Shown: one piece after another, positions 1 to 57,222 of the stretch
Layout of the letters: each line of letters opens with the position of its first letter
Numbering within the stretch: position 1 is the stretch's first letter
Translations under genes and position numbers: made by a program
Origin: an uncultured Gammaproteobacteria bacterium
GTDB taxonomy: Bacteria > Patescibacteriota > Patescibacteriia > Magasanikbacterales > JBBTXJ01
Assembly: GCA_964610305.1 (NCBI GenBank)
Contig: CAZSVL010000001.1
Span: 174,781-232,002, forward strand
Direction: 5' to 3'
DNA: 57,222 nucleotides
Notes under the pieces: model-generated
What the model was told of the DNA's origin: nothing
Databases searched by the model: none
Seen by the model: only the letters and a program-made list of their open reading frames with translations

Positions 1-335
1 AATGGAATGTGTAAGTCAGAAAATTGAGGGTCTCCTATTAAATCTCTCAGTAATTTTTCTACGCGGTTTCCTTTAATCAGCCCACCTTTAAGCGTTGGCT
101 CAATCATAGCTTTGAGCTTCTCCTTTTTGTGTCCCAGTGTTGCCTGCTCTAAGAGAGAAACGTCTAGAGTTTTGGCGTAGTATGCGCCTACCCATGCGCC
201 CACACTAGCTCCCGCAATGAAGTCTATGGGGATGTCAGCGTAGCGCAGCACTTTAAGAGCTCCCACATGGGCCATGCCGCGCACTCCTCCACTGGAAAGA
301 GCTAAGCCTACTTTTTTTCTTTTTATGCTAGCCAT
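1..335 (-). CDS. Patatin-like phospholipase, N-terminal part (runs off the window edge; not in ORF track)
   Basis: Manual translation from ATG at 335: MASIKRKKVGLALSSGGVRGMAHVGALKVL...DFIAGASVGA; Gly-rich oxyanion loop and GxSxG nucleophile elbow. Confidence 0.9.
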   Translation of the reverse strand, partial: MASIKRKKVGLALSSGGVRGMAHVGALKVLRYADIPIDFIAGASVGAWVGAYYAKTLDVSLLEQATLGHKKEKLKAMIEPTLKGGLIKGNRVEKLLRDLIGDPQFSDLHIP

Positions 336-811
336 GGGAGACGTTTGACAAGTGCCGTTTTTCGCCACGTTTTGCCTATTCCCAGATAGTCACCAGCATT
401 GTGATGGTAAAGCACAAAAAGAAGTAGTGAATACATTATATGATCATCAACAATGGGATTGTGCTCTGGCGGAAGAAAGCCGGCAACATACATCAGCATC
501 AAAAGGAGGATGCCTGCACATGTGGCAGCCTTCATGGCTATACCTAAAACAAGAGCAATTCCTATTCCAAGCAGTCCCAGCATGAAAAGCCAATCTACTA
601 CTGGGTTGCCAGCCAATGAAGAAAATATCTCTGCAAATGGGCCCTTTGTAGCAAATTTCAAAAAACCAAATGTGGGAGATCCTCCTGCCAGCCACGCCTT
701 ATCTGCCTGTGTTGCAAAGCCTAGGCCAAATAGCTTATCAAGAAATCCCCACAAAAAAATCCAGCCCAAGGCAATGCGGGTAACGCCAAGAGCGATGTGT
801 TGTTTTTTCAT
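323..811 (-). CDS. DoxX/DoxD-like membrane protein
   Basis: RIALGWIFLWGFLDKLFG and VDWLFMLGL motifs, about 4 hydrophobic segments. Confidence 0.75.
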   Translation of the reverse strand: MKKQHIALGVTRIALGWIFLWGFLDKLFGLGFATQADKAWLAGGSPTFGFLKFATKGPFAEIFSSLAGNPVVDWLFMLGLLGIGIALVLGIAMKAATCAGILLLMLMYVAGFLPPEHNPIVDDHIMYSLLLFVLYHHNAGDYLGIGKTWRKTALVKRLPWLA

Positions 812-2658
812 ACACCTTCTGCAATTAATGATTTAGTGCCACGCTTTTTTTTCATGCCAGAAAGAGGTAATGTTAGAAAGAAGGTTGTTCCTTTGCCTTC
901 TGTAGAAACAAACCAGATTTTTCCGCCGACTTGAGTTATGATTTCCTTAACAATATAAAGGCCCAAGCCGTTTCCCTCAACGTCCTTTACTCTTACGTTA
1001 TCTGCTCTGAAAAATTTAGTAAACATTTTTGCGTGATCATTTTTGGGAATTCCCACACCCTGATCTTCAACAGAAATCCTAATAAATTTACCACTCTTTT
1101 TTGTAGTTACCGTAATGATAGAACCTTTTGGTGAGTACTTAATTGCATTGGTGAGCACATTGTGAAGTACTATTCTAAAAAGGCTTGTATCTACTTTAAT
1201 TGGGGGATCAAATGCTGTATCTGTGCTTATTGTAATACCTGCCTGCTTTGCCATGAGAGCAATTTCTTGTATGAGGGACTTAATAAGAGTTCCCGTATGC
1301 GTCTTGACTGGTTTTACCGCGTATGCGCCTAATTCTATGCGTGACACATTGAGCAGGGCGCTTACCAGTTCATTCATGGATCTGCTACTGTGTAGTATGT
1401 TATCAAAGTAAGGCCTCTGTTTTTTTGTAAGTTTGCCCCCATCTCCATCCAAAAGCGCTTGCGTGCTCCAATTAATAGTGGTCAGAGGAGTGCGCAGTTG
1501 GTGTGATGCGATAGATACAAATTCTGTTTTTGCTTTATCTACACGGCGCAATCTATCTATCATGTGATTAAAGATCGTGCCTAATTTTCCAATTTCATCT
1601 TTTGATTTTATCTCTACACGACCTTCCCAGTTTCCCTCGGTTATTTGCTGCGCGGCATGAGTAATTTGGCGGAGTGGTCGGACTAATGCTCTTATTTGAA
1701 AAAATATAATAATCAGTGCTAGAACAATAATAAATAAGATTGCTAGCGCAATATTTTTTTGGATCTCTGCTAAGCCTGCAAACGCAATGCTTGTAGGAAG
1801 CTCTGCAATTAGCACCCAACCATTTTGAAGGCATGTGGCTGAACCGGTTACACTCTGTCCTCTGTGGTTGATGTAGGCTGAGGGGCTGGTGCTTTTACAC
1901 ACCTGAAGACCTGGGTGAGTCTTTAGCGCTTCAGCGTCGCCCTCATTGCATGGGCCGGTTATAAGTCCGCCATCTCCTCGGAGTAGGTATGAGGAGGGTT
2001 CTGTGCCTCTTCTACCGCAGGTCAGACCGGTATTGCCCTCTCCAGCTACAATAATTTCAAGGTTGGAAGGGATTATGTAATTAACCAGAACGCCAAGTCT
2101 TTCGCCGGTATCCTTATTTGTCAGTGGAGCGGCAGTAGCAATGCTAGGAGTCAGGCCAAAATGCGCATGTTCATGCACGTCACTTGTGAAGGCATTTCCG
2201 TAATCTAACTTTGCAGCTTCTATGAAATATTTATCAGCTGACTCATTTCTGCCAATTTCTTTTTTGTCGGTTGAGGCCACGGAAATGCCAGCAGTATTGT
2301 ACACCGTAATACCGCTAATCAGTGGATCCAAAGACGCCTTGTTAGTTTTTAGGTGATTTATAAGCGGATGTAAGGCGTCGCTATCTCCAGAAAGAATTTT
2401 TGCTGTGGTGTCTCTGATGAAACCGTCTGAAGAGAAGTCAACGGCTCGCGCTCGTAGATGCTCTAGATAGCTTTCAATGTGCGCAGACTTACTATTGGTA
2501 AGTGCTTGCAAGTCTCCAATTACTTGTCTTTGCATGACGGAGCGTGCAGTGCGCCAATTTAAGTATGTTGTTATTGATCCGGCAAACAAAGCCACAATAA
2601 CAAGACCCAAAAAAAGCTTAGTTCCTATTGACCAATGTTTGGGGTGACTTAATTTCAC
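808..2658 (-). CDS. Sensor histidine kinase (TM-Cache-like-TM-HAMP-HisKA-HATPase)
   Basis: H-box IASHQLRTPL, N-box NVLTNAIKYS, G1 DQGVGIP, G2 GNGLGL; HAMP EIKSKDEIGKLG. Confidence 0.93.
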   Translation of the reverse strand: MKLSHPKHWSIGTKLFLGLVIVALFAGSITTYLNWRTARSVMQRQVIGDLQALTNSKSAHIESYLEHLRARAVDFSSDGFIRDTTAKILSGDSDALHPLINHLKTNKASLDPLISGITVYNTAGISVASTDKKEIGRNESADKYFIEAAKLDYGNAFTSDVHEHAHFGLTPSIATAAPLTNKDTGERLGVLVNYIIPSNLEIIVAGEGNTGLTCGRRGTEPSSYLLRGDGGLITGPCNEGDAEALKTHPGLQVCKSTSPSAYINHRGQSVTGSATCLQNGWVLIAELPTSIAFAGLAEIQKNIALAILFIIVLALIIIFFQIRALVRPLRQITHAAQQITEGNWEGRVEIKSKDEIGKLGTIFNHMIDRLRRVDKAKTEFVSIASHQLRTPLTTINWSTQALLDGDGGKLTKKQRPYFDNILHSSRSMNELVSALLNVSRIELGAYAVKPVKTHTGTLIKSLIQEIALMAKQAGITISTDTAFDPPIKVDTSLFRIVLHNVLTNAIKYSPKGSIITVTTKKSGKFIRISVEDQGVGIPKNDHAKMFTKFFRADNVRVKDVEGNGLGLYIVKEIITQVGGKIWFVSTEGKGTTFFLTLPLSGMKKKRGTKSLIAEGV

Positions 2659-2665
2659 ATTGTGG

Positions 2666-3112
2666 TTAGCGAGTGGCTGATATAACGACTGATTGTTCCG
2701 CAGAGGGCGCAGCTACCGTGAGTCTACCGTCTGATGTTTTTAGAATAGTGTAGCCCGTTGCATTATCAGTGGAGCCTGTTGGATCCCTGGGGATGCTTAC
2801 TAGATATGTTTGATTGTCGGTGAGTTCTGTGGTGATATCAGCCAGGCTTGTGCAGTCAGCGGCATCATCCTTGCAAATATTTTGAGCAGAGGTGGTGATG
2901 GCGCCAGGAAATGAGCCATTGTTATCTATTGCGTACTGATAAACAGCGTCTAAAATGGTGCGTACATCATTTTCTCTTTGCGCATTTCTTGCGTCTGCTA
3001 ACTGCTTACTTGGGTTAATTGCTAAAATAACAATGCCGGCCAAAATTGCTATTGAGGCTACTACCAGCAAAATCTCAATAAGTGTAAAACCTGCTGTTTT
3101 TTTGTTGAACAT
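2666..3112 (-). CDS. Type IV pilin
   Basis: G|FTLIE class III signal, hydrophobic helix, C-terminal Cys pair. Confidence 0.9.
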   Translation of the reverse strand: MFNKKTAGFTLIEILLVVASIAILAGIVILAINPSKQLADARNAQRENDVRTILDAVYQYAIDNNGSFPGAITTSAQNICKDDAADCTSLADITTELTDNQTYLVSIPRDPTGSTDNATGYTILKTSDGRLTVAAPSAEQSVVISATR

Positions 3113-3113
3113 A

Positions 3114-3569
3114 TTATCTTGTTACAGAAATAGTGGCGCTTTCCTCTGCATCTGGTGCGCAAACGGTAACCCTATTATTGGCGCTTTTATAGACTTCGTA
3201 ACCAGTGTTCTCTCCAGATGCTGCACTTGGATCAGTTGGCATAGAAACCAGATATTTTTCATTATCTGTAAGGTGGAATAGTGAAGTTAGGCCCGTGCAG
3301 TTCCCTCCCGTGATACATATATCTTGCGTGGTAGCGCCGCCGCAGCTTGTTCCCGCAGTTGTTGACGTAGGAATGGTTCCATTGTTATCCAGTGCATACT
3401 GATAGACGCCATTGAGGATGGTATTAACGTCTGCTCTGCGCTTTGCATTTCTTGTTTCTGCTAGTTGCTTGCTCGGATTAATCGCTAAAATAACGATACC
3501 CGCCAGTATGGCTATACCGGCAACAACTAGAAGCACCTCTAAGAGAGTGAAGCCTTGTCTTTTTTTCAT
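3114..3569 (-). CDS. Type IV pilin (paralogue of 2666..3112)
   Basis: G|FTLLE signal; shares IAILAGIVILAINPSKQLA and VYQYAxDNNG with its neighbour. Confidence 0.9.
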   Translation of the reverse strand: MKKRQGFTLLEVLLVVAGIAILAGIVILAINPSKQLAETRNAKRRADVNTILNGVYQYALDNNGTIPTSTTAGTSCGGATTQDICITGGNCTGLTSLFHLTDNEKYLVSMPTDPSAASGENTGYEVYKSANNRVTVCAPDAEESATISVTR

Positions 3570-3611
3570 ATAAGCATGGTTAATTTCAATATTATTATAG
3601 CAAAATAAAGG

Positions 3612-4031
3612 CTAAAAGTCTGCGACATCTTGCCAAGAATTTACCACTACTGGATCAACAGAATCAATAGTGATAAGCATCTTGCGCGTAACGCCCTTGT
3701 GACTGCTTGATACGTTTATGGTTTTGGCGTAGCTTGGGTCATCAAGTACCTCATAAGTGCATAGGCCGTTGTAGAGTTGCAACGTTTCTCCACCAAGAAA
3801 TTCTGATGAGCTGCTTATCTGCGCCAGCCCCTTTTGCCCGCAGGTAATCACGTTGCCTTCTGCTTGCGCGGTGGCTCCAGAGACGAGGGCGTTTTTTGAG
3901 GTGTCTATGCCGCGTACAAGTGATGCCACAGCAATGCCGGCCACTAGAGAGCCAACCAGCAAAACAGCGGTAAGCAAGACATATCCCCGTTGTTTATCTT
4001 GTTGAAGCGGTGACATAAAAAGTTTGCTCAT
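3612..4031 (-). CDS. Minor pilin, PilX/GspK-like (start may be 4016)
   Basis: QRG|YVLLT signal lacking E5, inside pilin cluster. Confidence 0.7.
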   Translation of the reverse strand: MSKLFMSPLQQDKQRGYVLLTAVLLVGSLVAGIAVASLVRGIDTSKNALVSGATAQAEGNVITCGQKGLAQISSSSEFLGGETLQLYNGLCTYEVLDDPSYAKTINVSSSHKGVTRKMLITIDSVDPVVVNSWQDVADF

Positions 4032-4500
4032 ATGAGTACTCGCTTTTGTCGGAGGGGTCGGCGTGCCTCAAGGTAAATGATGATCTGATTGAATCGGCGG
4101 TAGAGGTGGCGCTTACATTCTCAAAAAGGAGGTTAGAGATGATAAGGCGGCCACTTGAAAATGCAAGCGGATCATGCGTGCCTTGAGTAATAGATAAAGT
4201 GTCGTCGGTGATCTGTATCGTTGAAGGTGTGGTGGAAGCTAGATAAGTGTTAAGTGTAAGAATACTAGAAGTTGCAGCCACCGTTGGCGTGATAATTGTT
4301 TGGGAGTTTTTAACAGTAGTGCTTAGAAGTTGCGAAATTTGAAGCCCTACGGACTCTACTTCTGTTATTGCGATCAATTTTGCTTTTGTCTGATGAGTTG
4401 ATGCCATAAGCGTAGCTATTGACCCTATTAAAACAGATGCAACGGCCGTATATAAAAGCAGTTCAACAATGGTGAAGCCTTCAGTTGTTTGTGCGGGCAT
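3994..4500 (-). CDS. Minor pilin, PilW/GspJ-like
   Basis: EG|FTIVELLLY signal; start moved to MPAQ at 4500. Confidence 0.8.
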   Translation of the reverse strand: MPAQTTEGFTIVELLLYTAVASVLIGSIATLMASTHQTKAKLIAITEVESVGLQISQLLSTTVKNSQTIITPTVAATSSILTLNTYLASTTPSTIQITDDTLSITQGTHDPLAFSSGRLIISNLLFENVSATSTADSIRSSFTLRHADPSDKSEYSYEQTFYVTASTR

Positions 4501-5992
4501 ATGATCCAACATCATCAGAAGAATCTAAAGTTACGTTACTCCAATTGTCTGCGTCTGTGCAGTTTTGAGAGCAATACGTATACATGAGATCCTTAGAATC
4601 CTCTCTATAATAGAATAGGTGGTTAGTTTCATCTTCAATGGTTAAAGAAGAATATTGTCCTACATCTCCGCTAGAATGAACGGTTACGGTGTTCCAATTG
4701 TCGCTATCGTTGCAGTCTGCGTCACAGGCGGCAAATTTTAGATTCTTGCTACTTTCCCGGTAATATGATACACGCGGCTTGGTTCCGTCTTCAAGAAAGA
4801 GTGAAGAAAATTGGCCTGTTTTTCCGTTTGTATCAATGTTGCTTTTTGTCCAGTTATTGGCGTTGGTGCAAGAGCTCTCGCATGTTGCGTAGCGTAAATT
4901 GGCATTTTTTTCTCTGTAATATGCTACTCGTGGACTTCCGTTTTCAAGTTGAATAGAGCTGTATTCACCCACTTCTTTGTTGCTATCTATAGTAGTAGTG
5001 TTCCAGTTTGGTGCTGAGGTACAGCCGGACGCGCAATAAGCATAGCGCAAATCTTTGTTGCTCTCATCGTAATAGGTGATATGCATAGCGCCACTATCAT
5101 CAATAGCCAAAGAAGTATGCTGTCCTACATCATCAGAACTGTCTATAGTAAGAGAATTCCACTGAGCTGATTGCGTGCAATTTTCATCGCAGTAGGCAAA
5201 TTTAAGATCTTTGGCGCCTTCATCATAGAATGAAATGCGTGGTTTACCTGATTCAAAAGCAAGAGACGTGTGCTGTCCCACATCTCCACTACTCTGAGCG
5301 GTTACCGTAATCCAATTTACATTACTGTGGCATGCAGATGAACATACGGCATAGATTAAATTTTTTTCATCCTTGTGATAGTAGGAAGCGGCAAAACCAG
5401 AGTCTAGAGTGGCTAAGGAAATATCTGTACCCACATCACCGGCTGCGTCAATTGTGGTAAAAGACCAATTTTCTGCCTGATCGCACTGATTATCACACCA
5501 AGCTAGCTTTAGATCCTTATTGGTTTCATCGTAGTACAGTGTTCGGCTGCCGGCCTCTGGAGTCGTAGCCGCCTGTGCGCTCCAGTTTGTTAATTGCATG
5601 CTAGCCTGCACAATGCCTGTGCGCAACAGGTTGTGACTCCATGTAACCGTTGAGGTGATGTTTTTTTGTGTTTCGGAGATATTGGAAATCTCTATTGAAC
5701 GGGTAAAATTATCAATGAGCGTCTCGCTACCGCTTAATTCCCAGGCTGCGTTGCTGATCAGCAGGCCATGCTCTCCTGCAGACAGACTGTCAAAATCTGC
5801 CTGTCCTAGGTTATAGACTCCTTCTAGCCCCTCTGTAGCAAGAAGGCTGGCTCTTTGGTGATCACCCGCACTCTTGACTGCAAACAAGCCATACAATCCC
5901 CCGCCACCAAGTGCTGTTATGATAAGCGCAAACAGTCCAATAGATAACAGTCCTTCAACTAGCGAAAATCCAGATTGCGCTGGTCTGCTCAT
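4481..5992 (-). CDS. Minor pilin (PilV-like) fused to seven ~51-aa CxxxC-W repeats; probable beta-propeller adhesin
   Basis: SG|FSLVE signal; repeats of SSGDVGQYSSL...YY...KDLKFAYCxxxCxxxxxW; start moved to MSRPAQ at 5992. Confidence 0.8.
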   Translation of the reverse strand: MSRPAQSGFSLVEGLLSIGLFALIITALGGGGLYGLFAVKSAGDHQRASLLATEGLEGVYNLGQADFDSLSAGEHGLLISNAAWELSGSETLIDNFTRSIEISNISETQKNITSTVTWSHNLLRTGIVQASMQLTNWSAQAATTPEAGSRTLYYDETNKDLKLAWCDNQCDQAENWSFTTIDAAGDVGTDISLATLDSGFAASYYHKDEKNLIYAVCSSACHSNVNWITVTAQSSGDVGQHTSLAFESGKPRISFYDEGAKDLKFAYCDENCTQSAQWNSLTIDSSDDVGQHTSLAIDDSGAMHITYYDESNKDLRYAYCASGCTSAPNWNTTTIDSNKEVGEYSSIQLENGSPRVAYYREKNANLRYATCESSCTNANNWTKSNIDTNGKTGQFSSLFLEDGTKPRVSYYRESSKNLKFAACDADCNDSDNWNTVTVHSSGDVGQYSSLTIEDETNHLFYYREDSKDLMYTYCSQNCTDADNWSNVTLDSSDDVGSYARTNN

Positions 5993-5993
5993 A

Positions 5994-6437
5994 CTAATAT
6001 AAAACAAAACCCAACCTGTTAATAAGAATAGTGCTACTAGCATTTTGACTGTCGTATAGCACCAGCGTTGCGTTGCTGGTAGGATTGCCAGATGGCGCAG
6101 TAAATACAATTTCAGTGTTTCCGGAAATACTTTGAATGCTGTTAAAAGAACTCAGCTCGTCATATGCGCTATCTCTGCTGGAATAGGCTGAGCCTTTAAA
6201 AACGGTGCTGCCTAGCTCATCAATCTTAACGCCCCACACTGAATCCTCCTTCATTGACTGTGATAAAAGCTGGGCTCGTCGCGCGGAGAGTGCTACAGCC
6301 TGGGCGGCAAGAGATAGATTTGTTGAGTTATGCCACTTGAGGGTGAGGGGAATGGAAAAAGCTGCAACTACGACAATAAGTGCAATGCTTAACATAAGCT
6401 CAACTAACGTAAATCCTTTTTTGTGATTGGACAGCAT
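5994..6437 (-). CDS. Minor pilin, FimT/GspH-like
   Basis: KG|FTLVEL signal; C-terminal ILINRLG; start moved to 6437. Confidence 0.8.
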   Translation of the reverse strand: MLSNHKKGFTLVELMLSIALIVVVAAFSIPLTLKWHNSTNLSLAAQAVALSARRAQLLSQSMKEDSVWGVKIDELGSTVFKGSAYSSRDSAYDELSSFNSIQSISGNTEIVFTAPSGNPTSNATLVLYDSQNASSTILINRLGFVLY

Positions 6438-6438
6438 A

Positions 6439-7854
6439 TCAAAGCTGTTTTGCATACAATGCGCTCACCCAACCGTCTATTGACCCTATTTTTATGTGAT
6501 ACCAACCCTCAATGCTCTCAATCATTTCATAGTTGTCTCTTGGCGATACGCGTGAAACTATATCTGCCTGCGCGCTTGGTAGAGCTCTCACGTTCAGATA
6601 GCCAAGACCAGTAGGTAGAATTTCTATTCGCGCAGTAGTTGGCGGCGGTGTTGGTTTTGGTGTTTCTGTAGAAGACTCTTGCACTTGGACCGCTTCTATT
6701 TCACTATTTTGAGTGCTTGGATGGCTGCTTTCATTTAGATTGCCAATGAGCGAGTAAATAGGAAGAATAACAGCTAGGGCAACAGCCATCACACCAAGCC
6801 ACACAATAACGAGTAACAGCGGCTCAAGCAATACGGCCAGGTTTTTTGATGTGGTCTCTGATTTTTGTTCAAAAATATGACCCATGTTGAGAAAGGCCTC
6901 GGCCATACCGCCAGACTGCTCGCCAGTGATGATGAGCTCTTGCACTGGTTTGGGGATGAGCCTGTCCGATTTTTTGTATAAAGCAAAAGAAGCTGAAAAA
7001 GTCTCTCCGTCGGCAAGGTGGCTAGCTGTATGATTATAAAACTTTTTGTATCTGGCAAGGGTTGTTGATTCTGCAAGAGAGCTCATTGCATGTACAACAG
7101 GTACACCAGCCTTTAGTAGTGATCCCACCAGAAAACCGGCTCGTGCTAGCTCTGCTTGTCTTAATACCACTTTTAGCGCTGGCAGACTAAGGAGGATTCC
7201 TTGGCCAACAAAGCGCGTTTTTTTAAAGAAAAAAAGGAAATAAAATAAGATTGCAGAGGTTGCGGCCACAGAAGAGATAACAAGTGCTCCGTGTTTGCTG
7301 AGGAAAAGACCTGTTGCAATAAGAATCTTAGTAATTAGTGGCAATTGAATATCTAAGCCAGAAAATACCGTTGCAAGATTTGGCAGCACAAACCATGCAA
7401 CCGTAAGACCAACAAAAACCGTGAGTCCCATCACAAAAACTGGATACATCATGGCGGATCTAATTTTTGATCTGAATGCGCGTTGCTTACGACTTTGATC
7501 TACCACGACGCGCATGTTTTCATTGAGTCTGCCAGATTCTTCTCCAAGTTTGATGAGCGCAATGGATTGCTCTTTGAATAGGGCAGACTTCTGCATTGCC
7601 TCAGAAATAGCCATTCCTTGCTCAATGTCTGCAGCTATGGTGAGAACAACTCGCTTGAGCGCCTTTGATTTTATATCATGAGCGATAGAATCAAGAGATT
7701 GAGCTACTCCCCTGCCAGAGCCTAGCAGCATAGCAAAATTTTCTAGCAAAATCTCTTTTTCCTTGGCAACAAAAACAGGTTTGCTAAGTACTGCAAAAAT
7801 ACGCGCAGATGAGGTGCGCGTGTTTTTTCTTTGTTTTCTTTTTGTCTTGATCAT
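6439..7854 (-). CDS. pilC: Type IV pilus platform protein PilC/GspF with C-terminal SH3b domain
   Basis: Two T2SSF repeats (GEESGRL, GEQSGGM, LLEPLL, ILPIY); tail YLNVRALPS...GWYHIKIGSIDGWVS. Confidence 0.9.
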   Translation of the reverse strand: MIKTKRKQRKNTRTSSARIFAVLSKPVFVAKEKEILLENFAMLLGSGRGVAQSLDSIAHDIKSKALKRVVLTIAADIEQGMAISEAMQKSALFKEQSIALIKLGEESGRLNENMRVVVDQSRKQRAFRSKIRSAMMYPVFVMGLTVFVGLTVAWFVLPNLATVFSGLDIQLPLITKILIATGLFLSKHGALVISSVAATSAILFYFLFFFKKTRFVGQGILLSLPALKVVLRQAELARAGFLVGSLLKAGVPVVHAMSSLAESTTLARYKKFYNHTASHLADGETFSASFALYKKSDRLIPKPVQELIITGEQSGGMAEAFLNMGHIFEQKSETTSKNLAVLLEPLLLVIVWLGVMAVALAVILPIYSLIGNLNESSHPSTQNSEIEAVQVQESSTETPKPTPPPTTARIEILPTGLGYLNVRALPSAQADIVSRVSPRDNYEMIESIEGWYHIKIGSIDGWVSALYAKQL

Positions 7855-7855
7855 G

Positions 7856-9526
7856 TTATTGCAACGCCACACGAACAACTTCATTTATGGTGGTTACACC
7901 GGCGTACACTTTGGCCAATCCATCCATATATAAAGTGGGGCTTAGATTTTTGTCTGCGTACGCGCGTATATCTTGGGCTGTGGGGCGCTTAGCTACAATT
8001 TCTTTTAAGTTGTCGTCTACTAATATGAATTCAAACAATGCCGTGCGTCCGCTGTATCCGGTTCCCGCGCAACTACTGCATCCTTTTCCTATGTAGTGCA
8101 CTAACCTTCCTTTTTTCATACTTCTGGATAGGCTCGGATTATTTTTTATGATCTCAGCTCGGGAAGTTTTACTTGTTTCTCTGCAGCGTTCGCATATTTT
8201 TCTTACCAGACGTTGAGCGATTATAAGTTCTAGCGTAGAGGCTAAAATGAAAGGTTCAACACCCATATCCATGAGGCGCGGGATCGCCGTGGCCGCATCG
8301 TTTGCGTGAAATGTTGAGAGCATAAGATGGCCTGTTAGCGCGGCATTTGTTGCAATGTCTGCCGTTTCTTGGTCTCTGATTTCGCCCACTAAAATTACGT
8401 CTGGATCCTGGCGCACAATTGAGCGAAGGCCGGTAGCAAAGCTCAAATTTGTCTCTTTATTAACCTGCATGTGGTTCACGCCAGCTACTTTATATTCTAC
8501 TGGGTCCTCTATGGTGGCGATGTTAACGGTTGTCTTATTAAGGGTTTTGATAAGTCCATAAAGCGATGTTGTTTTTCCGGATCCCGTTGGTCCCACTACC
8601 AAAATCATGCCAAAGGGCTTTCTGGCAGATGCTAGCAGTGCATTTTGATGAGCCTGGTTTAGGCCAAGATCGGTAAAAGTAAAACCGCGCACATAAGCGG
8701 CAAGAAGCCGTAGCACAATTTTTTCTCCGTCCATGAGCGGAGCAATAGAAATTCTCAAATCTGTTTTTCTTTCATTATGCTCGTATCGCATTGAGCCGTC
8801 TTGGGTTGCCGCATGAAGGTCTGTCCGCAGAGATGAACGCACTTTTATATGATTCAGCACGTTTCCATAAATGCGTGGTTCAAGTTTAGCTACATCTCTT
8901 AGAATTCCATCTATTCTAAACCGTATTACTATAAGTTCCTCTCGTGGGTCAAAGTGAATATCTGAGCAACGCAGCGCCAGAGCATCTTGCATCACTTCGT
9001 CAAATATGCGAGGTGCCATTTTATCTCCTGATGATACAATGCTTTTTAATCTATCTTGGAGGGGTTTGCGGTATGCAATGAAGGCTTCTTCTATGTCTTC
9101 AGGTAGGCTGTAGTAAATACTTACCTTTTTTGGCGAAATTTTTTTCTTCACTTCCGAAAGTGGTGCCAATGATTTTTTTGCCGAAGCAGCCAATCCCTTC
9201 TTAAGTGGATTTGAAGTGGTAATTATTACATCAGATCCGTTTTGCTCAAAAACCACAGCACGATTTTTCTTTGCAAAGCTCTCAGGAAGCCGCAAAACCA
9301 TCTCTTTGGTTGGCATGTAGGAGTTTAAATCCGCATAAGGCACCTTGTAGTGCTCTGCTATGGCTTGTCCAATGATGTCTTTTGTAAGAATCCCTTGGGT
9401 GACCAAAAAATTCATCAGAACATTTTCTTTCTGATCAACATATTCTTGCAGAAGCGCTACATCATTGAGATTGATGTAGTTTCCAGCAATCAGTATATCT
9501 TGTAGTTCTTTATTGCTTAGGTTCAT
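7856..9526 (-). CDS. pilB: Type IV pilus assembly ATPase PilB/GspE
   Basis: Walker A GPTGSGKT, TIEDPVEY, RQDPDVILVGEIRD, His box, CxxC...CxxC. Confidence 0.93.
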   Translation of the reverse strand: MNLSNKELQDILIAGNYINLNDVALLQEYVDQKENVLMNFLVTQGILTKDIIGQAIAEHYKVPYADLNSYMPTKEMVLRLPESFAKKNRAVVFEQNGSDVIITTSNPLKKGLAASAKKSLAPLSEVKKKISPKKVSIYYSLPEDIEEAFIAYRKPLQDRLKSIVSSGDKMAPRIFDEVMQDALALRCSDIHFDPREELIVIRFRIDGILRDVAKLEPRIYGNVLNHIKVRSSLRTDLHAATQDGSMRYEHNERKTDLRISIAPLMDGEKIVLRLLAAYVRGFTFTDLGLNQAHQNALLASARKPFGMILVVGPTGSGKTTSLYGLIKTLNKTTVNIATIEDPVEYKVAGVNHMQVNKETNLSFATGLRSIVRQDPDVILVGEIRDQETADIATNAALTGHLMLSTFHANDAATAIPRLMDMGVEPFILASTLELIIAQRLVRKICERCRETSKTSRAEIIKNNPSLSRSMKKGRLVHYIGKGCSSCAGTGYSGRTALFEFILVDDNLKEIVAKRPTAQDIRAYADKNLSPTLYMDGLAKVYAGVTTINEVVRVALQ

Positions 9527-9893
9527 GCCCTTTGCCAAGGGCGGCTTTGACGCGCTCTACCACCCCAGAGATAGGTGTATCGGATTTGACGAAAAAATCA
9601 CGAGCACCAAGCATTTTTGCGCGCTTTATGTCGTCCTCCTGACTTAAATTAGATGCCACTATAACGGGCATTTTTCGTTTAGATTTCTTTAGTTGCTCTA
9701 AAACCACAAAACCATCTTTTACAGGCATGACTAAATCTAAAATTAGCAAGTCAAACTTTTCCTTGCCTAGCATCTCTAAAGCCTGTTTTCCGTTGCTTGC
9801 AATGTTGCACTCAAAGCCCTCTGAAACTAGTTTAAGCTGCATGGCCTTTGCCATTGGTTTTTCGTCTTCTGCAATAAGTATTTTCTTTGGCAT
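9510..9893 (-). CDS. Single-domain response regulator (receiver)
   Basis: ILIAEDE, LILDLVMP phospho-Asp, SNL, FFVK. Confidence 0.9.
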   Translation of the reverse strand: MPKKILIAEDEKPMAKAMQLKLVSEGFECNIASNGKQALEMLGKEKFDLLILDLVMPVKDGFVVLEQLKKSKRKMPVIVASNLSQEDDIKRAKMLGARDFFVKSDTPISGVVERVKAALGKGHEPKQ

Positions 9894-9951
9894 ATTTGTG
9901 ACTCAATCATATCATATTTACGGGCAATCTGTATGGGGATATACTAGCGTT

Positions 9952-10695
9952 ATGACACTCATAATATTTGCCGCTGGCCTTGCATTTGGATCTTTTTTTA
10001 ATGTGGTGATTGAGAGAACGGCAGATGGTAAAAATCTGGGAGGTAGATCAGGATGTAATCAATGTAAAACGCAGCTTGCGTGGTGGCAATTAATTCCCGT
10101 ACTTTCTTATGTATTTCTTGGGGGGCGCTGCTATAAATGCCACAAAAAAATCCCGTGGCACTATAGTGTTGTAGAGCTGCTGACTGCTGCTATTTTTGTT
10201 TTACTTTGGCAGAAGCACGGCTCATTTTCTTTAGAGTTTTTCTTGAGCATTGCCGTTGCGTGCTCATTTTTGATTTTGTTTTGGCAAGATGCGTTGTATG
10301 GATTGCTGCAGGACACCATAACCATCCCCTCAATAGTGATAATTTTTACACTGCGTTTGCTGATCAACGATGATCTTTTTTATCCGGCGATGGCTGCGCT
10401 TATTGGAGGTATGTTTTTTTGGATCCAACATTTTTTGTCAGATGGAAAATGGGTTGGACAGGGAGATATCCGTTTGGGTATGCTCATGGGCATCTCGCTT
10501 GGTTTGAAAGGTTTAATGCTTAGTCTTGGTTTGGGATATATTTTTGGCGCACTGGTGGCGCTTGTTCTTTTGGGATTAAAAAAAGCCGACGCCCAGACAA
10601 AGCTGCCGTTGGGTGTCTTTTTGATTCCCGCTGCAGCTATTGTGTTTTTTTATCAGGATCAGATTCTCAGTATTTACTTTTCTTTTTTGATCTAA
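9952..10695 (+). CDS. pilD: Prepilin peptidase (A24)
   Basis: GSFFNVVIER, two CxxC pairs, catalytic Asp motifs WQD and GQGD; start moved to 9952. Confidence 0.9.
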   Translation: MTLIIFAAGLAFGSFFNVVIERTADGKNLGGRSGCNQCKTQLAWWQLIPVLSYVFLGGRCYKCHKKIPWHYSVVELLTAAIFVLLWQKHGSFSLEFFLSIAVACSFLILFWQDALYGLLQDTITIPSIVIIFTLRLLINDDLFYPAMAALIGGMFFWIQHFLSDGKWVGQGDIRLGMLMGISLGLKGLMLSLGLGYIFGALVALVLLGLKKADAQTKLPLGVFLIPAAAIVFFYQDQILSIYFSFLI

Positions 10696-10699
10696 CTGG

Positions 10700-11878
10700 C
10701 TAGTTTAAACCTAGTTCTTTTTGAAAATCAGCAATGGACATCTGATAATCCTCAAGAAGGTCTGATGCAATGGGATCTCCTGATGGAAACTCTTGCGTGA
10801 GAGGATTTATTTTTGTGCCGTGGCGCAGCATCTCATAGTGCAAGTGCGGTCCGGTTGAAAAACCGGTTGAGCCAACTTTTCCTATGATGTCTCCTTGTTT
10901 TACTTTCTGTCCGCGACTCACTAGTATTCTGGATTGGTGAGCGTAGTTAGTAGAGAAAGTGCCGTTGTGTCTGATGGACGTAAGATAACCGTATCCCGCG
11001 GAGCTCCAGCCGGCGGACGTTACCGTGCCGTCTGCGGTGGCTCTTATCGGTGTCCCAGCAGGAGCTGCATAGTCTATGGCGCGATGACCGGTGCTTACAT
11101 TAAATGCAGCTACATAGCGCCTACCGGTGGTGAATCCGGATGAAATATATTTGTAGTGCACTGGAGCTTTCAAAAACATGCGTACGGCGGAATTGCCCTG
11201 CTCAGCAAAACATCCCGGCTCCTCTCCCCCATCAAAAGGGGACGATGGATATATTTTTCCGGCGTTGTTGTAAGTGCCCGCCAAGATAGTTGCAGGCATG
11301 ACATATTCTCCATCGCGGAAGCGCTCTTCATATATGAATTCAAAGGTGTCCCCTACTCTGGGATCTAAAGCAAAGTCCACGCTCCATTGAAACACTTCTG
11401 CCAATTCTATTATGGCTCTAATGTCTATGTCTGCATCAAGCGCCGCTTGATACATGCTAGACTCCACCGTGCCTTTCTTTTGTACGATTCTAGTCTCATA
11501 CTCAATAGGGACCGCCGTGGCATTCCATGAGCTACTGGCAGTTTTTACAATACGCAGTTCCTCCTCTGTGTCTATGGGATACACTAGTTCTTCTAACTTT
11601 TTATCATTGTCATAATAGAGACTAATTTCTTTTCCAATTCTTACTTTCGACAAATCATAGACTTCTTGAGACGAGGTAAAAAGTACGTGAGCGAGAGAGC
11701 TGGTAACACCGGCATCTCTCATTAACGTGCCAAAGGTGCTACCCTCCTCTACCGTTACACTTTCAGATATGCGCTCTGGCTCATGTGTGGATTGTACTGT
11801 TTCTGTCTCTGTCTGAGGCGCAAATTTAATTAAAAAAAATGCTGCAAAAAAGCCCACAATAATTCCGGCGTATTTCAT
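10700..11878 (-). CDS. M23 family peptidase (MepM/Csd3-like)
   Basis: HRAIDYA and TGPHLHYE motifs, N-terminal anchor; start moved to MKYAG at 11878. Confidence 0.9.
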   Translation of the reverse strand: MKYAGIIVGFFAAFFLIKFAPQTETETVQSTHEPERISESVTVEEGSTFGTLMRDAGVTSSLAHVLFTSSQEVYDLSKVRIGKEISLYYDNDKKLEELVYPIDTEEELRIVKTASSSWNATAVPIEYETRIVQKKGTVESSMYQAALDADIDIRAIIELAEVFQWSVDFALDPRVGDTFEFIYEERFRDGEYVMPATILAGTYNNAGKIYPSSPFDGGEEPGCFAEQGNSAVRMFLKAPVHYKYISSGFTTGRRYVAAFNVSTGHRAIDYAAPAGTPIRATADGTVTSAGWSSAGYGYLTSIRHNGTFSTNYAHQSRILVSRGQKVKQGDIIGKVGSTGFSTGPHLHYEMLRHGTKINPLTQEFPSGDPIASDLLEDYQMSIADFQKELGLN

Positions 11879-11964
11879 AGTAGATACGATTGTAGCACAC
11901 TTTGTGCGATAATCGGGAGCTGGGCAGCCTTGCAGCGCATTTTTGTTTCTCGTATGATAGATAT

Positions 11965-12249
11965 ATGAAAACAAACATGAATAAAGAAGATTTTAAGAAG
12001 TTGTTAGATGAGGCTTTTGGATTGCGCAAGGAGTACGGAGACAAGCATGGGATTAACACTGCGTTGCGTCATATTACTGATTCCACAGAGCGCAGGGATC
12101 TTTTTGTGGCTATAGATAAGGAATTTAAAAAGGCTGATGCAGAAGCAGCGGAGATCAAACGTGCGGTTGAGCACGATAGGATTTCAACGTTGTATGAAGA
12201 TGCAAAAGCTCATGAGATGCGAATCCCACGTGATAGCCTTCCTGGTTAG
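11965..12249 (+). CDS. Hypothetical protein
   Basis: Charged helical ORF; upstream in-frame extension overlaps the divergent gene, so ATG 11965 chosen. Confidence 0.6.
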   Translation: MKTNMNKEDFKKLLDEAFGLRKEYGDKHGINTALRHITDSTERRDLFVAIDKEFKKADAEAAEIKRAVEHDRISTLYEDAKAHEMRIPRDSLPG

Positions 12250-12296
12250 TAAGATATTTTTGTCTCAACGTCTTCTCAGTCGGAGGTGAAAAATAT

Positions 12297-12821
12297 ATGA
12301 GTGAAAAAACAATGACACTTCAAAGAGTGAGTAGAGTGAGTTTAGTAATTTTTATGGCGGTCGCTGTTATGCTTGTTTTAGCAACGCCTGTCTCGGCTGA
12401 AGAGGGAAAAGCTAAAAAAGAGTATTTTAAGAAAGATGGGTATCATCTAAAAGATAAACGTTTTTTTAAGAAGCACAAGAAATTTAAGGCACGTTGGAAT
12501 CAGATGTCTAAGGGGGATATACAAGAGCTGAAGGCCAAGCATACAAAATTAAGAAAGCAGCGAAGGGCAGAATTTGAGTCATTTGTAGGTAAAAGTAAAG
12601 AAGAGATCAGAAAAGCACGAAAAAGTGGCACGTCTGTAGGAGAGTTGCTTGAGCAAAGCGGGAAGACGCAAGACGATGCTCGGCAGTTTTTGGAAAATCG
12701 TGCCGAAAAGAAATTGAATCATGTAAAAGAGAAAAAGGACATTTCTGATGAAAGGGAATTAAAAATAAGAGAAAGAATGAAAGGATTTGTGCAGAGAATG
12801 CTGAGTAAGTGGTTTAAGTAA
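12297..12821 (+). CDS. Hypothetical secreted basic helical protein
   Basis: Signal-peptide-like N-terminus ending PVSA-EE, Lys/Glu-rich body, terminator follows. Confidence 0.7.
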   Translation: MSEKTMTLQRVSRVSLVIFMAVAVMLVLATPVSAEEGKAKKEYFKKDGYHLKDKRFFKKHKKFKARWNQMSKGDIQELKAKHTKLRKQRRAEFESFVGKSKEEIRKARKSGTSVGELLEQSGKTQDDARQFLENRAEKKLNHVKEKKDISDERELKIRERMKGFVQRMLSKWFK

Positions 12822-12828
12822 TACAGAT

Positions 12829-12858
12829 AAAAATAGCGCTTAGTTAAGCGCTATTTTT
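12829..12858. terminator. Bidirectional intrinsic terminator
   Basis: Perfect 13-bp inverted repeat AAAAATAGCGCTT-AGTT-AAGCGCTATTTTT. Confidence 0.85.
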
Positions 12859-12959
12859 GTATCTTCTGTCGCCATTTTGTGTATTAAGTTAAGGCGCTTT
12901 TTTTAGAAATATCAAAAAATTAAGCTTAATTTGGCTAAGACTAGCCACAAAACTGCGTC

Positions 12960-12988
12960 TTGACAAATTCATTTTTTTATGGTAAAAA
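12960..12988 (+). promoter_or_regulatory. Possible sigma70 promoter of the PspA island
   Basis: TTGACA-17 nt-TAAAAA with TG extension; -10 imperfect. Confidence 0.45.
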
Positions 12989-13064
12989 AGGGGTCAACAA
13001 AGCGCAAAAAAATAGGGCGCCTGTTGCGTTCCTTACAATACATCACTCAAAAACAGGAGACACC

Positions 13065-13760
13065 ATGAGTGAAGAGCAAACAGCCAAGAAGTCGTGGACG
13101 GCCAGCTTTGGAAAAGGACTGTCCAATCTCATCTTTGAGGATGACAGTAGCTCTGAGCAGGCTCTGGATCTGGATGATCTAGATTTTGACGATGACGACG
13201 ATTTCCATCCTACTGCCGCAATTCCCGTAGAGGGTTCTGAGCAGGAAGGTGAGCCAGTAGATGAGCGTGGGCAGAACAGCATTAACGCTCAGTTCCCGGA
13301 TCTGTATGCCAATATGGGTCTGCAGGCTGATGCAAATACGGATACGCTTCTGAATACTTTTGATGGCATGAAGGCCATGGATGAAACAGCGCGTGGTCAG
13401 GCAATGGGCGCCATGATTGGTGGAATGCAGGCGGATGTTACGCGCACCCGCATGATTCTTGCCAAGCGCAGCAAGTGCCTTGAGTTTGTGGTAAAGGCGC
13501 AGCAGCAGGCTGTGGCCAAGAAGCAGGCGGCACGTACGCAGGCTTTGGCTTCTTCAAAGACCCAGGCCGATGCTCAAGTAGAAGCATTTCGCAAGCAGAT
13601 TGCAGAGGTTGAGGATTCGCTTGCCGCTCAGGTGCAGGATGATCAGAGCAACACCAATACGGAAAATGCCGCCTTGCGTGGCATGGAAATCCGTATGAAC
13701 ACCGAAATTGAGCGCATGGCTGCGCTTGATAATTTCTTTAGCTCGCAAGAGGAGGGGTAG
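13065..13760 (+). CDS. Hypothetical protein, acidic N-terminus and coiled-coil C-terminus
   Basis: SD AGGAG before ATG 13065; stop abuts the pspA-like start. Confidence 0.8.
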   Translation: MSEEQTAKKSWTASFGKGLSNLIFEDDSSSEQALDLDDLDFDDDDDFHPTAAIPVEGSEQEGEPVDERGQNSINAQFPDLYANMGLQADANTDTLLNTFDGMKAMDETARGQAMGAMIGGMQADVTRTRMILAKRSKCLEFVVKAQQQAVAKKQAARTQALASSKTQADAQVEAFRKQIAEVEDSLAAQVQDDQSNTNTENAALRGMEIRMNTEIERMAALDNFFSSQEEG

Positions 13761-14477
13761 ATGGACTGGTTAAGGAATCTCTGGCGCGGCATCATGCGCG
13801 TCTTGGTTACCAAGTCAGCCGAGGCTGCACCTGAGGTAACCATTGGTGGCATGATCGCCAAGCGCAAGGCGCAGCGAAAGGACATCATTAATAAGGCCTC
13901 TAAGGTTAGGGGTCTGCTGAAGAGTACGCGGTCAAGGCATAAGGCAAAGAATGCTGAGCTGCAAAAGCTCAAGCGTGCACTTCAGAATGCCATTGCTGAG
14001 GGTAACAAGAAGGCCGGTTCTGTCATTATCCAGCAAGTCAAGATTCTTGAAGAGCTGGTAAATGATCTTGCCCAGGATGTAAAGGAGCTTGCTGCGGTTG
14101 ACAAGCAGCTTGTCTCTGACATCAAGGTCTTCAATCAGAAGATTCTTGACATGCAGTCCAAGCTCAAGGTCAAGTCTGCCCGAGCATCAAATGCGCGGAC
14201 GCAGCGTGAAGTCATGGATCAGGTTAGCGGTTTGGCTATTGAATGGGATTCTGAGGCCGAGCAAGCCGCATGGGACAAGTTTGATGCGGATATTGGAGCC
14301 GCTGAAATCGTGGCAGAGACTGATGGCGCTCAGCTTGAGCGTGAAGTGCGCCAGTTGGTGCAGGATGCAGAGGTTGACGCGGCCGGCGACGAGTTTGATA
14401 CTCTGCGCGCCGAGTTTGAGGCTTCTCAGGGAGTCTCTGAGGCCGCGTCCGGCGACAATTCTAGCAAGTCTGCTTAG
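13761..14477 (+). CDS. PspA/IM30 (Vipp1/ESCRT-III superfamily)-like protein
   Basis: 238 aa, amphipathic N-terminal helix MDWLRNLWRGIMR, long coiled-coil hairpin, ALQNAIAEGN motif position, C-terminal DEFDTLRAEF. Confidence 0.7.
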   Translation: MDWLRNLWRGIMRVLVTKSAEAAPEVTIGGMIAKRKAQRKDIINKASKVRGLLKSTRSRHKAKNAELQKLKRALQNAIAEGNKKAGSVIIQQVKILEELVNDLAQDVKELAAVDKQLVSDIKVFNQKILDMQSKLKVKSARASNARTQREVMDQVSGLAIEWDSEAEQAAWDKFDADIGAAEIVAETDGAQLEREVRQLVQDAEVDAAGDEFDTLRAEFEASQGVSEAASGDNSSKSA

Positions 14478-14503
14478 AACAAAAAGCAACGGAGGGAAAA
14501 GAT

Positions 14504-16381
14504 ATGGCTGGTAAGAAGCTTACCCCGGTAGCAAAGATTATTCTGGTGCTCATGGTTGTTGGCGCTGCTTATGGCAGCGTTAAGCTGTTTGCGCCTGATC
14601 TCATGGCAAAGGTGTTCCCCGAGAAGGCTGTATCGCAGTCTAGCGTTCCGCCCAAGGCGGATCTGCCTGAGCCAAGTGTAGCGGGGAACGACAGCGGCGC
14701 TCCACCGCAGGCAAACGCGCCAAAGCGTGGAGACGGAAGCTTTCCGGATGTAAGTGGCTACATTAGTAGCACGCCGGGCTGCTCCAGCGGTACTCAGGTG
14801 CGGTGGAAGCACTGGTACTGGAATACGCATAACGGTGTGATTTACGCCAATGGCGGGCCGGTCGCGAAGAAAGACTCACTCATGTGTAAGAACGGTGTGG
14901 ACCTGCGAATGTCCCGTGAGGACGAGGTTCCCAACCAGTTTGCAGAGATGGTCAAGTTTGCCGATGCGCTGAGCAAGGGTGATCCTAACCCCACGGTGGG
15001 CGCCCACTTTATCTCTCTGATGGGAGATGGCACGGCCGCGTTGCTGACGGAGCTCAACGAGAAGCTGGAGAAGTACGGGCCTGAGTATCGCGCTCAGATC
15101 ATTGGATCTGGCGGCTACTCTCGTGGTGAGGACTGCGTGATGGGGCCGCCCAAGTGGCGGGACAATCCTGAGACAGCTCGTGGCGGCCTGTGCGCTGCTT
15201 ACTTGCGAGACGGCGACTGGAACATTGGCATGAAGTGGCTTGGTGACAACGGGATCTGTAACAATCCGGATGAGCGGACGTACGATCCCAACTGTTTCAA
15301 CTGGGTCAACGCCGATGGTTACATTGACGCGGCACAGAAGTATGTAGCAGGCTATTGCGAGGATCGTGATGTGGTGGTCAACGGCCGGCGCACGGGCGAG
15401 AAGCGCAACGTCTGCATTGACTGCGTAGCCACCTGGACGCCGGGCGATAACATCGTTGCTGATAAGCGCGGTGGACTTGTCCGGATTGCCAGCACGCGCG
15501 AGTATGCCTTCCAGATGCCGCAGGCCATCATTGGTGTGCGCAAGTGGATGCGTGACAACCCTGCGGTGGTAGAGGGCATGCTGGAGGCTATCTTTAAGGC
15601 GAATCAGACGATTCGCGATAATGATAACGCCATGCGGCGTGCTAGCGCGCTTGCGGCGGTCACGTACAACGAGGCCAACGCAGATGCAGCGTACGTGTAT
15701 CGGTACTTTAAGGGTGTGACTGAACCGGATAAGACGGGTTTGCAGGTAGAGCGTGGAGGCTCTTCTGTTAACAACCTGGCGGACAACTGCAACCTGTTTG
15801 GTCTGCAGAGTTGCGCTCCGGGTTCTACGAGCATTTTCAAGCGCACCTATGAGGTGTTTGGAGATATCGTGGTTCAGCAGTACCCCAAGTTGGTGCCGCG
15901 CTACCAGCCCTACGCTCATGTTGTGGATACGAGTTACTTGGAGCGCATTGCAGGCAGGGTGAGCGGACGAGTTGCCGCTGCTGCGCTGCCTACGTTTGCG
16001 GCCACTGCTCCCGGAGCAGCGCCTACGCGTATGATCTCCAAGAAGTCATGGCGGATTAAGTTCAAGTCTGGGTCTGCTGGATTTACGCCGGCGGCCAAGA
16101 AGGAGCTCAACGCGCTGTTTGATGATCTGGTTATCACCAGCACGCGGGTTGAGGTTCACGGTCATACGGATAACACCGGCGTGGCACGTGAGAACCTAAG
16201 GCTCTCTGAAAAGCGTGCGTTTGCCGTTAAGAAGTGGTTGGAGAAGAAGTCTCCGACCAACTTCCCGCAGAACCGTGTAAGCGTGTTTGCGCATGGTCAG
16301 AGCAATCCGGTGGTTGCCAATAGTACGGCTGCCAATAAGGCAAAGAATCGCCGTGTAGAGATTGTGATGCGCGCTAACTGA
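14504..16381 (+). CDS. Membrane-anchored substrate-binding protein (NMT1/SsuA-like) fused to OmpA-like peptidoglycan-binding domain
   Basis: N-terminal TM, Pro-rich linker; C-terminal GHTDNTG...NLRLSEKRA...NRRVEI; adjacent ABC genes. Confidence 0.85.
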   Translation: MAGKKLTPVAKIILVLMVVGAAYGSVKLFAPDLMAKVFPEKAVSQSSVPPKADLPEPSVAGNDSGAPPQANAPKRGDGSFPDVSGYISSTPGCSSGTQVRWKHWYWNTHNGVIYANGGPVAKKDSLMCKNGVDLRMSREDEVPNQFAEMVKFADALSKGDPNPTVGAHFISLMGDGTAALLTELNEKLEKYGPEYRAQIIGSGGYSRGEDCVMGPPKWRDNPETARGGLCAAYLRDGDWNIGMKWLGDNGICNNPDERTYDPNCFNWVNADGYIDAAQKYVAGYCEDRDVVVNGRRTGEKRNVCIDCVATWTPGDNIVADKRGGLVRIASTREYAFQMPQAIIGVRKWMRDNPAVVEGMLEAIFKANQTIRDNDNAMRRASALAAVTYNEANADAAYVYRYFKGVTEPDKTGLQVERGGSSVNNLADNCNLFGLQSCAPGSTSIFKRTYEVFGDIVVQQYPKLVPRYQPYAHVVDTSYLERIAGRVSGRVAAAALPTFAATAPGAAPTRMISKKSWRIKFKSGSAGFTPAAKKELNALFDDLVITSTRVEVHGHTDNTGVARENLRLSEKRAFAVKKWLEKKSPTNFPQNRVSVFAHGQSNPVVANSTAANKAKNRRVEIVMRAN

Positions 16382-16394
16382 GTGATGTAGTTAA

Positions 16395-16430
16395 GTCCGA
16401 TCTGCCCAAGGGGGTGGATCGGACGTTTTT
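16395..16430 (+). terminator. Intrinsic terminator, followed by a second hairpin at 16431-16459
   Basis: GTCCGATC...GATCGGAC then GTTTTT. Confidence 0.7.
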
Positions 16431-16492
16431 CTTAGACCCGCACCAGGTGCGGAGCTAAGAATTTCAAAAATATCGTAAAAGAAGGAGGAAAC

Positions 16493-17281
16493 ATGAGAGA
16501 ACTAGCGCTCGCATGGATGCCAAACAAGGTTATCTCTGCCAAGACGTTCTGGCTGATCGCAACGGTGCAGGCCTTCATTGCGCTGCTAATTTGGATTAAC
16601 TCTCCATGGAAGGCACTTCCGGTGCCGCCAGAAGTGTGGAGGGCATTTGTCCATTTGTGGTTTGAAATGGGGCTCAGCCACGAGATTTACACAAGCTTTT
16701 TGCTGAATCTTGAGGCACTTGCCTTCACCCTGATTATCTCGCTGAGCATCTCGTACCTCACGGTACTGCCGGTCATGAGGCCCCTGGCACTTGCCATCTC
16801 TAAGGGACGGTTTCTGGGGCTTATGGGCCTGCCGTTTGTCTTTACGCTGATGTTTGGCGGAGGGCATAATCTAAAGGTGGCACTGCTCACCTTTGGCATG
16901 ACGGTTTTCTTTGTCACCTCTATGGTAGAGGTGGTAGCCCGGATTCCAAAAGCGCAGTTTGATCACGCTAGAACGCTCCGCATGAGCGAGTGGCGTGTGG
17001 TCTGGGAGGTTGTAATTCTTGGCACGCGTCATAAGGCCATTGAGGTCTTTAGGCAAAACGCCGCCATTGGCTGGATGATGATTGCCATGGTAGAGGGAAT
17101 TTCTCGTGCCGACGGCGGCGTGGGAGCCCTGCTGCTTGCAGAAAACAAGCACTTTAAGCTGCCAGAGGTTTTTGCTATTCAGCTGATGATCCTCTTTGGA
17201 GGGTTGCTGGTTGACTACGGCATTGGCATCATTGAGCGCATTGTAAGCCCCTATGCGCGGCTCTCGTTGGAGCGGAGGTAG
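16493..17281 (+). CDS. ABC transporter permease (SsuC/TauC/NitT type)
   Basis: About 6 TM segments, EAA-like FDHARTLRMS, MIAMVEG...GGVG motif; SD AAGGAGG. Confidence 0.88.
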   Translation: MRELALAWMPNKVISAKTFWLIATVQAFIALLIWINSPWKALPVPPEVWRAFVHLWFEMGLSHEIYTSFLLNLEALAFTLIISLSISYLTVLPVMRPLALAISKGRFLGLMGLPFVFTLMFGGGHNLKVALLTFGMTVFFVTSMVEVVARIPKAQFDHARTLRMSEWRVVWEVVILGTRHKAIEVFRQNAAIGWMMIAMVEGISRADGGVGALLLAENKHFKLPEVFAIQLMILFGGLLVDYGIGIIERIVSPYARLSLERR

Positions 17282-17283
17282 TC

Positions 17284-18132
17284 ATGGCTGAATACGGCGG
17301 CGGAGCAGTGCTGGAACATGAGTGGAAGGATCCGCTCATTACTGTCAATGATGTAAACCTTAGCTTTGGCGATAACCATGTGCTGCGTGATGTAAGCCTA
17401 GAGATTCGCGATGTGGTGCGGCCTGGTCGTACCACCGGTCAGGTTGTGGCTTTGCTTGGTCCCTCTGGGATGGGCAAGACACAGCTTTTTAGAATCATTG
17501 CAGCGCTCAATAAGCCCGATTCTGGCATTGTGCTCGTGGGGCCTGAGCAGCAGCCCACCGATGTGGGGATGATTGGGATTGTCTCTCAGCATTATCCCCT
17601 CTTTAATCACCGCACGGTGATGGGAAATCTGTTGGTTGCCGGAAGACTCGCAGGGCTTACGGATCAGACAGCACGTGCTAAGGCTTTTGAGCAGCTGGAT
17701 AAGCTCAATTTGTCCCGGGATGTAGCAACCATGTATCCAGCGCCACTCTCTGGCGGTCAGCGTCAGAGGGTGGCGATCGCTCAGCAGTTCATGTGCTCAG
17801 ATCGTTTTCTTTTCATGGATGAGCCTTTCTCTGGCCTTGACCCAATCGCTTTGGACATGGTGGCAGCCATTGTAGAGGAAGTAGCAAATCTGGATGAGCT
17901 AAACACCGTAGTGGTCATCACCCATGACATTGGCTCTGCCATTGAAGTGGCAGATACCATTTTGCTTCTGGGTAGGGATCGTGATGAGGAAGACCAGCCC
18001 GTGATGGGAGCGCGGATCCAGCGCACGTATGATCTTATTGAGAGAGGTCTTGCGTGGCGCAGCGGCATTAGGAATGAGCCAGAATTCTTTAACCTGCTGC
18101 GCGAGATCAACGCGGATTTTCATCTTATGTAA
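17284..18132 (+). CDS. ABC transporter ATP-binding protein (SsuB/TauB type)
   Basis: Walker A GPSGMGKT, LSGGQ signature, FMDEPFSGLD, H-loop ITHD. Confidence 0.93.
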   Translation: MAEYGGGAVLEHEWKDPLITVNDVNLSFGDNHVLRDVSLEIRDVVRPGRTTGQVVALLGPSGMGKTQLFRIIAALNKPDSGIVLVGPEQQPTDVGMIGIVSQHYPLFNHRTVMGNLLVAGRLAGLTDQTARAKAFEQLDKLNLSRDVATMYPAPLSGGQRQRVAIAQQFMCSDRFLFMDEPFSGLDPIALDMVAAIVEEVANLDELNTVVVITHDIGSAIEVADTILLLGRDRDEEDQPVMGARIQRTYDLIERGLAWRSGIRNEPEFFNLLREINADFHLM

Positions 18133-18137
18133 TAGTA

Positions 18138-18178
18138 GCGAGGCCTAGCACTAGGCTAGGCCTCGCGCTTTCTTTTCT
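18138..18178 (+). terminator. Intrinsic terminator
   Basis: Perfect 12-bp stem GCGAGGCCTAGC/GCTAGGCCTCGC followed by T-rich tract. Confidence 0.75.
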
Positions 18179-18251
18179 CTGATTGTGCATTAGGTGCATA
18201 GCCAGAGCCCAGAAAGCTCAGAATAGTTCATTAAAACTCACGGAGGGCGCA

Positions 18252-19277
18252 ATGGAGGGCGAGCAGCTCTTAAAAAAGGGAATAAAACGCGCCGTCACAT
18301 CCACGGGAAACGTGGTAACGGGGGCGCTAGCGCTAGGAGCATCACTTGCTCTGGCCAATCCCCTGCCCGCCATTTTGTGGGGGTTGGGGTCAGCGGTTTA
18401 TGTAGGAAGCAGAGTTACGTCTGCTAGCTACGCGCAGAAGATTATCAATGAAGAATTTGAAGCTGAAAAGCAGCGATCCGCAGCTAAGCATAAGGCTCTG
18501 CGCGCGTGGGTGCTTAAGACGCTTGATGAGGACCCGTTCTATAGCTGGATGGGTCATGGTCTTATGCCTCAGTACGGCAAGCAGTTTCTAGAGCTAGAGG
18601 CTACGCGCGATAGGATTGCTCGTCAGGCGCATGCACGCAAAGACGTGGCGTTTGGTCTTGAGAGCGATGTTCACAAGCAGATGAATCTGCTTTTGGCAGC
18701 CTATTTGCGCTTTGTTCAATCGCGTATTGTGTTTGTCCAGAAGCTCTCTGGCGTTAGGCTGGATCTGGATGAGCCCGTTATTGAGCCAGAGCAAGAGCTC
18801 TCGCTTCTTGACTGGGCAGCTCATCACCTCCTTGAGGTGGAGCAAGACGATTCGCAGGAAGAGTTTGAAGAGCCGGCCGAATATGACAGAACACCTCTTC
18901 CCAGTTTTGATTTGGATGCGCAACTGCGCTATCTAACGCAAAAACGGGATGCAAAAAAGCGTGCTAGTTCTCAAAATGGAGCCGCTGCAAAGATTACGGC
19001 GGGCCATGTTGAGATGCTTAACAGAAGGATTGCATTTCTGAAGGACATTGCAGCGCGTGATCAAAGGGCTACAGCTCAGCTGGAGGCATTGCCCGATGTG
19101 TTCTACTTCATGTTAGACAGGATTGGTTCCGCTCATGTGGATCCGTCCCAGATTACCTCTTACATGACTGATGTTGTTAGTCGTGTAGAGGCAGATCAAG
19201 AGTTTGTGGAAGAAATGACTCCGTCCTCCGATGACCTCATCAGAGGCATTGAGGAGGAGCAGCTTCTATCGCTTTAA
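18252..19277 (+). CDS. Hypothetical protein: N-terminal hydrophobic hairpin plus long helical domain
   Basis: SD GGAGG before ATG 18252; hydrophobic GALALGASLALANPLPAILWGLGSAVYV. Confidence 0.8.
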   Translation: MEGEQLLKKGIKRAVTSTGNVVTGALALGASLALANPLPAILWGLGSAVYVGSRVTSASYAQKIINEEFEAEKQRSAAKHKALRAWVLKTLDEDPFYSWMGHGLMPQYGKQFLELEATRDRIARQAHARKDVAFGLESDVHKQMNLLLAAYLRFVQSRIVFVQKLSGVRLDLDEPVIEPEQELSLLDWAAHHLLEVEQDDSQEEFEEPAEYDRTPLPSFDLDAQLRYLTQKRDAKKRASSQNGAAAKITAGHVEMLNRRIAFLKDIAARDQRATAQLEALPDVFYFMLDRIGSAHVDPSQITSYMTDVVSRVEADQEFVEEMTPSSDDLIRGIEEEQLLSL

Positions 19278-19279
19278 TC

Positions 19280-19305
19280 GCCCTAATGGAAACATTGGGG
19301 CTTTT
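19280..19305 (+). terminator. Hairpin/terminator
   Basis: GCCCTAATG-GAAA-CATTGGGGC then TTTT. Confidence 0.55.
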
Positions 19306-19319
19306 CTTTAGGAGAGACA

Positions 19320-21068
19320 ATGGAGCAAGCAGGATTCATTGAAGATATCCGCGTGCGATACGCGGCTGGACGTGAACGTTTGTTTATTTTGCATGGCAAT
19401 ACGGCAGATCTGTTTAGTAGTGCGGATGGTACGCTGCGGACACTTCCGGATCATTTGTTTGCACAGATCACTGGTGGTAAGCAAACAAACAAGATCTGGA
19501 TGCACTTTAGTGTAGACAGCGGTGTTCGGTGGATAAATGAGAAGGATGCGCAAGGCGTAGCTAGGCTGGGCAAGCTTGCAGCAAGTGAATCTGACGTACT
19601 TTTTACGCGCGATCCCTTGAATTGTCTTCGTCTTGTGAAGAACGTGTGCTCAAGGCGTGAAAAAGTGGCTGATAAAGCAGGTTCTGTGGTGCCGCTGCGT
19701 CTTGTCATGACAGATGCTCAGCACATTGTGCCGCAGTCTAGCTCTTCATTTATGCCAAAGGAAACACGAGAGATGCTTGTATTCCTGAAACGATTTGCGA
19801 GTGAGCCCTTCTACGATCAGACCGATACGTTGATCATTCTGGTTACCGACACACTCTCGGCAGTTCATGAGGAGCTGCGCGAGGCCGCGGTGTCAATTGA
19901 GCTGCTATCGCCGGATGAGGAGCAGGTTGGCGAGGATTTGATGCACGCTATTGCTCAATACGATACTGATTACGTGATAAATGATCTGGCAAACATGAAA
20001 GAATTGGCGATTGGATTGACCACTCGGCAGATTCAGAATGTGGTTGCGCAGACTAAGCACGCTGGCGTACCGTTATCCCCTGCTATTCTCTCGCGTCGTC
20101 GCAAGGAGTTGGTAAAGCGCTCTTATGGCGAGAATCTGGAGTTCCAGAAGCCTAGATGGGGTTTTGATGCGGTTGGTGGTGCTAAGACTGCGGTTGAGGC
20201 GCTTTCCTCTCTTGCACAGCTTCTAGCTAGTGGTGATCCTGACGTTCCCGCCGGTATCATCATGGCGGGGCAGAACGGTGTGGGGAAATCCTACATTGGT
20301 GAGGCGTTTGCTCATGAGGCTGGCATCAACGTGGTGAGTATTCCCCCGTTTAAATCTAGAGATTACGGCGGCACAGCGCGTGCGTGGAGTAAGATTGAGA
20401 CAGGTCTTAAGTCTTGCAGACGCATCATTGTGAAGGTGGATGAAGCTGATGCGCGTTTGGGTAAGCGCTCTGGCGATGTCCATGAGACTAGCAAAGAGCT
20501 TATCTCACGACAGCTTGAGTTCATCGGTGATCCAGCATATGTTGGTAGAATCTTCTGGATTCTGATGACCTGCCGACCTGATGAGCTTGCGCCAGACTTT
20601 AAGCGACCTGGACGATGTGACACGGTAATTCCGCTGTTTCCGATCCTTGATCAGGATGAGGCACTGGAGATTCTACGTGCTGTCATGAAGTTTCTGTCTA
20701 ATTCACGGGGATATAAATTTGACATGCCAGAGCTAGAGGTTGAGCATGAGCTTATGACTATGCTTATTGGTAAGACGGGTGGTGACATTAAAAAAATCCT
20801 GCGCAAAGCAAGAGTTGAATCTAAGCGCGATGGAGGAAGACTAATTACTACGCCTGATCTTGAACAGGTTCTTCGCAGCAGCTCTCGTACCAAGGCAGTT
20901 CCTGCCGCCTATGAGCTTCAACAGCTTGTAGGTATTGTAGAGGCGCTGGAGACGGGCAATGAAGAGATGATTCCGCCAGAAATCTGGAAGCAGCATCGTC
21001 TTGACATGCCGTCTAGCTTGACTAAATGCAATGAACGTATTAGAGAGCTTAGACACCTACTTGATTAA
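19320..21068 (+). CDS. AAA ATPase with degenerate N-terminal AAA-like module (Ycf46/SpoVK-like architecture)
   Basis: Walker A GQNGVGKS, Walker B VKVDEAD, SRH TCRPDELAPDFKRPGRCD; SD AGGAG. Confidence 0.88.
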   Translation: MEQAGFIEDIRVRYAAGRERLFILHGNTADLFSSADGTLRTLPDHLFAQITGGKQTNKIWMHFSVDSGVRWINEKDAQGVARLGKLAASESDVLFTRDPLNCLRLVKNVCSRREKVADKAGSVVPLRLVMTDAQHIVPQSSSSFMPKETREMLVFLKRFASEPFYDQTDTLIILVTDTLSAVHEELREAAVSIELLSPDEEQVGEDLMHAIAQYDTDYVINDLANMKELAIGLTTRQIQNVVAQTKHAGVPLSPAILSRRRKELVKRSYGENLEFQKPRWGFDAVGGAKTAVEALSSLAQLLASGDPDVPAGIIMAGQNGVGKSYIGEAFAHEAGINVVSIPPFKSRDYGGTARAWSKIETGLKSCRRIIVKVDEADARLGKRSGDVHETSKELISRQLEFIGDPAYVGRIFWILMTCRPDELAPDFKRPGRCDTVIPLFPILDQDEALEILRAVMKFLSNSRGYKFDMPELEVEHELMTMLIGKTGGDIKKILRKARVESKRDGGRLITTPDLEQVLRSSSRTKAVPAAYELQQLVGIVEALETGNEEMIPPEIWKQHRLDMPSSLTKCNERIRELRHLLD

Positions 21069-21075
21069 AGAGACG

Positions 21076-21102
21076 CCGGCTACAACAGGTAGCCGGTTTT
21101 TT
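21076..21102 (+). terminator. Intrinsic terminator ending the island
   Basis: CCGGCTAC-AACAG-GTAGCCGG-TTTTTT. Confidence 0.85.
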
Positions 21103-21116
21103 GTTATAATAAGCTC

Positions 21117-21503
21117 ATGCAAATTCACAAGGACTCCCCTGCCCTGCGTCTTACCTACTTTTGGCTGGGTCTTATAGCAACATTTTCGTATCGCATTATA
21201 ATCGTACTCAATTTTTACGAGCCTATTTTTGTTAAAATTGCTTGGTATGTTGGAACTATAGGATTCCTAATTTATTTTTGGAATCGCTACCGCGTAATAA
21301 AGCAGTTTGACAGACTCATTGAAGAGCAAAAATTAGTTGCGGCTGTAAAAAAGGCAAAGGGAATCAGCTCTAACCAAAAAAAGGCACTGGCCTTTATTGT
21401 ACAAACGCTCGACACCACCAAAGCGCAAATAAACTACGAGGCTATATTTATTTTATCCGGATTGGCACTTGTGGCCGGAATTATTCTGGATTTTGTTGTT
21501 TGA
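21117..21503 (+). CDS. Hypothetical membrane protein
   Basis: 128 aa, three hydrophobic segments. Confidence 0.7.
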   Translation: MQIHKDSPALRLTYFWLGLIATFSYRIIIVLNFYEPIFVKIAWYVGTIGFLIYFWNRYRVIKQFDRLIEEQKLVAAVKKAKGISSNQKKALAFIVQTLDTTKAQINYEAIFILSGLALVAGIILDFVV

Positions 21504-21510
21504 GTATATT

Positions 21511-21596
21511 GTCATCCCGGGCTTGACCCGGGATCTCACAGAAAAATTCGGCTTAGTTGCGCTCACTGTTAGACTCTGAATCAAGTTCAGGACAAC
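21511..21596. repeat. REP-like palindrome doublet (GTCAT/CGTC type)
   Basis: GTCATCCCGGGCTTGACCCGGGATCT and inverted, diverged copy AGACTCTGAATCAAGTTCAGGACAAC between convergent genes. Confidence 0.7.
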
Positions 21597-21604
21597 TTTT
21601 TGAT

Positions 21605-22408
21605 TTATAAGTCAAGTTGCCTCAGGTTATAGACGGTTGCAGCAAGAAACACGGCTCCGGCCAATAAAAATACCAACAAATGTTCTCCAGGCACGCCGTG
21701 ACCCATAAGAATTTCCGTTGGTTTGCCGTAGTATTTTAGAAATGAAAGGAAATATATCTTTTCGGCTGCCTCGCTTAAAGATGCCAGCACATGAACAAGA
21801 TATGATCCAACTAAGAATGCGGCACACGCTCCGTATACTTTTGAGACACTCTTAGACAAGGACGACAAAAAAGCAGTAAATGAGAGGAGCGCAAAACTCA
21901 TGAGCAAGGAGAGTATAAAAAAGTCTGATAATCCAACGCCAACCATCTTCTCGCCCAAAATTTTTGCAGACACCATTACCGAAAGAAGCGAGATTCCAAT
22001 TATGGCTGCCACCATCGCATACAATGCTATAAAGGAGACTCTAAACATGGTGCTACGCTTGCATGGGAGCGAAAAAGTAAATTCTGCAGTGCCGCGATCC
22101 CGCTCCCCCGCTAAAATGCTGGCTCCAAAAGAAAAAATGAGCAAGCAAAGCAGTATCAGATACATTAAAGAGAAATACTCTGCAGACATGAAACCTGCAA
22201 AAGTGGTAAAGGTATCGCCGCTAATGCCAAAAGCCTCTACAAGAGCCGGCGGATATGCGGAAAGGAGCTCTTCAAATTTGTCGCGATTCTCCTGTACCGC
22301 CGGAAAAAAAGCTGCAATCATTGCAACATAGACAACAGAAATAAGCGCATAGATAAAAAATCTTCCTTTGTTGTTTCTGATGATTTTTTTTAATATAGCC
22401 AGGGTCAT
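21605..22408 (-). CDS. ABC-2 type exporter permease
   Basis: AGERDRGTAEFTFSLPCKR motif, about 6 TM segments. Confidence 0.88.
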   Translation of the reverse strand: MTLAILKKIIRNNKGRFFIYALISVVYVAMIAAFFPAVQENRDKFEELLSAYPPALVEAFGISGDTFTTFAGFMSAEYFSLMYLILLCLLIFSFGASILAGERDRGTAEFTFSLPCKRSTMFRVSFIALYAMVAAIIGISLLSVMVSAKILGEKMVGVGLSDFFILSLLMSFALLSFTAFLSSLSKSVSKVYGACAAFLVGSYLVHVLASLSEAAEKIYFLSFLKYYGKPTEILMGHGVPGEHLLVFLLAGAVFLAATVYNLRQLDL

Positions 22409-23304
22409 GCGGTGTCTGCTTTATAATATTTAAGAAAAACATCCTCCAGATCAGGGTATGCGGCGTTTAAATCTATCACTTCATATGAATGCAGAGCCTT
22501 TATAAGTTGACCCATAGCTGCGCTCTTTACCAAAAGCTGAATTGATCGCGGTTTGGATTGCAGAATTTTTACGCCCTGGATGTTTTGAAAATCAGCCAGA
22601 GAGTAGTCTTCTGCAAATACTGCCGTTACGTTTTTGTGGCGCTTGTGGCGCAAGTCTTGCACAGTCTGTACATCTATAAGGGTTCCGCTTCTTATGATGC
22701 CGGCTCTGTCGCACACTTTTTCTACCTCAGGAAGGTTGTGGGATGAGAAGAAAATGGTTACGCCTTCGTTTTTTAAATCTGCAAGCAGAGAATATAGCTC
22801 TTGCTGAGAGAGCGGATCCAAACCAGATGTTGGTTCATCTAAGATGAGCAATTCTGGCTTGTGAAATAAGGCCAATAAAATACCGATTTTTTGCTTGTTT
22901 CCCTTAGATAGCTTATTTACGGGAGAGTTCAGATTACAGCCTAACCGCTCAACGAGCTCCGCGGTGCGCTGCTTGGATACGCGTTTTTTGTAAAAAGCGC
23001 CTGCGAATTGCAAAAGCTGCTTACCGTTCCAATGAGGATACAGATGATCATCCGATGGTAGATAGCCAATTTTTTTCAAAATCTCAGGATAATTCTCTGA
23101 CAAAGATTTGCCAAAAATACGTATCTCCCCTGCCGTTGGCAAAAGCGTATGCATGAGCAATCTAATGGTAGTAGTTTTGCCAGCACCATTTGGCCCCAGA
23201 AAACCAAAAATCTCTCCAGGCATTACTTTTAGATCTAGTCCCTCAACACCACATACTCTTTTGTAATATTTGGTGAGTGCCTCAGTTTTTATAACCGGTT
23301 TCAT
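22405..23304 (-). CDS. ABC-2 type exporter ATP-binding protein
   Basis: GPNGAGKTT, LSKGNKQK, LDEPTSGLD, SSH. Confidence 0.93.
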   Translation of the reverse strand: MKPVIKTEALTKYYKRVCGVEGLDLKVMPGEIFGFLGPNGAGKTTTIRLLMHTLLPTAGEIRIFGKSLSENYPEILKKIGYLPSDDHLYPHWNGKQLLQFAGAFYKKRVSKQRTAELVERLGCNLNSPVNKLSKGNKQKIGILLALFHKPELLILDEPTSGLDPLSQQELYSLLADLKNEGVTIFFSSHNLPEVEKVCDRAGIIRSGTLIDVQTVQDLRHKRHKNVTAVFAEDYSLADFQNIQGVKILQSKPRSIQLLVKSAAMGQLIKALHSYEVIDLNAAYPDLEDVFLKYYKADTA

Positions 23305-23336
23305 AAGGTCAGCTTAGCAGAATACTGCAAATCAGT

Positions 23337-23358
23337 AAAAAAAGACCCCGAGGGGTCT
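23337..23358 (-). terminator. Intrinsic terminator after second pilB
   Basis: AGACCCC/GGGGTCT stem with A-run on plus strand. Confidence 0.7.
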
Positions 23359-23363
23359 GAATT

Positions 23364-25088
23364 TTAGCTTACGCGCAAAACTTCCTCTAGTGTGGTGAGT
23401 CCTTGCGCGAATTTTTTTAATCCGGCCTGGCGGAGTGTCTGCATTCCCTCTTTGATTGCAATTTCAGAGAGCTCTGCAGCGCTTAAACCGTTGTTTATTG
23501 CTTCTTTGATGGGAGAGCTCATAGGCATGACTTCATAGAGGGCTACGCGTCCGCGATAGCCGGTGCCGCTGCAATGTCTGCATCCAGAGCCGCTTTTTGT
23601 AGTTGCATTTTCAAAGTCTTCCTCTGTCATCCCCGCGGCAATACAATCGTCTTTTTTCCACGATTCTTCCGTTAGGCAATGCAGGCAGTTTCTTCTCACC
23701 AGTCTCTGCGCCACCACAAGTCGTACCGCACTATTGACCATATGACCTTCTACACCAATGTTGGTAAGGCGCGTAATGGTAGAGGGAGCATCGTTAGTGT
23801 GAAGCGTAGAGAGCACCATGTGGCCCGTGAGAGCTGCCTTAATAGCAATCTCTGCCGTCTCATAATCTCTAATCTCTCCCACCAAGATAATGTCGGGATC
23901 TTGTCTCAAAAAAGATCTCAGCGCTTTTTCAAAATTCAATCCAATATCATCGTTCATTTGCATCTGAGAGATGCCATTTAGCTCAAACTCAATGGGATCC
24001 TCTGCTGTGCAGATATTCTCTGAGATTTTATTAAGGTCCATCAGAGCACTGTAGAGCGTTGTGGTTTTTCCAGAGCCTGTTGGCCCCGTGACCAGCACCA
24101 TGCCCCACGGTGCATGCACGGCTTGCTTGAATCGTTTGTAGTCCTCCGGCTCAAAACCAAGTTTGGACATGTCTGTCTGCAGATTTTTGCGATCCAAAAG
24201 ACGCAGTACAGCTTTTTCTCCATGAGCAAAAGGAGCGATGGAGACACGGAAATCGCACTCTCTTTTGGTTTCGGGGATGGTGTATGGCATACGTCCATCT
24301 TGCGGGAGTCTCCGCTCAGCAATATTCAATTCACTCATGATCTTAATGCGTGAGACAAGCTGCGCTTTAAGATATTCCGGTAGCGTTTCAATCTCCTGCA
24401 TAACGCCGTCTATGCGGAATCTTACTCTCACGCGATCCTCAAAGGGCTCAATGTGAATGTCAGAGGCGCCGCGTTTGATTGCATCGGTCAGGAGCATGTC
24501 TACAATGGCTACCACGGGTTTAGCTTCTGATGATCTCTCAAGCAGGCCTTGATCCTCTGGGTCGGCTTGATCGTATTCTCCGCTTTGTTCAATTTCATCT
24601 AGGTGCGGGCGGAGTCCATCTGACAGTGAGTTTTTCTCGAGAGATTCGTAGAAGCGTTCAATGGCATCCTTGATTGCTCTGCCGGACGCCACAACCATCT
24701 CTATGGGCATGCCCGCTACGCTTATCATGTCATCAAAAACTTTTACATTGCCTGGATCGGCAAACGCAACAATAAGCGAGTCTGATCCTCTGGCGATGGG
24801 AACAACGTTGTGCTTTTCGCACCAGTGTTTTGGAATGGATCTGATGATATCTTCATCAGGAATTCCCATGTCATCAAGCGGTACGGTTGTCACGCTGTGG
24901 AAGTTTGAGAGAAATTCAACCAGATCTTCTTCTTTTATGACACGCATTTGTTCTAGTTTCTGTAAAAATGCGCCCTGCGGAATTCCACCTTCAAGCAATC
25001 GCCTTAAGGTTGCCTCATCAAGCAGACCAGCGCGGAGCATCATCTCCGCTCTTGTGTTGTAAGATCTTTCCTCTGGCTTATCGCCCAT
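23364..25088 (-). CDS. pilB: Second PilB-type assembly ATPase (stand-alone)
   Basis: MshEN-like N-terminus, RRLPQDGR, GPTGSGKT, RQDPDIILVGEIRD, LHTNDA, CxxC pairs; SD AAGGAGG before ATG 25088. Confidence 0.92.
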   Translation of the reverse strand: MGDKPEERSYNTRAEMMLRAGLLDEATLRRLLEGGIPQGAFLQKLEQMRVIKEEDLVEFLSNFHSVTTVPLDDMGIPDEDIIRSIPKHWCEKHNVVPIARGSDSLIVAFADPGNVKVFDDMISVAGMPIEMVVASGRAIKDAIERFYESLEKNSLSDGLRPHLDEIEQSGEYDQADPEDQGLLERSSEAKPVVAIVDMLLTDAIKRGASDIHIEPFEDRVRVRFRIDGVMQEIETLPEYLKAQLVSRIKIMSELNIAERRLPQDGRMPYTIPETKRECDFRVSIAPFAHGEKAVLRLLDRKNLQTDMSKLGFEPEDYKRFKQAVHAPWGMVLVTGPTGSGKTTTLYSALMDLNKISENICTAEDPIEFELNGISQMQMNDDIGLNFEKALRSFLRQDPDIILVGEIRDYETAEIAIKAALTGHMVLSTLHTNDAPSTITRLTNIGVEGHMVNSAVRLVVAQRLVRRNCLHCLTEESWKKDDCIAAGMTEEDFENATTKSGSGCRHCSGTGYRGRVALYEVMPMSSPIKEAINNGLSAAELSEIAIKEGMQTLRQAGLKKFAQGLTTLEEVLRVS

Positions 25089-25148
25089 GATCTCCTCCTT
25101 GCCTATTTCTACGATACACAGCGGTAGCGGCGCCGTCAAGATGCAACC

Positions 25149-25174
25149 AAAAAACCCGCAAAATGCGGGCTTTT
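25149..25174. terminator. Intrinsic terminator
   Basis: AAAAAACCCGCA-AAA-TGCGGGCTTTT. Confidence 0.7.
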
Positions 25175-25186
25175 CTGTTTGTTATT

Positions 25187-25594
25187 CTATTTCCACCACT
25201 CGCGCCTGCTTTTTGGCCACCCCCTGATCAGAAGCAATGCAAGCGGCGCTCCCCAGTTTGCCCAGCGCTCCACGAAATCCCAGAAAGGATCTGGACCAAA
25301 GGGCCACCGTATAAGGGCCGTCCAGAGTCCCCACAGAGCCATCCAGAGCACGGCTATCCTGACAGGACGAAACAAAACGTGCAGTGCCAGCAAAATATCC
25401 ATGATTCCTACCACAAGCAGGATCGTCACCATGGTTTGCTCATCAGTGATACCAAAGGGGGTAAAATATTTAAACCACCCCTCTTTGCCTTGCAGCGCAA
25501 AGACGCCGTGGCCAATAAATTCTCCGGCAACGGCAATACGCAGTACCCACTGTGGAGCACTGTGTCTTGATAGAACCTCGCGCACTTTATTCAT
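25187..25594 (-). CDS. DoxX-like membrane protein
   Basis: WVLRIAVAGEFIGHG motif, about 4 hydrophobic segments. Confidence 0.65.
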   Translation of the reverse strand: MNKVREVLSRHSAPQWVLRIAVAGEFIGHGVFALQGKEGWFKYFTPFGITDEQTMVTILLVVGIMDILLALHVLFRPVRIAVLWMALWGLWTALIRWPFGPDPFWDFVERWANWGAPLALLLIRGWPKSRREWWK

Positions 25595-25821
25595 AGTGTT
25601 TATTTTTTTTGAGACTTTTGTGCAAGCATTTCATGCTTTTTTGCCAAGCGCTTTGCGGTTTTACGGGATCGTGTTTTTTTCATTTTACCGATTGCCGTTC
25701 TTCTTTTTGCCATAAGTAGTTGTAATAATCTTTCAGGCTACACTATAATATAGATGTTAATGCCGGTCAAGTGACAAATAACTATTTTGGCGGTATGCTA
25801 AAGCTTTGAAACAATAATCAT

Positions 25822-26052
25822 ATGAAAAAAACCACGTGTAGAGATCTAAGAGGGGCTTGCGATGCTGAAATTACGGCAGAGACAGCGGAGCAAATGGGGG
25901 AAAACTGCAAGCAACATGTACTGCAAGAAATACAAGAGGGTGATACAGCTCACAAAGAAGCGGTTGAAAAATGGATGCAAGTGCCCAAAGAGGAGCAGGA
26001 AAAATGGTTTGAAGATTTTAAGGCTGATTTTGACTCGCTTGCAGATGCCTAA
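25822..26052 (+). CDS. DUF1059-like small metal-binding protein
   Basis: TCRDLRGACD...HV pattern. Confidence 0.7.
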   Translation: MKKTTCRDLRGACDAEITAETAEQMGENCKQHVLQEIQEGDTAHKEAVEKWMQVPKEEQEKWFEDFKADFDSLADA

Positions 26053-26632
26053 AGAAATAAAACGCTGCCCATGGCCGCAGAATGACCAGCTCATGACTAA
26101 CTATCATGATAAAGAGTGGGGCGTCCCGGTTCATGACGATAACCACCTCTTTGAGGTGCTTTGTTTGGATGGAGCTCAGGCAGGATTATCTTGGCGCACG
26201 ATACTTCATAAACGGGAAAATTATCGCAAAGCCTTTGATGGTTTTGACGTAAGAAAGGTGGCGCTGTATGGAGACAAAAAAGTAGATGAGCTACTTGGTA
26301 ACGCAGGCATCGTTCGCAATCGTTTAAAAATACGATCGGCAATTAGAAACGCGAACGTATTTGTTGAGATACAGAAAGAATTTGGAACTTTTGATAGTTA
26401 TTTGTGGGGATTTACCAAGGGTAAAACTATAGATGGTAAGCGTGTATCTATGCAAAGTGTTCCGGCTACAACAACGCTCTCTGATACCATAAGTAAGGAC
26501 CTAAAAAAACGCGGCATGAACTTTGTTGGCTCAACTATTATATACGCCGTGCTGCAAAGCATGGGAATAGTAAATGACCACCGCACGGACTGTTTTAGAT
26601 ACAAACAGATTAAGCGCCAGCAGCTTAGCTAA
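26045..26632 (+). CDS. tag: DNA-3-methyladenine glycosylase I
   Basis: RCPW, YHDKEWG, QAGLSW, IVRNRLKI, NDHRTDC; start moved to MPKE at 26045. Confidence 0.95.
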   Translation: MPKEIKRCPWPQNDQLMTNYHDKEWGVPVHDDNHLFEVLCLDGAQAGLSWRTILHKRENYRKAFDGFDVRKVALYGDKKVDELLGNAGIVRNRLKIRSAIRNANVFVEIQKEFGTFDSYLWGFTKGKTIDGKRVSMQSVPATTTLSDTISKDLKKRGMNFVGSTIIYAVLQSMGIVNDHRTDCFRYKQIKRQQLS

Positions 26633-26739
26633 ACAAAGAGGGACAAGGAGATGTCTCCTCAATCATTGCATGATAGATGCGTCCATAAAAAACATGAGAC
26701 CGGCCATGTTTTTTATGTGTCACCAGACAACTACATGCG

Positions 26740-28890
26740 CTACGCGTTCCTTAATCTCAAAGAATTAAGCAATACAGAAACAGAAGAAAACGCCATGGCG
26801 CCGGCAGCAAACATAGGATTTAAAAATCCAAGAGCAGCCAAAGGGATCCCAATCGTGTTGTAGATAAACGCCCAAAACAGGTTTTGTTTTATGGTTCTAA
26901 ACGTTCTTCTGGACAGATGTATTGATTCCGGAATTTTGAGCGGGTCTCCGCTCATCAGAACAATTTGTCCGGATTCAATAGCAATATCCGTTCCAGTACC
27001 CATAGCAATACCCATATCAGCTTGCGTTAGCGCCGGTGCATCATTTATCCCATCGCCAGCAAATGCTACTTTTTTGCCGCTCTTTTGAGCTACTTTAACA
27101 AGCTGAAGCTTATCCTCTGGCATAACCTCAGCATGAATCTCATCAATTCCAACCCTCTTGGCGATGGCTTGAGCTGTTTTTTTGTTATCTCCCGTGATCA
27201 TAGCAGTTTTCATGCCAAGTTTGTGAAGCTGTTGGATCGCTTCTTTTGCGTTGTCTTTTACCTTATCTGCAATTGCTATAATCCCCACAAAATCACTTCC
27301 TACAGAAACAAAGACAACTGTTTTAGCGTCACGCTCAAAAGCGTCTACTTTTTTAGCAAAAGCGTCCGGGATATTGGCAACCTCCTGAATAAAACTGCGT
27401 CTGCCTACTCTGACCATTCTTTCACCAACTTTTGCCTCAACCCCCTTACCAACAACTGAGTGGAATCCTGACGCGGTCATCAGATTGAGCTTGTGTTCTT
27501 CCGCTTTGACTTCTATTGCTTGCGCAAGAGGGTGCTCAGAGAGCGCTTCAACGCTGGCCGCATAGCCAAGAAGCTCTCCGGTGCTCATTATATGGGCAGC
27601 CAAATCCGTAACTGAGGGTTTTCCTTCTGTTATAGTCCCTGTTTTGTCAAGCATGATAATATCAAGCTTATCTCCACGCTCCAACGCCTCGCCTGACTTG
27701 ATAAAGACACCCTTTGTTGCCGCCCTGCCGGTACCAACTAAAATGGCCGTTGGTGTAGCCAGTCCAAGAGCGCACGGACACGCAATTACCAGCACCGCAA
27801 CTGCAGCTATAAGCGCGGGCTGCACAACGCCAACTACCAGAAACCAAACAATAAATGTTATAAGAGCAATTACTACCACCACCGGTACAAAAATGCCGGA
27901 AATTTTATCCACCATTTTTTGCATAGGCGCCTTCTGCTCTTGAGCTTCCTGGACTAGCTTGACAATGCGTGATAGTGCTGTGTCTCCACCTACTGCGGTA
28001 ATCTCAACGTGCAGGGCGCCGTTTTGATTCACCGTAGCGCCAAAAACCAGCGACTCCTCCTGCTTTGAAATTGGCAAACTCTCGCCGGTCAGCATTGACT
28101 CATCAATATTTGATTGACCTTTTACCACAACACCGTCAAGCGGGATTTTCTCTCCGGGCTTCACGAGCACGGTGTCCCCCACTTTTAATGATTCCACAGG
28201 AACATCTTTGGTGCTACCCGACGACGTTATCTTATGAGCCTCTTTTACGCCAAGCTCAAGTAACTTGCTAATAGCCTCACTTGCTCTTCCTTTACTTAAA
28301 TTCTCCATATATCGGCCCACCAAAATGAGGGTAATTATGACCGCTGCAGTCTCAAAATAGACATGCCCGCCACTGAGCAAAGACCACCAGCTAAATATAA
28401 GCGCTGCCAGTGTTCCCAATGAGATTAAAGAGTCCATATTGGCCGAGGCTTTTCTGAGTTGCTTTAGAGCAACTACATGAAAACCAATACCGGGACCCAG
28501 CACCACCGCTGTTGTAAGCACCGCCTCTATCCATTTATTTAGTGAGCTACCCAGAATCGGTGCACCAAACGATATGTTGCTCATTGCTAAAACCACAACG
28601 GGAATAGACAGTAAGACAGAAATCCAAATTTTTTTCTTTAGCGCTGAGGATTCCCCTCCGTGATGATCATGATCAGAACCGGGCTCTGCACTAGCAACTC
28701 TGTATCCCTCTGACTTTACCACGTCATAGAGCGCCTGAGGATCTTCTAAAGAAGATTCCACTGCGGCTTGCGTGAGTGCGTAATTCACGCTTGCATCCAT
28801 AACCTCTGGCAAGTCCTTAAGCGCTGCTTCAATTTTTACTGCACACGAGGCGCAGTGCATCCCCTCAATTTTAAAGGTATGTTTTTTCAT
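26740..28890 (-). CDS. copA: Cu(I)-translocating P1B-type ATPase
   Basis: GMHCASC HMA domain, TGES, CPC, DKTGT, SEHP, GDGIND, YN and MAFSS motifs. Confidence 0.95.
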
Positions 28891-28891
28891 A

Positions 28892-30211
28892 TTAGCTTTC
28901 AGTTACTATCATTGTACCCCTCACCATTCCCATAGAGCAACTAAACGTGTGTCGCCCTGCTTGGGTAGGAGTAAAACGAACAGTATTCATGCCCGGACGC
29001 AAGTAAGTATTAATCCCAAGACCTCGTGACACAAGAGAGCTTGAGCATCCCATCCTGTCTGCTCCATATATTTGCCACTCCACCGGAATACCCTTCTGCA
29101 CGGATAAAACAGCAGGCGCATAAGAGAGTCTGCTGGTAACTTCCATTTGAATGAGTTGTTTTCCATTTACAACAACAGGACCTGAAGAAACCTCTGCTTT
29201 AGCAAGGGAAGAACCTGGATCAAATCCCATAAGCGTGGCGCCATTTGCTGTATTGCTGATTCCCAAAACCATGACAAAAGCTCCCGCAAATTTTGTGAAT
29301 CGCTTAAGGGTTTTGCCTGACGAAAATGAAGCCATGGATCCGACACCAAAAAGTGCTGGCATGGTGCCAAGCGCAAACACCGTCATTACAAGACTAGCCT
29401 GAAGCGGGCTCTGGAGTGAAAGTGCGTAAAGCTGCATTGACTGCGTAAACCCGCATGGAAGAAAGAAGGTGGCTGCTCCAAGAAGCGCCGGAGCAAAAGG
29501 ACTCTTGGACTCGGCCAAATTATGAATCCTATGAGAGAGCCATTTCGGCGTTCGCAAGAAATGTGCAGGAAATAGCTCAAGTAGGCTGATTCCTAGAAGA
29601 ATCATGAACATCGCAATAATCAGCACAAAGAAGCCGTTAAGCATGGGACTAAGCGTTACTGCAGATCCAATAAGCCCAATGAGCGCGCCAAAGATAGCAA
29701 ACCCTACTAATCTACCAAGATTAAAGTATATGTGAGGTCTCATCTTAAGCCGCTTTGATAGGCCCTCTTGCTGTTTTGCCATCTGGCTTGACACTGCCAC
29801 CACAAGACCACCAACAACCGCCGTACAGGAGGAAACTGACGCTACTAGACCAATTGCGAGCACTGCAAGAAGTCCTGCCGGTTCACTAGTGGAAGGGCTA
29901 AAAGTAAGCAGGCCGGTTTTATCAAGTGCTAGGTAGAGGGCGAGTATCATTACCATCACACCGCCAATGTGCATCCAACTCTTTCTTTGTCCAGCACTTG
30001 CAAATGGCTTATCTGCGGCACTATAACCGTGCTCTTTAATTAGATTTTGAATCTCTGACACATAAACCTGCCGATCAGCGTATATGCTCAGTGATCCCTT
30101 TCTGTGAGAAACTTTTGCATTTTTTACACCCTTTAGCTTTCTAACGGCGCGCTCGATAGTTACTTCGCAACTATGGCACGTGGTTCCTGAAACGTAGAAT
30201 TTTTGAGACAT
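28892..30211 (-). CDS. HMA + DsbD_2/TauE-like membrane + cupredoxin-like protein
   Basis: [26 protein letters not shown]-terminal FSCSMGM; start moved to 30211. Confidence 0.85.
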
Positions 30212-30253
30212 AAAAACGAGAATTAATAGCAAAAAACAAACTACGCCTTTGCT

Positions 30254-30637
30254 TTATTCTCGTTTTTGGATCGTTAAGATGTTGTATAAAGTGTCCCCCA
30301 AGCCGGGTGGCGCCTTGGTAGGCAAACTAATTTTGGACAAAGTATCCGCCGGAGCATCTTCCCGAGCGAGGGGCACACTTTCTATTAAATCTCTTTGCGC
30401 TGCGGAATTCACCACTTCTGTGTCTGCCTGATCCAAACAGTGATCCACGCAGGCCATATCCTCTTGGCTTGGCTGGCAATCAGTACTGCAATCCGATCTA
30501 ATGGATGCAGAGTGATCCATTCCCATCATGTCTACCCCATTGAGGTGCATTGTCAAAGGTGAGCCCACGAAAAATAGCATCCCAAGAACAAGTGAGACAG
30601 ACAAAGACAGGCATTGCATTTTTTTCATCGCAGACAT
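30254..30637 (-). CDS. Small exported Cys/Met/His-rich protein, first gene of the copper locus
   Basis: Signal-like N-terminus; MMGMDH, CxxxC, CVDHC. Confidence 0.6.
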   Translation of the reverse strand: MSAMKKMQCLSLSVSLVLGMLFFVGSPLTMHLNGVDMMGMDHSASIRSDCSTDCQPSQEDMACVDHCLDQADTEVVNSAAQRDLIESVPLAREDAPADTLSKISLPTKAPPGLGDTLYNILTIQKRE

Positions 30638-30680
30638 AGTGACATATTAGCAGGTTGCGCTGCAGGCTACAAGCTACAAC

Positions 30681-30709
30681 TTGACACACCGGGAAAACTA
30701 TGCTAATCT
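30681..30709 (+). promoter_or_regulatory. sigma70 promoter
   Basis: TTGACA-17 nt-TAATCT with TGn extension. Confidence 0.75.
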
Positions 30710-30747
30710 CTTGTTAACTTTGAAGTTGCTTTCTGAGGGAGTAAATC

Positions 30748-31056
30748 ATGGAAGAAGGTCTTAAGATCCTCTCTGGGCCAGACAAATGGCAGCTTATTCT
30801 TGCTCTTTTTGAACCAGATCAGTGCAATATGGTTCCCTTTGAGATTGAGGGCGAACCGGACGGCAACACATGGGTATCTGTTGGATCAGGCACCAGAAAA
30901 GATGGTGATGGACAGGAGTGGGAGCTAGATTGTCTCATTCCTTTCACCGGTGGTTGGCATATTCGAGTTCAGTATTCTCTGAAGACATGCACGGGCATGG
31001 TTCTGAAATCCTGGCAAGATGAATCAGAATCAGACGATGCTTCACAAGGAGTTTGA
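30748..31056 (+). CDS. Hypothetical protein
   Basis: Promoter and SD GAGGGAG upstream. Confidence 0.7.
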   Translation: MEEGLKILSGPDKWQLILALFEPDQCNMVPFEIEGEPDGNTWVSVGSGTRKDGDGQEWELDCLIPFTGGWHIRVQYSLKTCTGMVLKSWQDESESDDASQGV

Positions 31057-31057
31057 A

Positions 31058-31327
31058 ATGGCAAGAAAAACTGGTGATCTAATAGCATGCCTGCGCGAGA
31101 CTCTGCACCATGTGTCTCACGCCAACACAAAGGCAGTAGCGTTTCACATCATGCGCGATGGTGTGGAATCACAAACACTTGTGACGGGCAGACTTGATCT
31201 GATCCGAGACGAGTTGCAGACGGCCATGACGCAGCTTAAGAGAATCAAAGAGGTTGCTGATAAGCAAGGTCTCTCAGAGATTCTAGACATCTTAAACGAA
31301 AAGGTAGAATTCGGCCACGACTTCTAA
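31058..31327 (+). CDS. Hypothetical helical protein
   Basis: SD AAGGAG before ATG 31058; terminator-like hairpin at about 31350-31380. Confidence 0.65.
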   Translation: MARKTGDLIACLRETLHHVSHANTKAVAFHIMRDGVESQTLVTGRLDLIRDELQTAMTQLKRIKEVADKQGLSEILDILNEKVEFGHDF

Positions 31328-31387
31328 ATATACCTAAGTAATTCATACGCGGCTTTGGACCCACCAAGGCCGTTTTTTTATGACTTC

Positions 31388-31416
31388 TTGACAGATAGCC
31401 ATAAATTTGTTACGGT
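31388..31416 (+). promoter_or_regulatory. sigma70 promoter
   Basis: TTGACA-17 nt-TACGGT with TGn extension. Confidence 0.65.
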
Positions 31417-31443
31417 TACAGTAGGTCATTGCAAGGAGGTTTG

Positions 31444-31668
31444 ATGCCAGATTCCGTAAAAGTATACGTTGTCATTGCAATTTGTGGCATGCTTGGGTGG
31501 CTGCTACCACTTAACGCTCTTGTTGCCGTCTCTGTCTTGGTGTCTCTGCCATGTCTTTTTCTAGCAGTCAAGTTGTGGAGCTCTAGGACGGGCGGTCCTG
31601 TTTTGCCGCTTGGTGTGCTTCTAGCGGTAAACAGCTCTATCTGGGGAGCTCACTACCTGCTAACATAA
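31444..31668 (+). CDS. Small hydrophobic membrane protein
   Basis: SD AAGGAGG before ATG 31444; nearly all hydrophobic. Confidence 0.65.
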   Translation: MPDSVKVYVVIAICGMLGWLLPLNALVAVSVLVSLPCLFLAVKLWSSRTGGPVLPLGVLLAVNSSIWGAHYLLT

Positions 31669-31793
31669 CTCGTAATAGACACTTAGGTCAATTCTGAATT
31701 CGCCCCACTGAGAACTGAACAACTCGGTCACCGTGGGGTTCTTTTTTATATACAGTGGGACAGCACAAATATCAGAATCAGGCAGCCATTGCG

Positions 31794-31830
31794 TACCAAA
31801 AAAAACAGTAGTAAACTACTGCTTTTTTTG
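31794..31830. terminator. Intrinsic terminator after giant gene
   Basis: A-run-CAGTAG-TAAA-CTACTG-C-T-run. Confidence 0.75.
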
Positions 31831-34800
31831 CTACAGTCCAAATGCTTTTGCGGGGAGACTCCAGAAAATCATAAAGACGCTTGCAATACGCGAGAATACG
31901 CCCAAGGATGCGGCACCGCCTGGGCAATCTGCTGCGCACGAGTTAGAATCTTCATCTGCATCGCACATTAAGTCTCCACAATATGAATTAACGGTGTAAG
32001 AATCAGTTTTAGTAACCACGTTACCACCTCTGTCTGTAACCGTAATGGTGTAACTATAAGCTCCAGGCGCCTGATCGCCCGTTAGCGCCATCTGGTGGTA
32101 TTTTGAAAGCGGTGTGGTGTGGGTCTGCCCAGCAGCATCAAGATGACCGGTAGTCTCCTCATCCGTAACCCATGCAAAGGTGATAACGCCCTTATTTTGA
32201 GCTGCGACGGCGGTGGTGATCTTTGGTGGCGTTACATCAGTGCCTTTGGTAGTAATAGAATAGATATCTGATACTGAGGTATTTCCAGCTGCGTCCGTGG
32301 CCTCTATGGTGAAGTAGTACGTAGTTATAGGCGCTAGACCTGGTGTTCCAAGTGTACACGCCAGACCGTCCGAGTGCTTATGTACAGACCATGATGGATA
32401 CCCCATGTTAGGATCTTCTGAGTAATTCAGCTTTAGTGAGGCCTCTTCATCCAAGCTGCAGCTAATGGCTGCCGTTGTGTCAGAAGAGAGCGATGGCACA
32501 ACGTTTGAGATCACCGGAGGTATCGTGTCAGGGATGCTATCCGCGCAAACTCCGCCGCTGCAAGCAATTGGACAACTATAGTATTCAATTCCGATGATAT
32601 CATTTGCTAGACAGTGATTCTCTGCCAGTTTTCCTTTATTAACACCACTTTCAACGCACAAATCTTCTCTGATCACTAGGGTCTGTCCGTCAGCGGCAAA
32701 GCCGGTGGTGGAACCTTTGCTACTGTAGTCTTTTCCACCGTCAGAATCCGTGCAGATAGCTTTGCAGTCTGATGGGCATGAGTCCTTTGACTCTGAAGCA
32801 TCGCACACTCCATCATTATTACAGCTTGCTACAGGACTATCGCAGCCACTAGGACATCCGCTCTCCTCATAAAACGTGCATCCGTCGGGACACTGATCTA
32901 AATTGCAAGAGCCATCTTCTTTTGTATACGTGTCTGGCGTGCATGTTTGAGCGCTACAGTCATCCGGACATGTTGCAAAGGATTCTCCCGTGCTGCATGT
33001 TCCGTCTCCGCAATTGCCAGAAGCTATAGAGCATCCATCTGCGCAGCTATTGGAATCATAAGTACATCCGTCTGTACAATAAGATGTTTCGCAGTAATTG
33101 TATTTATTTGTTTGACCATTAAATTTGGTTGGCGTGCACACTGATCCACTACCGCAATCATCTGCGCACGTGCTGTAGCCTTCTCCTACGTCACAGACGC
33201 CGTTGTTGTTACATGTTGGCGGAATATGATCATCGCCCTCACAGTACGTCTCAAACCATTTGCAACCTGGCTGATCATAACACATTGACTCTTGCGCATT
33301 ATCGCGACAATCGCCTAGCAGCGCGCAGTCTTTACAATTTTCTCCCTCACCTTTCTCACACTGGCCGTTATAATTACACGTTTGCGATCCAGAGCAATCC
33401 TCCGGACAGCTCCCTGGCGTCTCGCTACGCTCACACAGATTATTTCCGCAATACGGCGTGGTGTCCAGTACTACACACGCCCCGTCATGGCAGACGGATC
33501 CGCTTACCTCATTGGGGCAGTAAATTCCGTGTGGAGCCGGAGAGAAGGCTGCCTGCACCTGTGAAGTCATCGCCATAGAAGGAATATTGCCATCACAATA
33601 GTACTCTAGCAGCATGTCTCCCTGACAAACATCGGTGTAACTGCCCTTTTCATCTGTTACGGTTCCTTTCGCTGTGTAATCTTTGCCTGCGTCAGTATCT
33701 ACACACGATCCACTGTAGGTGCAGTCGCTACATGATTCTGCGTTTTCGTCTGCATTACAAATACCATCATTGTTACATGGATCTGCGCAACTGGTCACAC
33801 AGCCGTTATCGTCATAATTGCAGCCCCATCCGCAGAATGAATAACCACAGTCCCAGGCTCTGCCTGAAGGATTAAGGCCATCAACGGGACAGTCAGGAGC
33901 TCCGCAATCTTCTGGACACGAGCCGCTGTTTTCAAAGGCGTTACAACTGCCATCGCCGCACTCGCCGCCGGTCATACCTCCACAACCTTTTGGACAGCCC
34001 TTGCCATCAAAATTACACCATGTGTCAATGTTATTTTGGTCAGGTGGGCATGCAGAGCAGGCGCTGTAATTATCGCAGTATGACCCTTCTTTTACGCATC
34101 CACGAACCGTATCATCCCAGTACCACCCCGCTCCGCAGCGGTCATCTACTTGGCAATCTGAGCAGCTGGCAACCTCATGCGGATCGCAGTAACCGTTGTA
34201 GTTACATTCATTTGGCGCTCTGCAATCATTAGGACATGAATATTCTGTTTCATTGTTATCGCATCTGCCATCATAATTACACGCACTTGGCTCGCCACAG
34301 TCTTGCGGACAGCTTCCTCTGTTCTCTTCTGGATCACAATAGTTGTTGTAGTTACAGTAAGACTGCTCCTGACAGTCTACCGGGCAGCCATTCTCCCAAA
34401 CACAGCCGTTACTACAATAGCTATAATCACAGAAAACATCTCCGCTGAATGCGTTAAAGTTGTCTGCCTTACATTGATTCTTATGCTCATCTGGCTCACA
34501 ATATCCTAGGTGCTCGTTCCAGTGCGCACCCGGTCCACAGTCTCTAAAAGTTGGTGGTGGAATCCAGTAGGGATCTCTCACGCATGATTGCCGACCAAAA
34601 TCATAGTAAAATCCAGGACCACAGTCCGTTATAGGCGTTTCCTCAACTACACACTCTTTTCTGCCAAAATCCCAATACCCTCGCTCACAATACGGCACAA
34701 CCCACTCGCAGCCCGGTTCGCCTGCATGTGCTTGACAATATCTATCGCAATCCTCACCCTGAAAACACTTTCCGGCAAGTGGATTGTCTCTATAGTAATC

Positions 34801-36924
34801 AGATTTATCTCTTTCTATTTGATTTCGCTGTCTAATGAGCTCATCTGACAATCGCTCCTTCTCATGCCGAAAATCCTGCTCAATATATTGAACTTGAATT
34901 CCCTGACAGATCTCATCACACCACGGGTCCAGCTCTGTCCGCCTCTCAAAAATACGTTTTTGCTCTTCATAACGTGCTCCTACATCATCCACACGATCAT
35001 TTAATTTTTCATCCCACAGACGCTGCCGTGACTCAAAATCATCCCATGGAAGTGCATCTAATTTTTTCCAAAAATCTTCTTCTTTCTGCTGTTCTAAGCG
35101 GTCAAATTGGTGCCAGAGTTCTCGCTCCTCATAATCAAGTGAGGCTCGCGCAATTTCCTGCTCACGCTCCAGTCGTGTCTCTTCCATCCTGCGCACCTTA
35201 TACTGCATGGCATCCTGGAAGGAATTGTCATTTCTTCTAATTTCATTGATAACAAAATCTGATGAATCAAAGAACCGCTCGTGGAATCTATCAAACTGCT
35301 CAGGAATTACAATATCCTGCATGTGATCCCTCATGCGTTTGCTTTGGCGCTGCACAAATCTATCCTCAAATGACTTTTCAAAATCTAACTCTTCAAATAT
35401 TTCAATATCGTGCGGATCAAGGCTGGCGATCCTATCCATATACCTATCCCCTTCTATTCTAAATCGCCGGTGCATGTCTCGCTCCATGTCGTCCTCTAAG
35501 CTATCCAAAAAGGCTGCTTTTGTTGGATCAGATCTTACCTCCTGCTCAAGCTCTCTGAGTAGCTTGAAAGTCTTTGGATTTGGATTTTCCTGTGCATCAC
35601 GCGATAGTTTTTCAAAAAGAGCGGCCTGATTTTGAGATTCCACGTCAGAAAACGCAGACTTAAATTCTGCTACTGATGCGTCGTGATACTCCTCCACAAA
35701 GGCGCGCCCCTTGCTCTGGTCTCCCATTCTGTTACGCAGCTCTTCTAGCGCGATAAGATCGTCAAGATCATGAGCATCAAACTGCTTAACTAAACTAGCC
35801 TGAACATCTTCATCCTCTATAATCTCCAACTTTTGCACGAATTTTCTTGCAACAATCTCTTTTGCCTCCTCAATTGCACCCAAAATCTCAGGCGGAATAT
35901 TAGTGGACTGCTTAATTTCTTCAAGAAGACCCATGAGCTTTGTTTCATCTGCAGTAGCATGCTCAACATATTTTTCAAATTTTTCTGCGCGGACCACTTC
36001 TGGCAGAGCCTTTATGCGCGTCTCAAATTTTTCAATGGTGTTCTTTTTTGCAATTGCTATGGTCTCTTGCACATTCTGCGGGGCAGAATCGGCCATAGCC
36101 TCTAAAATTTCCAGATTTTTCAGATCTCTAAACTCAGAGCCACCCTGCGTGTCCATAATACGGGTAACGCGCTCTGTCAGCACATCTGGCTCCTCATCAA
36201 CCTCTAAAAGTATATCGGTAAAATTATTAATGGACGCTTTTTTGGTCTCATTAACACTTGAGAGCACACGCTCTATTCTCACATCCACTTTTACACCTTG
36301 CTGCTGCGCATCTACTTTAACCTCAATAACCTGTTTGGCAATAGTATCCAAAACTTTCTGCTGCTTAAGTTGTTTATCGGTAAGGTTGTTGAGTAGTTTA
36401 TCCACCAATTCTGGACTTGTTGTCTTTGCGTCTTTGAGCGAATCAGCTACATTGCGTACTGAAGATATTTTACTTTCAAAAACGCCCATCGCCCCCACAA
36501 TTACGGCGGGACTGATATTCCCAAGCCCTTTTTGTTTGATTAATTGATTGGTTTCTGAAAGCTGCTGATTGGCATGTTTAAGCTTAAGAGCAGCATCGTT
36601 TACCGGATCAACCGTCAACACTTCTTGCACACCTCTGCCTAATCGCTTAAAGAAATGCAGCGGACTGTCGGGCAAAATACGCGCCTTCACGGCTCCCAGA
36701 TCTTCAGCAGACACGGTCTCATCAGCCACAACTTCTGCCGGGCGATCATCTTGCAGAGTCGGCGACTGTTCTGGCTCCTGCGCCTGCGTCACGGTTGCAA
36801 ACAAAAAAACAGCGATTACAACAACGCTGATTCCAAGTGAAGCAAAGATTGTTCGTGATGGTGACACCTCCAACGAATGCATAGCATTAGTATACATCAC
36901 CGCACCCGTTTCCCTTGTGGACAA
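31831..36924 (-). CDS. Giant surface protein: TM/signal, DUF5667-like domain, helical stalk, Cys-rich repeats, two Ig/FN3-like modules (true start may be 36897 or 36882)
   Basis: ILPDSPLHFFKRLGRGVQ (DUF5667-like); many CNxDGxCxxxExxxxCPxDC units; two CxDxDxGKDYxxKG units; DTIPPVIS and DVTPPKIT modules. Confidence 0.85.
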   Translation of the reverse strand: MSTRETGAVMYTNAMHSLEVSPSRTIFASLGISVVVIAVFLFATVTQAQEPEQSPTLQDDRPAEVVADETVSAEDLGAVKARILPDSPLHFFKRLGRGVQEVLTVDPVNDAALKLKHANQQLSETNQLIKQKGLGNISPAVIVGAMGVFESKISSVRNVADSLKDAKTTSPELVDKLLNNLTDKQLKQQKVLDTIAKQVIEVKVDAQQQGVKVDVRIERVLSSVNETKKASINNFTDILLEVDEEPDVLTERVTRIMDTQGGSEFRDLKNLEILEAMADSAPQNVQETIAIAKKNTIEKFETRIKALPEVVRAEKFEKYVEHATADETKLMGLLEEIKQSTNIPPEILGAIEEAKEIVARKFVQKLEIIEDEDVQASLVKQFDAHDLDDLIALEELRNRMGDQSKGRAFVEEYHDASVAEFKSAFSDVESQNQAALFEKLSRDAQENPNPKTFKLLRELEQEVRSDPTKAAFLDSLEDDMERDMHRRFRIEGDRYMDRIASLDPHDIEIFEELDFEKSFEDRFVQRQSKRMRDHMQDIVIPEQFDRFHERFFDSSDFVINEIRRNDNSFQDAMQYKVRRMEETRLEREQEIARASLDYEERELWHQFDRLEQQKEEDFWKKLDALPWDDFESRQRLWDEKLNDRVDDVGARYEEQKRIFERRTELDPWCDEICQGIQVQYIEQDFRHEKERLSDELIRQRNQIERDKSDYYRDNPLAGKCFQGEDCDRYCQAHAGEPGCEWVVPYCERGYWDFGRKECVVEETPITDCGPGFYYDFGRQSCVRDPYWIPPPTFRDCGPGAHWNEHLGYCEPDEHKNQCKADNFNAFSGDVFCDYSYCSNGCVWENGCPVDCQEQSYCNYNNYCDPEENRGSCPQDCGEPSACNYDGRCDNNETEYSCPNDCRAPNECNYNGYCDPHEVASCSDCQVDDRCGAGWYWDDTVRGCVKEGSYCDNYSACSACPPDQNNIDTWCNFDGKGCPKGCGGMTGGECGDGSCNAFENSGSCPEDCGAPDCPVDGLNPSGRAWDCGYSFCGWGCNYDDNGCVTSCADPCNNDGICNADENAESCSDCTYSGSCVDTDAGKDYTAKGTVTDEKGSYTDVCQGDMLLEYYCDGNIPSMAMTSQVQAAFSPAPHGIYCPNEVSGSVCHDGACVVLDTTPYCGNNLCERSETPGSCPEDCSGSQTCNYNGQCEKGEGENCKDCALLGDCRDNAQESMCYDQPGCKWFETYCEGDDHIPPTCNNNGVCDVGEGYSTCADDCGSGSVCTPTKFNGQTNKYNYCETSYCTDGCTYDSNSCADGCSIASGNCGDGTCSTGESFATCPDDCSAQTCTPDTYTKEDGSCNLDQCPDGCTFYEESGCPSGCDSPVASCNNDGVCDASESKDSCPSDCKAICTDSDGGKDYSSKGSTTGFAADGQTLVIREDLCVESGVNKGKLAENHCLANDIIGIEYYSCPIACSGGVCADSIPDTIPPVISNVVPSLSSDTTAAISCSLDEEASLKLNYSEDPNMGYPSWSVHKHSDGLACTLGTPGLAPITTYYFTIEATDAAGNTSVSDIYSITTKGTDVTPPKITTAVAAQNKGVITFAWVTDEETTGHLDAAGQTHTTPLSKYHQMALTGDQAPGAYSYTITVTDRGGNVVTKTDSYTVNSYCGDLMCDADEDSNSCAADCPGGAASLGVFSRIASVFMIFWSLPAKAFGL

Positions 36925-37087
36925 CTGAGTCTCGCCGGTTTCTAGCGTCTACTACCGCTTAAAGGCCTTTTAGCTCCCCCAATTACCTGATTTCCGAACT
37001 TTTCTCTCTCTATACTCATGTCATGACAAGCATGACTTCATTACGGGAACACTCATTCTTGTTAAGAATGCACTCAGCGCCCACCCT

Positions 37088-37888
37088 CTAATCGGGAGAT
37101 GGTCCTCGTCTGCTACTTGAACCTGAAATGACACTTCGCAGACTATCAATTTCAGTGACTAAGGAAGAGTCACCCTTCTTTGTCGCAATTTTTTTTGCGC
37201 GCCACAAATAAAATAGCGCTTTATATTTATGAATGAGTCTGTACTCTACAGCACAATTATAATACACATATGACAGGCTTACGTCGTCGCCACCTTTCTT
37301 TGCGAGTTTTACGGCATGCTTCAGGTCTGCTATCCCTTCGGCTAGCAACTGTTTTAGTCTCTGTCGCCCGGCCTTCTCAAAAGTAAAATACCTCATCTTG
37401 TGTAGAATTGTTGGGTATTTCACAAGCCACTTCACCAAGAATGCACGCTTTATATACCTCGTGCTTTCAATGAGACGAAATGACAGACGTAATTGACCTC
37501 GCTTTAACACAATGCGTGTAAGAACTTCAAGGCTCTGGCTTTTTCTCGCCAAAGCCACCGCCCCATTAAGCAATTCTTCAATTTCAGCATAAATCCTTTC
37601 TTTCTGCTGGTCAAGCTCCTCACACTTATTAGCAATGCTCTCAAGCGCATGTCCAAACCATGAGCGATGGAGCATGTAATTTTGCTGTTCGTGGTCAAAA
37701 AGGGATACCTCAACGAAGAGTTCCGACGCTTTTCTTCTCATAGCGTAAGCTTCGACCCCTGTCATACCCTCTTGTCTGGCCAGCCTTCCTAGTTCATCGC
37801 ACTGCTCAATGATTCCATGGTGGCCCTCCCCTGCTCTATGCTTTTCAAGCTTAGCTATCAATTTTTGAATCTTTAATCTATTACTCAT
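37088..37888 (-). CDS. Hypothetical helical (TPR-like) cargo protein
   Basis: Helical pattern with TPR-like C-terminal part; starts 3 bp after the DUF4238-like gene. Confidence 0.65.
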   Translation of the reverse strand: MSNRLKIQKLIAKLEKHRAGEGHHGIIEQCDELGRLARQEGMTGVEAYAMRRKASELFVEVSLFDHEQQNYMLHRSWFGHALESIANKCEELDQQKERIYAEIEELLNGAVALARKSQSLEVLTRIVLKRGQLRLSFRLIESTRYIKRAFLVKWLVKYPTILHKMRYFTFEKAGRQRLKQLLAEGIADLKHAVKLAKKGGDDVSLSYVYYNCAVEYRLIHKYKALFYLWRAKKIATKKGDSSLVTEIDSLRSVISGSSSRRGPSPD

Positions 37889-37891
37889 ATG

Positions 37892-38803
37892 TTACCACCG
37901 TCTCATTTTGCGCTTTATAGCAAAAACTAACAGCTTCACTTTGTGTCTGACAATTTTCAGAAAAAAAAGGAAACTGAGAGGATACCTGCTCCACCAAAAG
38001 CGCTTTGGTTTTTTCCGGTGTGATATGAACTCCTTGTAACATTGGGAGCGAATGCGCCGGTTAAGTTCCTCGACCATCCCCTTTTGGATAGTTATATACC
38101 CACGTAGCGGTTGCCAGCTAAAACACACAGCAATGTCTGGTGAAATTGGCATGACAAGTTCCGTGTGCTCATATGCTAGGCCATGTGGGTAAAATCTTTG
38201 CCACTGCATTTTCGTATTGAAAAGGGTGACTGGACTATCAGACGTGATGAAACTCGCATCCGGGTGACTATACACCAAAAAAGACAGGTCCATGCTGATT
38301 AGGGTTTTTGCTACCTCGGCTGTTGCACTAGGCAAAGACTGCTTATGTATGTCTTCCCTCATTTCCTCCCAGTATTCGGTGGGGTAACCTCTTTCATCAT
38401 CCCACTCTTTCATCTGGTCTATGAACGATTCTAGTTGTTTCTTTGCGTAACGCGTGCGAGCCATTTGCGCAGCAACAAACACGCAAAGAATTACATGCTC
38501 ATCATCTGTAAGTGGTTGGGTAGAAGATATTTTGTTGCGATAGATATTGGCATACCTTGCCTCGAGGTCTGACAAGCCAACCTCAAGTGTGTAATCCTTT
38601 ACACCATTATTCAACTCATAAGTATATATATGATTTTCCCTGAATGTTTGTTCAGGTGTACCCTTTCTAATGCTCTTTCCGTCTTTTGAGACTACCCAAA
38701 AATAAGGCTTTTTTTCAGGGCTGTCAGGGTCCACAAAATTGGACAAGTGAGTCTTTGGAACATAATGCTGCCCCTTTGGGTTACTCATAAATAAATTATT
38801 CAA
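37892..38803 (-). CDS. DUF4238-like protein
   Basis: HYVPKTHLSNF, FITSDSPV, MPISPDIAV motifs. Confidence 0.8.
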   Translation of the reverse strand: MNNLFMSNPKGQHYVPKTHLSNFVDPDSPEKKPYFWVVSKDGKSIRKGTPEQTFRENHIYTYELNNGVKDYTLEVGLSDLEARYANIYRNKISSTQPLTDDEHVILCVFVAAQMARTRYAKKQLESFIDQMKEWDDERGYPTEYWEEMREDIHKQSLPSATAEVAKTLISMDLSFLVYSHPDASFITSDSPVTLFNTKMQWQRFYPHGLAYEHTELVMPISPDIAVCFSWQPLRGYITIQKGMVEELNRRIRSQCYKEFISHRKKPKRFWWSRYPLSFLFFLKIVRHKVKLLVFAIKRKMRRW

Positions 38804-38830
38804 AATGGTATACTACGGCAAGCAAAGTGT

Positions 38831-47494: not shown

Positions 47495-47875
47495 CTATCC
47501 AAATAATTTTTTGAAAAGCGATTTCTTTTTTGGTGGGGTTGATGTAGCGATTTCTGCGTTTTGGGGAACAGAGGCTTGCTCAAGATCCGCCATTTTTCTG
47601 ATCCTGTCTGCCTCTGCATCAAGAAGCTCGTGATTATAAACGCCACCATGCCTGCTGCCACTTGCTTGAGATTCCTTCATATCCAAATGCATGTTAAGCG
47701 TCAATCCACTATCAGAATCATTGATATAAACATGCACACGCGGAAATCTAGCGGCAGAAAGTCTGCGCGTAAAATTGGGCTCTGTCTGGCCCCTGTAGCG
47801 ATGCTCATTATACCCAAGCCGCTGCATAAATACTCTATAATTGCTGGATATTTTTTGGCTCAAATGTATCTTCAT
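47495..47875 (-). CDS. Hypothetical protein upstream of dnaG
   Basis: FPRVHVY...NMHLD pattern; 3 bp from dnaG start. Confidence 0.7.
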   Translation of the reverse strand: MKIHLSQKISSNYRVFMQRLGYNEHRYRGQTEPNFTRRLSAARFPRVHVYINDSDSGLTLNMHLDMKESQASGSRHGGVYNHELLDAEADRIRKMADLEQASVPQNAEIATSTPPKKKSLFKKLFG

Positions 47876-47915
47876 ATACTATAGCTTCTCACACTCGGCC
47901 GCTTCTTACAACAAC

Positions 47916-47944
47916 TTGACAAATCTGGGCCATTATCCTATGCT
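47916..47944 (+). promoter_or_regulatory. sigma70 promoter
   Basis: TTGACA-17 nt-TATGCT. Confidence 0.75.
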
Positions 47945-47966
47945 ATTACTAACAAGGAGGTATACT

Positions 47967-48317
47967 GTGCCTATTGCACTGAAATTCCCCTCGGCTTTGC
48001 GTCAACGTTTCCCAGAAGGAAAGGAGGCATACGATCTACACAACGCGCAGCGCATTGCTTCAATTGTAGCAGGCCCTGGCGCGCACGTAACCGTGCAGCC
48101 AGAGGGACCGCGCTTTGTGCTGGGCACAGCAAACAACTGGATTATGGAGGTAGACGAGGACGAGGATCTATACGTCATTGATTGGGATAATTCTATTGGA
48201 AAACCGCGCCTCATGCGTCATTATAAACGTGTTATTGCCCATCAACTTGGACTTGACTCCCTCAACCCGCACCGCACACCAACAAGCGAGCTTGCAGGAG
48301 CGGTAAGTGTTGGATAA
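47967..48317 (+). CDS. Hypothetical protein
   Basis: SD AAGGAGG before GTG 47967; promoter upstream, terminator downstream. Confidence 0.7.
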   Translation: MPIALKFPSALRQRFPEGKEAYDLHNAQRIASIVAGPGAHVTVQPEGPRFVLGTANNWIMEVDEDEDLYVIDWDNSIGKPRLMRHYKRVIAHQLGLDSLNPHRTPTSELAGAVSVG

Positions 48318-48330
48318 TTTTTTAGAGGAA

Positions 48331-48357
48331 TACCCCGGAACACCGGGGCTTTTTTAT
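48331..48357. terminator. Bidirectional terminator
   Basis: CCCCGG-AACA-CCGGGG followed by CTTTTTT. Confidence 0.75.
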
Positions 48358-48592
48358 TGGCGGTGAGGGCGGGATTATTGGTTCGCTGTGCTCACCATAA
48401 GGGCTGCGTCGTTCGGTACATAAAGTAAACTTTATGTACTCTCGCTTTACTCGCCCATCGAACCCTCTTGTACTTGGCGGTGAGACAGGGATGATTCGCT
48501 CGCTTCGCTCACGATACTACTTGCGGCGTTCGGTAACAAGAGCAAGCTCATGTTACTCTCACTATCCTCAGTAGTCGAACCCTGGCCCGTAT
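48358..48592 (-). repeat. Two tandem tRNA-Ser 3'-end repeats (117 and 118 nt), each with an 82-nt insert in the T-loop
   Basis: Sense units AGGGTTCGA-[82 nt]-ATCCC...CTCACCGCCA; inserts at 48376-48457 and 48493-48574. Confidence 0.85.
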
Positions 48593-48680
48593 TGGCGGTG
48601 AGGGCGGGATTCGAACCCGCGGTACGTTTCCGTACACACGCTTTCCAAGCGTGCTCCTTAAACCACTCGGACACCTCACC
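48593..48680 (-). tRNA. tRNA-Ser (GGA)
   Basis: GGTGAGG/CCTCACC acceptor, TTGGAAA anticodon loop, long variable arm, CCA; 88 nt. Confidence 0.97.
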
Positions 48681-48712
48681 ATGTATCGCCCTCCTTAAAA
48701 AGCGATTTTGTT

Positions 48713-49201
48713 TTAAGCTGCAAGCTCTTTTCTGCCTTGAGTCCTCTCAAAGTACAGGGCGGCCCATGCAGCTATTGCCTCAAAGTCTTTGTCTACAATC
48801 ATCTCATAATCGTCTCTTGCGCAAATGTCGGCAATCAGCTCTTCGCAGACTATTTTTTGACTGCCAGATGCGTGCACAACCTTTCCCTCCCCTACGTAGA
48901 TACCAACATGTTTAGCCAATCGCAGATGCCTCCGAGACGCTAGCTTTTTTCTAAAGAAAACTAGGTCTCCTACGTGCATCAGCTCCAGCGGCATTACGCG
49001 ATTCTTCAGAAAAAGCTCATCTGGGCTAGCCTGCATGTAAAGCTCGCAAGCCTCCCAAAACACTTTCACTATGATCATGGTGCAATCTACGCCACTACGA
49101 TCCGTACCTCTCATTGCAAACGGCGTGCCAACCCATGATCGCGCGCAAGCAACCACAGACTGGCGAGCTTCCATGTCATCTAGAAACTTAGATTTTTTCA
49201 C
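48713..49201 (-). CDS. NlpC/P60 family protein
   Basis: VGTPFAMRG, GVDCT catalytic Cys, GDLVFF, HVGIY, VVHAS; GTG 49201 with GGAG upstream is a likely start. Confidence 0.88.
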   Translation of the reverse strand: MKKSKFLDDMEARQSVVACARSWVGTPFAMRGTDRSGVDCTMIIVKVFWEACELYMQASPDELFLKNRVMPLELMHVGDLVFFRKKLASRRHLRLAKHVGIYVGEGKVVHASGSQKIVCEELIADICARDDYEMIVDKDFEAIAAWAALYFERTQGRKELAA

Positions 49202-49946
49202 GCTTACTCCTTTTTTTAAGCAGAATGTGTGTTCCAACAATCGCCATTATAATACTCCCCCACTGCGCCGGGGTCAAGGAGACATACTGCTGATCACCAA
49301 TTCTCAGAAAATCAAAAACGAATCGCGGAATTGAGTAGAGCAGCAACAGTAAGCCTAGAAAGAATCCGTCAGGTATTTCTTTGAACTTCTTTTTGATAAG
49401 AAAAAATACCACACCTATAACCAGCATCTGAAGTGCCTCATAAAGACCCAGATCATGTCTAGTGCAGCCGGTGGGTTGATTCATTCCCAAGGCAAAATCG
49501 GTGCATATCCCTGGATGATCATGAATCAAAAAGCAACCAATTCTCCCAAAAAACCATGCGGCTGGCAGAATATAGGCTAGAATATCAGTATATTTCCAAA
49601 AGTACTTTCTATTACTCCTCTGCCACCACAGAAGCACCAAAAAGGCGCCGGCAAATCCTCCAGTAGATGAAAATCCACCCTGCCACAGATACAAGACTGA
49701 AATTAGATTCTCTCTGTAGCTATCCCAATGATACAAAAAGACATGGACCACACGTGCACCAACAAAACCACCAATAAGCAATTTAAAGCTAAGATCAAAA
49801 AAAACCTCTTCATCAAGCTTGGCTTGCCTGATCAGTCTCCTCCCCAAAATCAATCCTACGAGAAGTCCAACTGCAACCAAAAGACCCCAAACTTGAATGG
49901 GGATGGGGCCAATGTGGATCGTGTATATGCTGGTATGTGGAATCAT
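49188..49946 (-). CDS. lgt: Prolipoprotein diacylglyceryl transferase
   Basis: GARVVHV, WQGGFSSTGG, GRIGCFLIHDHPG, RFVFDFLR. Confidence 0.9.
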   Translation of the reverse strand: MIPHTSIYTIHIGPIPIQVWGLLVAVGLLVGLILGRRLIRQAKLDEEVFFDLSFKLLIGGFVGARVVHVFLYHWDSYRENLISVLYLWQGGFSSTGGFAGAFLVLLWWQRSNRKYFWKYTDILAYILPAAWFFGRIGCFLIHDHPGICTDFALGMNQPTGCTRHDLGLYEALQMLVIGVVFFLIKKKFKEIPDGFFLGLLLLLYSIPRFVFDFLRIGDQQYVSLTPAQWGSIIMAIVGTHILLKKRSKREKI

Positions 49947-51283
49947 TTATGACTATGGTTTTCTTTATAGGAGTTCTCTATCACTTCTGCGGCCTCCTGC
50001 GGACTGTCGGTGACCACAAAATGATCAATGTCCTCAATGTTGATAGTTTTATATTTTTCTGCTAGCGTGTCAACAATATATCCAAAGTAGGTATCCCAAA
50101 AAGCTCTTCCAATAAGTACCACCGGAACGCGCGGCATTTTTCCTGTTTGAATAAGTGTGAGCACTTCCATGGTTTGATGAAGTGTTCCTAGACCGCCCGG
50201 AAACATGGCAAAACCCTTTGATGGCGCTGTAAGCATAAACTTTCTAACAAACGGGAATTCAAAGAGTAGTTCTCTAGACAGATATTTGTCCGACTTGTCC
50301 CCATTGCCTGTTTTTAGTGGAAATCCGATGGTTTGAACCTTTTGCTCTGAGGCTCCTTTGCTCACCGCCTCGCTGATACCTCCGTATCCGCCGGATACAA
50401 TATCAAAGCCCTTCTTTGCAATAAGCTGCCCAAACAGCTCTGCCTTATCAAAGTAAGGATTAGACGGATCAAGATTTTTTGTTCCGAGCACCGTAACATC
50501 TTTTGAGACGCCCGTTAGAAAATCAAAGCCCTCTACCAACTCTGCCATGATTTTAAATATCCGCCAATTAACTTTATCGCCGCAAGAAAAGTTCTCGGGA
50601 CTTAGCTGACAAATGCCCGGAGTATCGTCTGTTTTTTCAATAATAGATAGTGCCTCTTGTGCTGTTTCTACCACGTGAGTCCTCGTGAGGAGTCTGCGTT
50701 CGTGTTCTTGCAGTGTGTGTGCTGGATTTTTCAAAAGCCATTGCAAAAGTGGATTCCAGTAATCAGCTCCCATTAGAATAAGGGGAGAATCGTGCAAAAA
50801 ATCATCTGCCATTAAGTCTATGATCTCAAAAAACTCGTCTAGTGTTCCAAAGCCGCCGGGGAAAAATACAAATGCTTGCGCCGGAGCGCCCAGCATTACC
50901 TTTCTTGTAAAGAAGTAGTGAAAATTCAGTGAGCGCGTTACATACGGGTTGAGTGTCTGCTCCATGGGCAAAGTTATGTTCAGCCCTAACGACTTGCCCT
51001 TATTCTCAAAGGCACCTCTGTTTGCTGCCTCCATTATACCCGGACCACCGCCTGTCATGGCAGTAAAACCACCCTTAGCTAATAGTCCGCCAAGCTCTCT
51101 GGCCTGATCATACCATTTGTCTCCCTCTTTAAATCTTGCGCTACCAAATACCGTTACTTCATTTTTTTGCTCACCCAAAAACTGATACCCCTCTACAAAC
51201 TCTGCCATAATCCTAAAAACCCGCCAGCTGTCGCGGTAATCGCCATTTGATCCAAAGTGGATACTCTTCTCCTTGCTTTTCAC
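49943..51283 (-). CDS. Tandem two-domain LOG/TIGR00730 family protein
   Basis: Domain 1 TGGGPGIM, RK, PGGFGTLDE; domain 2 SGGYGGIS, RK, PGGLGTLHQ. Confidence 0.9.
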   Translation of the reverse strand: MKSKEKSIHFGSNGDYRDSWRVFRIMAEFVEGYQFLGEQKNEVTVFGSARFKEGDKWYDQARELGGLLAKGGFTAMTGGGPGIMEAANRGAFENKGKSLGLNITLPMEQTLNPYVTRSLNFHYFFTRKVMLGAPAQAFVFFPGGFGTLDEFFEIIDLMADDFLHDSPLILMGADYWNPLLQWLLKNPAHTLQEHERRLLTRTHVVETAQEALSIIEKTDDTPGICQLSPENFSCGDKVNWRIFKIMAELVEGFDFLTGVSKDVTVLGTKNLDPSNPYFDKAELFGQLIAKKGFDIVSGGYGGISEAVSKGASEQKVQTIGFPLKTGNGDKSDKYLSRELLFEFPFVRKFMLTAPSKGFAMFPGGLGTLHQTMEVLTLIQTGKMPRVPVVLIGRAFWDTYFGYIVDTLAEKYKTINIEDIDHFVVTDSPQEAAEVIENSYKENHSHK

Positions 51284-51333
51284 TCTCCTATTGTACCAAA
51301 AAAGACGCTAAAGCGCCTCTTTTTTAACAAGAT

Positions 51334-52767
51334 TTATTCTGGCTGCATGGTTCCAAACTGTGTTGCAGCCTCATAATTTAGACCAGTCCGCATAAGCAAC
51401 CCTTCAGACAGCCGCGGTCCAATGAACTGCACACCCACGGGAAGCCCATCTATAAAGCCACCTGGTACAGATAATGCGGGTACCCCAGCTACAGCCGCGG
51501 GACACACAAATTTATCCTGCAAATACATAGCAAGCGGATCATCTGCCATCTCCCCAATTTTAAACGCCGGATTTGGCGTAGTAGGTGCCATAATAACATC
51601 CACATCATTAAATACGTTTTCAAAATCCCTGATAATAAGCGTTCGCACTTTTTGTGCTTTTTTGTAATAAGCATCGTAGTAACCATGAGACAGTGCAAAC
51701 GTACCAATCATAATTCTCCTCTTAACCTCATCGGGAAAGCCCTGCGTACGCGCGCTTTCATAAACCTCTTGCAATTTTTTTCCTTCACCCCTAACACCGT
51801 ATCGGATCCCGTCAAGCCGTGCCAAATTTGAGCTATCCTCACAGGGGACCACCACATAATATACGGCAATAGCGTACTTAGTGTGTGGCAATGATACATC
51901 TACCACATGTGCTCCCAGCATTCTCATCTGATCAGCTGCTTTCTCTACGATGCCGCGCATCTCATCGCTGAGCTCCTCTACATATTCTCTTGGCAAACCA
52001 ACGGTGAGCTCCTTAATATCGCTGCCTAGTTTTTTTACATAGTCATCGGGAGATTCTGGCACGGTAGTTGAGTCAAAAGGATCCTGACCTGCCATCACAG
52101 ACATAACAGCCGCCATATCAGAGACTGTCTTTGTTACAGGGCCTACGGTATCCAGAGAACTGGCCATTGGCATAATGCCGTATCTAGAATTTCTTCCGTA
52201 ACTAGGCCTCAGCCCCACCATATTACAAAAACTGGCTGGCTGTCTTATTGAGCCGCCTGTGTCCTCTGCAATGGAGTATACGCACATGTCCGCGGCTGGC
52301 GCTGCGGCACTACCTCCAGAGCTTCCACCGGGCACTCTACTAACATCCCACGGATTTTTAACCGCTCCATACATGCTATTTTCATTTGAAGCGCCATGTC
52401 CAAAACTATCGCAGTTTTGCTTGCCAATAATTACGCCACCCTGCGCTTGAATTTTTTTGATGACGGTTGCCTGGTACGGCGCGGTGTAGTTATCTAAAAT
52501 TTTGGCACTACCGGTAGAACGCAGTCCTTCTGTACAAATTGCGTCTTTTACCCCATAGGGAATACCTGTTAGTGCGGTGGCTTGATCCTTTGCTATCTTA
52601 ATATCTGCTTCTTCTGCCATTTCCATTGCCGCGCTCTCATCTATCGTAACGAAGGCGTTAAGACGCTCATTTTCTTTTTTTGCTCTATCTAAATATTCCT
52701 GCGTAAGCTCACGCGAGGAAATCTCTCTATTATCTAATTTAGCCCTTAGACTTGCGATCGTGTTCAT
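51334..52767 (-). CDS. gatA: Asp/Glu-tRNA amidotransferase subunit A
   Basis: GVKD, PGGSSGGS, DTGGSIRQPA, EVKRRIMIG. Confidence 0.97.
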   Translation of the reverse strand: MNTIASLRAKLDNREISSRELTQEYLDRAKKENERLNAFVTIDESAAMEMAEEADIKIAKDQATALTGIPYGVKDAICTEGLRSTGSAKILDNYTAPYQATVIKKIQAQGGVIIGKQNCDSFGHGASNENSMYGAVKNPWDVSRVPGGSSGGSAAAPAADMCVYSIAEDTGGSIRQPASFCNMVGLRPSYGRNSRYGIMPMASSLDTVGPVTKTVSDMAAVMSVMAGQDPFDSTTVPESPDDYVKKLGSDIKELTVGLPREYVEELSDEMRGIVEKAADQMRMLGAHVVDVSLPHTKYAIAVYYVVVPCEDSSNLARLDGIRYGVRGEGKKLQEVYESARTQGFPDEVKRRIMIGTFALSHGYYDAYYKKAQKVRTLIIRDFENVFNDVDVIMAPTTPNPAFKIGEMADDPLAMYLQDKFVCPAAVAGVPALSVPGGFIDGLPVGVQFIGPRLSEGLLMRTGLNYEAATQFGTMQPE

Positions 52768-52768
52768 A

Positions 52769-53062
52769 CTACTCAAAAACGCCGGGAACTCTTAATAAAT
52801 CTCCCTCTTTGTCTGGAAAACAATCTATAATTGCTTTTCTTGTATCCTCTGCGCAACCAACCGCGACGTCTTCCCTAAAAACATCTTCCAGCCCTGTTAC
52901 CTGATTTGTCTGCACTACATTTTCAGTCTCAACTTCTGACAGAAGATCTACATATTCTAAAATAGCAGATAGCTCATCTGCATACTTGCTTTTCTCCTTT
53001 TCCGAGAGTTTTAATCTAGCCAGCTTTGCCAAATGCTCAACTTGATCAGCGCTTAATTTCAT
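52769..53062 (-). CDS. gatC: Asp/Glu-tRNA amidotransferase subunit C
   Basis: HLAKLARL, VFREDV, VPGVF; adjacent to gatA. Confidence 0.95.
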   Translation of the reverse strand: MKLSADQVEHLAKLARLKLSEKEKSKYADELSAILEYVDLLSEVETENVVQTNQVTGLEDVFREDVAVGCAEDTRKAIIDCFPDKEGDLLRVPGVFE

Positions 53063-53090
53063 GCGCTCATAGTATCAGAATGCCTAAAAT

Positions 53091-53117
53091 AAAAAAAGGC
53101 CATCGCTGTGCAATGGC
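53091..53117 (-). terminator. Intrinsic terminator
   Basis: GGCCAT...ATGGCC stem with A-run on plus strand. Confidence 0.65.
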
Positions 53118-53193
53118 CACTCACTTTACCCCTTAGATCCCGATTCGCGTAGGAAATCAACCACATCGCCTTCCTGCAGCTTGTAGGTTCGCT

Positions 53194-53445
53194 TTACATC
53201 ATCTCCCCTCTCCGGATTCTACGAACCACTACGTTGGTAAGTTGCGCTGTAACATGGTCTACCGCGCTACTAACAATTTGTGGAGCAAGCGCATGAAGAA
53301 AATCAGTGACGCTCAGCTGCCGGCCATCTACAATCACGCCGCTCCAATTAGACCGATTCCCATAACGTGACAAATCCACGAGCGCTACTTTGCCCTTTTT
53401 TGAGGGCACAAGCACAATATGCTGTCGGCTTGCTGGGAACTTCAT
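53194..53445 (-). CDS. Hypothetical protein; possibly a frameshifted ubiquitin-like protein extending to 53126
   Basis: SD AAGGAGG; promoter TTGACA (53525-53530)-17 nt-TAGGTT; open -1 frame tail. Confidence 0.55.
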   Translation of the reverse strand: MKFPASRQHIVLVPSKKGKVALVDLSRYGNRSNWSGVIVDGRQLSVTDFLHALAPQIVSSAVDHVTAQLTNVVVRRIRRGEMM

Positions 53446-53580
53446 ATCAGCCTCCTTTTCTTGTAAATTTCAAGGATCGTATTCTGAACATGGGATACTA
53501 TAACCTAGCAATTCTACTCCTGTTTGTCAAGACGTAAAAATACAAAAAGTATAAAAAAAGGCCGCCCAAGCAGCCTATTG

Positions 53581-53859
53581 TCAGTCATTACTCTTAAACT
53601 CGTAAATGGCCACTTCGTCATTCTCATGAAGAAGACCATATCCTAGGCCCAGTAAACCTGCGAGTACCGATGCAAACCCAAAGGCACTCTGCTCGTCCAA
53701 TCCCATGAAGGAAAACTTTGATGTTAACAAACTAGAAGCAGAAAGCAGCATACCTTCTTTGCTGGCAAATCGTATGGTCTCTGTACGAAAATTGAAGATA
53801 ATTTGACACCCATCTAGGGTTGTAACCTTCTCTCCCAGGTCTGTATGGAGCGCAAGCAT
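53581..53859 (-). CDS. Hypothetical protein, paralogue 1 of 3
   Basis: SD GGAGG; terminator at about 53554-53577. Confidence 0.7.
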   Translation of the reverse strand: MLALHTDLGEKVTTLDGCQIIFNFRTETIRFASKEGMLLSASSLLTSKFSFMGLDEQSAFGFASVLAGLLGLGYGLLHENDEVAIYEFKSND

Positions 53860-53892
53860 ATTACCTCCTAACTCTGAGTGAGATATAAGCCT

Positions 53893-54264
53893 TTACAAAT
53901 TGTGCGGCGAATTAGAACCTGAAGAGAAAGGGTCATCACGCCTACGCATGCGGGGTACTCCTGAGGTATCCAACCCTGCAGGCTTGATACTCGGATCCGG
54001 CTTAAAGATAAAGGTTACTTCCTCCGGATTCTGGGTCAGCACATCCGCCTCTACACCAAACATGGTGCCAATAAGATTAGCAATGTTGTAGACCTGAGAC
54101 CTTCCCATGCTTGCCATATAGCACGTCTCACTGCCGTTTGCAAAGACAACAGATCTACCATTACTGCTGGTAAAGCGAATGGTTCTCTGCTTCAGATTAA
54201 AAATAAGCTTTACGCTTTGCGCATCATGTACCGGCGTACCGTTCTGAAACGTCAGTTTCAACAT
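53893..54264 (-). CDS. Hypothetical protein, paralogue 2 of 3
   Basis: SD GGGAG; promoter upstream. Confidence 0.7.
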   Translation of the reverse strand: MLKLTFQNGTPVHDAQSVKLIFNLKQRTIRFTSSNGRSVVFANGSETCYMASMGRSQVYNIANLIGTMFGVEADVLTQNPEEVTFIFKPDPSIKPAGLDTSGVPRMRRRDDPFSSGSNSPHNL

Positions 54265-54311
54265 GGGCCACTCCCTGTTTTGGTTGAGACACGTCCTTTA
54301 CCCTCTACTAG

Positions 54312-54340
54312 AGACTAGCATAGGTGGCGCGCCTTGTCAA
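54312..54340 (-). promoter_or_regulatory. sigma70 promoter
   Basis: TTGACA-17 nt-TAGTCT with TGn extension. Confidence 0.7.
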
Positions 54341-54381
54341 GTAGCGCGATAACAAAAAAGCTGCACAAGGCAGCACACTTA

Positions 54382-54660
54382 CTAGGCATAGAGTATGTAA
54401 ATAGTACAGTCGCTCTCCTCTCTGTAAGGCCTAACTTTTAGGTTGTGCAGCACACCAAGCAACATTACCAAGCTGAGCCCACCTCTACTGCTCAAATCTG
54501 CAAAATGAAACTTATCGTCTCTGCCACTTACGGTTTTACGGAACAACTTTTCGCCCGACCTTTCAGAAATCTGCACCGTATTGTCAACATGATCACACGT
54601 GATCAGACATCCCTCTAGAGACTGCAGGTGTGATCCATCTTCTCTCACAAGACCAATCAT
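54382..54660 (-). CDS. Hypothetical protein, paralogue 3 of 3
   Basis: SD AAGGAG before ATG 54660; terminator at about 54353-54372. Confidence 0.7.
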   Translation of the reverse strand: MIGLVREDGSHLQSLEGCLITCDHVDNTVQISERSGEKLFRKTVSGRDDKFHFADLSSRGGLSLVMLLGVLHNLKVRPYREESDCTIYILYA

Positions 54661-54700
54661 AATCGCTCCTTTTCTTGCTTGAAGTGTAGCAAATATTCTT

Positions 54701-56677
54701 CTATTTGTCAAGAAGGGTCAGAAATTCCTTCTCATCAATGATTTTAGCATTATGACTACGGGCTTTTGCAACTTTGCTTCCTGGCTTTTCTCCTGCAACA
54801 ACATAATCTGTTTTTGCGCTAACGCTAGAGCCAACGGTACCGCCGCGCTGTCTAATTTTTTGTTTTGCCATGTCTCTGCTTAAAGAGGAAAGCGTGCCGG
54901 TAAGCACAAACTTTTTGCCCTCCAGCGACCCATTCTCCTTTGCTACGGCAGCAGGCTCTACTCCAAGAGCCTCAAGCTGATCAAGTATTGACTGATTGGC
55001 CGGATTACTAAAATAATCTACAAAACTCTGGGCTGCCTGCGGACCAATACCATCAACTTCCTGCAGCTCTTCCAGAGACACTTTTTTTAATCTCTTTAAT
55101 GTTTTAAAAATGCGGGCAAGTAATACAGCGGTTTCCTCACCTACATGACGAATACCCAGCGCCGTAATAAACCGCTCTAAGGTAACTTTTTTCTTTTTGG
55201 CGATTGAAGTAACCAACTTTTCTGCTGCAACATCTGCAAAGCCCTCAAGCTCTCGCAAATCCTCTACTTTCAACCTAAAAATATCGGCAGTGGACTTTAT
55301 GAGCCCTAACTGAATCAACTTCTCTACATTTTTTTTGCCAAAACCAACAATGTCAAAAGCGTTTTTTGATACAAAGTGCTGTATCTGTCTAATTATTTGA
55401 GCGCCACAATCTTTTTTGGAGCAGTACAACGCCACTTGGCCTTCTTTTTGAGCGGTAGCTGATCCACAAACCGGACATTTAGTAGGCGCACTAATTTTCT
55501 TACTGCTTTTCGGCCGTAGCCTTGGCAACACTTCTATAACTTTTGGAATGATGTCTCCTGCTTTCTCTACAATAACCGTGTCTCCCACGCGCACATCCAA
55601 TCTACGTATCTCATCCATATTATGAAGCGTTGCGTGCGTTACGGTTGTCCCCACAAGCTGCACAGGATCCATTGTGGCCACCGGCGTCAGCGCGCCCGTT
55701 CTACCCACTTGCCAATCAACTTTTCTAATGATGCTTGTCCCTTGTTCTGTTGCAAATTTTAACGCCAAAACAAATCGTGGAGCTTTCCCCGTAAATCCAA
55801 GATCATTTTGCTTTTCAATACTGTTTACTTTTACCACAACACCATCCACCCAATAGGGTTGCGTGTCCCTCTTTTTCTCCCATGATCGCCAAAATTTTAT
55901 CACCTCCTCAATGCCTTCCACCTTCTTCCAGTGAGCGTCTGTCTTAAAACCAACTTCTTTAAGATGCTCAAGCTCATCCGCTTGAGATTTTATATTAGGC
56001 GAATTTGCAAGTTCATAAAAAATTATATCCAATCCCCTCTTCGCTGCTAGCTTTGGATCAAGTTGCCTTATGGCTCCTGCAGCAGCATTTCTTGGATTTT
56101 TAAAAGGCTCTTCTCCGCTTTTCACTCTTTCATGATTGATTTTCTTGAATGCATCCTTTGGTATCCACACCTCACCCTCAACAATTACATCTAAGGCCTC
56201 TCTTAGCTTTAGAGGCACGCTCTGGATGGTTCTTACATTATGAGTCACATCCTCTCCTACTTTTCCATCTCCTCTTGTAGCAGCTGTCTTTAGGAGACCT
56301 TTTTCATATGTACAAACAACGTGCAAACCATCAATTTTAAGCTCACATACATACTGCACCTCTCCCACGGCTTTTCTGACGCGCTCGTCCCACTTGCGCA
56401 CCTCCTCATCGGAAAACGCATCGTTAAAAGACCACTGCCGCACGGCGTGAGTAATCTTTTTAAATTCTGGCATAGGACTACCGCCAATGCGTTGAGTAGG
56501 AGAATCACTAGAAATAAACTCAGGATACAGATTCTCTAGCTCTGAAAGCTCATGCTTAAGTGCATCAAGCGCTCCATCGCTTATCTCTTGCCTGTCCAGC
56601 ACGTGATACAAATATCTATGATGATTGATCTCATCTTTCAGTACTTCAATGCGTTTTTTTGCTGCTTTTTTATCCAT
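54701..56677 (-). CDS. ligA: NAD-dependent DNA ligase
   Basis: ELKIDG adenylation motif, TRGDG, zinc finger, HhH repeats, BRCT; start moved to MDKK. Confidence 0.97.
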   Translation of the reverse strand: MDKKAAKKRIEVLKDEINHHRYLYHVLDRQEISDGALDALKHELSELENLYPEFISSDSPTQRIGGSPMPEFKKITHAVRQWSFNDAFSDEEVRKWDERVRKAVGEVQYVCELKIDGLHVVCTYEKGLLKTAATRGDGKVGEDVTHNVRTIQSVPLKLREALDVIVEGEVWIPKDAFKKINHERVKSGEEPFKNPRNAAAGAIRQLDPKLAAKRGLDIIFYELANSPNIKSQADELEHLKEVGFKTDAHWKKVEGIEEVIKFWRSWEKKRDTQPYWVDGVVVKVNSIEKQNDLGFTGKAPRFVLALKFATEQGTSIIRKVDWQVGRTGALTPVATMDPVQLVGTTVTHATLHNMDEIRRLDVRVGDTVIVEKAGDIIPKVIEVLPRLRPKSSKKISAPTKCPVCGSATAQKEGQVALYCSKKDCGAQIIRQIQHFVSKNAFDIVGFGKKNVEKLIQLGLIKSTADIFRLKVEDLRELEGFADVAAEKLVTSIAKKKKVTLERFITALGIRHVGEETAVLLARIFKTLKRLKKVSLEELQEVDGIGPQAAQSFVDYFSNPANQSILDQLEALGVEPAAVAKENGSLEGKKFVLTGTLSSLSRDMAKQKIRQRGGTVGSSVSAKTDYVVAGEKPGSKVAKARSHNAKIIDEKEFLTLLDK

Positions 56678-56740
56678 AAATTTTCTTAACTGTAGCACAA
56701 TTTCAACCAAAAAACCACCCTTTTGGGCGGCTTTTTTTGT

Positions 56741-57178
56741 TTATTCTATACCGTCCTGCGTCAGCTTGTGTGGTCCAGCCAGCTTTTCTCCCACATCTCC
56801 CTCAAGTGAGAACTCTAGGCTATAGCTACTTCCGTCAGAAACGTATCGGTACGGCACACCTCCTGGCGTTGGGTTGGCGGGAACGCGCAGCAAATACTCG
56901 CTCTCACACCCTGCAGCCGCCCATCCTTGCGCTTGCAAACAGGCAAAGTTGTCTTCTCCCAAAACTACGCCATCTGCTGCCATTGGATACTTGTTGAAAT
57001 CTCCAAAAAACAACTCAAGGGCAACCTGAACCTCTCTTACATCCTCCAGCCGAGCTGCGTCTCTGGCTTGCTCTCGAGCATTTCCAATTGCAATAAGCGC
57101 AAGCGTAGAGAGTAGCCCTAATATAGCAATAACCACAATGAGCTCAAACAGGTGTATTTTTTTTGGTTGGTCGGACAT
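56741..57178 (-). CDS. GspG/PilA-like pilin with atypical leader
   Basis: FELIVVIAILGLL...ARDAARLEDVREVQVALELFF..YP; no Gly before the hydrophobic segment. Confidence 0.8.
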   Translation of the reverse strand: MSDQPKKIHLFELIVVIAILGLLSTLALIAIGNAREQARDAARLEDVREVQVALELFFGDFNKYPMAADGVVLGEDNFACLQAQGWAAAGCESEYLLRVPANPTPGGVPYRYVSDGSSYSLEFSLEGDVGEKLAGPHKLTQDGIE

Positions 57179-57186
57179 AAATATAG

Positions 57187-57222
57187 GTAACAAGTAACAA
57201 GTAACAAGTAACAAGTAACAAG
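57187..57222. repeat. (GTAACAA)n heptamer tandem repeat, at least 5 copies, runs off the window
   Basis: Five exact copies at 57187-57221. Confidence 0.95.

Follow-up and report, generated by a model that had tools for sequence, protein, structure and literature searches.

A conserved seven-gene cassette of a Patescibacteria-type bacterium predicted to combine a PspA/IM30-family protein with an ABC transporter and a tandem AAA ATPase

The whole stretch of DNA analysed here (57,222 nt, hereafter the window) carries at positions 13065-21068 seven open reading frames, g1 to g7, which all lie on the + strand, are each preceded by a GGAG/GGAGG motif and are separated by gaps of 0, 26, 111, 2, 119 and 42 nt, respectively, in agreement with the initial annotation, which had described seven co-oriented genes with strong Shine-Dalgarno motifs in this interval. 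The seven genes form a compositional island with a G + C content of 0.525 compared to 0.43-0.46 in the flanks and a GC3 of 0.47-0.65 compared to 0.37-0.42, which has its exact edges at g1 and g7; in g8, the 3′ neighbour outside the cassette, the G + C content falls to 0.39. Between g3 and g4, a GC-rich hairpin precedes a U-tract and a further hairpin (16395..16424, +); this element is found in the closest relative (locus L030) at the same position with a compensatory change in the stem and the identical tail GUUUUUCUUA, and analogous hairpins are present in the loci L032, L034, L036 and L062. The g5/g6 gap likewise harbours a hairpin, a U-tract and a second hairpin (18138..18166, +), also present in L030, where there is a compensatory change and the tail GCUUUCUUUU is identical. 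The hairpin and U-tract in the g6/g7 gap (19280..19301, +) recur in L036, L062 and L030, the last of these having the identical tail UUUUCUUUAG. A terminator-like hairpin with a T-run at 21075..21097 (+), 5′ of the GC-poor g8, marks the end of the operon.

The first gene (g1, 13065..13760, +) is an open reading frame of no named family coding for a soluble partner protein of 231 aa, which is acidic and of low complexity in its N-terminal part, carries a conserved F-P-x-[LI]-Y-A motif and has a coiled coil at the C-terminus; searches of this protein against Pfam, the PDB and a PspA profile gave no match. An in-frame upstream TTG at 12960 is a possible alternative start, and the AGGAG site belongs to the ATG at 13065. 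Orthologues occupy the same position in L030, L032, L034, L036, L062 and L004, and the stop codon of g1 directly abuts the start of g2 (13761..14477, +; 238 aa). Taken alone, g2 matches PF04012 (PspA_IM30) over residues 24-163 with 17.9 bits and an E-value of 0.0025, which is below the gathering threshold of 33.9. A profile built from the six cassette orthologues matches Vipp1/PspA structures with an E-value of 5e-15 across the helical core alpha1-alpha5 (query 23-223, chain 21-218), or 8e-16 after the addition of two further members. In addition, PF04012 matches are recorded for the orthologues in L032, L034, L062 and L063, one orthologue bears the NCBI name 'PspA/IM30 family protein', and g2 shares 29% identity with its counterpart in L034 (E = 7e-22). 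Judged by these profile comparisons, g2 is a true PspA/IM30 protein and as such belongs to the ESCRT-III superfamily. Its N-terminal amphipathic helix (alpha0, residues 1-18), predicted to bind the membrane, has a hydrophobic moment of 0.57, ranking third among 220 windows, with similar values across all six orthologues, and its C-terminal tail is conserved (...EFxxLxxxFEAxQG...GK[STQ][AV]).

The following three genes would, according to their domain matches, make up the set of a NitT/TauT-type importer, i.e., an NMT1/THI5-like domain, a BPD_transp_1 permease and an ABC_tran ATPase. The 625-aa product of g3 (14504..16381, +) contains in this order a TM anchor at residues 8-26, a linker rich in Pro and Ala, an NMT1-like solute-binding domain and an OmpA-like domain (517-622; PF00691, 2e-19). 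The binding domain is cysteine-rich, with the cysteines being conserved; its match to NMT1_2 is weak in g3 alone (E = 0.0075), weak matches are obtained for four of the six g3 orthologues, and a search against the PDB found no direct sequence match. Alignment by hhalign to the NMT1-positive domains of L039, L003, L001 and L004 covers 330 columns with a probability of 97.3% (E = 2.7e-11), and g3 is accordingly predicted to be a membrane-anchored NMT1-like binding protein with an OmpA domain of the peptidoglycan-binding type. The importer-type permease encoded by g4 (16493..17281, +; 262 aa) matches PF00528 weakly (19.6 bits) and also weakly an NCBIfam model of the SaoP/TauC-like type, and four of its hydrophobic segments pass a crude scan; the L039 permease, with its own score of 68.7 bits on PF00528, is picked up by the g4 family HMM (5e-12). 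Two nucleotides downstream, g5 (17284..18132, +) codes for a transporter ATPase of 282 aa (PF00005, 4e-24), the best NCBIfam matches of which are the importer-type ATPases CysA, ArtP, PhnT and PotA. The PspA/IM30-like gene, the binding protein with TM and OmpA parts and the ABC permease and ATPase named in the initial annotation are thus all recovered. Binding domain, permease and importer-type ATPase are shared with SsuABC, TauABC, NrtABCD and the ThiY-type NMT1/THI5-like importers; in contrast to these, g3 has a TM anchor and, as a fusion, a peptidoglycan-binding OmpA domain, and its binding domain is highly divergent. The transporter trio can also be found in a 462-kb phage, where no AAA, g6 or PspA gene was detected within about 9 kb of it, suggesting that the trio can work without the AAA protein.

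For the 341-aa product of g6 (18252..19277, +) the AF2 model (pLDDT 72) gives a membrane-anchored all-helical protein, in which two short hydrophobic helices with many small residues enclose an invariant N-P-L-P turn (residues 36-39) and are followed by long helices split by a disordered acidic linker (175-213). The family comprises 167 representative clusters. The corresponding position was labelled 'SIG+TM+Snf7' by Ravi et al. (PMC11237479), a label that was not reproduced by the methods used here. Although elongated helical folds are hard to detect by such approaches, so that a missing signal is not proof of absence, hhalign against PspA gave a probability of 0.4-1.5%, a profile of 69 sequences found no match in the PDB, none of the 69 family members matched Snf7 or PspA in Pfam, and Foldseek returned no ESCRT-III, Snf7 or PspA structure (best E-values 0.4 in the PDB and 0.13 among viral proteins); g6 itself matches no Pfam family. 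By sequence, g1 and g6 are therefore best described as members of unnamed helical families, and since neither has an ESCRT-III signal, a composite ESCRT-III-like polymer made up of several cassette proteins is unsupported.

The last gene, g7 (19320..21068, +), encodes a classical AAA ATPase of 582 aa with a tandem (type II) arrangement (PF00004, 2e-16). In its degenerate first domain (D1, about residues 1-270) the Walker A lysine and the Walker B DE are missing and LHGNTxDLF is read in place of GxxGxGK[ST], whereas in D2 (about 280-520) Walker A (GQNGVGKS) and Walker B (VDEAD) are both intact, and the pore-loop Gly and the SRH arginines are present. This division holds for all 14 family members compared in a motif table, and a C-terminal helical extension is conserved and specific to the family. 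In the D2 region only, the g7 profile matches D1 and D2 of p97/Cdc48 at 5e-52; the AF2 model (pLDDT 84) aligns over about 600 columns with D1-D2 of Cdc48/p97/Rix7 in Foldseek (E = 6e-21), and the NCBIfam model for CDC48 scores 1e-14 compared to 0.0026 for CdvC. No MIT or other N-terminal domain was found by Pfam, and the model shows residues 1-270 to be a degenerate AAA alpha/beta domain with its lid. A Vps4/CdvC-type assignment was ruled out by the tandem AAA arrangement, the alignment of residues 1-270 to Cdc48 D1 and the lack of MIT; thus, of the parallel to the classical-clade AAA ATPase Vps4 that had been drawn at first, the classical clade stands, with an intact SRH, and the Vps4-like architecture does not. 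Models and profiles together indicate that g7 is a Cdc48/p97-like tandem AAA protein with a predicted dead D1 and a predicted live D2. Cdc48/p97/VAT and Rix7 are its closest structural matches across the two AAA domains, and the catalytic motifs of D2 are complete, but it differs from them by the lack of an N-terminal substrate/adaptor domain, the loss of the D1 Walker motifs and the C-terminal extension. In a tree of the AAA family all PspA-linked members fall into one clade (support 96/91), within which the cassette members are monophyletic (100/100), and PspA is absent from the neighbourhood of a sister clade, which has the gene order Redoxin, AAA, Pro-rich protein; the AAA protein is therefore not intrinsically PspA-specific.

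With respect to the distribution of the cassette, orthologues of all seven genes occur in collinear order in five other loci (L030, L032, L034, L036 and L062), in each of which the genomic context is different, and they are partly collinear in L061. Gene set and order are hence kept in six independent loci whose flanks differ, an arrangement that, on comparison of these sequences, is far beyond chance. The flanking genes g8, g0a and g0b are kept in L030 alone, and relative to this locus g3 to g5 are 80-82% identical (80% for g4), compared to 34-59% for the other four genes. The cassette is thus a conserved unit, the host of which is here an ultra-small Patescibacteria-type bacterium. Since its G + C content exceeds that of the flanks in six of six Patescibacteria-type loci and every copy has a different context, it appears to move as one unit; one copy adjoins a TraG/VirD4-like gene. 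In the Planctomycete-type locus L039, six of the seven parts are present in another order (PspA, AAA, SBP-OmpA, permease, ABC ATPase, g6-like protein) and g1 is missing, which supports a functional coupling of the parts. Partial sets occur in L001, L003, L004 and L007; of these, L004 keeps PspA, SBP-OmpA, the 2-TM protein and the AAA gene but lacks the permease and the ABC ATPase, and in L001 and L007 PspA and AAA are adjacent. As the initial annotation had envisaged for a linked system, the transporter and AAA blocks thus co-occur in other genomes with a gene that is PspA/IM30 by profile. However, because the module is found in Planctomycetota and Myxococcota as well, it is not specific for CPR bacteria, which weakens the further idea of a role at the host interface of a host-attached CPR cell.

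The initial annotation had also suspected that neighbourhoods with PspA and AAA may have been described before, which is indeed the case. Ravi, Anantharaman, Aravind, Gennaro et al. (mSystems 2024; PMC11237479) list the same seven-position operon, with OGG56892.1 of Candidatus Handelsmanbacteria as an example, and propose for it an ATP-dependent membrane remodelling linked to solute transport. By gene order, g1 to g7 are a further copy of this operon class, catalogued in 2024 by comparative genomics: both consist of X, PspA, SIG+PBPB+OmpA, TM permease, ABC ATPase, TM helical protein and inactive AAA+AAA, the likeness to the OGG56892.1 neighbourhood being one of published gene order and domain make-up. 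As the exact gene order and the same proposed function are already on record, the cassette is not the first of its kind; the present copy differs from the published class in residing in a Patescibacteria-type genome and in a position-6 protein without detectable Snf7/ESCRT-III similarity. A word-index search with a diverse AAA alignment gave no named Handelsmanbacteria match, and in the literature searched no experiment on the cassette or any of its members was found.

Comparisons with better known systems reveal both parallels and differences. As in the ESCRT-III/Vps4 systems of archaea and eukaryotes (CdvB/CdvC), a putative polymer-former of the superfamily is encoded beside a classical-clade AAA protein, and by analogy the AAA pore loop and the SRH arginines would make subunit extraction a plausible logic. 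In contrast to Vps4, g7 is structurally closest to Cdc48/p97/Rix7, joins a dead D1 to a live D2 in tandem and has no MIT; the cassette PspA has no recognisable MIM, there are no equivalents of ESCRT-I/II or CdvA, and no recognition pair of the MIT/MIM type is present in the cassette. According to a 2025 review, a Vps4-like ATPase appears to be absent in bacteria (PMC7619361). The Psp system of Escherichia coli (pspF-pspABCDE) and the Lia system of Bacillus subtilis (liaIHGFSR) share with the cassette an effector of the PspA family whose N-terminal helix is amphipathic, as well as a small membrane protein partner, and g6 could act as an anchor like PspB/C or LiaI. However, PspF is a sigma-54 activator AAA+ protein, while g7 is no transcription factor but falls within the classical unfoldase clade. 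Among the nine proteins encoded at 12297-21503 there is no match to PspF, PspB/PspC, LiaI/LiaF or a LiaRS/two-component regulator, and the absence of pspF, pspB and pspC noted at first is upheld for the cassette.

On balance, we favour the view that the cassette encodes an envelope module conserved in several phyla, in which the AAA protein acts on PspA assemblies at the membrane to remodel or recycle them, a step that we infer, as we do PspA being its substrate. PspA, probably together with g1, would assemble on the cytoplasmic face of the membrane, with g6 as its putative receptor or nucleation site. A hexamer of g7 would thread and unfold subunits via D2, possibly beginning at the conserved C-terminal tail of PspA, and would thereby disassemble or recycle the polymer, which is the job of Vps4 for ESCRT-III, here done by a differently built ATPase. 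The wall-tethered transporter might import a small solute of the NitT/TauT type, or else report the state of the gap between wall and membrane to the module.

The relation between PspA and the AAA protein might also be the reverse, with g2 keeping g7 inactive until membrane damage draws PspA off, upon which the freed g7 would extract or unfold g6, g1 or damaged membrane proteins in a Cdc48/Msp1-style quality control. E. coli PspA is an inhibitor of PspF, an AAA+ protein to which it binds (PMC7619361), the Cdc48-like family of g7 is known to extract proteins from membranes and complexes, the AAA family occurs without PspA in the sister clade, and the acidic linker of g6 would be a plausible handle. 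However, since PspF is from a different AAA+ clade, this precedent is an analogy only, and the conserved, exposed C-terminal tail of PspA would be at least as compatible with a substrate tag; such a regulatory role of PspA is rather improbable. Similarly unlikely is a transporter-centred cassette, in which the wall-tethered importer would primarily take up a small solute (osmolyte, sulfonate, nitrate, bicarbonate or pyrimidine-type) and PspA, g1, g6 and the AAA protein would only support, insert or protect the transporter. While the trio is by far the most conserved part, has an importer-fold permease and an importer-like ATPase, and stands alone in the phage, L004 retains the remainder of its set without permease and ABC ATPase; together with the adjacent genes in L001 and L007, this suggests that the PspA-AAA pair is the more constant core outside Patescibacteria.

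The island-like composition, the variable flanks, the TraG/VirD4-like gene beside one copy and the related trio in a huge phage would suit a mobile membrane-acting device for abortive infection or exclusion; yet the components are of the envelope-maintenance type, with no nuclease, toxin or sensor domain in the cassette, and PADLOC-DB 2.0 gave generic overlaps (OmpA part of ZorB; ABC folds of mad3, AriA and others) and no match to a system-specific model, and an anti-phage or conflict function is accordingly very unlikely. That two or three unrelated small operons lie side by side by chance, as the terminator-like hairpins in the g3/g4, g5/g6 and g6/g7 gaps and a trio able to stand alone might imply, is hardly credible in view of the collinearity in six loci with unrelated flanks, the re-assortment of six of seven parts in Planctomycetota-type loci and the shared island ending exactly at the outer genes.

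Returning to the envelope module with AAA-driven PspA turnover, a more far-reaching version, which we put forward as tentative and somewhat doubtful, would see in the cassette a bacterial counterpart of ESCRT-III/Vps4, built from other parts, in which a Cdc48-derived tandem AAA protein (dead D1, live D2) recognises a dedicated PspA by its conserved C-terminal tail and draws subunits from PspA/g1 assemblies on the membrane, g6 nucleates these assemblies by inserting its NPLP hairpin as a wedge into the membrane, and the wall-tethered ABC transporter is coupled to it by reporting or adjusting the state of the envelope. If this were true, a mobile cassette could provide ultra-small Patescibacteria with ATP-driven membrane repair or scission.

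The cassette comprises seven consecutive open reading frames on the plus strand of the window (13065-21068), each preceded by a GGAG or GGAGG site as the initial annotation had described. They code, in order, for a coiled-coil partner (g1), PspA (g2), a solute-binding protein with an OmpA domain (g3), a permease (g4), an ABC ATPase (g5), a helical membrane protein (g6) and a tandem AAA protein (g7), with intergenic gaps from g1 to g7 of 0, 26, 111, 2, 119 and 42 nt. With respect to base composition, the overall G + C content of 0.525 compares with 0.43-0.46 in the flanks, the borders of the GC-rich island coincide exactly with g1 and g7, and the single genes have values of 0.49-0.57 (GC3 0.47-0.65), as compared to 0.38-0.43 (GC3 0.37-0.42) for the genes on either side. 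Outside the cassette, but next to it, reside three small GC-poor genes (11902-12821 and 21117-21503) coding for a 115-aa protein, a 174-aa signal-anchored charged protein and a 128-aa protein with three transmembrane segments; they match no family, and their conservation is limited to L030, the closest relative, which serves as reference for the identities given below.

A terminator-like hairpin (21075-21097) closes the cassette, and conserved intercistronic elements follow g3 (16395-16424), g5 (18138-18166) and g6 (19280-19301), each consisting of a strong GC hairpin, a U-tract and another hairpin pairing with this tract. The hairpins have the same placement in L030, with compensatory changes in the stems and identical tails, and analogous hairpins can be found in the loci L032, L034, L036 and L062 wherever the gap length permits folding, L034 being devoid of a gap between g6 and g7. 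These elements could be attenuators or processing or stability sites setting the subunit ratios (g1-g3 > g4-g5 > g6 > g7).

Further cassette-bearing contigs were reached via homologues of the AAA protein. A neighbourhood search for co-conservation of all seven genes, suggested as a check in the initial annotation, found them in the same order in L030, L032, L034, L036 (to which L063 is nearly identical) and L062, and the last five in L061, where the contig end cuts off the rest. All seven genes are reciprocal orthologues; compared with L030, the transporter genes are 80-82% identical, g1, g6 and g7 58-59%, and PspA 34%. With the exception of L030, each locus has flanks of its own, comprising PNPase/S15, a TraG-like gene, thymidylate synthase or a glycosyltransferase, and the G + C content of the cassette lies 3-10 points above that of its flanks in all six Patescibacteria-type loci. 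This excess in all copies, together with the different neighbours, suggests that the whole cassette has been inherited or horizontally transferred as a unit. The NCBI labels of the copies in L034 and L035 are 'PspA/IM30 family protein', 'hypothetical protein' and 'ATP-binding protein' of a Patescibacteria group bacterium.

Some of these loci have further features of their own. Just downstream of the cassette in L034 (9148-12333) there are a DUF8128 gene and a gene for a TraG/VirD4-like coupling protein (DUF87, TrwB_AAD_bind), which might indicate a conjugative or mobile setting. In L032 (12281-14820) and L061 (8973-11605) the AAA gene is directly followed by a YqiJ_N (NfeD-like) gene and a long Band_7/flotillin-like gene, a membrane-organisation pair of the kind that Ravi et al. 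also connect to PspA (PMC11237479). The permease (6764-7581) and AAA (9792-11527) genes of L063 are each split in two pieces, owing to a frameshift or an assembly error.

Taken by itself, g2 of the window has only a weak Pfam match to PspA_IM30 (17.9 bits, threshold 33.9). However, when the six cassette PspA proteins are combined in a profile, it matches Vipp1/PspA chains of solved structure at 5e-15 along about 200 residues, and at 8e-16 with two more members added, which bears out the original assignment as PspA. The N-terminal helix is strongly amphipathic, and the extreme C-terminus (...EFxxLxxxFEAxQG...GK[STQ][AV]) is kept even in L030, where the PspA (4626-5165) is about 60 residues shorter (179 as compared to 238 aa in the window) and retains a FEASQG...GKTA tail; this conserved tail is a candidate recognition site. 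The g1 product is acidic in its N-terminal region and has a coiled coil as well as a conserved FPx[LI]YA motif. As the stop codon of g1 adjoins the start of PspA or overlaps with it in several loci, co-translation of both proteins in a fixed ratio is suggested.

Neither g1 nor g6 matches any Pfam or NCBIfam family. The AF2 model of g6 (pLDDT 72), whose family comprises 167 representative clusters, is all-helical, with two short, hydrophobic helices containing many small residues, an invariant N-P-L-P turn between them, and then long helices and a disordered acidic linker. Given the two hydrophobic helices and the turn, both ends should reside on the same side of the membrane, presumably the cytoplasmic one. 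The protein at this position has been annotated as 'SIG+TM+Snf7' by Ravi et al. (PMC11237479). No ESCRT-III or Snf7 signal for g6 was obtained against the PDB with profiles of 9 and 69 sequences, nor by Foldseek of the AF2 model against the PDB and the viral models of BFVD; Pfam scans of 69 members at permissive E-values gave no Snf7 or PspA match, and hhalign of g6 and of g1 against the PspA family gave no signal, all these tools being weak on elongated helical proteins. The same holds true for g1, for which PDB, hhalign and Pfam scans gave no ESCRT-III signal with the same tool weakness. Accordingly, these tests lend no support to g6 as a TM-anchored Snf7 protein or to g1 as a second ESCRT-III protein, and a phage PspA that ranked 16th in these searches (E 1.1) was not counted as evidence.

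The initial annotation had g7 as a classical AAA ATPase and counterpart of Vps4. The AAA domain is firm (Pfam, 2e-16), and the Vps4-like architecture has to be abandoned: the best NCBIfam match is CDC48 (1e-14), the AF2 model (pLDDT 84) aligns to the D1-D2 body of Cdc48/p97/Rix7 over about 600 columns (E about 1e-20), and, unlike Vps4, g7 has tandem AAA domains and neither an MIT nor any other N-terminal domain. In the first domain, D1, LHGNTxDLF replaces the P-loop and the Walker B DE pair is missing, while GQNGVGKS, VDEAD, RPD...RPGR and a pore-loop glycine are present in the second, D2, of all 14 relatives. Judging from sequence and model, g7 is an unfoldase of type II that resembles Cdc48 and not Vps4. 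According to a 2025 review, a Vps4-like ATPase appears to be absent in bacteria (PMC7619361).

The transporter genes follow the predicted scheme of a membrane-anchored binding protein with an OmpA domain, a permease and an ATPase. In g3, a TM anchor (8-26) is followed by a linker, a central domain (14684-16003) and a firm OmpA domain (Pfam, 2e-19). The NMT1_2 match of g3 is weak (Pfam, E 0.0075), as it is in four of the six orthologues, and direct assignment of the central domain by sequence found no match among PDB structures; by hhalign it aligns to the NMT1/THI5-positive domains of distant loci (97.3%, E 2.7e-11, 330 columns), and solely on this comparison it is classified as a divergent, cysteine-rich NitT/TauT-type binding domain. 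It is unusually conserved: the L030 domain is 89% identical, 82 columns are invariant in the six loci, and the consensus of these six orthologues retains several cysteines, e.g., GICNNPDERTYDPNC, suggesting disulfide bonds outside the cell. The ATPase g5 is firm (Pfam, 4e-24), and g4 has a weak BPD_transp_1 match (Pfam, 19.6 bits).

The initial annotation had also considered a role in a host-attached CPR cell; the system is not specific to CPR. Distant AAA orthologues with 25-31% identity can be found in Planctomycetota, Myxococcota, Acidobacteriota, Methylomirabilota, Coatesbacteria and Deltaproteobacteria-type MAGs, some of them with partial or reordered sets. A PspA gene lies immediately upstream of the AAA gene in the distant loci L001, L003, L007 and L039, and the two copies run against Pfam, those of L001 and L039, exceed the gathering threshold. 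Clostridium sp. BNL1100 is a culturable carrier of the PspA-AAA pair. In L039, genes for a binding protein (NMT1+OmpA), a permease, an ABC ATPase and a g6-like protein come after this pair, so that six parts are present in another order and g1 alone is lacking, and in L004 (Polyangiaceae) the order is g1-like, PspA, SBP-OmpA, 2-TM protein and AAA, without permease and ATPase. In a maximum-likelihood tree of the AAA proteins all PspA-linked members form a single clade (96/91), within which the cassette members are monophyletic (100/100). Its sister clade (L005, L006, L008, L009, L064 and L065), on the side of the family apart from the PspA-linked members, has the arrangement Redoxin/AhpC-TSA, AAA and a Pro-rich protein of about 238-317 aa without Pfam family, and no PspA neighbour; the link to PspA is therefore specific to one clade and does not extend to the ATPase family in general. 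The gene of about 238 aa downstream of AAA in the Deltaproteobacteria-type loci was considered as a hidden PspA and rejected, its product being Pro-rich and non-coiled-coil.

The identity and the linkage of the cassette parts are established. That the neighbourhood might already have been catalogued, as the initial annotation had anticipated, proved correct: the exact gene order is listed for a Candidatus Handelsmanbacteria genome in Table S3 of Ravi et al. (PMC11237479), who propose a remodelling of membranes that depends on ATP and is connected with solute transport (PMC11237479), essentially the interpretation given in the initial annotation. Our word-index search with a diverse AAA alignment was dominated by generic AAA proteins and did not pick out this example, and no experimental work on the operon class was found in the literature searched. 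The window copy thus belongs to an already catalogued operon class, to which it adds detail, and is not a new system; the outline given originally was largely right, with corrections as to the likeness to Vps4, the CPR setting and the catalogued status of the full seven-gene unit.

In the proposed mechanism, PspA, together with g1, would assemble on the inner face of the membrane via its N-terminal helix, with g6 as a putative membrane receptor or nucleator. The g7 hexamer would then thread subunits through the D2 pore, possibly starting from the conserved C-terminal tail of PspA, and so recycle the assembly, while the wall-tethered transporter might import a small solute or sense the gap between wall and membrane. 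By analogy with PspA-PspF, PspA might instead be a regulator of the ATPase. A module centred on the transporter is a further rival, favoured by the transporter genes being the most conserved of the cassette and by the occurrence of the trio alone in a 462-kb uncultured phage (LR756500.1, 369086-388651; local G + C content 0.25). There, SBP-OmpA (8761-10575 of this segment, HMM E 5e-107), permease (10931-11701, 1e-54) and ABC ATPase (11720-12544, 7e-64) are found in the order of the cassette, and no AAA, g6 or PspA gene is detectable nearby. Two phage ORFs just upstream of the trio (253 and 368 aa) have no match and showed no detectable similarity to g1, PspA or g6 in tests that have low power on single AT-rich sequences. 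A reading of the cassette as a conflict or defence system finds no support from PADLOC, and that of chance neighbours is contradicted by the conservation of gene order.

The window contributes a member from the Patescibacteria, evidence for the cassette travelling as a GC-rich unit, a candidate PspA recognition tail, a clean demonstration of a Cdc48-like and not Vps4-like ATPase, and a negative result on the 'Snf7' label of the membrane partner. The operon class bears on the way in which bacterial PspA/Vipp1 polymers are disassembled, and among genomic candidates for an ATP-driven remodeller dedicated to PspA it is the clearest.

Follow-up and report, generated by a model that had tools for sequence, protein, structure and literature searches.

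The window analysed here, a stretch of 57,222 nucleotides, carries a seven-gene operon at 13065..21068. Its distal part consists of the two genes under study, which encode a membrane-hairpin helical protein of 341 amino acids (TMh341) and an AAA ATPase of 582 amino acids (AAA582). The products of the operon are, in order, a coiled-coil protein, a PspA (PspA238), a TauA/NMT1-type binding protein with an OmpA domain, a permease, an ABC ATPase, the hairpin protein and the AAA ATPase (Table 1). The complete seven-gene order was recovered in all three metagenome contigs with sufficient upstream DNA (L036, L039 and L040) and was also found in many Acidobacteriota genomes, and is conserved across phyla.

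Table 1. Genes, protein modules and terminator-like hairpins of the operon, with their positions in the window.
Feature	Position	Strand	Remarks
231-aa protein, first gene	13065..13760	+	acidic, probably disordered N-terminal half; helical/coiled-coil C-terminal half
PspA238, divergent PspA/IM30 (ESCRT-III superfamily), 238 aa	13761..14477	+	ATG directly after the stop codon of the upstream gene
Binding protein, 625 aa	14504..16381	+	N-terminal membrane anchor, TauA/NMT1-type solute-binding domain, C-terminal OmpA-like peptidoglycan-binding domain
ABC importer permease, 262 aa	16493..17281	+	BPD_transp_1 E 8.4e-4; SaoP-type permease E 1.4e-6; several hydrophobic segments
ABC transporter ATP-binding subunit, 282 aa	17284..18132	+	ABC_tran E 3.9e-24
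Terminator-like hairpin	18138..18166	+	12 pairs (9 G-C), then T-run; between ABC ATPase and hairpin-protein genes; consensus match only
TMh341, membrane-hairpin helical protein, 341 aa	18252..19277	+	hydrophobic hairpin ~aa 18-56 (~18303..18419)
Terminator-like hairpin	19280..19301	+	between hairpin-protein and ATPase genes; consensus match only
AAA582, classical AAA ATPase, 582 aa	19320..21068	+	ATG 19320, AGGAGA at Shine-Dalgarno distance
AAA582 D1, degenerate AAA module, aa 1-272	19320..20135	+	no Walker A lysine; HGNxxD at P-loop position
AAA582 D2, classical AAA module, aa 273-520	20136..20879	+	Walker A 20268..20291; Walker B 20424..20450; SRH 20568..20621
AAA582 C-terminal helical extension, aa 521-582	20880..21068 (stop codon included)	+	conserved stretch in close relatives; P552 invariant
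Hairpin, terminator-like on both strands	21075..21097	.	candidate 3' end of operon

Both distal open reading frames are real, as an earlier note on this DNA had proposed, and their start codons are backed by Shine-Dalgarno sequences, that of TMh341 by a GGAGGG at the appropriate distance upstream of ATG 18252. A longer TMh341 frame beginning at TTG 18183 was rejected, because its TTG falls within the T-run of a terminator-like hairpin and the resulting start disagrees with the N-termini of homologous proteins. Since terminator-like hairpins separate blocks of genes, co-transcription of the operon is an assumption; a further hairpin stands at 16395. Its 3' end likely lies at the last hairpin in Table 1, and GC content returns to the level of the genome past ~21000. 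The operon as a whole forms a GC-rich compositional island within a 1.09-Mb genome and was absent from the sampled relatives of that genome. The genes at 11902..12821, upstream, and the gene for a 128-aa membrane protein downstream (21117..21503) were considered as possible members and set aside, as none of them has a counterpart in any related locus; these flanking genes are located outside the island of high GC or on the far side of hairpins. A defence-system reading was likewise discarded, as the only PADLOC match was to a generic domain, MotB/OmpA, in the binding protein.

The first protein of the operon gave no match in Pfam or NCBIfam and only unnamed clusters in the ESM Atlas, but its homologues are encoded directly upstream of PspA in seven loci (L036, L039, L040, L041, L012, L078 and L089). 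That it could be a second PspA was rejected (hhalign against the PspA family, 1.7%). The 625-aa binding protein has a hydrophobic segment at aa 4-30, a Pfam OmpA match at aa 520-616 (E 2.3e-19) and a weak match to NMT1_2. Across its family, OmpA was found in 12/12 members and NMT1 in 7/12 (best E 2.3e-12), and the family profile matches a taurine-binding protein of solved structure (6ssy, E 1.5e-12). The permease gene is syntenic in L036, L039 and L040, and the 282-aa ABC subunit matches many NCBIfam models of importer ATPases (best E 1.1e-39).

PspA238 on its own matches PF04012 with E 0.0025 and 17.9 bits, under the cut-off of 33.9 bits. Its syntenic family is far clearer: all 15 members match PF04012 (best E 1.7e-36), and the family profile matches solved Vipp1/PspA structures with E 4.7e-34. 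It is thus through the family profile that PspA238 belongs, by family model and by solved structures alike, to PspA/IM30. No other PspA-like gene was found in the genome.

The ATPase contains a single G....GK[ST] motif, at aa 317 (GQNGVGKS), which belongs to D2 together with IIVKVDEAD (aa 369), TCRP (aa 417) and KRPGRCD (aa 428). This module is matched by PF00004 over aa 313-437 (E 2e-16). The motifs that the earlier note had named for the active module are confirmed. The claim that the preceding ~250 residues are AAA-like but devoid of a Walker A motif is borne out by three approaches, which agree on a degenerate module of ~270 residues. In the AlphaFold2 model (pLDDT 84.5), aa 20-272 show an alternation of strands and helices followed by a four-helix lid. 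Foldseek aligned the full model to the two-ring chains of p97, Cdc48 and Rix7 over ~570-630 columns (E ~1e-20), and hhalign aligned the D1 profile to the D2 profile over 134 columns (probability 95.5%, E 1.4e-8), with PLRLVMTDA falling on the strand of Walker B and TLIILVTD on that of sensor 1. The best solved relatives by sequence are Afg2, VAT, NVL and Cdc48/p97 (E 5e-22 to 1e-15). Beyond D2, the model has extension helices at 528-544, 553-558 and 566-581. No MIT or other recognisable substrate-binding domain was found in AAA582 with Pfam (E<=0.01).

Conservation of the key residues was assessed in 55 distinct members of the ATPase family. The Walker A lysine and the Walker B glutamate are present in all of them and the Walker B aspartate in 54/55; both SRH arginines (Arg429 and Arg432 in AAA582) and the pore-loop Gly350 are likewise found in 55/55. 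AAA582 thereby has the Walker A, Walker B, SRH arginines and pore-loop glycine of a classical AAA protein, a clade placement taken from HMM and phmmer scores only. Its Walker B had been called unusual but follows the canonical hhhhDE pattern, apart from a single lysine within the strand; the motif is VLVDEAD in close relatives. The sensor-1 position is a different matter. An asparagine at the start of the SRH (TNRP) is usual in classical AAA proteins and is visible at this site in Afg2, in an alignment with AAA582 that spans the SRH. AAA582 has Cys418 instead. The cysteine that the earlier note singled out as an SRH variant is therefore real, but the site varies across the whole family (S in 20 members, C in 15, N in 15 and A in 5), while the neighbouring Thr417 is retained in 52/55. 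A cysteine here, or even alanine, could mean slow or regulated hydrolysis. Judged from sequence and model, AAA582 is a two-tier classical AAA ATPase with a nucleotide-dead D1 and a D2 that carries all catalytic and pore residues.

The description of TMh341 as a hydrophobic hairpin followed by long helices agrees with both the hydropathy scan and the structural model. A Kyte-Doolittle scan found a single hydrophobic stretch (aa 20-42), and the model resolves this region into two short helices (18-34 and 38-56) with an Asn-Pro turn between them. Long helices, predicted to be cytoplasmic, follow downstream and are interrupted by an acidic disordered linker at aa 178-218. By this model, TMh341 is a membrane protein anchored via a short hydrophobic hairpin, with the remainder helical. 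Searches of Pfam, NCBIfam and PADLOC gave no match, but 605 representatives were collected at E<=0.001, and by homology TMh341 belongs to a large family that is without a Pfam model. The ESM Atlas returned unnamed clusters and one lead to the Rv2743c family (score 0.85, rated by the tool as a lead only). In an alignment of 107 hairpin-family sequences, PF25587 (PspM/Rv2743c) was not among the 19 families matched by any member at E<=0.01. No fold could be assigned from the structural model: Foldseek against the PDB gave nothing at E<=0.001, and the best Z of a VIA wide search (8.4) was to unrelated helical proteins. E. coli PspA(1-144) and fly Shrub scored Z 7.2 and Z 6.9, values within the noise band of the tool for helical proteins. 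A prediction of the complex of AAA582 with TMh341 aa 57-341 scored 0.00 (mark 0.32), a result that weighs neither way on binding.

Genomic neighbourhoods were compared for the three central genes. The earlier note had named a common occurrence of the hairpin protein and the ATPase together without PspA-like genes as part of what would refute its reading of the pair. A PspA gene was present in all 13 fetched loci carrying the pair, in addition to the window, so that the reading is not refuted on this ground. The co-occurrence of TMh341 homologues with PspA, which it had suggested as a check, was confirmed in another phylum, where PspA directly adjoins the hairpin-protein gene in 23/27 genomes. 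The ATPase adjoins this PspA/hairpin-protein pair in just seven of the 27 loci, and an ATPase-type match covering D1 was found in only nine of these genomes. Viewed from the ATPase, the picture is less uniform. The triad of PspA, hairpin protein and ATPase was found in 10/19 genome loci with a full-length distant ATPase relative. The surroundings of the ATPase gene in 20 further genomes include an ABC ATPase 13 times, PspA 11 times and, immediately upstream, a hairpin-protein gene 12 times; in four more loci the PspA position falls past the fetched edge, and 5/20 had none of the partner genes. Four deltaproteobacterial ATPase loci have a Redoxin/AhpC gene upstream in place of PspA, and three genomes have the ATPase and no hairpin protein at E<=1e-5. 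Ten genome loci and L082 hold the triad without a transporter between its three genes, and L080 has a PspA-ATPase pair alone. The genomic companion that stays constant for the hairpin family is PspA rather than the ATPase; PspA and the hairpin protein form the core, to which the ATPase is an accessory. The earlier proposal of a membrane adaptor and an unfoldase acting on a PspA-like polymer therefore holds in part. Synteny supports the link to PspA, and the threading residues of D2 are intact, but since the hairpin family occurs mainly with PspA, and the ATPase family also without the hairpin protein, "membrane partner of PspA" fits TMh341 better than "ATPase adaptor".

The architecture itself is known: the operon in the window is the one described in a comparative genomic study in mSystems, which suggested an ATP-dependent role in membrane remodelling and gave as an example OGG56892.1 from Candidatus Handelsmanbacteria (Ravi et al., 2024). 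Compared with the corresponding row of its Table S3, gene order and domain content agree at every position. The 231-aa first gene takes the position labelled "X(s)", and the class ends, as here, with an ATPase whose N-terminal AAA module is inactive and whose C-terminal one is active and of the classical type. Two points differ from the description as given there: the copy in the window stands out as a GC-rich island from its 1.09-Mb genome, and the Snf7 label attached to the hairpin protein was not reproduced. What the present analysis adds is the large hairpin family lacking a Pfam model, its constant neighbour PspA, the failure to reproduce the Snf7 call, and the GC-rich island.

A likeness to ESCRT-III with Vps4 and CdvB with CdvC, of archaea and eukaryotes, lies in the placement of a polymer-forming ESCRT-III-superfamily gene beside a classical AAA protein with intact pore loop and SRH, and in the same proposed logic of ATP-driven subunit extraction. 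The ATPases themselves differ, as AAA582 lacks an MIT domain and the Vps4 C-terminal domain and has two AAA tiers, not one. It scored 16.7 bits (E 0.0026) against the NCBIfam CdvC model and 53.5 bits (E 1.3e-14) against the CDC48 subfamily, and Vps4 was absent among the best 60 of its 194 solved relatives. AAA582 is a Vps4 analogue, not an orthologue. Its best matches in sequence and fold are the type II classical AAA proteins with two stacked modules (Cdc48/p97/VAT, Afg2/Drg1 and Rix7/NVL). A degenerate tier is also known from the D1 of Pex1/Pex6 and the D2 of NSF. AAA582 nevertheless stands apart from Cdc48/p97/VAT: a Pfam match to CDC48_N is absent and the model begins almost directly at D1, the whole P-loop lysine motif is missing from D1, and its score against the CDC48 model is well under the cut-off of 802.65 bits. 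The conserved 60-aa C-terminal helical extension further distinguishes it from type II AAA proteins. TMh341 for its part resembles PspB/PspC of E. coli, LiaI of B. subtilis and PspM/Rv2743c of M. tuberculosis in being small, membrane-anchored and encoded beside PspA. It is larger than these, with ~280 aa of cytoplasmic helices, and none of the 107 hairpin-family members matched their Pfam families at E<=0.01.

From the anatomy of the ATPase, the synteny and the identity of PspA, we lean towards a reading of this PspA-centred envelope operon in which the hairpin protein anchors PspA and the ATPase remodels it; on balance we consider this somewhat probable. The operon may correspond, in bacteria, to the membrane-remodelling machine of ESCRT-III and Vps4. 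PspA238 would polymerise in ESCRT-III fashion along the cytoplasmic side of the cell membrane, and TMh341 could act as its membrane receptor or nucleator, in which case both ends of the hairpin would be cytoplasmic. AAA582 would assemble as a hexamer in which D1 serves as a nucleotide-independent assembly and docking ring, a function that inactive tiers have in other type II AAA proteins. The D2 pore would thread the flexible tail of PspA, possibly also that of TMh341, and the subunits so extracted would allow turnover or reshaping of the polymer, much as Vps4 does with ESCRT-III. The peptidoglycan-tethered binding protein and the ABC importer might link remodelling to the import of solutes or else fasten the site to the cell wall. 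Counting against the reading are the optional ATPase beside the PspA/hairpin-protein pair, the ATPase loci that have no PspA, the missing MIT or other substrate-binding domain, the variable sensor-1 site and the terminator-like hairpins between blocks of genes.

The nature of TMh341 is where the closest alternative departs from this reading. TMh341 could be a divergent Snf7/ESCRT-III subunit with a membrane anchor that co-polymerises with PspA, the mixed polymer being disassembled by the ATPase; we regard this as unlikely. The model of TMh341 consists almost entirely of long helices, and PspA(1-144) and Shrub do appear among its structural matches, yet with Z scores in the noise band, and the predicted order of helix lengths departs from that of ESCRT-III proteins, which begin with the long hairpin. 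None of the 107 hairpin-family members matched Snf7 or PspA_IM30 in Pfam at E<=0.01, and profile-profile comparison of the hairpin and PspA families with hhalign gave probabilities of 2% and 0.9%. Among solved structures, the hairpin-family profile matched only ATP synthase subunit b, designed coiled coils and similar proteins. The Pfam Snf7 model matched nothing in the window's own genome at E<=0.01, and when applied at E<=10 to five genomes it never fell on the hairpin-protein gene. The annotation of the hairpin protein as divergent Snf7 (Ravi et al., 2024), which speaks for a co-polymer, was thus not reproduced here. This alternative overlaps with the preferred explanation, the nature of TMh341 being the sole difference.

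Two further alternatives reassign the part played by PspA. It may be a regulator or adaptor of AAA582 and not its substrate, inhibiting the ATPase until membrane stress occurs, with clients elsewhere such as damaged membrane proteins or TMh341. PspA is established to bind and inhibit the AAA+ protein PspF, as stated in a 2025 review and in PMC6003685, and the ATPase family is also found without PspA, which therefore cannot be its sole client. AAA582, however, belongs to the classical AAA clade, has pore loops and is no activator of the NtrC type; a DNA-binding domain is absent. No feature found here points to inhibition, and by analogy with Vps4 a PspA polymer would be a natural substrate for threading. 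We find regulation by PspA quite improbable. Even less credence is given to the idea that the pair extracts or assembles membrane proteins for the ABC importer and the wall-tethered binding protein, with PspA a stress-protective passenger. Membrane-anchored AAA extractors such as Msp1 do exist, and the transporter genes sit between PspA and the pair and accompany the ATPase in 13/20 loci. This very unlikely arrangement is at odds with the triads that have no intervening transporter, with the PspA-ATPase pair standing alone in L080, and with a hairpin protein that tracks PspA rather than the transporter.

Taking the preferred reading of PspA anchored by TMh341 and remodelled by AAA582 a step further, we offer a broader scheme as possible though doubtful. 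The TMh341 family would comprise dedicated membrane receptors of PspA, not an ESCRT-III paralogue, and PspA with its receptor would constitute a widespread, unrecognised Psp system. The ATPase and the wall-tethered importer would be add-ons that turn it into an ATP-driven ESCRT/Vps4-like machine. The full version would have been acquired horizontally by a bacterium with a reduced genome, possibly for membrane maintenance or for uptake of envelope material that it cannot make.

According to a 2025 review, a Vps4-like ATPase is seemingly absent in bacteria, so that the dynamics of PspA polymers must be regulated otherwise. The operon class described here, noted computationally only within the literature searched, joins a PspA to a classical AAA ATPase and a membrane protein dedicated to it. 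It stands as the most direct candidate for a bacterial ESCRT-III polymer being remodelled at the expense of ATP. Should the ATPase indeed remodel PspA, archaea and eukaryotes would not be alone in an ATP-driven turnover of polymers of the ESCRT-III type. Targets for mutation in AAA582 are K323, E375, C418, R429, R432 and G350.

ORF reading of the plus strand of the window gave seven closely packed genes between 13065 and 21068 (table below). Their arrangement is exactly the one already described by Ravi et al. (2024, mSystems), in which a bacterial PspA co-occurs with a two-AAA-domain protein with an inactive N-terminal domain, and ATP-dependent membrane remodeling comparable to Snf7/Vps4 is proposed. 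The operon is a further member of this computationally known system, for which full-text search of the open-access literature gave no experimental follow-up, and which lends itself to testing ATP-driven remodeling of a bacterial ESCRT-III polymer directly at the bench. A 2025 review still holds that bacteria appear to lack a Vps4-like ATPase. A parallel is given by Makarova et al. (2024), with archaeal ESCRT loci that contain a ProX binding protein, and with an MIT-less Vps4-like ATPase adjoining a PspA-like gene.

Genes of the operon and terminator-like sites in the window
Feature	Coordinates	Strand	Position and remarks
Acidic/coiled-coil protein, 231 aa		+	First gene of seven
PspA-like protein, 238 aa		+	Second gene; ATG immediately after preceding stop codon
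Binding protein, 625 aa		+	Third gene; anchor at N-terminus, OmpA domain at C-terminus
Permease, 262 aa		+	Fourth gene
ABC ATPase, 282 aa		+	Fifth gene
Hairpin protein, 341 aa	18252..19277	+	Sixth gene
ATPase, 582 aa	19320..21068	+	Seventh gene
Terminator-like hairpin and T-run	16395..16424		3' of binding-protein gene; G+C-rich, intergenic
Terminator-like hairpin and T-run	18138..18166		3' of ABC ATPase gene; G+C-rich, intergenic
Terminator-like hairpin and T-run	19280..19301		3' of hairpin-protein gene; G+C-rich, intergenic
Terminator-like hairpin and T-run	21075..21097		3' of ATPase gene; G+C-rich, intergenic

The start codons chosen in the earlier note for the last two genes each have a good ribosome-binding site. 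Terminator-like sites numbered 17 in the region vs 10.1 ± 3.4 in shuffles, and such hairpins may lead to different expression levels of the gene blocks. Judged by eye from the translations, the minus strand just downstream (21605..25139) encodes an ABC-2-type permease-like protein, an ABC ATPase and a protein of 591 aa with sequence features resembling those of a type IV pilus/type II secretion ATPase.

The 582-aa ATPase matched the Pfam AAA model at aa 313-437 (E 2e-16), and its best solved relatives were Afg2/Drg1, VAT, NVL and Cdc48/p97 (E 5e-22 to 1e-15), with FtsH ranking below these and Vps4 not among the best 60 of 194 solved-structure matches. NCBIfam models ranked CDC48 (53.5 bits) ahead of PAN, FtsH and CdvC (16.7 bits), all well under their cut-offs. 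The motifs noticed earlier were located at aa 317, 369, 417 and 428, the first being the single P-loop motif of the entire protein; the supposedly unusual Walker B is an ordinary hhhhDE. In an AlphaFold2 model (15 homologs, pLDDT 84.5), aa 20-272 form a further alpha/beta module with a helical lid, and Foldseek aligned the full model with two-ring p97/Cdc48/Rix7 chains over about 570-630 columns (E about 1e-20). Comparison by hhalign of N-terminal (D1) and C-terminal (D2) module profiles from 55 family members gave a probability of 95.5% (E 1.4e-8, 134 columns) and placed D1 strands onto the Walker B and sensor-1 strands of D2; D1 is therefore a dead AAA module, as had been suggested from the sequence, with model, Foldseek and hhalign in agreement. 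Where a P-loop would stand, D1 has a conserved HGNxxD, its H present in 42, its N in 43 and its D in 52 of the 55 members. D2 retains the Walker A Lys, Walker B Glu, both SRH arginines and the pore-loop Gly in 55/55 members and the Walker B Asp in 54/55. The Cys reported at the sensor-1 site is real, and this site varies across the family (S 20, C 15, N 15, A 5 of 55). The ATPase has no recognizable substrate-binding domain. A second classical AAA protein of the same genome (928 aa, contig C7, about 12797..13789; loci L035/L046), unrelated to the operon, matches the query D2 only (E 7.2e-24) and has a counterpart in a same-order relative.

Related loci were drawn from one genome and one metagenome collection, and their ORFs were screened by phmmer and iterated profiles. 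Each of the three metagenome contigs that reach far enough upstream (L036, L039, L040) kept the full seven-gene order. Distant full-length ATPase relatives (25-31% identity) were present at 19 genome loci; in ten of these PspA, hairpin protein and ATPase were consecutive, nine of the ten being labeled Acidobacteriota or Blastocatellia bins and one Heliobacteriaceae. One Polyangiaceae locus combined a coiled-coil protein with PspA, a protein that has an OmpA domain and no Pfam match to a binding domain, a 241-aa protein and the ATPase; in four deltaproteobacterial loci a Redoxin/AhpC gene lay upstream of the ATPase and PspA was missing, and the last four were too short or without a partner gene. 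As expected from the PspA link drawn in the earlier note, PspA was present at all 13 fetched loci that encode hairpin protein and ATPase together, and in the window itself. Two loci (L078 and metagenome L041) have an ATPase-first order, followed by coiled-coil protein, PspA, binding protein, permease and ABC ATPase, with no hairpin protein detected within the fetched DNA. The deltaproteobacterial branch of this two-tier ATPase family (L004, L007, L009, L016, L019), with PspA absent nearby, looks like a different context: a Redoxin/AhpC-type protein lies upstream in all but L016, a 237/238-aa Pfam-less protein downstream in 4/5 (in L019 the contig stops within the ATPase gene), and a LuxR-type response regulator comes next in L004, L007 and L016.

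A wider sample comprised 301 genomes from the phylum of locus L005 (labeled Acidobacteriota). The hairpin family occurred in at least 27 of these, since some genomes first taken as negative proved in local searches to hold weaker members. The hairpin-protein gene had PspA directly beside it in 23/27 genomes and the ATPase in 7/27; genes flanking PspA/hairpin-only loci were unrelated housekeeping genes. The ATPase type was found in 53/301 genomes at E<=1e-40, with 8 of the 53 matches covering D2 only. Around such ATPase genes 20 loci were fetched, a set that partly overlaps the others (L049 is the genome of L005) and includes related genomes that are not independent observations: ABC ATPase was present in 13, a hairpin-protein gene directly upstream in 12, PspA in 11 (its position lay beyond the fetched DNA in four more), the PspA-ATPase pair alone in one, the ATPase-first order in one (L078), and none of the partner genes in five. 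For the PspA/hairpin-protein pair the ATPase is optional, and the ATPase is found in other contexts too. The earlier observation holds, and the reading of a membrane adaptor and an unfoldase acting on PspA is partly supported, in its PspA link; for the hairpin protein, a role as membrane partner of PspA would be a better fit than one as adaptor of the ATPase.

PF04012 matched 15/15 members of the PspA family (best E 1.7e-36), and the family was similar to solved Vipp1/PspA structures (E 4.7e-34). The binding-protein family matched OmpA in 12/12 members, NMT1 in 7/12, and taurine-binding TauA (E 1.5e-12). The hairpin protein had no Pfam, NCBIfam or PADLOC match and only two relatives in a word-indexed search; a profile of 16 syntenic homologs retrieved 605 proteins from 1.84 billion representatives at E<=0.001 (266 at E<=1e-10, 54 at E<=1e-30), and 106 of 150 listed were 255-370 aa long. 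Its model (pLDDT 68.7) bears out the hydrophobic hairpin, with two short helices (18-34 and 38-56) ahead of long helices that are broken by an acidic disordered linker (aa 178-218). The putative Snf7 identity published for this family was not reproduced by our searches. Snf7 or PspA models matched 0/107 members, and the Snf7 model at E<=10 missed the hairpin-protein gene in all five genomes searched. Profile-profile comparison with the PspA family gave probabilities of 2% and 0.9%, the family profile drew from the solved structures only designed coiled coils, ATP synthase subunit b and proteins of that sort, and the fold-comparison scores with PspA (Z 7.2) and Shrub (Z 6.9) lay inside the noise band for helical proteins.

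About 10-20 residues ahead of the C-terminus, many PspAs encoded beside the ATPase have a short motif that may tag them for recognition by the ATPase. In the tails compared (loci L002-L015, L041, L047, L052-L056, L077-L080), [KR]T[LI]G, typically EKTLG, was seen in 17/34 ATPase-linked PspAs (L054 counted by hand) and a looser K[TSE][LIM]G, read by eye, in 27/34. Neither occurs in 16 PspAs from PspA/hairpin-only loci, nine of which show a looser KQI[GAS]; the two sets are separate lineages, and the contrast is therefore confounded by kinship. The window PspA subfamily lacks the motif (14400..14477) and ends in G-K-x-[AV].

To the observed anatomy and gene associations we would add roles that are all inferred from the families involved and by analogy with Vps4: the hairpin protein would be a receptor, D1 an assembly and docking ring and D2 a threading motor, and the transporter may serve in solute coupling or wall tethering.

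The operon was likely acquired horizontally. The genome of the window (1.09 Mb, 99.6% complete) is one of three among 401 sampled genomes of its phylum with this ATPase type, which was not found in 40 genomes from its own family or order; one distant homolog of the ATPase was recorded from a Patescibacteria bin. Operon GC is 0.525 vs a genome mean of 0.458 (z = 3.45; only 1.3% of 8-kb windows are equally high), and a GC-rich block from about 13400 to 21000 coincides with the operon (0.49-0.60 per 600 bases vs 0.38-0.44 in the flanks). Two other regions of the genome are as GC-rich or richer, on contig C4 (~3-10 kb) and contig C3 (~70-73 kb).
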